Source: Candidatus Saccharimonas aalborgensis (GTDB lineage: Bacteria; Patescibacteriota; Saccharimonadia; Saccharimonadales; Saccharimonadaceae). Taken from it: a stretch of 32,000 nucleotides of DNA. The translations under genes were made by a program, and so were the position numbers. Positions 1 to 32,000 of this stretch are shown in pieces; positions within the stretch are counted from its first letter, which is position 1; each line of letters begins with the position of its first letter. Under the pieces are notes generated by a model, which saw only the letters and a list, made by a program, of their open reading frames with translations, was not told the DNA's origin and did not search any database. The stretch lies in contig NC_021219.1 of assembly GCF_000392435.1 (NCBI RefSeq), forward strand, positions 480,001 to 512,000, read 5' to 3'.

Positions 1-2
1 AT

Positions 3-968
3 ACTGTTGCGCCAACTGCCAGCATAACTCCACTCCTCAGCAACTCGGGCTCACCAGCCCTCTCTGGCGCTGTCTCAGACCCATCAGCGACGGTTACCGT
101 AACTGTCAATGGTACGACATACACCGCTACCAACAACGGCGACGGCACCTGGAGTCTGCCAGCTGGTACGATAGCACCAGCACTTGCCGACGGGCCCTAT
201 GACATCGTCATAACGGCAACTGACGGCGTGGGCAATACGGGTACCGACAGCACAGCCGACGAGCTAACGATAGACAAAACTGCTCCAACCGGTTCGCTTG
301 CTCCGGTGGCTCCGGGTATTACCAACAGCCCAGCCCTCTCTGGCACCGTTTCAGATCCTTCGGCGATTGTCACCGTGACTGTCGATGGCACGACATACAC
401 CGCTACCAACAACGGCGACGGCACCTGGAGTCTGCCAGCTGGCACGATAGCACCGGCACTGAACCCTGGCACGTACGATGTGGTTGTTTCATTCACAGAC
501 ACCGCCGGTAACACGTCAACCGACCCGACAACCAATGAGCTGGTTATCCAGCGTAGCGATGCCGACCTCCCAACGGTGAATCCACTCAGCGCCTCAGGCG
601 GCCAGCCGATTATTACCGGAACCTATGACGCCGAAAACAGCCAAAGCCTGTCAGTCACCGTCAATGGTGTTGCGTACGTGCTCGGGGTTGCAACACAGCT
701 TACGGTCAGCGGCAATACCTGGAGGCTCGATCTTAGTTCGCTGAGCCCAGCACTTCCTGCTGGCGCTTATGACGTGAAGGTAGCAGTTACGACACGAGGA
801 GGAGCGGTGCTTGGCGATAGTACAGCAGCAGAGCTAGTACTGAGTGCGCCAGCAAACCCCCTAGCCAGTACTGGATTATCCATCATTGTGCCGACAGTCT
901 TCGGACTGGCACTCATTGTCACGAGCATGGTGCTTATATATCGCGCGAAACAACACAATAAGTTCTAG
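3..968 (+). CDS. Surface adhesin-like protein with tandem bacterial Ig-like repeats and a C-terminal LAxTG sortase signal (5' end outside window)
   Basis: The frame is open from nt 3, with no stop before the tracked Met at 228, so the gene enters from the left edge. It carries a repeating ~92-aa unit, SPALSG.VSDPSA.VTVTV.GTTYTATNNGDGTWSLPAGTIAPAL...TD..GNT, typical of adhesin Ig-like domains. The C-terminus is LASTG, then a hydrophobic helix (LSIIVPTVFGLALIVTSMVLIY), then a basic tail (RAKQHNKF). Confidence 0.85.
   Translation, partial: TVAPTASITPLLSNSGSPALSGAVSDPSATVTVTVNGTTYTATNNGDGTWSLPAGTIAPALADGPYDIVITATDGVGNTGTDSTADELTIDKTAPTGSLAPVAPGITNSPALSGTVSDPSAIVTVTVDGTTYTATNNGDGTWSLPAGTIAPALNPGTYDVVVSFTDTAGNTSTDPTTNELVIQRSDADLPTVNPLSASGGQPIITGTYDAENSQSLSVTVNGVAYVLGVATQLTVSGNTWRLDLSSLSPALPAGAYDVKVAVTTRGGAVLGDSTAAELVLSAPANPLASTGLSIIVPTVFGLALIVTSMVLIYRAKQHNKF
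55..461 (+). repeat. Intragenic tandem repeat with a 276-bp (92-codon) period
   Basis: 55-185 aligns with 331-461. The perfect 53-bp core is 114-166 = 390-442 (acgacatacaccgctaccaacaacggcgacggcacctggagtctgccagctgg). The flanks are diverged. Confidence 0.9.
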
Positions 969-1046
969 TAGGGCCTCATCAATCTTTCCTCCCTTTATGT
1001 TGTCGTGTAGCTCTGTAGTGCATCGTAGCACTGAATGGAAAATTGC

Positions 1047-1442
1047 CTATTTCTCAGTGACGTTGACTGTAACGGTTTGTTCACCGCGACCATATTTACT
1101 GTCGCAAGTAAGATGAAAAGTGTACGGCCTTACATCATTCAGGCGTCCAGTACTAGCACTTCCCGTCGAAGTTTTCTCGCCGCTCCAGTCTCCATCCGCC
1201 TTACAACTTTGTGCCGCTCCAACAACAGACCAATTAAGTACACTATACTGTCCAACCACCTGCTGTTGTGGTTCGACGGACAATGTGATGACAGGAGGAG
1301 TACCTTGTGCTCCCGATGTTACAACAACCGAGCTATCATTAACATTGTTAATCTTTGAGAAAAACACCCCCTTCACCAAGATAAGACCCGTAACAGCCAT
1401 TGTTACAATTATCACAACACCGACAGTTCTCTTTATCCACAT
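1047..1442 (-). CDS. Membrane-anchored protein with a single two-Cys Ig-like domain, a paralog of the repeats in 3486-4958
   Basis: N-terminal TM helix (VGVVIIVTMAVTGLILV). The domain motif is LNWSVVGAAQSCKADGDWSGEKTSTGSASTG...YTFHLTC...TVTVNV, the same pattern that occurs three times in the 490-aa neighbour. A GGAGG Shine-Dalgarno (SD) sequence lies 4 nt upstream of the ATG at 1442. The gap to the upstream gene is 12 nt. Confidence 0.8.
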   Translation of the reverse strand: MWIKRTVGVVIIVTMAVTGLILVKGVFFSKINNVNDSSVVVTSGAQGTPPVITLSVEPQQQVVGQYSVLNWSVVGAAQSCKADGDWSGEKTSTGSASTGRLNDVRPYTFHLTCDSKYGRGEQTVTVNVTEK

Positions 1443-1454
1443 ATATCCTCCATA

Positions 1455-2855
1455 TTACATTGAAAATTCTTCGCTATGTATACTAGTACGGGGAACGCCC
1501 CTGTCTTGAAGTTGCACTTTCAGCGCTCGCATCATGCTAGGAGGACCGCATAAGTACACGTCTCGTCCCACAATGGTTCCTGAAACTCTCTCTATATAAT
1601 CAAGGTCAAGTAATGACCCTTGTTCATCCCCGATAAAGGGCACAACACAAAGGACATCTCTTCTGAGGGCCACCTCACTCGCAAGGAGCTCCCAGTCAAT
1701 TATTTCGCTCCTGGTCTTAACTGAATAGAACAAATATACCCTGTACCCGACCGAAGGCAAATCTTTGATCATCGAAATGAACGGAGTGATTCCTATACCT
1801 CCGGCGATCCACACCTGATCCCTGTTGTCATAGTTGGCATAGTTGAATTTTCCGTACGCACCCTCAACTTCTGCGATTGTGCCGGGCTGTACCTGCAAGA
1901 GCCTACTTGTGTAATCGCCTAAGGACTTAATTGACAATTGCAAATCCGAGTCTACCTGTGAGGATGATGATATTGAAAAAGGGTGCCACTCCCGGCCAAC
2001 ACCTGCGGTATGCAGGAATCTGATAAAAACAAACTGACCTGACATATAGTTAAATGCACGACCATTTGGGGTAAGATAGAATCTAACAACACCCGACCCA
2101 AGGTCTGATACTCTGTCGACCACAAAATGATATTTCCTGATCAAGATCTGACCCATAAGGGTTCGGTAAATAAATGCAATACAACCGACAACAACCGCGC
2201 CGAGCAGATACCATTTTAATAACGTATCATCAGAGGTGTCACTCTGGATAAAGAAAATATGCAGTGCGATCATCAAAAAAACAAGACCGAGGAACTTATG
2301 TGAGATGAGCCAGATTCTGTAGGGAAGCTTTATGAAAATCGTAACAAGCAATAAGCCAACCATCAACCAGAGCGCCAATATACCCATGAAAATCGCCCAT
2401 TTGTCGAGAACAACCCCGTGTAATACATGTGAGGTATCGAAAAGTGCCGACCATGGAGTAAGACCGCCAGGCAAGAGAAATAGTGCAGCGTCTCTCACGC
2501 TACTTTCTGAGCGCATGAGTGCTAGCCCCAGCGGGTGTAGCAGCGTAAAAATTAGAGAAAAGCTACCTACGATATGATGCGTAATATACACATGATTCAG
2601 ACCATCAAAAAGCCACTCGAGTATTCTCATACGGGTCATCAAGACAAGGCTAAGTGAGTAGAGAACGGTTCCCACGATGCCCGAGATCAGGCCTATGTTT
2701 TCCATTGTCTGTCCTGGCGTTCCCCACAAATTTCCTGTTTGAATACGCCACCACAAGAAGACGGGGATCAGAGTCAGGACAGCAATCATGGCCCAGCCTA
2801 TCAGGGAACCAAGCCTAAAGCTGATCGTTACTTGCTTGCGGGTACTATTGTGCAT
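1455..2855 (-). CDS. NOX/FRE-family transmembrane flavocytochrome: ferric-reductase di-heme TM domain plus FAD- and NAD(P)H-binding dehydrogenase domain
   Basis: The N-terminal half is multi-TM and carries two His pairs with NOX spacing: THHIVGSFSLIFTLLH (H-x13-H) and HKFLGLVFLMIALH (H-x12-H). FAD motif HPFSISS, NAD(P)H motif AGGIGITPF, and C-terminal CGPPSMM, as in the FNR/NOX dehydrogenase domain. Confidence 0.85.
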   Translation of the reverse strand: MHNSTRKQVTISFRLGSLIGWAMIAVLTLIPVFLWWRIQTGNLWGTPGQTMENIGLISGIVGTVLYSLSLVLMTRMRILEWLFDGLNHVYITHHIVGSFSLIFTLLHPLGLALMRSESSVRDAALFLLPGGLTPWSALFDTSHVLHGVVLDKWAIFMGILALWLMVGLLLVTIFIKLPYRIWLISHKFLGLVFLMIALHIFFIQSDTSDDTLLKWYLLGAVVVGCIAFIYRTLMGQILIRKYHFVVDRVSDLGSGVVRFYLTPNGRAFNYMSGQFVFIRFLHTAGVGREWHPFSISSSSQVDSDLQLSIKSLGDYTSRLLQVQPGTIAEVEGAYGKFNYANYDNRDQVWIAGGIGITPFISMIKDLPSVGYRVYLFYSVKTRSEIIDWELLASEVALRRDVLCVVPFIGDEQGSLLDLDYIERVSGTIVGRDVYLCGPPSMMRALKVQLQDRGVPRTSIHSEEFSM

Positions 2856-2879
2856 ATTCGTCAGGAAGCATTTCTTATA

Positions 2880-3470
2880 TTAATGGAGGACATCAATAAC
2901 TAATGGCACCGACTTATCCCAGCCGGTATCGACGTAAAGGAGGGATGTCGCGACCGTAGACGGCACAACAAACGTTATCTGTCCGTTCAGAGTCTCTTCT
3001 GGGTCAATTTCTTGAGCGGGGATGGGCGTTGTCGCATAACTAGATATATGAAGCGCACTGTAGGTACCCTCCTCGCTGCGTACATATAGATGATTTACCG
3101 GGATGAAGTGTTGACGTTTTTTTGTTTTATTTTTGATAGTTATGTCCATGGCCAGTATTTTTTGTGAACTATCGATTGGAAATACTTGATCAGTTTCATG
3201 CATTGCAACGTTACGCACCTGGGCCTGGACTGAGCCGTTATCTGCCATCTGTAAAGATGTGGTCGAACTGGGGTATATAGTTACCGGCTGGTAGGGCGTT
3301 CCATGGACTATAATTCGAACAATAAACACAGTGTTGAGCACCACTAGCGTTGTTATGCCTAAAACAAATGCTGCGAAAAGCAAGCTATGTTGATGACGAA
3401 ATCTTTCAAATCTTTCGTTTGCTGTCGGTTTACGAAACCTGAATATTCTTTTTACTATGCCCTTGGTCAT
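2880..3470 (-). CDS. Membrane-anchored exported protein, DUF4352-like beta-sandwich
   Basis: N-terminal basic region plus TM helix (LLFAAFVLGITTLVVLNTVFIV). The C-terminal pattern ILAMDITIKNKTKKRQHF...LYVRSEEGTYSA...ETLNGQITFVVPS resembles DUF4352. A GGAGG SD lies 5 nt upstream of the ATG at 3470. Confidence 0.65.
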   Translation of the reverse strand: MTKGIVKRIFRFRKPTANERFERFRHQHSLLFAAFVLGITTLVVLNTVFIVRIIVHGTPYQPVTIYPSSTTSLQMADNGSVQAQVRNVAMHETDQVFPIDSSQKILAMDITIKNKTKKRQHFIPVNHLYVRSEEGTYSALHISSYATTPIPAQEIDPEETLNGQITFVVPSTVATSLLYVDTGWDKSVPLVIDVLH

Positions 3471-3485
3471 CTTTTCCTCCCATCA

Positions 3486-4958
3486 CTATGGTTTTGATGC
3501 ATCGTAGTACCCAACCCTATAGCCTATCAGCGCACTCGATGTTGTGTTATTGATCGTATCAGACTTGTGCGAGAAGGTAGAGTTGGATCGTTTATCCTTG
3601 TAGCCAGGTATACTTGCAGAGCCTTTGAGGATAGAGTTGATGCTGTGATTGCAGGTTGCGCCAGCGTTCTCAAGTGTGGATGATGATCCTGACATAATAC
3701 CGCCTTTGTGAACAGGTGAGTAGCTTGTTATGTTTATGACCCAATCATTATTCCATGCCCAACAGTTACCCACTGAAGCGTGCGCTGCGAGGTCACTCTT
3801 CCCGTAACAGGGTGTCTTACCAGCACAGTACACTGGTGCGGGGTTGACGGTCAGGCTGACCGATTTCGTACCCGTACCGCCACTGTTTGCGCAGGATAGC
3901 GTGTACGTATAAGTACCGGTCGTCTTACTTCCCGTACTTTGTGACCCGCTGGATGCTTTTGAACCCGTCCAGCCACCTGTGCCTCCGGCTGTGCAACTCG
4001 TAGGGCTGTTTGTCACACTCCACGAGAGAGTGGCTGCCGATCCCGAAAGGATGGTAGCTGGGCTTATAGACAGGCTCACCACTGGAGGACTGACGACGGG
4101 CGCATTTGCCGAAACAGTTATGTTAGTAGTCGCAGTTTCCGAACCAGCACCGTTGCTGCACGTCAGTGAATAGCTAAATATGCCAACACTTGACAGCGTT
4201 CCCGTACTTTGTGACCCGCTGGATGCTTTTGAACCCGTCCAGCCACCTGTGCCTCCGGCTGTGCAACTCGTAGGGCTGTTTGTCACACTCCACGAGAGAG
4301 TGGCTGCACTACCAACCTTTATACTATTAGGTGTAATCGTAAGCGAAACTTTTGGCCTTGTTGCCGTATTGCCTGAACCAGTATTTTGCGTTGGCGCAGG
4401 AGTCTGTGGCTCTGGGTTTACTACTGGCACCACATCTCCCACGGCTATACTGACAACCGCAAAGCTTGTCGCCCTCCCAGTAGAGCAGGTTAATGTGAAT
4501 AAGTATATTTTCGGCTTATCGAGGCTAGTAGAGGTCTCATTGCCTTGTACCGATTTGTCGCCAGACCAATCATCGCTCGCCGAGCATCGTGCCGAATTGT
4601 CCGAGACGCTCCAGGTGAGGGTTACCTTTTCACCAATGGCTACTGCCTGCTTGTCAGATGTCAGTGTTATCGACGGCATAACGGGTACCGTCTCGGGGTT
4701 TATTGCATCTGGTGTCATTTGCCCGCTAGTTAACCCGTCAAGGCTGTATGTTGATCGGAAGCTTTGGTTACTCACTAATATGCTGACCACTATAATTGCA
4801 ATCATACTAAGGATCGTCACTATCGACGTAAGAGCAACAATAATTTGCGTTAACCGGACCCCCTTGGGCAGTTGATTAATTGGGAAACTCAGCACGATTG
4901 TTTTTAGCACAACATCTAAGCCTAATCTTTTATTCCTTGAATTGTTATATTTTAGCAC
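3486..4958 (-). CDS. Membrane-anchored exported protein: three two-Cys Ig-like domains plus a C-terminal cytochrome-b5-like heme/steroid-binding domain (putative)
   Basis: TM helix (IIVALTSIVTILSMIAIIVVSILV). There are three copies of the motif (V/A)TL(T/S)WSV...C.A...W(S/T)G.K...G..ST......Y.(F/Y).L(T/S)C. The last ~114 aa read DLAAHASVGNCWAWNNDWVINITSYSPVHKGG-x17-CNHS, which parallels the b5 pattern H....(D)CW....G.VYD(V/L)T.F...HPGG...GHS. The start is uncertain: the tracked start at 4958 is GTG with no clear SD. Confidence 0.75.
   Translation of the reverse strand: MLKYNNSRNKRLGLDVVLKTIVLSFPINQLPKGVRLTQIIVALTSIVTILSMIAIIVVSILVSNQSFRSTYSLDGLTSGQMTPDAINPETVPVMPSITLTSDKQAVAIGEKVTLTWSVSDNSARCSASDDWSGDKSVQGNETSTSLDKPKIYLFTLTCSTGRATSFAVVSIAVGDVVPVVNPEPQTPAPTQNTGSGNTATRPKVSLTITPNSIKVGSAATLSWSVTNSPTSCTAGGTGGWTGSKASSGSQSTGTLSSVGIFSYSLTCSNGAGSETATTNITVSANAPVVSPPVVSLSISPATILSGSAATLSWSVTNSPTSCTAGGTGGWTGSKASSGSQSTGSKTTGTYTYTLSCANSGGTGTKSVSLTVNPAPVYCAGKTPCYGKSDLAAHASVGNCWAWNNDWVINITSYSPVHKGGIMSGSSSTLENAGATCNHSINSILKGSASIPGYKDKRSNSTFSHKSDTINNTTSSALIGYRVGYYDASKP
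3929..4307 (-). repeat. 109-bp perfect direct repeat at a 270-bp (90-codon) spacing inside the Ig-repeat gene
   Basis: 3929-4037 is identical to 4199-4307 by direct comparison of the two stretches. The repeat encodes ATLSWSVTNSPTSCTAGGTGGWTGSKASSGSQSTG in both the second and third domains. Confidence 0.95.
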
Positions 4959-5526
4959 AAGTACAATGTCTTCTCATAATTGGGCGCACCTGGTAGCCTA
5001 CAGTCTTAGGCATTTGCCTACCTAGTACGCGAAATCGAACTCATTAGCAGAGCTACAAAATGTTTGACAGTTTCGGGTAATGTAACCCTATCGGTACAGA
5101 TCCATGTCAAAGGAGGATGATATGGATATGTACAAACTTAACCAAGTACCGAACGAAACCAAGATCAAAATGTGCTTACACCGTGTTCTCTATGGCGGCA
5201 AGAATATATTGTCCAGAATGCCGTAGATGCCTTGTCTGCTGCTATGAAGACCGCAATCGTTGCAAACGGTGGCCTGGGCAGCATAATGTCGACACACATA
5301 AATGCTTTGAGTTCGGGCAGACGAGCGAACAAGAGAGGATGTTTGGCTGTATGAGAACCCCAATCTGCAGAATGTATCACCACATCACACCAGAAACGGC
5401 CACAGACTACGTGAGTGAATTTTGTGTCAGATTTTCCACACCAGAATTATTCGAATCACTCCATAAATATTTAGATAGAACACTAATTTTTGTACTAAGA
5501 GGTTGACAGTACCCGCAGTTTCGCTA

Positions 5527-5555
5527 TTGACATAATAATTATGTTTTGGTATCAT
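5527..5555 (+). promoter_or_regulatory. Candidate sigma70-type promoter for the phosphoesterase gene
   Basis: TTGACA (5527-5532), a 17-nt spacer, then TATCAT (5550-5555), about 67 nt upstream of the ATG at 5623. Confidence 0.35.
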
Positions 5556-5622
5556 TCGGGTTACACAGAGATATTTGTGCGGTGAGCATAGAGAAAAGAA
5601 AAATAAAAAACGGAGAAATAAA

Positions 5623-7602
5623 ATGAAACTGTATCGTCCTGGTTTATCAAGGCTAATTGTGAGCCGCCTGGCTTTGTTTGGTGTTGTCATCGCTTTTGCG
5701 GTAAGCGTGATGAATATGAGCAGCTTCTTAGTAAAAGCAAGCCCTGTAGCTTTCTCGTTCGGTACCGGTGGCGATCACGGTAATCATCCAGATTCTCAGG
5801 GGGTTTTTGAGGCAGCTGGCCAGTCTGGGATTAGCTTCTTTCAGACAAATGGGGATATGAGTTATCTTGATAGCCCAACCAATAACATAAGCACTGCGAC
5901 AACCGAGTGGTGCTCTATGGTCAATAGCAAGCTGGGCTCCATACCGTTCCTTGCCCTCAATGGTAACCATGAAGAGCCAGGACATGCCGGAGTTGACGGC
6001 GATAATATCGATAACATCATCAGTGGCGGATGCCTTCCAAAGCCGGCATCAATGAATGTCGTGGAATCACCTCTTACAACAGGGAGTGCTGGAACTACAC
6101 CCACAAATTACGGACGTGAGTACTACTATGATTATCCGTCTGTAAATCCGATCGCTCGATTTATCGCCGTCTCGGCTGATATTGATACATATGTTGGTGG
6201 CAACTATGACTATAGCGTAGGCAGTGCTCACTACAACTGGGTGCAGGCTCGCATACAAGAAGCAAAAGCGTCGGGGATGTGGGTAATCGTCATAAATCAC
6301 ACGCCGATCATGAATACCGGTGGTTCGCATGGTGGTACCGACTACTCTACCGTTACTCCTCTCTTTAATCTAGCTATCGATGAGAAGGTCGATCTGTTTC
6401 TGTCCGGCCATGAGCACAACTATGAGCGCAGTAAACAAATAGGAGGTGCTAGCTGTAACTACACATTCAATACCTATAGCGCAAACTGTATCGCTGATGC
6501 AAATGCAAACACCTATACGGCTGGAAATGGTACGATTGCAGTGATCACGGGCTCAACAGGAGGAAACTACAATACCGGTGATGGCCTTATGATAGCGATC
6601 AATGCAAGTGACCCGGATTATCAATATTTCGCCACTACTATGGGACGGGGTTCTGCGGATGAGACACGTGGTTTTTCTAAGTTCGATGTCACCGAAACAA
6701 GCATTACGGGTCACTTTGTGGCAGGCGTTGGCCAAACCGGAGGCTTTACAGATACCTTCACCATCACTCGTAACGATACCACTGCACCAACCGTTAGCCT
6801 GGATACGCCGACGACGGGTACGGTAAGTGGAATGGTTAACATGGCAGCAACAGCAAGCGATGCAGTTGGTGTCACAAAAGTCGAGTTTTACCAGGGTGCA
6901 ACAAAGCTCGGTGAAGATCTGTCGTCACCATACGCCTACGGCTGGGATACTACATCGGTCGCAAATGGTAATTACAGTCTAACTGCAAAAGCATTCGATG
7001 CCGCTGGGAACATTAGTACAAGTAGCGCAGTCAGTGTGACAGTAAGCAATGGCGGTGGAGGGGGTGCTACGACATCGAGCTTTACTGTGGCGGGAGCTAA
7101 TAATTCTTCGGTAACCTTTACTGTGGCGGGCCCGTGTAACAATATTACGTCTCACGAGGTCGCCGATGCCTCCAAGGCACCAACAGGTCAGACCTTGCTT
7201 GCGAGCGCCGACTTCTCGATGTCATGTGCATACGCCGGTGATGCAACAACTGTTGTTATAAATCTTGGTGCAACTTACGATACATCTCATCTTCGAGTTC
7301 ATAAACTCGCTGGGTCAACCTTGACCGATATCACATCGCACGCTACTTTCGGAACCGATGGTAACTACACTACCGTGACCTATACTGTGACGGATGGTGG
7401 GTTCGGTGATGAAGACACCCTTGCGAATGCTATCGTTGTAGATCCTGTGTATGTCACCGTTGCTGGTGCATCAACAACTGGCCCCGGAGTGCTTGCGGAC
7501 ACCGGTACCAATAGCGTACTGCTGACGATAGTCGGAGTTGTCGTGGCTGTTCTCGGACTAATCGGAGCCATAACCTCTAGGGTTAAACGCGTTACTCTAT
7601 AG
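5623..7602 (+). CDS. Cell-wall-anchored metallophosphoesterase (purple-acid-phosphatase-like) with Ig-like domains and an LAxTG sortase signal
   Basis: PAP/calcineurin-like motif set: GGDHG, GDMSY, GNHE, VINHTP, GHEHNYER. A signal peptide follows the ATG at 5623 (MKLYRPGLSRLIVSRLALFGVVIAFAVSV), and a GGAG SD sits at 5612-5615; the tracked start at 5575 is TTG. An Ig-like domain is present (VGVTKVEFYQGATKLGEDLSSPYAYGWDTTSVANGNYSLTAKAFDAAGN). The DGGFGDEDTLANAIVVDP motif is followed by LADTG, a hydrophobic helix and RVKRVTL. Confidence 0.85.
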   Translation: MKLYRPGLSRLIVSRLALFGVVIAFAVSVMNMSSFLVKASPVAFSFGTGGDHGNHPDSQGVFEAAGQSGISFFQTNGDMSYLDSPTNNISTATTEWCSMVNSKLGSIPFLALNGNHEEPGHAGVDGDNIDNIISGGCLPKPASMNVVESPLTTGSAGTTPTNYGREYYYDYPSVNPIARFIAVSADIDTYVGGNYDYSVGSAHYNWVQARIQEAKASGMWVIVINHTPIMNTGGSHGGTDYSTVTPLFNLAIDEKVDLFLSGHEHNYERSKQIGGASCNYTFNTYSANCIADANANTYTAGNGTIAVITGSTGGNYNTGDGLMIAINASDPDYQYFATTMGRGSADETRGFSKFDVTETSITGHFVAGVGQTGGFTDTFTITRNDTTAPTVSLDTPTTGTVSGMVNMAATASDAVGVTKVEFYQGATKLGEDLSSPYAYGWDTTSVANGNYSLTAKAFDAAGNISTSSAVSVTVSNGGGGGATTSSFTVAGANNSSVTFTVAGPCNNITSHEVADASKAPTGQTLLASADFSMSCAYAGDATTVVINLGATYDTSHLRVHKLAGSTLTDITSHATFGTDGNYTTVTYTVTDGGFGDEDTLANAIVVDPVYVTVAGASTTGPGVLADTGTNSVLLTIVGVVVAVLGLIGAITSRVKRVTL

Positions 7603-7742
7603 AGTGTTCTCGGAGTTATACTGATGTTACCTATGCTACAAACAACTTTGTTGTACCCGTAGACGACTGAGGGTTGCCTTACTCCGACTAACATGGCAGA
7701 CATCCATTCTAGTGATGGGAGGTGCGCCGATAACAAAGTTTT

Positions 7743-7788
7743 TCTGATGCTGCATGAACATAGTAGCTTAATGCTCTGCAGCATCAGA
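7743..7788. repeat. 12-bp perfect inverted repeat with a 22-nt loop
   Basis: tctgatgctgca (7743-7754) is the exact reverse complement of tgcagcatcaga (7777-7788). It is followed by cttt, which is only a weak U-tract. Confidence 0.8.
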
Positions 7789-7901
7789 CTTTAGGTATAA
7801 GATATAATCTAGGCCAAGACATTGAAGAGGAGGCCTATATTAACAAAAGGATAGGTTCTGCTTCGCAAAAGCCTAGAAAAAATCGCCCAAGAGAGCGATA
7901 A

Positions 7902-8522
7902 TTCTGGAAAAATCCGTATTTGGTGGCTCCGTATTCCAATTGATATGGCGATTGATACCAACGTATTCTTTAGGGTAACCGCCGAACGGTTGAAAAGCTC
8001 CGGAAATGACGGGCCGAACGTGCCGTAAATTGATGCTGTTCCCCAACTGAATTGTGCGCCCTGCGCTTTCGCCCAATCCCACAACTTATGAACAACCTCA
8101 CTCTGCGCTTCGCTTACAAAGATATAGACTCTCACTCATCGAGCCTTGAGCGCATTAACAGCGAGCTTAAAGAGCTACTGGTAATGCGGACAAGGGGTCT
8201 AATCGATGACAATGAATATCTAGAGCAAAAAACGTTGCTCTTGGAAGAGTTAGAGTCTGGCAAATCGAAACTAGAGAGATTGAAGTCAAACCCGAGCAAG
8301 GGTGCAAAAGAGACAATCTCACTACTTAACTTCATCCGTAAGGCACAAGATAAATTCAATGGCGGTCAGATATCAGAGCGTAGAGAACTGATAACAATGT
8401 TCGGTCAGAAACTCGATTTATTGTATAAAGAGCTAACTTTCACCCCTGTTAATTGGTTAATCCCGATCAAAGAAAACTATTCTAACGCTAGAACGTCAAT
8501 TTCTTGCGTTAGAACCGCATAA
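7902..8522 (+). pseudogene. Decayed large serine recombinase: C-terminal portion only, with frameshifts and stops upstream
   Basis: 8130-8522 reads like the coiled-coil and tail of recombinase-family proteins: LERINSELKELLVMRTRGLIDDNEYLEQKTLLLEELESGKSKLERL...LLNFIRKAQDKF...RRELITMFGQKLDLLYKELTF. Weak recombinase-like snippets sit in two other frames and end in stops: FWKNPYLVAPYSN* (7902-7943) and FFRVTAERLKSSGNDGPNVP* (7966-8028). No N-terminal catalytic resolvase domain is visible anywhere upstream. Confidence 0.55.
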
Positions 8523-8540
8523 TTCTAAAGATTTACAGAT

Positions 8541-8573
8541 TGAAAATAAACAAAAAGTCTCCGAAGAGACTTT
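8541..8573 (-). terminator. Intrinsic terminator downstream of tRNA-Asn (the hairpin could also serve the plus strand)
   Basis: On the minus strand: AAAGTCTC-UUCG-GAGACUUU, an 8-bp stem (8554-8561 / 8566-8573) with a UUCG tetraloop, followed by TTGTTTATTTTC. Confidence 0.7.
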
Positions 8574-8583
8574 AAAATTCACT

Positions 8584-8658
8584 TGGCTCCGGCAGCTGGG
8601 CTCGAACCAGCGACCTAATCGTTAACAGCGACCCGCTCTACCACTGAGCTATGCCGGA
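8584..8658 (-). tRNA. tRNA-Asn (anticodon GTT), 75 nt with encoded CCA
   Basis: Hand-folded cloverleaf: acceptor TCCGGCA/TGCCGGA, D arm GCTC-AGTGGTA-GAGC, anticodon arm GGTCG-CTGTTAA-CGATT (two G-U pairs), variable loop AGGTC, T arm GCTGG-TTCGAGC-CCAGC, discriminator G, CCA. Confidence 0.9.
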
Positions 8659-8669
8659 ATACAAGTGCT

Positions 8670-8698
8670 ATTGTATAGCATCTCTCTATCTCTGTAAA
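8670..8698 (-). promoter_or_regulatory. Candidate promoter for tRNA-Asn
   Basis: On the minus strand: TTTACA (8698-8693), a 17-nt spacer, then TACAAT (8675-8670). The -10 element ends 11 nt upstream of the mature tRNA 5' end. Confidence 0.5.
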
Positions 8699-8700
8699 TA

Positions 8701-10422
8701 TCACTGTACGTGCAAAGCGTCGAGCTGTCGGGCAAGTTCCGCGATATTTGCCCACGACGAACCATCTGTCATGATCGCTAGTACATACGTGCCGCTCGGA
8801 CTATACACGATAGCAGCATCATGGAGTAAGCCGTCCATAAATCCGACTTTGTCGGCAACCGCGCCATTCACTCCCGAGGGAATCCCGCGCCGATACACAT
8901 TCGCTTTCATCGCGCCAATCAGGCGTTGTTGATTGATCGTCGAATAGTTTTGGCCAGTGGCAATCATACCCAGCATTAGCGAGAGGTCGTTTGCAGTCGT
9001 AAACGGACCGCCGGACTTCATAAAGGTCGAATTGCTGAGACCGACCGCATGAATATCGTTTGTAATCGTCGATAGACCAAGGGTTTTTAGAAACGCTTCT
9101 GCACACGCATTGTCGCTGAGACTAATCATCTTGTTGAAACAATCGGCATTGGTGGCCCAATCACGCTTACCTTCATCAATCTGCTTGAGCAACGTATAGG
9201 CGGCAAAAAGTTTGTAGGTGCTCGCCGTTACAAATTGCTTGTTGCCATTGTAATCGGCCCGCCGACCCTTGCCCCCCAGTTCGATCATCGAAATACCGTA
9301 CACTCCTGAGTGATCGTGAGCATAATTTGCCATCAAGGCCGACATACCGGTGTCACTCGGACTATAGGTGCGTGTATATTGCTCGCTGGGCGGGATAGCT
9401 TTTACCCGCGCAGTTGCTTGCTCCCCCGTACCCGAAACGACACCCTGGATAGTAGCAATCGTGGCTGGTGTGTCAAGCGCTTGGCCGCTGGCGCCATTGA
9501 CACGCGATATCTCGGTGAAATCTCTTGTGGTAATACGCGAGACACCAGCTTGGACTGCAACTTTTGACGCCACGTTCTTTTGTAACCAATCTCCTGCTCT
9601 ATCGCCGTTTACTACTGCTACCAGGTTGCCGTCTTTTTGCGAGAAATCGAGCCACGAAAATAGCTCCTGCGCCCCAATGCTAATGGAGCTACCCCCTACT
9701 AGCATGCTTATTCCAGCACCGATCCGCGTATTGAGTTCATCGGCGGCCCGCTGCGCGAGGGTATCTGTAATCACCGGTGCGGTTTCTTTCATCGCCACCC
9801 TGACTGATGATGGTGTTGTCAGCACGGGCTTGAGTTTTTTGATCGTTGAGAGTACTTCATCTTGCTCGCATTGACCGCCGGTCTTTGACGGCACAAGCTC
9901 GAGTCGAGCGCCATTTGCCTTGAGGGTAGCGTCGACAGGATTTGTTTGACACTCCGGCATGATATGAGCGTTTATGTAGTCATCATAATTATCACCGACA
10001 GTCGCATCGGGAACGACCGTCGACTTCTTTGCTGCCCACCACAGCGACGTCGGGACGAGTCGTAAGTACCACGGATAATCAAGCTGGCTAATGCGGTCGG
10101 TGTTATCTACCTTGATATCCAACTCAGACAAAGTAGGCGATACGACTGATGCTTCACGGTTTCCCATATAAATGCTGACGTGATGTTTGCTGTAGGCATC
10201 ATTGAGCGTTGCTATCGCGTCGCTCTTTTTTTGACCGCCAAGATTCACGCCATCTATCGTTACAAAAGGAAGCAGCCTATCTGAGGGATAGAGAAACTGC
10301 ATCACCAACAGAGCGATGACGAGACCTGCCCCTCCGATAAGTGCGATGCGCTTCCACGAATATTGCTTTAGTCGCATCCAGAAACGCACTACTACTGCGC
10401 GAACACGTTGCATAACTTTCAT
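8701..10422 (-). CDS. Membrane-anchored serine hydrolase: a large exported N-terminal region plus a C-terminal class-A beta-lactamase/PBP-like domain
   Basis: N-terminal TM helix (IALIGGAGLVIALLVMQFLY). The C-terminal domain carries SxxK (ASTYK), SDN (SLSDNAC) and a KxG-like triad (ADKVG), in the order expected for the class-A beta-lactamase fold. Confidence 0.75.
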   Translation of the reverse strand: MKVMQRVRAVVVRFWMRLKQYSWKRIALIGGAGLVIALLVMQFLYPSDRLLPFVTIDGVNLGGQKKSDAIATLNDAYSKHHVSIYMGNREASVVSPTLSELDIKVDNTDRISQLDYPWYLRLVPTSLWWAAKKSTVVPDATVGDNYDDYINAHIMPECQTNPVDATLKANGARLELVPSKTGGQCEQDEVLSTIKKLKPVLTTPSSVRVAMKETAPVITDTLAQRAADELNTRIGAGISMLVGGSSISIGAQELFSWLDFSQKDGNLVAVVNGDRAGDWLQKNVASKVAVQAGVSRITTRDFTEISRVNGASGQALDTPATIATIQGVVSGTGEQATARVKAIPPSEQYTRTYSPSDTGMSALMANYAHDHSGVYGISMIELGGKGRRADYNGNKQFVTASTYKLFAAYTLLKQIDEGKRDWATNADCFNKMISLSDNACAEAFLKTLGLSTITNDIHAVGLSNSTFMKSGGPFTTANDLSLMLGMIATGQNYSTINQQRLIGAMKANVYRRGIPSGVNGAVADKVGFMDGLLHDAAIVYSPSGTYVLAIMTDGSSWANIAELARQLDALHVQ

Positions 10423-10439
10423 TATATACTGCTTTTGTT

Positions 10440-10823
10440 TTAAGCGAGTTTATCCTCGGGAATATCATACCCAAGAATCTTGAGTGACTCGAGTAGCGTA
10501 GCGATCTCTTTTGCAGACTGCTCGTTGCCCTGACCGCGTAATGCTTCGATTTTCGTGCGTATTTCCTGCTCAGCGGTCTTTGGATGATTTTGTGCAACAT
10601 GAGTACCGATACTACTAACGACTTCAAGTGTACGAGCACTGCTATCTTTTTTTATTAACCAACCACGTGCGATAAGTCCATCAATATGCGTTGCCACAGT
10701 GCTCACTGATTTGTAGTCGAGCGCTCGCATAATTTCTCGATAGCTCGGACCATACCCGTTACCTTTTATGAATCCGTCGATAAAACTAAGCAGTTCGCGT
10801 TGCTTTTTTGTTGGTCGTTCCAT
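10440..10823 (-). CDS. LexA-like winged-helix regulator: LexA N-terminal DNA-binding domain only, with no S24 peptidase domain
   Basis: The N-terminus, KKQRELLSFIDGFIKGNGYGPSYREIMRALDYKSVSTVATHIDGLIARGWLIKK...RTLEV, parallels the LexA DNA-binding domain. The protein ends at 127 aa in a charged helical tail with no Ser/Lys peptidase region. An AAGGAG SD lies 7 nt upstream of the ATG. Confidence 0.75.
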   Translation of the reverse strand: MERPTKKQRELLSFIDGFIKGNGYGPSYREIMRALDYKSVSTVATHIDGLIARGWLIKKDSSARTLEVVSSIGTHVAQNHPKTAEQEIRTKIEALRGQGNEQSAKEIATLLESLKILGYDIPEDKLA

Positions 10824-12108
10824 GTGTTTCTCCTTTTGCTAGTACCACCGCTGCCATACCCCACCAAATGATCGATACCGTATCGTCTACCCATACGGGC
10901 AACAATAATCCAACCACGCTCAGTCCGATGCCGCTGCCAAAAAGAGTGAGCGCCAGCCAGTCTGCCCTCCGTGCCCATAGACGCCGCAGTGTAACAATCA
11001 TTATGGAGATAAAGAGACCAAGTCCCAGCCAACCGACTTCGTGAGCGACGAATAAATAGTGGTTTTCGATAATCAATGGCTCACCGCCCATCAACGATGC
11101 CGATCCCGTGCTGCCTACTCCGCTACCAAGTGGTTGCGCTAGCATGCGATTAAGTCCATCACCCAGCGAGGCAGCATGCGCGGTATTTGAATCAACTGCG
11201 GCACCCGTTGTTGGGCTGTCATGCAAAATCACTGTCCTAAAAAATGAGCTGTCTTTCAATAGTAGACTCCCTACGACTAAGAGTGCGGTGACTACTGCTA
11301 GAACAGACCATTTTTTGGCATCAAGATGTTTGCCATAGCGAGCGCCCACCACTGTGAGTATCCCCACCGCAGCACCGATCCAGGCACTTCTCGAGTAACT
11401 TACCCAGAGCGCTATGATGCTACCAACTGCCAAAAATGCATGCAGCCACCGCATACGTTGATCACGCACCGTCCGACCATATTTCATACCGAATGCGACC
11501 ACCCCCACAAGTACAATCAAGGCATAGGCACCGAGCGGGTTGGGGCCCCTCAGGGTACTATTGAAGCGCACGAAATCAGGATTTTTATCGACCGTTATAT
11601 ATGGCTCGATCGTGGCCGAGCTATAGCCAAGATACTTGAGGGCATCGTGCGGTAATACGAGTTGGAGGCAAGTAAACCCTAGTACGACCAAGGCACCTGC
11701 TATGCCAATGGTTATAAACTGCTGCTTATACCGCGGATAGAGTGTGAGAAAGACATAGACAAGGCAAAAATAAAGGAGATATCTGAGATCGATGGAGAGT
11801 CCTGCCACAAGCGACTGCCAGGTGACTGGTTTCAGTAAGGCAACACCACCATGAAGTACAGCAAATGCCAGCATGAGCCGTATCAAGTTGTCCTTTAGCA
11901 GTGTCCGCCACTGGCCTCGCTGTGTCACCGCGACAGCGAGTAGCACGAGAGCAATTATCATCAGTAGTTCTTTCCACGCCTTGATACCAAGTGCCAATGA
12001 CGGCCAATGACTGCCGACAGCTACAATAAGTGGCGCATGCAAAACGATGAGTCCAAAAATAATCAGGAGGAGCCAAGACGGTAGATATTCGAGCAGCACG
12101 CGCTTCAT
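10786..12108 (-). CDS. O-antigen ligase/polymerase-family (Wzy_C) polytopic membrane protein
   Basis: About 10-12 hydrophobic helices. Family-typical motifs are WVSYSRSAWIGAAVGIL and IIENHYLFVAHEVGWLGLGLF. The 3' end overlaps the next gene's start by 38 nt. Confidence 0.8.
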   Translation of the reverse strand: MKRVLLEYLPSWLLLIIFGLIVLHAPLIVAVGSHWPSLALGIKAWKELLMIIALVLLAVAVTQRGQWRTLLKDNLIRLMLAFAVLHGGVALLKPVTWQSLVAGLSIDLRYLLYFCLVYVFLTLYPRYKQQFITIGIAGALVVLGFTCLQLVLPHDALKYLGYSSATIEPYITVDKNPDFVRFNSTLRGPNPLGAYALIVLVGVVAFGMKYGRTVRDQRMRWLHAFLAVGSIIALWVSYSRSAWIGAAVGILTVVGARYGKHLDAKKWSVLAVVTALLVVGSLLLKDSSFFRTVILHDSPTTGAAVDSNTAHAASLGDGLNRMLAQPLGSGVGSTGSASLMGGEPLIIENHYLFVAHEVGWLGLGLFISIMIVTLRRLWARRADWLALTLFGSGIGLSVVGLLLPVWVDDTVSIIWWGMAAVVLAKGETHGTTNKKATRTA

Positions 12109-12114
12109 TATCCT

Positions 12115-12120
12115 ATTGTA
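12115..12120 (-). promoter_or_regulatory. -10-like hexamer TACAAT, 6 nt upstream of the ATG at 12108 (leaderless-type arrangement)
   Basis: The minus strand reads TACAAT-AGGATA-ATG. There is no SD in the gap. Confidence 0.4.
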
Positions 12121-12128
12121 CCGAAAAA

Positions 12129-12137
12129 TGGTATACT
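12129..12137 (+). promoter_or_regulatory. Extended -10-like element TGgTATACT upstream of the phosphotransferase gene
   Basis: TGG-TATACT at 12129-12137, with the ATG at 12149 (11 nt downstream) and no SD. Confidence 0.35.
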
Positions 12138-12148
12138 ATCGCTACATT

Positions 12149-13585
12149 ATGCCATCAAAAAACACCAAATTGTATAGCCTCATCCTCATCGCTGCCGATC
12201 TCGCTGTCCTGGCGATCGTTTTCTTCATTGCGTATTATGTTCGCACACAGATAGATCATCGCGACTTGCTCCATACCGTTTATTGGCGTGATTACGTTGT
12301 GGGATTCGCTTGTATTGCACCGATTTGGGTACTTACCTACGCCTCGATGGGCCTCTATAGCGCCAATATCTACAATCGCCGACTCGTTGAATGGGGTAGG
12401 GTGCTGCTTGGCACATTGATGGGAATCCTTCTCGTTATCGGATGGGAATACGCAACACGCATGTACATATTTCCTGCGCGTCTCGTGGCTCTCTATGTCT
12501 TTGTCGGCTCGGTACTCTCTGTCATCGTGATTCGCGAGCTATTGCGCATCATTCGTAGCCTCCTCTATCGCTACGGCAAGGGAATTAGCCGAGTGCTCAT
12601 CGTCGGCAACTCCAGCGCAACAAAAGATATTGCCGAAGCATTGTCTTCTACCCAGAAGTCCGGCTATCGAATTGTTGCACTAGCTGGTCCGAAACACTGT
12701 GTTCCCGTCGGCCTCGATATCAAGCATTTCTCATCTACCGATAGCGCGCTCAAGCAAATCCACACCCTCGGCATTACGACAATCATCCAGACCGACCTTT
12801 ACGATAGTGAGGAACGCAATCAACGCATCCTTGGTGCTGCCCAGATCAACCACATTCAGTACAATTTCATTCCGGGTGAGGCTGAGTTTTATACCGGTAA
12901 AAATACGGTTGATGTCTTTCTCGGCTATCCCATGATCACAGTGAGCCAAACGCCACTTGTAGGATGGGGCGCCATCGCAAAGCGCATCTTTGATCTCCTC
13001 GCTTCACTAGTTATGTTGATAATTATCCTGCCTATCCTCGCGGTGCTGTCGCTCTTACAGATACTATTCAACCCCGGCCCGGTATTCTATATCAGCAAGC
13101 GTCTTAGCCAATTTAGTAAACCTATTTTGCTACTCAAGTTTCGCACCATGCGACCCGAGTACGGCAAAAAGGATGCAAGTCTCGAGTTCGAAGATATGGG
13201 ACGACACGACCTCGCCGAGGAATATCGAAAAAATCGCAAAGTGAAGGACGATCCGCGCGTCACTCCATTTGGACGGTTCCTTCGTAGTACCTCGCTCGAT
13301 GAGCTACCTCAGATATTTAATGTCATCCGAGGTGATCTTAGCCTCGTCGGGCCTCGCCCTATCTTGCCACAGGAGGTGAAGTTTAGTTCGAGCCGCGCCG
13401 CGCTCCTCCATAGTGTCAAAAGTGGCGTTACGGGTCTGTGGCAAGTCAGCGGGCGGAGCGAACTAAGCTTCGATGAGCGCATCGAGCTTGAACTTTACTA
13501 CGCCCAGAACTGGAGCTTCTGGCTCGATCTCCGTATCCTGTTCAAGACTATCGGTGTGGTGCTACGCAAAACCGGAGCACGATAG
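12149..13585 (+). CDS. Polyprenyl-phosphate sugar phosphotransferase (WbaP/exopolysaccharide initiating-enzyme family, Bac_transf)
   Basis: N-terminal TM helices and a central Rossmann-like region (RVLIVGNSSATKDIAEAL). The C-terminal catalytic domain reads KRIFDLLASLVMLIIILPILAV...NPGPVFY...KFRTM...DDPRVTPFGRFLRSTSLDELPQIFNVIRGDLSLVGPRP...YYAQNWSFWLDLRILFKTI. The start at 12149 (or 12128) is preferred because the tracked start at 12047 overlaps the divergent gene. Confidence 0.9.
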   Translation: MPSKNTKLYSLILIAADLAVLAIVFFIAYYVRTQIDHRDLLHTVYWRDYVVGFACIAPIWVLTYASMGLYSANIYNRRLVEWGRVLLGTLMGILLVIGWEYATRMYIFPARLVALYVFVGSVLSVIVIRELLRIIRSLLYRYGKGISRVLIVGNSSATKDIAEALSSTQKSGYRIVALAGPKHCVPVGLDIKHFSSTDSALKQIHTLGITTIIQTDLYDSEERNQRILGAAQINHIQYNFIPGEAEFYTGKNTVDVFLGYPMITVSQTPLVGWGAIAKRIFDLLASLVMLIIILPILAVLSLLQILFNPGPVFYISKRLSQFSKPILLLKFRTMRPEYGKKDASLEFEDMGRHDLAEEYRKNRKVKDDPRVTPFGRFLRSTSLDELPQIFNVIRGDLSLVGPRPILPQEVKFSSSRAALLHSVKSGVTGLWQVSGRSELSFDERIELELYYAQNWSFWLDLRILFKTIGVVLRKTGAR

Positions 13586-13594
13586 GTAATAGAG

Positions 13595-13903
13595 CTAGCC
13601 AAAAAACCAAGCGTTTACGTATGATAGGAGCCCGATTCCCATACACACCAGCAGGCAAAATATATATAGGACTCTTTTTGTCACATGTTTTGCCATCAGT
13701 GCAAAATATATCATAGCGATTCCAAATACGATACTAGTTAGTAATATCGACTGAAACCAGGCATGAAGCGTCTTTTCATCGCTTTCAATACGACCGACTT
13801 TTAACTCGGCGACAATCATCACAATGCTCAACAAAACAACTGGTACATATCCAAATTTCAAGAGAGCTGGTTTTAACCGATTGCTATTATTATTTCTACC
13901 CAC
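13595..13903 (-). CDS. Small 3-TM membrane protein (cassette A downstream of the SGNH hydrolase)
   Basis: Three hydrophobic helices. The GTG at 13903 lies 8 nt after an AGGAGG SD inside the 39-bp element shared with cassette B. An in-frame ATG at 13939 (114 aa) is the alternative start but has no SD. Confidence 0.6.
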   Translation of the reverse strand: MGRNNNSNRLKPALLKFGYVPVVLLSIVMIVAELKVGRIESDEKTLHAWFQSILLTSIVFGIAMIYFALMAKHVTKRVLYIFCLLVCMGIGLLSYVNAWFFG

Positions 13904-13935
13904 ACCCCACTCCTCCTGGAATATCTTTCCATTTT
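13897..13935 (-). repeat. 39-bp junction element, copy A
   Basis: tacccacaccccactcctcctggaatatctttccatttt is identical to 14276-14314. On the minus strand it carries a TGGAA-AGATA-TTCCA hairpin, an AGGAGG SD, a GTG start, and relic codons KWKDIPGGVGCG* of the hydrolase 3' end. Confidence 0.95.
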
Positions 13936-13985
13936 CCATTAGTACTAGTTGTCTTGTTAGCTATATAGCTTAGGCTTCTCGTTTG

Positions 13986-14282
13986 TTAAAAAGTAATACG
14001 AATGCTCATAGAGATGAGAGTATAGATGAACAGTCCTAGCGCTACAAGTAAACTTATTGTTGTCAGTACGATTGCTCTTTTCTTTACCAATAGGAAAATA
14101 CTGGTAATACCGCTTACAAATAGTACCACAAGGGTAAAGTTGTTTAAATGGCTCTGATCGACCCCAGATCGTGCACCCATATAATCGTTGACAAAAAATA
14201 CAACTATTGAAACTAATAGGCTTATCATTGCTATAGCATTAACTTGTGTTATCGATGAAGCTTTATTTTTTTCCTTACCCAC
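13986..14282 (-). CDS. Small 3-TM membrane protein (cassette B, immediately downstream of the SGNH hydrolase)
   Basis: The GTG start at 14282 overlaps the hydrolase stop codon (14275-14277) by 8 nt, with an AGGAGG SD 8 nt upstream. Three hydrophobic helices. Confidence 0.65.
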   Translation of the reverse strand: MGKEKNKASSITQVNAIAMISLLVSIVVFFVNDYMGARSGVDQSHLNNFTLVVLFVSGITSIFLLVKKRAIVLTTISLLVALGLFIYTLISMSIRITF

Positions 14283-17200
14283 ACCCCACTCCTCCTGGAA
14301 TATCTTTCCATTTTAGTAATTGTAGCTGTCTGGTGGACTGAGTGGCAAGTTTTATTTGGGTGATAGTATCGGGTTTGTAAGTAATACAGATGCTGGAGCT
14401 AGGGTTGTCTTTGGTATGTTTTTTAGCGGAGATATAGGGGATAGGAATGTTCATACTATCTTGTACTATAGCAAGTTTACTAACTACGGGGCTATAGCCA
14501 ACATCTTTACTCGTAGCTAATAGGTTCCATGCTTGGATGGGCTGGATGGCTTTGTCCGGCGTATTAGCTGGGGTGCCGGTAGGAGAATAGTCAGTGATAC
14601 CCAGTTGGGCTTCAGCGGCGTAGAAGTTGCGGAAAAGGTAGATGCGGGTGGGGTCTTCACCCTTCAAGGCATCGCCGTTACGCGCCTGATAGAGTAGCTG
14701 GGCATTATCGGGCTGACCGTCGTGATCGGCGTCAGCAGTGGCGGGTTCAGAGCGGCAGTGGTTGGCGCTGCCCGTCAGACTTTGGGCAGTGAGCGTAAGG
14801 GTACGGACTTCACCCGGCAGGACTTTGCTGAGTGAAGTAGGTTTGTACTCTACGCAGCCGTAGTCGCCAGCACGAAGATAGATACTAGGGATGATGGGAC
14901 TAGCTGATGCAGTAGTGGCCACCGGATCATAGTTACTGATGGTGAAATTAGCATACGGTGCAGTATCTGGGATGCTCTTAGGAGCAGCGAGACTGTACGT
15001 CCTGCCACTACTCGCACCAACGATAGCCCAACCGTCACCATCAGGATCATTGTCACCGCTCACACCAGTAAGTGTAGTGGCGTTGACTCTACGTTCGAGA
15101 TAGAGATAGTTGTCTTTTTCGGGAGCACCAGCGTAGATTCGTGCAGGATCGCCGAGACGGACGCGGTACGGAGCTTCAGGCACGTTTACCTCTGGGTCAC
15201 AAGCGTCGTCTATGCCATCGTGGTCGGCATCGATATTGAGCGGTGTGATATAGGCACACTTATCTACAGAGTCGTCGATACCATCCTCGTCGATGTCATT
15301 CGGGTTGGGTCCACGCACCTCGACAGTTTGGTACAATTCGAGCGGCTTACCATCTGCTCCAATACCCCTCATGACGAGCGTGTGGTAGCCGGCCGGGACT
15401 GATGATGGGATGGTGATTTGAGCTGATGCGGTGCCATCGGACGCAGCAGTAACCTGCCCAAGTGAAGTCGGGTCAGAGTAGAGGGTGATATCGACTTTTG
15501 TTTCAGATGCAAATTTGTATTTTCCTGAATTTACGTTTAGAGTTTCTGTCATTTTGACTAATGTACCGTTCGTGAGTGTATAGTAATGGATTTCTGTATC
15601 ATCCGGAGGCACTCCCTCAGTAAAGTACGGCGGCACGACAGCGTCAGCAGCAGTGATGGAGCTATCTGGGCAAATTTTCACCGATGCATCACTACACGTC
15701 TGGTAGTCGAGGAGACTCTGTCCGCCCACTGCATCCCAGACTGCATTTGCTATATCGACATGTCCGAAATGATTTGGGTGAAAGCCTTCTTGCTGTTCAT
15801 TGCCATTTGCGCCAAAAATATTAGTTATTGCGGTTACATGTTGAGAGTCCACGTCGCAAAGTCGGTGGTTGCCAAACGCATTTTCTATATTAATATATTT
15901 TACTCCGGCTTTTTTGGCAGCTTGTTCGATGATGTTATTCATGTAGATGATAGAGTTGTTGATGAATTCACGTTCAGAAGAGTCAAGGTTGAAGGTATTT
16001 GTGCATTTTGCATAAGGGTTACCGTTGATAAAGATTGGGTAGCCCAACACATATACCTTGGCTTTGTTAACAGAAGCTGCACTCAGCTCAGAGTAAAGGC
16101 TACTCAGGTTTTCAAATTGTCCAATGAGTTCGTTCTTCATCTTTTCGCGCCATTGCGTAGTTGCGTAATCACAGGTTTCTATCTTTCTTACACATATATT
16201 TATTTTTCCTCCGAAATCCACATCATTTCCACCCATAGTCAGCGTGATCACCTTTGGCTGATACTTCTTCACAAATTCAATTTGTTTTTGCCTACCAGGT
16301 ATAAATTCATTGAGGGCTTGTGCTTTGAGCGCTCCATAGTCATAGCCTTTGAGCCTACCACCCTGCCCTATATAGTCATCTACTCCCTGTTCTTTGACAT
16401 CCCAGGCCGTCGCACCAGAGCAAGCGATCGACTGCCATTTTGTAGGAAGCGTGTTGTAGGGACTACCTAGCTCCATACCCGTTGCAAGCATATAGGGGTA
16501 CGACCTCGTGCTTATATGACACTTTTCAACCGGCCGATTTAGTATTAGATCGCCTCCTACAACGCTATAGCCGTTGTCATCAGTGTGGTTTCGGTAGTAT
16601 TTTAGATTACCATTTGGCTGTAGCTCTGTATCTCCCTCGCCGCTACTATACGAATCACCGAGCGCCAGATAATCAAGGCGGTCGTCGACATGTCCTGGAG
16701 CGTAGAGAGTGACCGTACGCTGCACTGAAGCCCCGCCGTGATAGCCAAATTGCAGTTCACTACCCGTTTCATCAAAATGGAAGTCATCAGTCCGAGGATA
16801 CCAGGCATCAGGACCTTGAATGAGGCCATAATCCGATTGCGAATAGAGTTTGTACGGACAGGTGTCGTAGCCGTTCATCGGCCCTTGCGGTTCGGTCGGA
16901 CCCAAACAACTATCGGTGATATGCCAAAACTTCAAGTCCGTAGAACCGCCCGCGACCACCGTACTCCCATCATCACTGACACCCAATGCAGCAACTGGAT
17001 AACCACTATATATGGAGGAATAGGGCGAAGCACCAAAGACTCTGTTTTCTTTTGTCTCCATGTCGTAGCGGATAAGTTTGCCTGGAACACCATACGAATC
17101 ACCGGCATTATAGACGACATAGCGGCCATTACGGGAAATGCCGTAGCGCGTGATCCCCTGTTGTACCCCAGCTGCGGGGAAATCTCGCTCAGCAAGATTG

Positions 17201-17679
17201 AGCGAGTAGATACGATGTGTATCCCATGATGGATGTGAATCGAGATGTGCCAGGATATTGTAGACGATATACAATTCACTGTTGATATCCATAACCACAC
17301 GTGTCGTACCTGGTATGAGACTCATGTGGCCGTAAAATTGAAGTGCAACAAACGTCCCGCTCGTCGGTGTCGCTATGTAGTAACGCCCCGAGGAAATGCT
17401 ATGAGCAATCTGTACACCATCACCCGCTGTCACGCAGGCCTCTATCTGCTTTAGTTCATCAGTATCGTATTCTTTATAGTCAATTGTCGTATCATTACAA
17501 TCAACGACACGCTCTTGCTGGCTAGCGGGGCGCTCGACAGCTGAAGCGACGGTGAATTTGCCTTGGGCCCAATCTATTTCCGCAGCATATACCGACATCG
17601 AGAACACTGCCACAAGCAAAAATACAGCCATCACTCCCGCAAATGCTTTTAGTCTCCCAGTAGGTATCTGTCTGAACAT
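14275..17679 (-). CDS. Large secreted multidomain SGNH/GDSL hydrolase (lipase/esterase-like) with calcium-binding TSP3-like repeats
   Basis: Signal peptide (AFAGVMAVFLLVAVFSMSVYA|AE). SGNH blocks are LALGDSYSSGEG (I), IACSGAT (II), TMGGNDVDF (III) and EGFHPNHFGH (V). Asp-rich repeats: DIDEDGIDDSVD, DADHDGIDDACD, DNDPDGDGW, DADHDGQPDN. The ATG at 17679 is preferred over the GTG at 17682. Confidence 0.85.
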   Translation of the reverse strand: MFRQIPTGRLKAFAGVMAVFLLVAVFSMSVYAAEIDWAQGKFTVASAVERPASQQERVVDCNDTTIDYKEYDTDELKQIEACVTAGDGVQIAHSISSGRYYIATPTSGTFVALQFYGHMSLIPGTTRVVMDINSELYIVYNILAHLDSHPSWDTHRIYSLNLAERDFPAAGVQQGITRYGISRNGRYVVYNAGDSYGVPGKLIRYDMETKENRVFGASPYSSIYSGYPVAALGVSDDGSTVVAGGSTDLKFWHITDSCLGPTEPQGPMNGYDTCPYKLYSQSDYGLIQGPDAWYPRTDDFHFDETGSELQFGYHGGASVQRTVTLYAPGHVDDRLDYLALGDSYSSGEGDTELQPNGNLKYYRNHTDDNGYSVVGGDLILNRPVEKCHISTRSYPYMLATGMELGSPYNTLPTKWQSIACSGATAWDVKEQGVDDYIGQGGRLKGYDYGALKAQALNEFIPGRQKQIEFVKKYQPKVITLTMGGNDVDFGGKINICVRKIETCDYATTQWREKMKNELIGQFENLSSLYSELSAASVNKAKVYVLGYPIFINGNPYAKCTNTFNLDSSEREFINNSIIYMNNIIEQAAKKAGVKYINIENAFGNHRLCDVDSQHVTAITNIFGANGNEQQEGFHPNHFGHVDIANAVWDAVGGQSLLDYQTCSDASVKICPDSSITAADAVVPPYFTEGVPPDDTEIHYYTLTNGTLVKMTETLNVNSGKYKFASETKVDITLYSDPTSLGQVTAASDGTASAQITIPSSVPAGYHTLVMRGIGADGKPLELYQTVEVRGPNPNDIDEDGIDDSVDKCAYITPLNIDADHDGIDDACDPEVNVPEAPYRVRLGDPARIYAGAPEKDNYLYLERRVNATTLTGVSGDNDPDGDGWAIVGASSGRTYSLAAPKSIPDTAPYANFTISNYDPVATTASASPIIPSIYLRAGDYGCVEYKPTSLSKVLPGEVRTLTLTAQSLTGSANHCRSEPATADADHDGQPDNAQLLYQARNGDALKGEDPTRIYLFRNFYAAEAQLGITDYSPTGTPANTPDKAIQPIQAWNLLATSKDVGYSPVVSKLAIVQDSMNIPIPYISAKKHTKDNPSSSICITYKPDTITQIKLATQSTRQLQLLKWKDIPGGVGCG
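14276..14314 (-). repeat. 39-bp junction element, copy B
   Basis: Identical to 13897-13935 at an offset of 379 bp. It covers the last 12 codons plus stop of the hydrolase and the SD and start of the small ORF. Confidence 0.95.
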
Positions 17680-17738
17680 CACTATGCACCTATACTACCC
17701 CTCGTGTTTATCTCATACAAGTATGCGGTCATAGAAGG

Positions 17739-17744
17739 TATACT
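17739..17744 (+). promoter_or_regulatory. -10-like hexamer TATACT, 6 nt upstream of the ATG at 17751 (leaderless-type arrangement)
   Basis: TATACT-GGATAT-ATG, with no SD. Confidence 0.4.
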
Positions 17745-17750
17745 GGATAT

Positions 17751-18875
17751 ATGAAGCAACCTCCAAAAATCGCTATCGTCTGCGAGTTTCTCAGTGTCAT
17801 GGGAGGCGCCGAAAATGTCGTGCTCGCTATGCACAAGCTTTTTCCCGACGCACCGATCTACACCGCACTGTATGATGCGTCGCGAGTACCGGCCTTTCAA
17901 GACGCAGATGTGCGAACGACGTGGCTACAAAAATTACCGCGATTTCTACGAAAGGCCTATCGCCTCTTTCCGACGCTCGCAGCAAATGCCTTTCGCCGTC
18001 TCGACCTCAGCGACTACGATATCATTCTGACCAGCTCCTATCTCAATGCAAATCAGGTTCAAAAAGCTCGTCCCGATCAAAAAATTATTTCCTATTGCCA
18101 CACACCTGCCCGCTACTACTGGAGTCACTACGAATTGTATAGAAAGAACCCCGCCTACGGACCGCTCAGCCCCTTCATCAAGCTCCTTATGCCGCTCATG
18201 GTTCCTCGTCAGCGCCGACGAGATTACGAAGCCGCGCAGCGCGTTGATGTATTTATCGCCAATTCAACCGAGACACAGCGCCGCATCAAAAAATATTACG
18301 GCCGACCTTCAACTGTCATTTACCCGCCAGTCGAGACTAAGCGTTTTAGTCCCGCGCGCACCCGTGGTGATTACTATGTAACCATGGGTCGCCAGCTGCC
18401 AAACAAGCGCTTTGATCTCGCCGTGAGCGCTTGTACTACATTAGGTGTTCCGCTCAAAGTTTACGGTAATGGCCCAATGCACGACGAGCTCGTCGCATTA
18501 GCGGGACCAACTGTATCGTTTTACACTGATCGCTTTGGTGATGCCTCAGATGCTGCACTCGAAGAAGCGATCAATCATGCAAAGGGATTTATTTTCCCCT
18601 CTGATGAGGACTTTGGTATCGTCACTGTCGAAGCGCTTGCGGCAGGTGCGCCCGTCATCGGCTATCGTAATGGCGGGACACTCGATATCGTCACCGACGG
18701 CGAAACAGGTGTGTTGTTTGATAACCAGACCGTAGAGGACGTCGTCAGCGCCATCAAACGCGCCGACACTATTCACTGGTTCCCAAGCAAACTAAGCCGC
18801 ACAGCGACACGGTTTGACGCAGGACTCTTCGCGACAAAACTGCGCAAAATTGTACTCGATAACTATAAAGGATAA
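17751..18875 (+). CDS. Glycosyltransferase family 4 (GT-B, retaining type)
   Basis: The C-terminal motif FIFPSDEDFGIVTVEALAAGAPVIGYRNGGTLDIVTDGETGVLF is the E-x7-E region typical of GT4. Confidence 0.9.
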   Translation: MKQPPKIAIVCEFLSVMGGAENVVLAMHKLFPDAPIYTALYDASRVPAFQDADVRTTWLQKLPRFLRKAYRLFPTLAANAFRRLDLSDYDIILTSSYLNANQVQKARPDQKIISYCHTPARYYWSHYELYRKNPAYGPLSPFIKLLMPLMVPRQRRRDYEAAQRVDVFIANSTETQRRIKKYYGRPSTVIYPPVETKRFSPARTRGDYYVTMGRQLPNKRFDLAVSACTTLGVPLKVYGNGPMHDELVALAGPTVSFYTDRFGDASDAALEEAINHAKGFIFPSDEDFGIVTVEALAAGAPVIGYRNGGTLDIVTDGETGVLFDNQTVEDVVSAIKRADTIHWFPSKLSRTATRFDAGLFATKLRKIVLDNYKG

Positions 18876-18882
18876 GGAGTCT

Positions 18883-19434
18883 ATGAACGAAATACCATCG
18901 AAAACACCGACAAGCTCGCGAGTTGTGTACCAAAACCCCTGGATCACCATCCACGAAGACCAAACTATTACACCAGATGGTCAGACCGGCATCTATGGCT
19001 ATATGCGGTCGCGCGACTCGGTGATGGTGACGGTACTTGACGAAGACAACCGTGTATTTCTACTAAGAGCCTTTCGCTACCCATCGAACTCTTGGGGGTG
19101 GGAGCTACCGGGCGGGGGTGGTGATGGTGAGCAGTTACTTGATGCATCAAAGCGCGAGCTCGAGGAAGAAACAGGTATTCGTGCCGACTCATGGGAGTTG
19201 CTCGGAACCGATTATGTCTGCAACGGCCTGATGACCGAACGTATGGCAACCTACCTTGCTCGCGGTCACCGAACTGACGGCGAACGTGAGATATCTGATG
19301 AAACCTTTGCCGGCGAGCGTTTTTTTACCCTAGACGAAGTTGACGAATTGATTTTGAATGGAGGAATTAACGATTGTCAGACAATGACTGGTCTCCATCA
19401 TCTTAAGGTCTGGCTCAAACACCAGACGGCATAA
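18883..19434 (+). CDS. Nudix hydrolase (ADP-ribose / nucleotide-sugar pyrophosphatase-like)
   Basis: A perfect Nudix box: G-GGGDG-E-QLLDASK-RELEEETGI (G-x5-E-x7-REUxEExGU). The ATG at 18883 is preceded by an AAGGAG SD, whereas the tracked start at 18814 overlaps the GT4 gene. Confidence 0.85.
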   Translation: MNEIPSKTPTSSRVVYQNPWITIHEDQTITPDGQTGIYGYMRSRDSVMVTVLDEDNRVFLLRAFRYPSNSWGWELPGGGGDGEQLLDASKRELEEETGIRADSWELLGTDYVCNGLMTERMATYLARGHRTDGEREISDETFAGERFFTLDEVDELILNGGINDCQTMTGLHHLKVWLKHQTA

Positions 19435-21261
19435 CTACTCAACCGTAACACTTTTGGCAAGATTTCGCGGCTGGTCGACATCATTTCCCTTGGCAACTGC
19501 CATATAGTAGGCCAGGAGTTGCGAGACAACATTGAATACAAGGGGAGTGAGGAGTGTCAACTTGGTTGACAGCCTAATGACAGTTTCAGCCGCCACCCGC
19601 CGATCAGTGTCAGTGATAGCAATCACATGCGCGCCGCGCGCATTCATCTCGATCAGGTTGCTCTGCGTCTTTTCGTAGAGCCAGTTATCCTGGAGATAAC
19701 ACACTTCAAAGAACCGGTCATCGATCAGCGCGATCGGACCGTGCTTCAGTTCGCCCGCGGCATACCCCTCGGCATGAATATAACTGACTTCCTTGAGCTT
19801 GAGTGCACCCTCAAGAGCGATGGGGAAGAGTGCATCACGACCAACATAGAGGGCATGTTCATAGCTAGCATACTTTTTTGCCACTTTTTTTACGTCACCA
19901 ACTGACTTCTCTATCACTTTCTCAATTTCACTTGGTAGCTGGTCAAGCTCCGTGATGTACTGACTCAACTCTTTAGGATTCACCCCCTTTGCCGAAGCCA
20001 TCATCAGCGCGAATATGACGATCGCTGCCACCTGTGAGGTAAAGGCCTTGGTACTGGCAACACTTATCTCTGCGCCGACATGCACATAGACGCCGCCATC
20101 GACTTCGCGCGCGATGGTACTCCCGACAACATTGACGACACCGAGGCATTTTACTCCGCGTCGCTTCAATTCTTGTAGACAGGCGAGTGTGTCAGCAGTC
20201 TCACCACTTTGACTGACGATCAGCGCAATCGTATTATCTGGAACCGTAAACGATCGATAGCGAAGTTCGCTAGCGATATAGGAGTTTATCGTCACACCGT
20301 CCAAAAACTGCTCGGCGATATACCCCGCCATCAAACCAGCGTAGTAGGCGGTTCCACAGCCTATCACCATGACATTTTTTACCGCACGCAGCTCTTCATT
20401 TGTCATATTGATGCCGCCTAGTTTCGCGGTCATCGTATCAGTATGAACCCGTCCGCTTAGCGTTGAACGGAGGCTCTCTGGCTGTTCATAGATTTCTTTG
20501 AGTAGGAAATGCTTATAGCCTTTCTTTTGGATTGCCTCAAGGTCAAGCTCGAGCGTTTCGATCTGTGACTCGACGGCATGTGCCTCGCTATCATACAGTT
20601 GTACACCGTCACGGGTGCACAGTCCGATCTCGCCATCATGGAGATAAATTACTCTGTCAGTATGCCCAAGTAGTGCGCTAGCATCACTCGCCACAAACAC
20701 CTCGCCCTCACCGACACCCACAATGAGCGGGCTGCCTTTGCGGGCAACGACTAGTTCGTCTGGATTTTTATCACTCACTACACCAATACCATACGCCCCT
20801 ACTACTAGCTGGAGCGCTCCGCTCACCGCCTCAAGTAAATCATGGTTTTTTTGATACAGGGAGTCAATGAGCGCCGTCAGCACTTCGCTGTCAGTATCAC
20901 TCTTGAAGTCATAGCCACGTTTTGACAATGTGTTCTTCAATTCCAAATAGTTCTCGATAATCCCATTATGAACCAGATAGAGGTCTCCGGCATTATGCGG
21001 GTGGGCATTTCGCTTGCTCGGTGCACCGTGAGTTGCCCAGCGAGTATGACCGATACCGACACTATCCCTTGTCCTGTGTTCACGTACTTTTGCCTCAAGC
21101 TCGACAACTTTACCCTTTGCTCTCAGGAGCGTTGGCTTACCGGTCACATCAAGCGTCACAATTCCCGCGCTGTCATACCCACGATACTCGAGCCGTTTGA
21201 GTCCATTAAGGAGTAGCTGCTGAACTGGCTTTTTGCCGATATATCCTACGATTCCGCACAT
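19435..21261 (-). CDS. glmS: Glutamine--fructose-6-phosphate aminotransferase (isomerizing)
   Basis: N-terminal MCGIVGYIG (Ntn Cys), two SIS domains, and a C-terminal ...NLAKSVTVE. At 608 aa it has the canonical length. Confidence 0.97.
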   Translation of the reverse strand: MCGIVGYIGKKPVQQLLLNGLKRLEYRGYDSAGIVTLDVTGKPTLLRAKGKVVELEAKVREHRTRDSVGIGHTRWATHGAPSKRNAHPHNAGDLYLVHNGIIENYLELKNTLSKRGYDFKSDTDSEVLTALIDSLYQKNHDLLEAVSGALQLVVGAYGIGVVSDKNPDELVVARKGSPLIVGVGEGEVFVASDASALLGHTDRVIYLHDGEIGLCTRDGVQLYDSEAHAVESQIETLELDLEAIQKKGYKHFLLKEIYEQPESLRSTLSGRVHTDTMTAKLGGINMTNEELRAVKNVMVIGCGTAYYAGLMAGYIAEQFLDGVTINSYIASELRYRSFTVPDNTIALIVSQSGETADTLACLQELKRRGVKCLGVVNVVGSTIAREVDGGVYVHVGAEISVASTKAFTSQVAAIVIFALMMASAKGVNPKELSQYITELDQLPSEIEKVIEKSVGDVKKVAKKYASYEHALYVGRDALFPIALEGALKLKEVSYIHAEGYAAGELKHGPIALIDDRFFEVCYLQDNWLYEKTQSNLIEMNARGAHVIAITDTDRRVAAETVIRLSTKLTLLTPLVFNVVSQLLAYYMAVAKGNDVDQPRNLAKSVTVE

Positions 21262-21365
21262 GTCATTTGTCCTTTCACGGGTAGTGAGTGTACCGTCTTA
21301 TGCTTTACGTATGATAGCGCAAAATTAATAGAATTACTATAAATGTAGGAATTACAACAAATTGA

Positions 21366-22397
21366 TCAACTAGTCTGTATCTGTTTAGCTACATCACCAA
21401 CGCTGCGTGACTGGCTTTTGTCCACCACGACAATCCCCTCATCGGTCACCACGGCTGCAACATTATTAAGCCCGATCACTGCCACGGGGATGGACGTCAT
21501 ATTGGCGATATAGCTGTTATTCACATTGAAAACCCGAGCCATCCCTCGGATAGTATTTTCATCCGCATCATGTGCCGAAACTGCATAGAGGTCCTGGTAA
21601 TTCCCTATGTCGATCCAGTCAAAGGTGCAGGCGACAACATGTGCGCCTTTCATTTTTTCGGAGAGCACATGGTCCAAGATTGCGCCCTCTTGGTGTGTAT
21701 ATACCTCCTCGATTTCCCCTTCATCCGCCTCTACGATCGCTTGATACTCAGCATAACTCTCGGGACTCTCGCGTTTTATTTCACCCATGATGTACTGCAC
21801 CGTCGACACAAAGTAGCCAGCGTTCCATAGATATTGTCCCGACTCAAACCAGCCATTAGCCGTTTCTTGGTCGGGCTGATATTTCCAGGATTCGATCGCG
21901 TAGACATTGCTGCCATGCTGGTTTCCGCCTTTTTTGATATATCCGAGTTGATTTGATGGATAAGTGGGGATGATACCAAATTGGACTAGTTTTGCACCGC
22001 CTTGTACCGCAGCCTCCGCTTCCTTGACGGTACGTTCAAACGTCTCTGTATCACGGATAAGATGGTCGGACCAAAGGATAAATACTGGTTCGTCATCAGA
22101 GTAGCCATCCCGCAACAGTCGACGAATTCCTAGATAGAGCGCATTCGCCACACCTTTTCGCGCTGGCTCTACCACGATATTATCTGCGATTTCGGGCAGT
22201 TGGCGCTTTGTTTCTTCGGCAATTGGTGCACTCGTCACAACATAGGTGGCCTGCGAAAACTCTCTGACGCGTTCATACGTTTTTCGGAGCAGCGACTTCC
22301 CTGTTGCATCGATGGACAGAAATTGCTTTGGTTTATCAGGGGTACTGAGCGGCCAAAGACGCGTCCCTGATCCGCCGGCGATAATAATAGTGATCAT
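21366..22397 (-). CDS. manC: Mannose-1-phosphate guanylyltransferase-like sugar nucleotidyltransferase
   Basis: The N-terminus IIIAGGSGTRLWPLSTPDKPKQFL is the ManC/GMP signature. The 343-aa protein is a nucleotidyltransferase fold without a C-terminal isomerase cupin domain. Confidence 0.8.
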   Translation of the reverse strand: MITIIIAGGSGTRLWPLSTPDKPKQFLSIDATGKSLLRKTYERVREFSQATYVVTSAPIAEETKRQLPEIADNIVVEPARKGVANALYLGIRRLLRDGYSDDEPVFILWSDHLIRDTETFERTVKEAEAAVQGGAKLVQFGIIPTYPSNQLGYIKKGGNQHGSNVYAIESWKYQPDQETANGWFESGQYLWNAGYFVSTVQYIMGEIKRESPESYAEYQAIVEADEGEIEEVYTHQEGAILDHVLSEKMKGAHVVACTFDWIDIGNYQDLYAVSAHDADENTIRGMARVFNVNNSYIANMTSIPVAVIGLNNVAAVVTDEGIVVVDKSQSRSVGDVAKQIQTS

Positions 22398-22403
22398 ATA
22401 TCT

Positions 22404-22409
22404 ATTATA
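22404..22409 (-). promoter_or_regulatory. -10 hexamer TATAAT, 6 nt upstream of the ATG at 22397 (leaderless-type arrangement)
   Basis: The minus strand reads TATAAT-AGATAT-ATG, with no SD. Confidence 0.45.
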
Positions 22410-22502
22410 GTAGACGATGTAGAAGTTGCCCCCTATTTATTACTCCTATTTCGACATATACTAGTAGGATAATACAATCTATCTGGGTGGTAGGAGGCAA
22501 CA

Positions 22503-22757
22503 ATGAAAAGTCATGAACAACTACTCGCTCAAGCAAGTGATCCGACCCGGGACCATGACTGTCCCTATTTGGAGCACCTACGCTCCCTAACAGAACGAAC
22601 CCAGGGAATGGGCTCGAGAGGCATAGAATTATATCGATTAACCAGCCTCGTTTCACATCTGGAGACCCTGCACCAAGGTGGCAACTGTCCCCCTACCCAC
22701 ATCGATAAATATCCGACAAGCGAGTGGGAAGACTGGCTCGAGCGCAGCGCCGTCTAG
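22503..22757 (+). CDS. Hypothetical small soluble protein (84 aa)
   Basis: An AGGAGG SD lies 5 nt upstream of the ATG. No recognisable motif. Confidence 0.5.
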   Translation: MKSHEQLLAQASDPTRDHDCPYLEHLRSLTERTQGMGSRGIELYRLTSLVSHLETLHQGGNCPPTHIDKYPTSEWEDWLERSAV

Positions 22758-22846
22758 ATAGCAGGGAATTTCATCGCCCACCCTATGCATTTGGAGTGTT
22801 TCGTGTTACTATAAACATAGGCAATATTTAAAATAAATACCCCTGT

Positions 22847-23389
22847 ATGAGAATTCAAAATCGCAATCAAACACGACCCATCCTTGTCTTTTCAGCCATC
22901 GTTGGCATTGTGCTTTTTACATTGCTCGGTGCGTCGTACTATTTTAAGAAATGGCCATTCTCTCCTGCCTCGAGTAGTACTTCCCAGACTAATTCCACTA
23001 TCAACTACACCAAGCCAACAGAGCAGCAGATGACAGCAGGCACACAGGCAAAAGAACAAGCCGCCGCAAACAGCAGCCAGCAGAATACAGACAAAAAGGA
23101 TACTCCTCTGGGGGTTACCCTCACAACCGTCCAGCCCGGCACGGTTGTCTATATTAGAGCAATGATCGACAAAGTAACTACCTCTGCAACCTGCCACCTC
23201 GCAATGGTAGGCCCAGGTCAAAAGACCTACTCTGCCGAAGCCCCTACACAAGCGCTTGCTGGTACGTCGACCTGCCGAGGATTTAACATTCCAATGACCT
23301 CGTTGGCACCAGGGATATGGAAGATTACTGTCTCAGTGACAGACGACGGGACGCTCAGCGGTTCTGCGACCACGGAGAAAGAATTATGA
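22847..23389 (+). CDS. Hypothetical membrane-anchored exported protein
   Basis: N-terminal TM helix (ILVFSAIVGIVLFTLLGASYYF), a Ser/Thr/Gln-rich linker, and a ~85-aa beta-rich C-terminal domain with 2 Cys. The stop overlaps the next start (ATGA). Confidence 0.65.
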   Translation: MRIQNRNQTRPILVFSAIVGIVLFTLLGASYYFKKWPFSPASSSTSQTNSTINYTKPTEQQMTAGTQAKEQAAANSSQQNTDKKDTPLGVTLTTVQPGTVVYIRAMIDKVTTSATCHLAMVGPGQKTYSAEAPTQALAGTSTCRGFNIPMTSLAPGIWKITVSVTDDGTLSGSATTEKEL

Positions 23390-24642
23390 TGAAAAAAGGT
23401 CTCTACCTAAGTGCTTTTTTGCTTATAGTGTGCGTCTTTGCTCACGCTCCTTCTGTCAATGCAGCGACGTTTGACCCAGGGAGAATCATCGATGACGCCG
23501 TGTTTACCAACTACACATCGATGAACGTTGCGAATATTCAGTCTTTCCTGAATAGCAAAGTCCCGTCATGCGACACAAATGGTACGCAACCAGCAAGCGA
23601 CTTCGGAAGACCAGACCTTACTCACGCTCAATACGCAGCGCTCAAAGGCTGGCAGGCGCCGCCATATACCTGTCTACGTGATTATACCGAAAATGGTAAA
23701 TCTGCCGCTCAAGTAATCTATGATGTCTCGCAACAATACCACATCAACCCCCAGGTATTCATTGTATTGTTGCAAAAAGAAACTGGCCTCGTCACTGATA
23801 CATGGCCGCTTGCATGGCAGTACCGAACCGCTACTGGCTATGGCTGCCCCGATAGTACACCAGGGGTGTGTGACTCTACTTATAATGGATACACTAACCA
23901 GGTGAGTTGGGCGGGGAGATTATTTCGTTCGGTCGTCGATCAAAGCCCTTCCTGGTATTCACCGTATGTAATGGGGCCCAACTACGTTCAGTGGAGTCCA
24001 AATGCATCGTGTGGTGGAACAATCGTCAACGTGCAAAACTGGTCTACTGCCGCTCTATATGACTATACTCCTTACCAACCAAACGCAGCCGCCCTTGCTG
24101 CTGGCTATGGAAAGGGTGACTCTTGCAGCGCTTATGGCAATAGGAATTTCTTCCTCTACTTCACTGAGTGGTTCGGTGACACAACCCTTCCAGACCGCCC
24201 TCTCATCACTAACTACAATAGCAACCTCTGTACCTACCTAAAAGCAACTCGAGAGCCGCACATATCATACTGTACGCCAGTTCAATCTGGCGACTTCAAC
24301 GGTGATGGCTATGCTGATCTTGCGGTTACATCAACCTACCCCGATGGACAATCATTCAATCTTTGGCTGTTTCCCGGTTCGGCAACAGGCTTAGGTGATC
24401 CAGTATTCCAGCAACATTTTAGTAGTTCTCAGTACTGGATGATAAACAACTTGAAGATCACAGCTACAAATATCAATGGCGACGCCTATACCGACCTTAC
24501 TATGTTTGCTGCTAATGCCTACGACGGTATTACGGTAGTACAAATCAATGGGGACGCTAGTGGACTGAAGTCAGCTCCCGTGATGAACACCGTGAGAAAC
24601 CTCCAGCCAAATCTTGGGTGGAGGTGGTCGAATATCCGTTAA
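23386..24642 (+). CDS. Secreted protein: conserved N-terminal domain (possible cell-wall-active enzyme, uncertain) plus C-terminal FG-GAP/VCBS-like repeats
   Basis: Signal peptide MMKKGLYLSAFLLIVCVFAHAPSVNA|A. The N-terminal domain reads FDPGRIIDDAVFTNYTSMNVANIQSFLNSKV..C...INPQVFIVLLQKETGLVTD. The C-terminus has GDFNGDGYADLAV and NINGDAYTDLTMF. The start at 23386 is coupled to the upstream stop. Confidence 0.7.
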   Translation: MMKKGLYLSAFLLIVCVFAHAPSVNAATFDPGRIIDDAVFTNYTSMNVANIQSFLNSKVPSCDTNGTQPASDFGRPDLTHAQYAALKGWQAPPYTCLRDYTENGKSAAQVIYDVSQQYHINPQVFIVLLQKETGLVTDTWPLAWQYRTATGYGCPDSTPGVCDSTYNGYTNQVSWAGRLFRSVVDQSPSWYSPYVMGPNYVQWSPNASCGGTIVNVQNWSTAALYDYTPYQPNAAALAAGYGKGDSCSAYGNRNFFLYFTEWFGDTTLPDRPLITNYNSNLCTYLKATREPHISYCTPVQSGDFNGDGYADLAVTSTYPDGQSFNLWLFPGSATGLGDPVFQQHFSSSQYWMINNLKITATNINGDAYTDLTMFAANAYDGITVVQINGDASGLKSAPVMNTVRNLQPNLGWRWSNIR

Positions 24643-24699
24643 TTACTTTTTGTTATATCCCAAAAAACGACCGGTATAAGTAGAATCATGTCGTACTTG

Positions 24700-25812
24700 C
24701 TAGCTTCTTCTTAGTATACCGGCAATACGCTTACAGCAGTGACCGTCACCATAGGGGTTCACTGCTTTTGCCATTCTGTCATATAATCCCTCGGTATTAT
24801 CGAGAAGCCTCTTGGCATAATAGAGTATTTTTGCGGTATCGGTGCCTACCAGACATGCCGTTCCCGCCTCTACTCCCTCTGGTCGCTCAGTAACCTCTCT
24901 CAATACAAGTACCGGTTTACCAAGCGAGGGAGCCTCCTCCTGGATACCACCCGAATCGGTCAAGACGATATAGCTCCTATTCATCATCCACACAAGCTCA
25001 GGGTAGTCAAACGGCTCAAAGAGATGGATATTCTCAACACCCTTTAGCTTTGTATTTACGACTGACCGGACATTTGGATTAAGGTGCACGGGAAATATGA
25101 TTTCGACGTCAGTCCGGGCGGCGAGCTGCTTAATCACACTGCAGATATTTTCCATTCCCTCACCAAAGTTCTCACGACGGTGAGCAGTTACGAGTATTAT
25201 TTTTTTATTTATAAAATCAATATCCTTAAATCTATCTTCAATAGACTTGTCGCTCTCGACACGCTCGGTAGCAGCAATGATTGCATCGGTCACCGTGTTT
25301 CCTACTTTGAAAATATTATCTTCTGGGACTCTCTCGTAGAGTAATGCCTGCTGCGCATTAGTAGTAGGAGCAAAATGATATTTTGCGAGCTTTGAGATAA
25401 GTAGCCTGTTGGCTTCCTCGGGAAAAGGAGCATATATGTCACCGGTGCGCAAACCTGCTTCAACGTGAGCGATATCAATTTGATGATAGAAGCCCCCGAG
25501 CGCTCCAACCAATGCAGTCGTAGTATCACCCTGAACGATTATCACATTGGGCATAAAGTCATTGATGACATGATCGACTTTTGCCAGTATTGACCCTGTG
25601 ACATCAAACAGGTTCTGTCCCGATTTCATAACGTTTAATTCATAATCAGGTGTGATATTAAAAAACTCCAATACTTGATCAAGCATCTCTCTGTGTTGGC
25701 CTGTCGAGCATACTTTAACTTCAAACTCGGGTGATTTTTTCATTTCGATAACAAGTGGGGCTAGTTTTATAGCTTCAGGACGTGTGCCAAATATAATCAG
25801 AACTTTTTTCAT
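24700..25812 (-). CDS. wecB: UDP-N-acetylglucosamine 2-epimerase (non-hydrolysing)
   Basis: N-terminus MKKVLIIFGTRPEAIKLAPLV, then ...VQGDTTT...HVEAGLRT...NR...DSGGIQEEAPSLGKPVLVLR. This is the canonical family pattern, and at 370 aa the length also fits. Confidence 0.93.
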   Translation of the reverse strand: MKKVLIIFGTRPEAIKLAPLVIEMKKSPEFEVKVCSTGQHREMLDQVLEFFNITPDYELNVMKSGQNLFDVTGSILAKVDHVINDFMPNVIIVQGDTTTALVGALGGFYHQIDIAHVEAGLRTGDIYAPFPEEANRLLISKLAKYHFAPTTNAQQALLYERVPEDNIFKVGNTVTDAIIAATERVESDKSIEDRFKDIDFINKKIILVTAHRRENFGEGMENICSVIKQLAARTDVEIIFPVHLNPNVRSVVNTKLKGVENIHLFEPFDYPELVWMMNRSYIVLTDSGGIQEEAPSLGKPVLVLREVTERPEGVEAGTACLVGTDTAKILYYAKRLLDNTEGLYDRMAKAVNPYGDGHCCKRIAGILRRS

Positions 25813-25815
25813 AGA

Positions 25816-27909
25816 CTACCTCGCTTTCTTATAGTGGCGCATGATCAACTTATCTATTGATTTTGCTCTCGCAACCCACGTATTATTATTTGCCTGTGTG
25901 TATAGTGTATTCCGCATCTCGGTGCTTTTACGAAGTTTTATTGCCTTTTGAACATTTTCGATAAACTTTTCACCACTCCGAGATAGTAAGACACCCTCAT
26001 AGCCTTGACACTCCCTTAAATCCTTTGTGCACACCGTCGGTAACCCCATCGCCATGTACTCAAAAAGTTTAACGGGTGAGGTTGATTTGGCTATTTCGCC
26101 TTCTACAAATGGGATAATCGCGGCATCGAAAAAGGAAGAATAATTGGGTAATTCGGCATACTGTTTTGGACCCAAATAATGAACGTTGTCGCGAATTGTA
26201 AGATATTGTAACCCACCATTATAGTCAACACCTATAAATACAAATTCTACTTCTGATAACTCGAGGGTCATTTTATTTATGAGAGCGTAGTCTAGCCATG
26301 GAGCCACCGCACCATAGTATCCAACAATACTCTTACCCGAATCAACTATCTCCTTTAAATCATTAGGGACAGGAGCCTTTCCCGACTTTGTATGGTCAAA
26401 ATGTGTAGAATCAACTGCATTTTCGTTAAGCAGAAGCTTGTCTGTAGGAAACCTCTCTTCTAGCTGTCCGTAAAGCTTTTTTGCAGAGGCAAGAAGGAAG
26501 GACGGATGTAGTTCCTCTAGTCTATCAAATACCTCGCGCTGGAGCGTAAGATCGCCACTAATGGTCTCGTCGAGTTCATCAATGTACTCATATATCAAAT
26601 TGAATCCCTTATTAACTATACTTTGCAACTTAGCAAACGACTTTGGATAGCCTGCTGGAAAGAGATAAAAGAGATTGACCTTATCTCGTACTGGCGAGAG
26701 GGCATCGATACACCAGTCACCGCCAACAAGTATTAGCTCGGGTGAAATGATTCTGTAACCCTCTAGCTCTGGATCCTGATAGATGACTAGGTAACCCAAT
26801 TTCGAAAGATTCTCTGCAAGGTGGTGGGGCCGCTGCCTCATAATGTTATCCCATGGCATACCACAGTAAACAATGACTGCCTTATGTTCAGTGGCCTTCA
26901 TTCTTAGAGTCTTAGCAAATCTCACTATCTCTAGCCGATCTTTCAGTTTGCCTACATATTGCGGCGTGTGCTTCACGGCACGGACGGATCGATAAAGACT
27001 TTTGGCAACATAGCGTTGAGGGCTCCCCTTTGGCATCACTTTTCCGACAGTATTAGCTAGTTTGTTTGCCACCCGTTGTCGTTTCGAGTTCGTTATCCGC
27101 CATAACTCATCGAGCTGCTCTTTTTGAGTACTGTTCTCGCGCTGCAGTCTCTCAATTTCCCCGTCTTGAGCAATTTTTTTCGTGATTACTGATTCAATAG
27201 CCCCCTGAAGCTCATGGAGGTAGTTCATTGAATAACTAGCGACTCCTTGTACGGCCTGCTCGGCGCTTGGGATCTCTTCGGTTTGTCTTGCGAAGATAAC
27301 TAGTATTTGACTTCCAGCCCAGTACGTTGGCTGTCTCCTTGATACGTCGACTGCGGCAATATGAACAACTCTCCACTCGTCACTACGATGGTTAAAGAAG
27401 TCATCTGTAAAGAAACTGGCGAAGTGTTCTGGGATTCTTTTGTCTACAGGCTCCCGATACGGCACCTGTACAACAAAATATTTTGAAGCGTACTGTGATA
27501 TTTTCGCAAATGTTGCCCATGGATCCTCGAAATGCTCAAAAATGTTTGAGGCATATATCACATCAAACTGTTTAGAATATTTCTCTGTAATTAAATCGAC
27601 CGCATCAAATTTAATTTTTGGATATTTTTTTGCAGCTGACTTGATAGCGTTATCTGAAAAATCAATACCATAGATCTTGCTATTAGGGAGAAAAGAGCGA
27701 ACCACCTCAGTACCGTCACCCTCCGCACACCCCCAGTCACATACTGATAGATTGCCGTTATTGACATGATCTACGAACCACTTGGGCAGGAGTTCCCGTG
27801 TGATATCTGCGAAAAAGATACTCTGCTTATCACCCTGCTCATCGTCCCAGTTTCCAGTGAAACGTTTATCCCAATACTTCTCGCTGTTAACGCTATTTTG
27901 ATCGATCAT
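25816..27909 (-). CDS. Fusion protein: N-terminal class-I SAM methyltransferase, a central coiled coil, and a C-terminal GT-B (GT4-like) glycosyltransferase
   Basis: Methyltransferase motif I VCDWGCAEGDG and post-I IYGIDFS. The heptad-like stretch is LQGAIESVITKKIAQDGEIERLQRENSTQKEQLDELWRITNSKRQRVANKL. The GT part has MPWDNIMRQRPHHLAENL and SPVKLFEYMAMGLPTV. The ATG at 27909 has a GGAGG SD 8 nt upstream, whereas the tracked start at 27999 is TTG. Confidence 0.8.
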   Translation of the reverse strand: MIDQNSVNSEKYWDKRFTGNWDDEQGDKQSIFFADITRELLPKWFVDHVNNGNLSVCDWGCAEGDGTEVVRSFLPNSKIYGIDFSDNAIKSAAKKYPKIKFDAVDLITEKYSKQFDVIYASNIFEHFEDPWATFAKISQYASKYFVVQVPYREPVDKRIPEHFASFFTDDFFNHRSDEWRVVHIAAVDVSRRQPTYWAGSQILVIFARQTEEIPSAEQAVQGVASYSMNYLHELQGAIESVITKKIAQDGEIERLQRENSTQKEQLDELWRITNSKRQRVANKLANTVGKVMPKGSPQRYVAKSLYRSVRAVKHTPQYVGKLKDRLEIVRFAKTLRMKATEHKAVIVYCGMPWDNIMRQRPHHLAENLSKLGYLVIYQDPELEGYRIISPELILVGGDWCIDALSPVRDKVNLFYLFPAGYPKSFAKLQSIVNKGFNLIYEYIDELDETISGDLTLQREVFDRLEELHPSFLLASAKKLYGQLEERFPTDKLLLNENAVDSTHFDHTKSGKAPVPNDLKEIVDSGKSIVGYYGAVAPWLDYALINKMTLELSEVEFVFIGVDYNGGLQYLTIRDNVHYLGPKQYAELPNYSSFFDAAIIPFVEGEIAKSTSPVKLFEYMAMGLPTVCTKDLRECQGYEGVLLSRSGEKFIENVQKAIKLRKSTEMRNTLYTQANNNTWVARAKSIDKLIMRHYKKAR

Positions 27910-28225
27910 GTGCGTTACCTCCAATTGTTGCCTCAAGTTCTTGTATTCTCTTTTCAAGCTCCTGTAGTCGTAGTTTATTGTCAGCAAGTGCGACTCCAAC
28001 TGACCTGATTACTTTATCGACATGGTATTCTGTCACATTACTTTTACGTTCAAGCAGTTTATTATACCTCTCAATATCACCATAATACTGGGATATGAAA
28101 GAATGAATATCGTCTGTTCCCGCTAATCTTGCGACTACGTACTTCATGCCTTTTTTGACACGTCGCGGAGTTATTTTCGAAATAGACCGGAGAGAGCTCC
28201 TCGCAATTTTTTTTATCTCACTCAT
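27893..28225 (-). CDS. Small basic protein with a C-terminal coiled coil (hypothetical)
   Basis: The ATG at 28225 overlaps the upstream stop (ATGA). The C-terminal heptads read NKLRLQELEKRIQELEATI. Its 3' end overlaps the methyltransferase-GT gene. Confidence 0.5.
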   Translation of the reverse strand: MSEIKKIARSSLRSISKITPRRVKKGMKYVVARLAGTDDIHSFISQYYGDIERYNKLLERKSNVTEYHVDKVIRSVGVALADNKLRLQELEKRIQELEATIGGNAHDRSK

Positions 28226-29454
28226 CTCCTTCTATTATCACCCATCTCTATCGCCATAGCAAGTAGGTGATGGATTGAATAGTACTCTTTTCCAGAAGGA
28301 TCGAAGCGCTCCATTCGTTGAGGTCCGTCGGGAAATGCACGATATTCATCGTGTAATATATCAACGAGTTGCTGATGTTGCTTATCTCTATCAACAGACA
28401 CATGATAATCTGCTGGCTCCTCGGAGAATGCTGCATACTCAGAGACGACAGTCTTACAACCGGCCGCATTGGCTTTCGTTAGTGGCCCCGAAGATTCACC
28501 ACACGACGGAAATCGGAGTGACATAAAAAGCGATGTTTCGGCTATCATTCTATCCATATCACCATTAGATACATACCCATACAGTATTATGGCATTACTT
28601 GATGACTTATCTTTGACGTAAGCAGCAATATCATAGTCTGGATTACTTTTCCCAACAATACGTAGCTCTACTTTTTTCTTACCGCTACTATTAAGGCCTT
28701 GGTAAAACTCATCAAACGCATCTATTATTTCTGTGATTTGTTTTGAGGGGTTCATCCAACCAAATACACCCACCGAGAACTTACTCTTTTTTGTAGTCGA
28801 GATTGCCCCGCGAGAAATCATTTCAGGTGCATGACTAATTACCATATACTGCGGCTCATTCTTCCGACGTGATATGTAAGTAGCGCTTCTCTCACTACAG
28901 TATTTTGCAAGCGCATACTGTGAATGGAAAGCGATGATATCGCTCTGTTCATACACATGTGTAGCAGCGAGTGTTGAGTAGGGGAATATATTATCTGATC
29001 TACCTTCCCTATTCTGTTTCACGATCCATTCCACATCAGACCCAAAATCATACGCAGCAAAATATTTTAGGTCGTCCGGTATATAGCCATACTGGCGCAA
29101 TGTACACATCGCCTCGATATTCATCCACATGGCAGGCTCATGAACTACACTCACTGCAAGTCCGTTGTTTGCGAGGTGATGATGTAGTGACCTATGGATG
29201 TAGCGATGATACTCGTTATTGGCCAGGAAATAGATTGTTATGTCATCTGCCGTGCGTTTCACCTGCCGATAGTCGATCACTTGATATCCTCGATACTCAT
29301 TCACCCCTTGATCGAATAAGTCACTATCAATTACTAGTATTATCGAGGTCTTGGAGGGGCTTTTCTCCAGAAGATTCAGGACAAGATCAATATAATGTGC
29401 CGTACCCGTCTGAAGCGGCTCAATGGGAGTATAAAAATAAATACTGCCCATCAT
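28222..29454 (-). CDS. Putative GT-B glycosyltransferase (GT4-like)
   Basis: The N-terminus IYFYTPIEPLQTGTAHYIDLV and the C-terminal RFPSCGESSGPLTKANAAGCKTVV (E-x7-like region) fit the GT-B pattern. There are ATGA overlaps at both ends. Confidence 0.6.
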   Translation of the reverse strand: MMGSIYFYTPIEPLQTGTAHYIDLVLNLLEKSPSKTSIILVIDSDLFDQGVNEYRGYQVIDYRQVKRTADDITIYFLANNEYHRYIHRSLHHHLANNGLAVSVVHEPAMWMNIEAMCTLRQYGYIPDDLKYFAAYDFGSDVEWIVKQNREGRSDNIFPYSTLAATHVYEQSDIIAFHSQYALAKYCSERSATYISRRKNEPQYMVISHAPEMISRGAISTTKKSKFSVGVFGWMNPSKQITEIIDAFDEFYQGLNSSGKKKVELRIVGKSNPDYDIAAYVKDKSSSNAIILYGYVSNGDMDRMIAETSLFMSLRFPSCGESSGPLTKANAAGCKTVVSEYAAFSEEPADYHVSVDRDKQHQQLVDILHDEYRAFPDGPQRMERFDPSGKEYYSIHHLLAMAIEMGDNRRR

Positions 29455-30665
29455 TCAAGCACGCGTGAGTTGTTTTCAGTAGAGACAGATATTATTCCTT
29501 CATTGATTACCGAATAACCCATCACGCCTTTCCGCGTGGATATGAACTGCGTACAATCAATCCAACAATCGAGATAGCTATCCCTTGCCGGTGAATACAG
29601 ACTTATGTCAAAAAGGTATTCTCCGTCATTCAAAATGTTAGGAAAAGTGATCGTAACTATCGATTTGTTCCGCTTACGGCCCAATTCTGTTGTTGACATA
29701 TGTTCTTTTCCGCCAAAAAGTTTTTGTCCATTGCTGTTTTTTACCGCATAACCAAGTATGATATCTTCTTCTATGATTTTCTCGGTGGTGACAATAGTAG
29801 CAGTTACCTCGATATATGACTTACTCTCGCCCTGATCGTTCAAAACTCTTGAGCTCACTTTATCGAGATAGGCAGTTCTATCCCCCCACCTCGATAGAGC
29901 GATCTCGCTATGCAACAGGGGGTTAAAAAGGTCGGTATAAGCTCTCGTAACTGTCTCAACATCTCCACTTTCAACTATTTTTCCCTCTTCGATAAGAATC
30001 GCTCTATCACAGTACTCACTTACCGACGCCATATCATGCGTAACAAGTATAACTGTCTTACCTGTATTCTTTAGTGTCTTAAAGTAAGTAAAACACTTCT
30101 TTTGAAAGTCAGCATCACCCACGGCCAACACTTCGTCTACTACTAAGATATCCGCCTGTGCCATTGTTGCGCAGGCGAAGGCGAGTCGAACTTGCATGCC
30201 GCTACTGTAATTCTTTAGTTTCTGCTCCATGAAGTTTCCGAGCTCAGCAAATTCTACTATCTTTTGATAATTCTCATCTATTTCGTGCCGCGAGAAACCG
30301 AGAATCGCACCGTTAAGGTAAACGTTTTCTCTCCCGCTAAGTTCGGGATTAAACCCAACCCCTAACTCAATAAATGAGACTAGCTTACCGTCTATATTGA
30401 CCGATCCCTTTGTTGGCTGGTAGATACCAGATATTATTTTCAGCAGTGTGCTCTTACCACTTCCGTTTCTCCCGACGATTCCGAAAAATTCACCCTTCTT
30501 GACCGTGAAATCAACTCCAAGCAAGACACGATATATGTTATTCCCGCGTCGTTTCTTTATATTTGTGGTTACTACTCTCTTGAGAGAGTTCGTATCTTCT
30601 ACTGGGAGGACAAACTCTTTTGTCACCCCTCTTACTGTTATAGCGGCCTCGACACGTGCACTCAT
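29451..30665 (-). CDS. wzt: Polysaccharide/teichoic-acid export ABC transporter ATP-binding protein with a C-terminal Wzt_C-like glycan-binding domain
   Basis: Walker A GRNGSGKST, signature YSSGMQVRLAFA, Walker B ILVVDEVLAVGD. A ~150-aa C-terminal extension begins SRWGDRTAYLDKVSS..., like the RWG start of Wzt C-terminal domains. The ATG at 30665 is preferred, as the tracked start at 30683 is TTG. Confidence 0.88.
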   Translation of the reverse strand: MSARVEAAITVRGVTKEFVLPVEDTNSLKRVVTTNIKKRRGNNIYRVLLGVDFTVKKGEFFGIVGRNGSGKSTLLKIISGIYQPTKGSVNIDGKLVSFIELGVGFNPELSGRENVYLNGAILGFSRHEIDENYQKIVEFAELGNFMEQKLKNYSSGMQVRLAFACATMAQADILVVDEVLAVGDADFQKKCFTYFKTLKNTGKTVILVTHDMASVSEYCDRAILIEEGKIVESGDVETVTRAYTDLFNPLLHSEIALSRWGDRTAYLDKVSSRVLNDQGESKSYIEVTATIVTTEKIIEEDIILGYAVKNSNGQKLFGGKEHMSTTELGRKRNKSIVTITFPNILNDGEYLFDISLYSPARDSYLDCWIDCTQFISTRKGVMGYSVINEGIISVSTENNSRVLE

Positions 30666-30666
30666 G

Positions 30667-31494
30667 TTATACGTTCTCCGCAAAAAAAGCTGACTTCTTT
30701 ATATAATAACGATACCCTAACACCAGTGTAGCAACAGAAACGAGAGCGGGTACTATCGTTAAGAGTAGAGGGTAGGATGTATTAAATGCAGTAATCACAT
30801 GGTCATGTGGCACTAAAGCGTATCGTGCCCCTTGAATTGACTGGGTAACCGGACTTGCTAACATTATCGTAGCGATACTCGCCGGTACATACTGATATAA
30901 CGGGTAAAGAATGGGGGTGAAATAAAATGCTGCTTGCATAATTACATCCCAGATATGATTAATATCTCTATACTTCACATATATTGCACTGAGAAAAAAA
31001 CCAATTCCCATGGCAAATGCCGCCATCTCAAGCATAAATAGGAAAAAAGTTGGAAGATACCAAGTGAGTGGCACGCCAAGAAATATCATAAAGACAGCCA
31101 CAATTGATAAATTAATGATCACGTTGATCATTGCCGAAAGAGTTGATGATACAATAATGACCGTTTTGGGGAAATTAACCTTGCGAATCAAGTCTCCTTT
31201 TGCGACCACGGCACCTATACTACTGCTTGTAATCTCTGCAAACATATTCCACAGTATGATGCCGAGAAGTAAGTAAAGACCATAATATGGTATATCTCCC
31301 TTTACTCGCATAAAGTTTACGAGAATGATATACAGGATACAAAACATTGCAAGTGGTTTGAGAACGCTCCACAAATAACCAAGTACTGATCCTTGATATC
31401 GAAGCTTGAAGTCGGTTTTCACAAACTCCTTGAGAATTATCATGGAGTAGTTTGCCTTCTTCATTTTTGCTCTATCGTCTTTTATTTTTACCAC
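30667..31494 (-). CDS. wzm: ABC-2 type polysaccharide/teichoic-acid export permease
   Basis: DFKLRYQGSVLGYLWSVLKPL near the N-terminus is the ABC-2 signature region, followed by 6 TM helices. The start is ambiguous between the GTG at 31494 and the ATG at 31464. Confidence 0.88.
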   Translation of the reverse strand: MVKIKDDRAKMKKANYSMIILKEFVKTDFKLRYQGSVLGYLWSVLKPLAMFCILYIILVNFMRVKGDIPYYGLYLLLGIILWNMFAEITSSSIGAVVAKGDLIRKVNFPKTVIIVSSTLSAMINVIINLSIVAVFMIFLGVPLTWYLPTFFLFMLEMAAFAMGIGFFLSAIYVKYRDINHIWDVIMQAAFYFTPILYPLYQYVPASIATIMLASPVTQSIQGARYALVPHDHVITAFNTSYPLLLTIVPALVSVATLVLGYRYYIKKSAFFAENV

Positions 31495-31500
31495 ACTCCC

Positions 31501-31506
31501 ATAATA
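31501..31506 (-). promoter_or_regulatory. -10-like hexamer TATTAT, 6 nt upstream of the GTG at 31494
   Basis: The minus strand reads TATTAT-GGGAGT-GTG. Confidence 0.3.
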
Positions 31507-31520
31507 CCATTGATCTCTAG

Positions 31521-31529
31521 TGATATAAT
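31521..31529 (+). promoter_or_regulatory. Extended -10 element TGaTATAAT, 6 nt upstream of the ATG at 31536 (leaderless-type arrangement)
   Basis: TGATATAAT-CAGCCT-ATG, with no SD. Confidence 0.45.
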
Positions 31530-31535
31530 CAGCCT

Positions 31536-32000
31536 ATGAGAAATAAGGATCGTCTTCGGCTGCGCATATGTGACTCGTCGCCCTACGATAACCAACGTTC
31601 CGGTGTGGGTAATTACTCACATTTACTAAGGCAAGCCTTCGAGGGTTCAAGTAAGGTAGTCCTCTCGCCACCCCGTATTTTCATATCAAAGAAAATATCG
31701 GGCTACTTGTACCGACTAATGGAAAAGCTGTACAGTCATGGATTTCCCGTTCCCTATGATATTCTCCTTCCACAGGCTGACCTTACCCTTTTTACAAACT
31801 TCTCGACATGGCCAACCCTACGCACCAACTCTGTGATGACCGTTGTACACGACCTTACCTACATCAACTACCCAGAGGTTGTCGAGAGAAAGAATCTTGC
31901 TCACTTGAGGAGAGTTGTTCCTCGCAGCATCACTAGAGCGGACACTATCATCACGGTCTCAGAATCAATGAAAAAAGAGATATGTAATGTGTTCGCGATA
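31536..32000 (+). CDS. Glycosyltransferase family 4 (N-terminal part; 3' end outside window)
   Basis: This ORF is not in the supplied track because it has no stop. Hand translation from 31536 gives 155 codons with no stop: MRNKDRLRLRICDSSPYDNQRSGVGNYSHLLRQAF...VVHDLTYINYPEVVERKNLAHL...RADTIITVSESMKKEI, which matches typical GT4 N-domain motifs. Confidence 0.8.
   Translation, partial: MRNKDRLRLRICDSSPYDNQRSGVGNYSHLLRQAFEGSSKVVLSPPRIFISKKISGYLYRLMEKLYSHGFPVPYDILLPQADLTLFTNFSTWPTLRTNSVMTVVHDLTYINYPEVVERKNLAHLRRVVPRSITRADTIITVSESMKKEICNVFAI

Follow-up and report, generated by a model that had tools for sequence, protein, structure and literature searches.

Can a Saccharibacteria (CPR) cell pass electrons outwards across its envelope? 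The question is raised by four minus-strand genes of Candidatus Saccharimonas aalborgensis in a 32,000-nt stretch of DNA, analysed as a whole and referred to here as the window. A preliminary description had read these genes as a candidate trans-envelope electron-export module, in which a NOX-type flavocytochrome is accompanied by three exported proteins, one with a b5-like domain. The four genes are closely packed, as described, with coordinates in agreement with intergenic gaps of 12, 24 and 15 nt, and their predicted features are as follows.

3486–4958, minus strand: 490-aa type II-anchored exported protein with a transmembrane (TM) segment at about aa 39–57, three Ig-like modules and a C-terminal cytochrome b5-like domain
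3846–4676, minus strand: three tandem Ig-like modules (aa 95–171, 195–281 and 290–371)
3489–3824, minus strand: cytochrome b5-like domain (aa 379–490)
2880–3470, minus strand: 196-aa DUF4352 beta-sandwich protein with an N-terminal anchor; a GGAGG ribosome-binding site lies ahead of the gene
1455–2855, minus strand: 466-aa SpNOX-type flavocytochrome (NAD(P)H to FAD to two b hemes)
2142–2813, minus strand: ferric-reductase-type TM domain of six helices (aa 15–238)
1458–2135, minus strand: cytoplasmic dehydrogenase domain (aa 241–466) with the motifs HPFSI (FAD), GIGITP (NAD(P)H) and CGPP
1047–1442, minus strand: 131-aa protein, N-terminally anchored, with a single Ig-like module (Cys80/Cys113)

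Gene spacing is what suggests co-transcription as an operon; promoter and terminator scans returned results at chance level. The 131-, 196- and 490-aa proteins each carry a single N-terminal hydrophobic segment with basic residues ahead of it, in line with the earlier view of all three as anchored and exported. Pfam searches of the operon found no MsrP, FMN-binding or ApbE genes, and no two-component system was found in the window.

Sequence and structural modelling together identify the 466-aa protein as a predicted SpNOX-type di-heme flavocytochrome. All the hallmarks of the NADPH-oxidase/ferric-reductase family first listed for it are present, including the His pairs H93-x13-H107 and H186-x12-H199 and the motifs HPFSI at residue 291, GIGITP at 353 and CGPP at 436, and every sequence filter of Hajjar et al. 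2017 (PMC5676040) retains it. Pfam PF01794, PF08022 and PF00175 (Ferric_reduct, FAD_binding_8 and NAD_binding_1) score above cut-off; of the profiles originally proposed, PF01794 and PF08022 are therefore recovered, but PF08030, the NOX-type NAD-binding domain, falls below its threshold (20.1 vs 22.2 bits), and it is the general PF00175 profile that the dehydrogenase domain matches. Profile searches and predicted fold agree on placement in the FRD/NOX family with SpNOX closest: SpNOX is the best sequence match among solved structures (E 1e-31), and the AF2 model (pLDDT 79) matches it over its full length (TM 0.85, E 3e-24), with DUOX1, NOX5 and NOX2 ranking after it. The four heme histidines, presumably H93 and H186 for the inner heme and H107 and H199 for the outer, are invariant in 28 orthologs (49–76% identity to the window protein), as their proposed role would lead one to expect, and the extracytoplasmic loop C (aa 116–145) and H146 are also conserved.

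SpNOX, the Streptococcus pneumoniae NADPH oxidase (PDB 8qq7, 8qt6; Hajjar 2017, Petit-Hartlein 2024, Dubach 2024), resembles the window protein in architecture: a single chain joins a di-heme FRD domain of six TM helices to an FNR-type FAD/NAD(P)H domain, and the bis-His spacing, HPFS and GIGxTP are common to both. Identity is only about 23%, however; the window protein is 67 residues longer and has a strongly conserved extracytoplasmic TM3–TM4 loop and an invariant H146. It also has a dedicated adjacent b5 gene, whereas neither PMC11564096 nor PMC5676040 names a partner gene for SpNOX. The outer heme of SpNOX is solvent-exposed and the enzyme directly reduces cytochrome c under anaerobic conditions, and its authors propose a protein acceptor (PMC11564096).

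The C-terminus of the 490-aa protein is, on sequence and model, a divergent cytochrome b5 domain and a putative heme binder. Its PF00173-type score is sub-threshold (13.2 bits in the whole protein and 17.7 bits for the isolated domain; cut-off 23.7), but the assignment is supported by the family to which the domain belongs, by its predicted fold and by the retained ligand positions. Jackhmmer groups the domain with canonical b5 domains in one homologous family, 55 of whose 75 members match PF00173 (best E 2.4e-24). H417, in VHKGG (the HPGG equivalent, here drifted to HKGG), and H464, in SHK (the HS equivalent), are the putative axial ligands; the HPGG-position His is invariant in A3, and the HS-position His nearly invariant in A3 and invariant in A2. 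Conservation extends to a Cys pair, C399/C436; this pair and C378/C384 are likely disulfides. The AF2 model (pLDDT 77.5, with long low-confidence insertions at pLDDT 55–59) finds its top PDB match in 1cxy, a bacterial cytochrome b558, with b5 structures ranked next; each of these matches has probability 1.0. The b5-like domain first described thus stands in family, fold and both axial His positions, although not by its PF00173 score, and heme binding would follow from these features. Cytochrome b558 of Ectothiorhodospira vacuolata, titled a prokaryotic homologue of cytochrome b5 in its PDB entry, is a free soluble protein of 81 residues with no known NOX partner, whereas the window domain contains two long insertions and is linked through Ig modules to a membrane anchor.

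These Ig-like modules, which match BatD/DUF11 and PKD weakly in Pfam, would act as a stalk or tether. Each contains exactly two Cys (125/158, 232/267 and 322/356), and residues 43–129 of the 131-aa protein match all three repeats (E about 1e-13 each), substantiating a disulfide-type Ig module, with paired Cys, common to two of the partners. The GTG start of the 490-aa ORF at 4958 is uncertain, with in-frame alternatives at codons 17 and 22. The 131-aa protein is the ortholog of a ~250-aa Ig and b5 gene that follows NOX in other Saccharimonadales; it has no b5 domain in the window or in the closest relative, L001, and no b5 remnant was found downstream of its gene. The membrane-proximal Ig and b5 gene has lost its b5 in the window lineage, leaving the sole b5 on the three-module stalk. 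How a b5 on such a stalk reaches the outer heme of NOX is hard to explain. The 196-aa protein, likewise described correctly as a DUF4352-like beta-sandwich (33.8 bits; cut-off 25.9), is the ortholog of a DUF4352 gene downstream of the long Ig–b5 gene in other Saccharimonadales; with no conserved His, Cys or Met it probably has no redox centre, and would probably be a non-redox scaffold or binding partner.

Gene linkage is the strongest result for the NOX–b5 pairing. Among 80 species-level NOX loci, 78 of them informative, a b5 gene lies inside the NOX cluster in 63 and immediately downstream of NOX in 60, two of the latter counted after allowing for over-extended ORF calls. Measured from the NOX stop codon, 58 b5 genes start on the same strand at −47 to +183 nt, with a median gap of 4 nt and a 4-nt overlap in 19 loci. 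A b5-like gene that has diverged further (hhalign probability 93.7%) is present in seven more loci, so that once divergent domains are modelled 70/78 have a b5 or b5-like neighbour and eight have none. The loci span many CPR lineages, DPANN archaea and Chloroflexota MAGs, extending the synteny first suggested for related genomes to distant ones, so that the pairing recurs in ultrasmall bacteria and archaea alike, and all b5 proteins of NOX clusters have an N-terminal hydrophobic anchor. Ig stalks, of up to seven modules, and the DUF4352 partner are additions in the Saccharimonadia form. No Pfam family is shared by more than four of the 148 flanking genes, which argues that the module moves as a unit. 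ApbE adjoins NOX in two DPANN loci that have no b5, consistent with swappable outside partners.

This linkage bears directly on whether the enzyme is instead a stand-alone, O2-reducing NADPH oxidase, whose superoxide or peroxide would serve against the host as weapon or signal, or whose O2 consumption would be protective; the b5, Ig and DUF4352 proteins would then be co-located surface proteins with another role. SpNOX does oxidise NADPH with O2 as acceptor (PMC5676040, PMC11564096) and the window protein has every NOX sequence hallmark, but an unrelated neighbour would not stay adjacent, often overlapping, in 60/78 loci of CPR, DPANN and Chloroflexota amid otherwise variable flanking genes. 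Many of the module MAGs are labelled groundwater or sediment in their titles, many of these probably oxygen-poor, and the SpNOX authors themselves doubt O2 as the physiological acceptor (PMC11564096); we regard this alternative as decidedly unlikely.

The same flanking genes bear on an assimilatory metal reductase, in which the same NOX–b5 chain would serve metal uptake by reducing Fe(III), Fe(III) chelates or Cu(II) outside the cell, the proposal differing in that it names the terminal acceptor. The TM domain belongs to the ferric-reductase family, the ferrous transporter VIT1 accompanies a subset of MsrQ-like clusters elsewhere (PMC8238504), and Fe(III) reduction was speculated upon in a 2021 preprint (10.1101/2021.11.17.468889). 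Nevertheless, the 148 genes flanking the 80 modules include no recurring iron/metal-uptake family (MgtE occurs twice), Feo, VIT1, ZIP and NRAMP are absent from the 25 most frequent flanking families listed, no such family was found in the 32-kb window, and SpNOX's direct ferric reductase activity is very weak (0.05 per s; PMC11564096), which together make this fairly unlikely. No terminal acceptor or iron transporter linked to the module was found among the 148 genes.

Comparable partnerships have been reported. The NOX–b5 co-location in CPR was already noted in 2021, when ferric-reductase/cytochrome-b5 (pFre-b5) clusters were assigned a putative CPR-specific function and a membrane complex was proposed (Hehenberger, Cahill et al., bioRxiv 10.1101/2021.11.17.468889); the window operon is a variant. 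The preliminary description, which knew of no characterisation of this gene combination, is thus right as to experiment but not as to the co-location. In both cases a ferric-reductase-domain gene is co-located with TM-anchored b5-domain genes, but that study centred on Tyr-ligated, MAPR-like cytb5MY with a two-component system, whereas the window b5 is bis-His and below the Pfam cut-off. In the Pfam search of that study only 185/1427 pFre genomes had a b5 within a 10-kb distance, and no such clusters were reported outside CPR (10.1101/2021.11.17.468889). Here, with divergent b5 modelled, adjacency is near-universal (70/78 loci) and is also seen in DPANN and Chloroflexota MAGs; further differences are the Ig stalks and DUF4352 partner added in the Saccharimonadia form and the absence of a two-component system from the window. 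MsrPQ (Juillan-Binard 2017) and flavinylation-associated MsrQ-like systems also combine an FRD-family di-heme membrane protein, often with a fused NAD-binding domain as in the window enzyme, with a neighbour-encoded extracytoplasmic redox partner (Meheust et al. 2021, PMC8238504). Extracytosolic flavinylated partners accompany those MsrQ-like proteins that have NAD-binding domains (PMC8238504); in MsrPQ and MsrQ-like systems the partner is not b5 but the molybdoenzyme MsrP or an FMN-binding protein flavinylated by ApbE, and MsrQ itself draws on quinol or Fre.

We consider it probable that the operon encodes a minimal electron-export chain, self-contained up to its terminal acceptor. The flavocytochrome would transfer hydride from cytoplasmic NAD(P)H to FAD, from which single electrons would cross the membrane through the inner (H93/H186) and outer (H107/H199) hemes to the heme of the b5-type domain as immediate acceptor. 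Anchored in the same membrane by its N-terminal helix and held out on a stalk of disulfide-bonded Ig modules, the b5 would reduce a terminal acceptor located on the cell surface or further out, with O2, a metal chelate or a host-cell redox partner as candidates. Domain identities, ligand positions, outward topology signals and very strong cross-phylum gene linkage are computational observations, whereas occupation of the heme sites, passage of electrons from NOX to b5, the direction of that passage and the terminal acceptor are inferred. The FRD/NOX fold, invariant His, synteny and b5 fold accordingly favour the export reading first put forward, with transfer from NOX to b5 as its putative step.

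Heme supply counts against the export chain: CPR bacteria are not generally known to synthesise heme, and each chain would thus have to scavenge three. The same general absence of heme synthesis could favour a very improbable alternative, in which the b5 is a stalked, hemophore-like module for heme capture or handling in a heme-auxotrophic episymbiont, NOX electrons releasing heme or iron; a stalk of up to seven Ig modules might reach the host surface, and heme discharge by the related Tyr-ligated cytb5MY proteins has been speculated upon (10.1101/2021.11.17.468889). The window domain, however, has the bis-His positions typical of stable electron-transfer b5 rather than MAPR-type Tyr ligation, and no heme transporter linked to the module was found in the window or the flanking genes.

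An inward chain, drawing electrons from the host surface or environment via b5 and NOX onto NAD(P)+, appears extremely improbable: it has no direct support beyond the dependence of an episymbiont on its host, and the midpoint potentials of NAD(P)H, the NOX FAD and hemes, and b5, as generally known, strongly favour outward flow. Outward direction has been demonstrated in proteoliposomes, and characterised family members all run outwards (PMC11564096).

On the export reading, the net effect would be to regenerate NAD(P)+ and place reducing power at the cell surface without a quinone-based respiratory chain. The NOX–b5 module offers a candidate for the protein acceptor that SpNOX structural work proposed may exist, and the pairing probably moves electrons out of cells that have no respiratory chain.

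Four tightly packed minus-strand genes, separated by spacers of 15, 24 and 12 nt as the preliminary description had proposed, form the operon, listed here from its upstream end:

3486-4958, minus strand: 490-aa protein with Ig modules and a b5-like C-terminal domain
2880-3470, minus strand: 196-aa DUF4352 protein
1455-2855, minus strand: 466-aa NOX-type flavocytochrome (NOX)
1047-1442, minus strand: 131-aa protein with one Ig-like module

GGAGG ribosome-binding sites lie upstream of the 196-aa and 131-aa genes, and for the 490-aa gene the start position is uncertain. Across 800-5700, promoter and terminator scans returned the same counts as in shuffled sequence, so it is from the gene spacing that we infer co-transcription.

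Placement of the 466-aa protein in the FRD/NOX family is borne out by profile matches and by SpNOX as the nearest solved structure in both sequence and fold. Ferric_reduct (PF01794) scores 38.9 bits against a cut-off of 28 over aa 58-196, with FAD_binding_8 (PF08022; 42.2 bits) and NAD_binding_1 (PF00175; 31.6 bits) also above cut-off; the NOX-specific NAD-binding family PF08030, anticipated earlier, reaches 20.1 bits against 22.2 with a match confined to aa 349-366, and the dehydrogenase domain scores as the general PF00175 type. Both proposed His pairs are present, H93-x13-H107 and H186-x12-H199, within model helices 86-115 and 179-202, as are the FAD and NAD(P)H motifs (HPFSI at 291; GIGITP at 353), and the protein passes all sequence filters for bacterial NOX of Hajjar et al. 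2017 (PMC5676040), whose His criterion asks for two His-x12-14-His pairs in TM3 and TM5 with 20 or more residues between them. The four heme-ligand positions H93, H107, H186 and H199 are invariant in 28/28 orthologs (49-76% identity to the window protein); H94, adjacent to H93, H146, and much of the extracytoplasmic helix 3-helix 4 loop are likewise invariant. In the AF2 model (pLDDT 79) an FNR-like domain comes after six long helices; a sequence search of solved structures finds SpNOX nearest (E 1e-31), and Foldseek returns full-length SpNOX, 8qt6 and 8qq7 (TMt 0.85, E about 1e-24), then DUOX1, NOX5 and NOX2. The 466-aa protein joins the SpNOX-like bacterial NOX group as a new member, and by analogy with the SpNOX ligands (H69/H129 inner, H83/H142 outer; PMC11564096) the inner heme would sit on H93/H186 and the outer heme on H107/H199. 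The loop at aa 116-146, near-invariant over the 28 orthologs (L127, P129, P134, A137, L138, H146), is modelled, H146 included, at low AF2 confidence despite this near-invariance; the conserved outer loop with H146 may be a docking or acceptor site.

The last 112 residues of the 490-aa protein, described beforehand as a b5-like putative heme domain, fall below the PF00173 cut-off of 23.7 bits, scoring 13.2 in the whole protein and 17.7 in isolation. Among homologous neighbour domains, 55/75 match PF00173 (best E 2.4e-24), jackhmmer unites the window domain and clearly canonical b5 domains in one family, and a profile search, used in place of a single-sequence search that recovered two proteins only (a word-index limit), finds database relatives annotated as cytochrome b5. 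The axial His positions are kept as H417 (VHKGG, at the HPGG position) and H464 (SHK, at the HS position), together with a Cys pair; in two alignments of the b5-domain family the HPGG-position His is invariant (A3) and the HS-position His invariant (A2) or near-invariant (A3). AF2 structure prediction, run with database proteins, gives a model with pLDDT 77.5 and pTM 0.74, two insertions being of low confidence, whose closest PDB match is the bacterial b5 homolog 1cxy and whose top 25 PDB matches are all b5 domains (probability 1.0, TMt about 0.65-0.7). Family membership, the kept His and Cys columns and the predicted b5 alpha/beta fold together identify the domain, despite its sub-cut-off Pfam score, as a divergent cytochrome b5 domain and a putative heme binder.

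All three partner proteins carry one N-terminal hydrophobic segment after basic residues, indicating an N-in, C-out anchor in line with their predicted export. The Ig module shared between two of them holds up as described: the single copy of the 131-aa protein has three counterparts in the 490-aa protein (E about 1e-13 each), with exactly one Cys pair per copy. DUF4352 (PF11611) is matched in the 196-aa protein at 33.8 bits against 25.9 (aa 76-180), and DUF4352 genes recur downstream of b5 genes in 32 loci; since no His, Cys or Met is conserved across 56 sequences, a redox role for this protein is unlikely, and a redox or metal-ligand role was dropped. Neither the 196-aa nor the 131-aa protein gave a meaningful match in sequence searches of the PDB, and none of the three partners matches the MsrP, FMN-binding or ApbE families.

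Conservation of the pairing, which carries the most weight as evidence, was surveyed in the best 80 of at least 550 loci with NOX-gene relatives in species-representative genomes, using ORFs from our own simple calls and searches whose E-values hold for that small set only. A b5-domain gene is present in 63/80 loci, and in 58 of these its start, on the NOX strand, falls within -47 to +183 nt of the NOX stop codon (median gap 4 nt; a 4-nt overlap in 19). In the other five, the b5 gene adjoins NOX if over-long ORF calls are allowed for (L004, L078), is the second gene downstream (L015), or lies just upstream (L001, L046). Two loci end too early to judge, leaving 78 informative. Seven of the 15 remaining loci encode, adjoining NOX, an anchored protein with the motif RCLYIYN..VYEKGT..PH..NPCGTDVT and no Pfam match, which is related to the b5 family by profile-profile comparison (hhalign, probability 93.7%, E 1.9e-7), with Cys and His columns aligned. 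Counting both families, a b5-type gene stands beside NOX in 70/78 informative loci and is absent in 8/78, in keeping with the expectation that these neighbours would be syntenic in related genomes. The loci derive from CPR bacteria (Saccharimonadia and a wide range of further groups, among them WWE3, Woesebacteria, Paceibacterota, Nomurabacteria, Magasanikbacteria, Buchananbacteria and a complete Campbellbacteria genome) and, beyond CPR, from Pacearchaeota, a closed 2.3-Mb Chloroflexia chromosome and a Dehalococcoidia MAG, MAG labels not being reliable in every case.

The full motif of the RCLYIYN family, TCfT..V..DsRCLYIyN..VYEKGT..PH..NPCGtDVT..IP..H...LDPNY.G.IC, contains four Cys (three invariant, one nearly so) and two invariant His, and Pro/Thr-rich linkers often follow it. 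Its members may be the 'cytb5-like type A/B' proteins of a 2021 preprint (bioRxiv 10.1101/2021.11.17.468889).

Members of the RCLYIYN family (coordinates within each locus)
L034: 6371-6943, minus strand
L036: 8345-10453
L037: 1467-2159
L044: 8371-9069 and 6351-6959
L045: 8373-9209
L049: 7416-8120 and 5398-6003
L053: 355-1194

Variation on the partner side takes several forms. A Woesebacteria locus (L046:4826-6214, minus strand) encodes three tandem b5 domains in one anchored protein divergent from NOX, and a Nomurabacteria locus (L069:8281-9195) two tandem b5 domains in one anchored protein; a relay function would suit such predicted multi-heme chains. Among DPANN archaea, two loci lacking b5 have ApbE (flavin transferase) just upstream of NOX and, just downstream, a small, anchored protein of low complexity whose sequence ends in ...RTTRAS or ...RRTRAS, which together may constitute a flavinylated alternative partner; this arrangement suggests that the outside partners of NOX are interchangeable. 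ApbE also occurs 1.5-4.5 kb upstream of NOX in four Saccharimonadales loci (L004, L005, L006, L012).

ApbE and small anchored protein genes in two DPANN loci (coordinates within each locus)
L059: 6139-6984, ApbE; 8314-8670, small anchored protein
L066: 6114-7022, ApbE; 8326-8649, small anchored protein

The usual Saccharimonadales order is NOX, a ~250-aa protein with an anchor, one Ig module and b5, one or two DUF4352 genes, a ~820-aa protein with an anchor, seven Ig modules and b5, and a final DUF4352 gene. The 490-aa and 196-aa genes of the window are orthologous to the distal Ig-b5/DUF4352 pair (E 1e-52 and 1e-47 against locus L009), here with three Ig modules and relocated upstream of NOX; the 131-aa gene is orthologous to the proximal Ig and b5 gene, minus its b5 domain. 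A six-frame HMM search of window 1-1500 found no decayed b5 domain after the 131-aa gene, so that one b5 domain is left in the window lineage. L001, the closest relative (76% NOX identity), shares the layout of the window, and L015 has an intermediate arrangement.

The remainder of the window is occupied by surface-protein genes and a Wzm/Wzt-type surface-glycan cluster. Divergent from the operon, 5575-7602 (plus strand) encodes a protein of 675 aa that combines a calcineurin-like metallophosphoesterase domain and a Big_7 Ig domain with a hydrophobic anchor at the C-terminus, and a homolog of identical domain content adjoins the operon in the closest relative too (L001:2588-4567); convergent with the operon, 228-968 (plus strand) is the 3' end of a surface-protein gene with Big_13/Big_15 Ig domains and a C-terminal anchor. 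GC content is 56% in window 1-1000, compared with 44-51% across the rest of the first 25 kb, and drops to 41-43% from ~25 kb on, a stretch that may be an acquired segment. A 573-aa protein (8701-10422, minus strand) has a class-A beta-lactamase-like domain at its C-terminus (aa 425-552) and ~400 N-terminal residues without a Pfam match. From 10440 to 31494 a LexA-like repressor is followed by the glycan cluster, whose genes include Wzy_C, a Bac_transf initiating transferase, a 1135-aa GDSL-lipase-domain protein, GT4 transferases, GlmS, a nucleotidyl transferase, an FG-GAP protein, UDP-GlcNAc 2-epimerase, a 727-aa methyltransferase-glycosyltransferase fusion and the Wzt/Wzm ABC exporter.

Across the surveyed loci no Pfam family occurs in more than 4/148 genes flanking the module of NOX and its b5-type partner; the flanking genes vary while the pair stays, and the pair thus behaves as a mobile unit. 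The same count bears on what the electrons would be exported for, iron reduction having been one proposal: no iron or heme transporter or regulator family exceeds 4/148 flanking genes, and iron, heme and respiratory genes are absent elsewhere in the 32-kb window. A role in iron uptake is weakened by this lack of a linked iron transporter and ranks below general electron export.

The operon resembles clusters already noticed in CPR genomes, in which a PF01794 gene ('pFre') is co-located with one or more TM-anchored b5-domain genes; by the source names of homologs the window itself belongs to Candidatus Saccharibacteria, order Saccharimonadales. The 2021 preprint on MAPR origins counted b5 by Pfam in 185/1427 pFre genomes, none outside CPR, and called the function unknown (bioRxiv 10.1101/2021.11.17.468889); a Vampirococcus paper mentions cytochrome b5 in CPR in passing. 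The ancestral state proposed for pFre-b5 has a Tyr-ligated cytb5MY and an adjacent two-component system, whereas the window b5 has His at both ligand positions and the window ORFs that were scanned include neither a histidine kinase nor a response regulator. The earlier statement that no characterisation of the gene combination was known stands for function, literature searches having found no functional study of a ferric reductase/NOX in Saccharibacteria or Patescibacteria; the combination itself had already been noted. As MsrQ serves MsrP and MsrQ-like proteins serve flavinylated partners (PMC8238504), an FRD protein would here serve an extracytoplasmic partner; unlike those systems, the window operon has no MsrP, FMN-binding or ApbE partner, ApbE appearing only in some related loci. 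What is new is that the linkage becomes near-universal once divergent b5 domains are modelled, that it extends into DPANN and Chloroflexota, that Ig stalks and DUF4352 are added in the Saccharimonadia architecture, and that it is tied to the question of which acceptor SpNOX uses. At Pfam thresholds b5 partners are greatly undercounted, since both the Saccharimonadia b5 domains and the further b5-like family score below cut-off.

In the most likely mechanism NAD(P)H would reduce FAD, from which electrons would travel via the inner and then the outer heme to the tethered extracytoplasmic b5 and on to an outside acceptor; cofactor binding and activity of both proteins are predicted from sequence and models. 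The initial steps follow from family membership, and the step from NOX to b5 is suggested by gene linkage, topology and published observations on SpNOX, namely an exposed outer heme, direct cytochrome c reduction without O2 and a suspected protein acceptor (PMC11564096). One speculation is that the length of the Ig stalks enables outward electron relay by the b5 domains.

A large part of microbial diversity consists of CPR bacteria and DPANN archaea, which, to our knowledge, are described as being without electron transport chains; nor do we know of a physiological acceptor for bacterial NOX homologs. The gene linkage names a specific candidate for that acceptor, and a predicted two-gene chain from NAD(P)H to an outside heme protein, kept across CPR and DPANN, would explain simply and testably how NAD(P)H is reoxidised and how oxygen or metals are handled. 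A broader proposal, advanced tentatively and more probably wrong than right, is that bacterial NOX homologs have in the tethered b5 their long-sought physiological acceptor, that NOX and b5 form the sole redox chain across the membrane in many CPR bacteria and DPANN archaea, and that the b5 domains of Saccharimonadia, borne on stalks of one to seven Ig modules, act as swinging carriers from the membrane across the wall to the host-cell surface or an outside oxidant. Were this so, 'non-respiring' episymbionts would gain an electron sink outside the cell, and their dependence on the host would be shaped by it.

What the first reader, a model, noticed from the sequence alone, without database searches (positions are those of the whole stretch)
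13595..17679. Secreted 1134-aa SGNH lipase/esterase followed by two small 3-TM proteins in a toxin/immunity-like, orphan-cassette arrangement
The large protein has a signal peptide, a repeat-rich N-terminal region, a complete SGNH catalytic block set and several calcium-binding TSP3-like repeats. It has no anchor, so it is probably released.

Its stop codon overlaps the GTG start of a 98-aa 3-TM protein. A second ~102-aa 3-TM protein follows. That second gene is preceded by a copy of the junction which still encodes the hydrolase's last 12 codons and a stop: NGKWKDIPGGVGCG* versus LLKWKDIPGGVGCG*.

Retention of a toxin-gene 3' fragment ahead of a displaced small gene is the signature of orphan immunity cassettes in polymorphic-toxin loci such as CDI and Rhs. 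The small membrane proteins could protect the producer's membrane from a membrane-active hydrolase. Equally, they may be unrelated accessory membrane proteins.
Basis: partly seen in the sequence, partly recalled or inferred. Interest (0 to 1): 0.65.

Follow-up and report, generated by a model that had tools for sequence, protein, structure and literature searches.

The report
Secreted lipase with swappable membrane-protein cassettes
In a tiny parasitic bacterium (Saccharibacteria), the end of a large secreted lipase-like gene is the fixed docking point for a changeable row of very diverse small membrane-protein genes, laid out like the toxin/immunity cassette arrays of other bacteria, though their function is untested.

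Summary
The window (Ca. Saccharimonas aalborgensis lineage) encodes on the minus strand a Sec-secreted, unanchored 1135-aa enzyme: beta-propeller, SGNH domain closest to Streptomyces phospholipase A1/lipase, Ig-like domain, Ca-binding loops and a family-specific C-terminal domain. Two unrelated 3-TM genes (98 and 102 aa) follow. A 39-nt exact repeat holds the enzyme's last codons plus the Shine-Dalgarno and GTG start of each small gene.

Comparison of 26 lineages shows this is a family trait:
- 24 have a small membrane gene overlapping the hydrolase stop.
- Arrays hold 1-6 cassettes.
- 22 carry in-frame hydrolase 3' fragments ahead of later cassettes.
- About 45 paralogues with their own C-terminal TM anchor have no such fragments.

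The fragments diverged mostly synonymously, so they came from working alleles. Orphan cassettes are under purifying selection. A 92%-identical relative carries 1166 bp more, holding three further cassettes; the window's arrangement corresponds to its loss by recombination between junction repeats.

So the orphan-cassette architecture is real. The toxin/immunity function is only inferred. A defining feature of polymorphic toxins, a variable C-terminal toxin domain, is absent. I found no literature on this system. Verdict: new variant of a known kind, moderately high interest.

The parts
14275..17682 (-). Secreted multidomain SGNH hydrolase (1135 aa from GTG 17682; ATG at 17679). It belongs to 'type A', the form with no membrane anchor.
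   Evidence: ORF. Pfam GDSL families score above their cut-offs. More than 797 homologues, those that are named being Saccharibacteria. AF2 model has mean pLDDT 75.
17581..17682 (-). Signal peptide, about aa 1-34, with likely cleavage after VYA.
   Evidence: Read from the sequence; predicted helix at aa 8-28. No dedicated signal-peptide predictor was available.
16693..17565 (-). N-terminal beta-propeller, about aa 40-330.
   Evidence: All-beta blades in the AF2 model. Foldseek matches WD40 and TolB-type propellers at E 1e-6 to 1e-4.
15733..16671 (-). SGNH catalytic domain, aa 338-650: GDSYSSGEG (S344), G423, GGND (N486), FHPN (H635).
   Evidence: phmmer hit to phospholipase A1 4HYQ at E 2e-11. 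Foldseek TM-score 0.83 to 4HYQ and 0.84 to 5MAL, normalised by target length.
15187..15600 (-). Ig-like beta-sandwich followed by TSP3-type Asp-rich calcium loops, about aa 695-832.
   Evidence: AF2 strands at 697-790. Weak TSP_3 and throspo3 hits over 795-831. Invariant Asp residues. In oral relatives the stretch right after the SGNH domain is a hotspot of allelic variation; that it is this Ig-like domain is my mapping, not aligned to window coordinates.
14278..14541 (-). Family-specific C-terminal beta domain, about aa 1048-1135, with conserved Cys1099 and Cys1134.
   Evidence: In 1.84 billion representative proteins, nearly all of the 19 hits are C-termini of this hydrolase family or short fragment ORFs; three weak multi-stretch hits were not examined.
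14264..14314 (-). Junction copy 1. It holds the last 12 hydrolase codons and the TAA stop, which also encode the AGGAGGAG Shine-Dalgarno and the GTG start of cassette 1.
13986..14282 (-). Cassette 1: a 98-aa protein with 3 TM segments, a basic N-terminus, and its start overlapping the hydrolase stop by 8 nt.
   Evidence: Only 4 homologues in 5.8 billion proteins. dN/dS 0.52 against the L001 orthologue, from few substitutions.
13885..13935 (-). Junction copy 2. It is an orphan hydrolase 3' fragment (NGKWKDIPGGVGCG then TAG, about 13896-13940) that also carries the Shine-Dalgarno and GTG of cassette 2. Compared with L001 it is a hybrid of that locus's junction copies 2 and 3.
13595..13903 (-). 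Cassette 2: a 102-aa protein with 3 TM segments from GTG 13903 (114 aa if ATG 13939 is used). It is unrelated in sequence to cassette 1.
   Evidence: Only 2 homologues in the database. dN/dS 0.33 against the L001 orthologue.

Best explanation
**What it is.** The locus is an enzyme-plus-cassette array. The enzyme is exported by Sec and released without an anchor. It is a phospholipase A1/lipase-like SGNH hydrolase carried on a beta-propeller / Ig-like / calcium-loop scaffold.

**How the junction works.** The last ~12 codons of the hydrolase gene also encode the Shine-Dalgarno sequence and the GTG start of the next gene. The first small membrane protein is therefore made by translational coupling.

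**How arrays grow and shrink.**
- The 3' end is conserved between alleles, so it serves as the homology anchor for recombination. These bacteria are naturally competent.
- An incoming foreign allele end with its own cassette replaces the resident end. The old module, a 3' fragment plus its cassette, is pushed downstream as an orphan.
- Recombination between the repeated junctions deletes cassettes again. The window's 2-cassette array equals the 5-cassette array of a 92%-identical relative minus 1166 bp.

**Shown versus inferred.**
- Shown (about 0.9): the anatomy, the dual-coded junction, the variable arrays, the origin of the fragments from functional alleles, and purifying selection on the cassettes.
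- Inferred (about 0.4): the cassettes are self-protection (immunity-like) factors at the outer face of the producer's membrane. They would shield it from this hydrolase or from related hydrolases released by neighbouring epibionts. Orphans would be kept because they still protect.
For: **Anatomy and enzyme**
- Window anatomy.
- Enzyme class.

**Family-wide pattern (on loci)**
- 24 of 26 type A lineages have a small TM gene starting 8 to 29 nt before the hydrolase stop.
- Arrays hold 1-6 cassettes.
- 22 of 26 carry 35-403-nt copies of the hydrolase 3' end, at 70-100% identity, in most cases ending at the stop position.
- None of about 45 type B loci has such copies.
- The genomic neighbourhood differs between genomes, so the hydrolase plus its cassettes is the conserved unit.

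**Origin and maintenance of the modules**
- L008 has four in-frame, stop-free fragments, with dN/dS 0.08-0.33 and dS up to 1 against the resident end.
- Other arrangements occur in L092 and L093.
- Cassettes, including those in orphan positions, have median dN/dS 0.34 over 45 pairs.

**Points favouring protection over partnership**
- Two unrelated cassette architectures occupy the same slot: 3-4 TM proteins, and 1 TM plus a ~70-aa Cys-containing ectodomain.
- In the L001 lineage the last third of the hydrolase is broken by five frame-shifting indels, yet the cassettes are intact.

**Context**
- Natural competence of Saccharibacteria: PMC10633639.
Against: - The hydrolase has no polymorphic toxin domain. 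The C-terminal domain and the catalytic domain are conserved.
- The first cassette does not co-vary with hydrolase allele. L022 and L027 are nearly identical enzymes with different first cassettes; L022 and L028 are divergent enzymes with the same first cassette.
- A 3-TM protein exposing only a ~15-aa loop is an awkward inhibitor of a large soluble enzyme.
- Anchored paralogues with the same catalytic domain exist in the same genome without cassettes (L028 and L058 on one contig). The catalytic domain is therefore not obviously self-toxic.
- No activity, toxicity or protection data exist. I found no literature on this family.
Confidence: 0.42

Rival explanations
1. The small membrane proteins are docking or anchoring partners (or assembly partners) that hold the otherwise unanchored hydrolase at the producer's membrane. 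On this view the separate small protein replaces the C-terminal TM anchor that the type B paralogues carry.
For: - Presence and absence are near-complementary. Type A has no anchor, and 24 of 26 lineages have an overlapping small TM gene.
- Type B ends in a TM helix plus a basic tail; about 40 of 45 loci have no small TM gene downstream and none has 3' repeats.
- Translational coupling fits a stoichiometric partner.
- Many cassettes end in an exposed aromatic tail, [QR]F.
Against: - L020 and L035 have both their own TM anchor and a following 3-TM cassette.
- The supposed partners are unalignable with each other: 15% mean identity and at least 19 BLAST clusters. The C-terminal domain they would bind is conserved.
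- A single anchor would suffice, yet up to 6 cassettes are kept under purifying selection.
- The cassettes stay intact where the hydrolase C-terminal third is a pseudogene.
Confidence: 0.2
2. The cassettes have nothing to do with the enzyme's activity. They are fast-turnover envelope proteins, for example protection against host Esx effectors, other bacteria's toxins or phage. They use the conserved, well-expressed hydrolase 3' end only as a recombination anchor and an expression platform.
For: - Cassettes do not co-vary with hydrolase alleles, and recombination breakpoints fall in the last ~30 codons.
- The cassettes are extremely diverse and narrowly distributed: 2-4 homologues each in 5.8 billion proteins.
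- Host Actinobacteria attack Saccharibacteria with a secreted Esx effector that is thought to bind an epibiont surface target (PMC13622651).
Against: - Linkage to this one gene family is strict across more than 20 lineages, even though the genomic contexts differ.
- The Shine-Dalgarno sequence is written into hydrolase codons.
- No such arrays follow the type B paralogues.
- I did not test whether cassette homologues occur away from hydrolase genes.
Confidence: 0.25
3. The arrangement is a local tandem duplication with no function. The small ORFs and the repeat are decaying leftovers or chance.
For: The window alone shows only two small ORFs and one short repeat.
Against: - A 34-nt part of the repeat core matches exactly twice, where 0 are expected by chance.
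- The pattern recurs in 22-24 of 26 lineages and is absent from about 45 paralogue loci.
- The cassettes are under purifying selection.
- The fragments diverged mainly at synonymous sites, unlike in-place decay.
- The two window cassettes share no sequence similarity.
Confidence: 0.03

Closest known systems
Orphan toxin/immunity modules of polymorphic toxin loci (CDI cdiA-CT/cdiI, Rhs, Neisseria MafB/MafI)
   Same: - A large secreted protein is followed directly by a small gene, often overlapping it.
- Downstream arrays consist of [3' fragment of the upstream gene + small gene] modules.
- Module number varies between close strains.
- The fragments look like remnants of once-functional alleles displaced by recombination.
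   Different: - There is no variable C-terminal toxin domain and no pre-toxin motif. The retained fragment is the conserved end of the enzyme.
- The catalytic domain is central.
- The protein has only a Sec signal, and no T5SS, T6SS or T7SS was seen.
- The small genes share architecture but not sequence, and they do not co-vary with the upstream allele.
- The lineage is Patescibacteria.
Immunity-gene arrays next to a conserved secreted effector in Gram-positives (S. aureus EsaD/EsaG, lipase TslA/TilA). This comparison is from my own knowledge and was not tested here.
   Same: - Several immunity-like genes lie downstream of one secreted enzyme, in one case a lipase.
- Copy number changes through recombination between repeats.
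   Different: - Those arrays are paralogues of a single protein family and depend on T7SS.
- Here the cassettes are unalignable membrane proteins of at least two architectures.
- Here hydrolase 3' fragments separate the cassettes.
Streptomyces secreted SGNH phospholipase A1 / lipase (PDB 4HYQ, 5MAL) and S. scabies esterase (1ESC)
   Same: - The catalytic domain is the closest solved relative by sequence (E 2e-11) and by fold (TM-score 0.83-0.84), with the same GDSYSSG-type block I.
   Different: - Those are single-domain enzymes of about 235 aa with no partner genes.
- This protein adds a propeller, an Ig-like domain, calcium loops and a C-terminal domain.
- Its SGNH domain carries an insertion of roughly 70 residues between blocks I and II (S344 to G423).
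Phospholipase A1 with a downstream self-protection or accessory gene (Serratia PhlA/PhlB, Yersinia YplA/YplB), and lipase/foldase pairs (LipA/Lif). This comparison is from my own knowledge.
   Same: - A lipolytic enzyme gene is followed by a small gene needed for safe or productive expression.
   Different: - Those partners are conserved single genes that are cytoplasmic or have one TM segment.
- They form no arrays, have no enzyme-gene fragments between them, and are not hyperdiverse.

Membership tests
SGNH/GDSL hydrolase superfamily | Block I GDS(x) with the nucleophilic Ser | tested here: met
   GDSYSSGEG is present, and S344 is invariant in 26 homologues. Both Pfam models score above their gathering cut-offs.
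SGNH/GDSL hydrolase superfamily | Block II Gly, block III GxND Asn, and block V His | tested here: met
   G423, N486 (in GGND) and H635 (in FHPN, with E632 at position -3) are all invariant.
SGNH/GDSL hydrolase superfamily | SGNH alpha/beta/alpha fold | tested here: met
   Foldseek against PDB gives 4HYQ (E 3e-10, TM-score 0.83), 5MAL (0.84) and 1ESC (0.69), normalised by target length.
SGNH/GDSL hydrolase superfamily | Esterase, lipase or phospholipase activity | not testable with these tools
   This needs an enzyme assay.
Polymorphic toxin systems (CDI/Rhs/Maf type) | A variable C-terminal toxin domain that follows a conserved region or pre-toxin motif | tested here: not met
   The C-terminal domain is conserved across the family and occurs essentially only in it. 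Allelic differences at the end are limited to about the last 25 residues.
Polymorphic toxin systems (CDI/Rhs/Maf type) | A small gene directly downstream of, or overlapping, the toxin gene | tested here: met
   The window has an 8-nt overlap. 24 of 26 lineages have an overlap.
Polymorphic toxin systems (CDI/Rhs/Maf type) | Orphan modules: a 5'-truncated toxin-gene fragment followed by a small gene | tested here: met
   22 of 26 lineages have them. The fragments are in frame and have dN/dS 0.08-0.33.
Polymorphic toxin systems (CDI/Rhs/Maf type) | The small gene co-varies with its cognate toxin variant | tested here: not met
   Near-identical hydrolases carry different first cassettes, and divergent hydrolases carry the same one.
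Polymorphic toxin systems (CDI/Rhs/Maf type) | A dedicated delivery system (T5SS, T6SS or T7SS) | tested here: inconclusive
   The protein has only a Sec signal. None of the 16 window ORFs scanned against Pfam resembles such a system. Only 32 kb of the genome was seen.
Polymorphic toxin systems (CDI/Rhs/Maf type) | The effector is toxic to bacteria and is neutralised by the downstream protein | not testable with these tools
   This needs expression and competition experiments.
Lipase-specific foldase (Lif) pairs | A partner of about 340 aa with one N-terminal TM segment and a helical chaperone domain, conserved as a single gene | tested here: not met
   The cassettes are 93-131 aa, have 3-4 TM segments or 1 TM plus a ~70-aa ectodomain, match no Pfam family, and are hyperdiverse.

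The most novel reading that the evidence does not exclude
This would be the first effector/immunity-type conflict locus described in Patescibacteria, and a new variant of the principle. A conserved, Sec-released phospholipase-like enzyme would be used on host or rival epibiont membranes. Its gene end would act as a built-in capture-and-expression site. Naturally competent cells would use that site to collect, shuffle and discard hyperdiverse membrane-embedded protection cassettes. The cassette repertoire could then decide which epibiont strains can coexist on one host cell.
Probability: 0.3. Interest if true: 0.8.

Novelty: new variant of a known kind. Interest (0 to 1): 0.62.

Why it matters
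- **Lipid supply.** Saccharibacteria are obligate epibionts with ~1 Mb genomes that cannot make their own fatty acids. How they take lipids from hosts, and how they compete or protect themselves, is largely unknown.
- **The enzyme.** A widespread secreted phospholipase A1/lipase-like enzyme is a strong candidate for an enzyme that acts on host or competitor envelopes.
- **The cassettes.** Up to six extra small genes, under purifying selection, are kept attached to this one enzyme in such streamlined genomes. That argues they matter.
- **The mechanism.** The locus shows how a conserved gene end that also encodes the next gene's ribosome-binding site can work as a recombination anchor for cassette exchange. 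No integrase or dedicated secretion system is involved.
- **Testability.** Oral relatives with the richest arrays belong to the group that includes cultivable, genetically tractable strains, so the question can be tested directly.

Tried and rejected
- **RNA element in the junction.** Folding both copies gave z-scores of -1.4 and -1.3, which is not significant. Rfam found only a tRNA in the window.
- **Programmed +1 frameshift fusing the hydrolase to cassette 1.** The cassette frame is open for 12 codons upstream, but there is no conserved slippery context across the family. A Shine-Dalgarno plus GTG re-initiation explains the conservation, so I rejected this as unnecessary.
- **Sortase-type sorting signal.** The tail motif [LIV]P.G is the protein-level shadow of the Shine-Dalgarno (AGGAGG / GAAGGAG / AAAGGAG). 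Type B tails have no LPXTG either.
- **C-terminal domain as a mobile docking module on other enzymes.** Nearly all of the 19 hits in 1.84 billion representatives are this family or its fragments; three weak multi-stretch hits were not examined.
- **Known families for the cassettes.** Pfam, NCBIfam and PADLOC gave nothing consistent. DUF6249 at E 5e-4 for one protein is below the cut-off.
- **Positive selection on the cassettes.** Pairwise dN/dS is 0.12-0.69 and never above 1.
- **Strict complementarity between the hydrolase's own anchor and a cassette.** L020 and L035 break it.
- **Literature.** I found no paper on this family. The Southlakia Tn-seq annotation table holds only a 190-aa cytoplasmic SGNH protein.
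- **A wasted search.** The genome-contig scan with a single protein returned only one locus, a duplicate of L001.

Full report
**1. What is in the window**

All three genes lie on the minus strand.
- The large ORF is 14275..17682: 1135 aa from the GTG, or 1134 aa from the ATG at 17679.
- A 98-aa ORF (13986..14282) follows. Its GTG start overlaps the TAA stop of the large gene by 8 nt.
- A second small ORF (13595..13903 from a GTG, 102 aa; or ..13939 from an ATG, 114 aa) ends 10 nt from the stop of a convergent sugar-transferase gene.
- A direct repeat of 51 nt at 90% identity, with an exact 39-nt core, lies at 14264-14314 and 13885-13935. A 34-nt part of the core matches exactly twice, where 0 are expected in 100 shuffles.
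- The same bases contain AGGAGGAG followed 8 nt later by the GTG that starts each small gene. The repeat is therefore both the end of the hydrolase gene and the translation initiation region of the cassette.
- The two small proteins have three hydrophobic segments each and no detectable similarity to one another.

**2. The enzyme**

- Pfam GDSL models score above their cut-offs over aa 338-648. S344, G423, N486 and H635 are invariant among 26 homologues.
- The closest solved proteins are Streptomyces albidoflavus phospholipase A1 (4HYQ; phmmer E 2e-11; Foldseek TM-score 0.83), S. rimosus lipase (5MAL) and S. scabies esterase (1ESC).
- An AlphaFold2 model (mean pLDDT 75) gives these domains in order:
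  - signal-peptide helix;
  - beta-propeller, about 40-330 (WD40/TolB-like matches);
  - SGNH domain;
  - Ig-like sandwich, about 695-790;
  - Asp-rich TSP3-type loops (weak hits; invariant Asp residues);
  - further beta domains;
  - a C-terminal beta domain, about 1048-1135, with two conserved cysteines.
- That C-terminal domain is essentially confined to this family. Nearly all of its 19 hits in 1.84 billion representatives are this hydrolase's C-terminus or short fragment ORFs.
- There is no C-terminal TM segment and no sorting signal.
- The lineage is Saccharibacteria. The window's own small protein sits on a 1,013,781-bp contig, and the nearest named relatives are Ca. Saccharimonas aalborgensis MAGs.

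**3. Comparative evidence**

I collected 11 loci by exact-protein look-up and 80 metagenome loci with a family profile, then analysed them with one script. The family splits into two types.

*Type A* covers 26 distinct lineages, including the window. These enzymes are about 1040-1185 aa and end in the soluble C-terminal domain with the tail ...[LIV]P.G..C[EG].
- 24 of 26 have a small membrane-protein gene starting 8-29 nt before the hydrolase stop.
- Arrays hold 1-6 such genes.
- 22 of 26 carry one to four downstream copies of the hydrolase 3' end (35-403 nt, 70-100% identity), in most cases ending at the stop position, ahead of later cassettes.

*Type B* covers about 45 loci at 27-35% identity, with enzymes of 800-1000 aa.
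- These end in a long linker, one TM helix and a basic tail.
- None has 3' repeats. Only L020 and L035 have an adjacent 3-TM gene.
- Types A and B can occur on the same contig (L028 and L058), so they are paralogues.

The genes flanking type A loci differ from genome to genome. The hydrolase plus its cassettes is therefore the conserved unit.

**4. How the arrays arise and change**

- In L008, four stop-free, in-frame fragments of the hydrolase C-terminus each end in ...GVGCE-stop and are followed by a different small gene.
- Against the resident 3' end these fragments differ mostly at synonymous sites: dN/dS 0.08-0.33, with dS up to about 1. They therefore evolved inside working hydrolase genes and were later displaced. 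They are not duplicates decaying in place.
- Hydrolase alleles of oral relatives are mosaics. Breakpoints in the last ~30 codons separate the enzyme body from the first cassette.
- The closest relatives of the window (L001-L004, 92.5% nt identity, same neighbours) carry five cassettes and three junction copies.
- The window aligns to L001 up to junction copy 2 and resumes at copy 3, and the two alignments overlap by the 48-nt repeat. It thus equals L001 minus 1166 bp, as expected from recombination between junction repeats. Which state is ancestral is not known.
- L092 (99% identical) has the window's two-cassette form. L093 has yet another order with four junction copies.
- Saccharibacteria are naturally competent and recombine incoming DNA (PMC10633639), which provides the route.

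**5. The cassettes**

- 68 distinct small proteins fall into at least 19 BLAST clusters. A 36-member alignment has 15% mean identity and no conserved residue beyond the start.
- They share only an architecture: a basic N-terminus, TM1, a 10-20-aa outer loop, TM2, a basic inner loop, TM3, and a short outer tail that often ends in [QR]F.
- A second, unrelated architecture occupies the same slot in L015, L007, L001 and L093. It has one TM segment plus a ~70-aa Cys-containing ectodomain ending ...YFC[TS]..AEAAGY.
- Two of the three cassettes the window lacks relative to L001 are of this second type.
- Neither kind matches Pfam, NCBIfam or PADLOC.
- The window's two cassettes have only 4 and 2 homologues in 5.8 billion proteins, against more than 797 for the hydrolase.
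- They are nonetheless real, maintained genes. Median pairwise dN/dS is 0.34 over 45 pairs, including cassettes in orphan positions, compared with 0.19 for the hydrolase.
- In the L001 lineage the last third of the hydrolase carries five frame-breaking indels, while the cassettes remain intact.

**6. Interpretation**

The genetic architecture is established (about 0.9):
- a conserved secreted enzyme;
- a dual-coded junction;
- cassette modules gained with foreign allele ends;
- cassette loss by recombination between junctions.

It closely parallels the orphan modules of CDI, Rhs and Maf loci.

Function is inferred. I favour an immunity-like, self-protective role at the outer face of the membrane (about 0.4), for these reasons:
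- cassettes are strictly linked and translationally coupled to this enzyme;
- they accumulate as selected orphans in very small genomes;
- they come in unrelated folds occupying one slot;
- they outlive damage to the enzyme gene.

Three points weigh against it:
- no variable toxin domain exists;
- cassettes do not co-vary with enzyme alleles;
- a 3-TM protein with tiny exposed loops is an odd inhibitor of a soluble enzyme.

The rivals are:
- a docking or anchoring partner that replaces the type B anchor (0.2). This is weakened by L020 and L035, by cassette hyperdiversity and by orphan retention;
- envelope cassettes unrelated to the enzyme that merely exploit its 3' end (0.25). The newly reported host Esx attack on epibionts makes this plausible (PMC13622651), but strict linkage to type A hydrolases weakens it;
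- junk (0.03).

**7. Membership and novelty**

- The enzyme is a member of the SGNH superfamily; all sequence and fold criteria are met.
- The locus works like a polymorphic-toxin orphan array but is not a member of that class. The variable C-terminal toxin domain and toxin/immunity co-variation were tested and not met, and no T5SS, T6SS or T7SS is evident.
- I found no description of this system in the searchable literature.
- I classify it as a new variant of a known kind.

Noticed in passing
L001 8600-9338 (also L002-L004, L006); corresponds to window ~14275-15000: In the 92%-identical sister lineage the last third of the hydrolase gene carries five frame-breaking indels (-1, -10, +2, +1, -2) plus a 39-nt in-frame deletion. 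The same 923-aa truncated product appears in four independent assemblies. The downstream cassettes are intact.
   Followed up: partly
L001 10042-10392 and 10471-10833; L015 4586-4924, 4953-5261, 5889-6254; L007 8787-9101; L093 157-519: A second cassette family occupies the same slot. It is about 100-120 aa, with a basic N-terminus, one TM segment and a ~70-aa ectodomain with conserved Cys and a ...YFC[TS]..[DE]AEAAGY motif. It has no Pfam match. Two of these genes lie in the 1166 bp that the window lacks.
   Followed up: partly
L036-L090 (type B loci); L028 and L058 on contig ODTJ01000068.1: A paralogous branch of the hydrolase family (27-35% identity) ends in a low-complexity linker, one TM helix and a basic tail. 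It has no cassettes and no 3' repeats. Both types can sit about 20 kb apart in one genome.
   Followed up: partly
Oral-type loci L017-L037 and L084, alignment columns ~600-950 of the hydrolase (roughly window 15200-15700 by my own mapping): The region after the SGNH domain (Ig-like sandwich and following domains, by my mapping) is a hotspot of allelic divergence. It is 35-75% identical between alleles that are 96-100% identical elsewhere, which indicates mosaic recombination or diversifying pressure on a possible recognition domain.
   Followed up: no
window 14319-14348 (- strand): A promoter-like site (TTGCCA-18-TACAAT, 10 of 12 positions) lies inside the last 70 nt of the hydrolase gene, 37 nt upstream of the cassette-1 GTG. 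This is only a consensus match. The scan found no equivalent ahead of cassette 2.
   Followed up: no
L092 ~4720 (window ~15500): A 99%-identical genome (GCA_964267585.1) has the hydrolase split into 735-aa and 412-aa ORFs by a one-base difference in an A-run (A4 versus A5). This could be a sequencing error or a real frameshift.
   Followed up: no
window 10440-13585 and 17751-31494: The locus is embedded in a cell-envelope glycan region. Neighbours include a Wzy_C O-antigen-ligase-like gene, a Bac_transf sugar transferase, a GT4 glycosyltransferase, NUDIX, GlmS, a nucleotidyl transferase, a UDP-GlcNAc 2-epimerase, a methyltransferase-GT fusion and a Wzt ABC transporter. G+C falls from about 0.48 to 0.41-0.44 over 25-32 kb. 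This neighbourhood is not conserved around homologous hydrolases in other genomes.
   Followed up: partly
window 8701-10422 (-) and 10440-10823 (-): A 573-aa protein with a C-terminal Beta-lactamase2 domain lies next to a 127-aa ORF whose L001 orthologue carries a LexA_DNA_bind domain. This pair is conserved in the close relatives.
   Followed up: no
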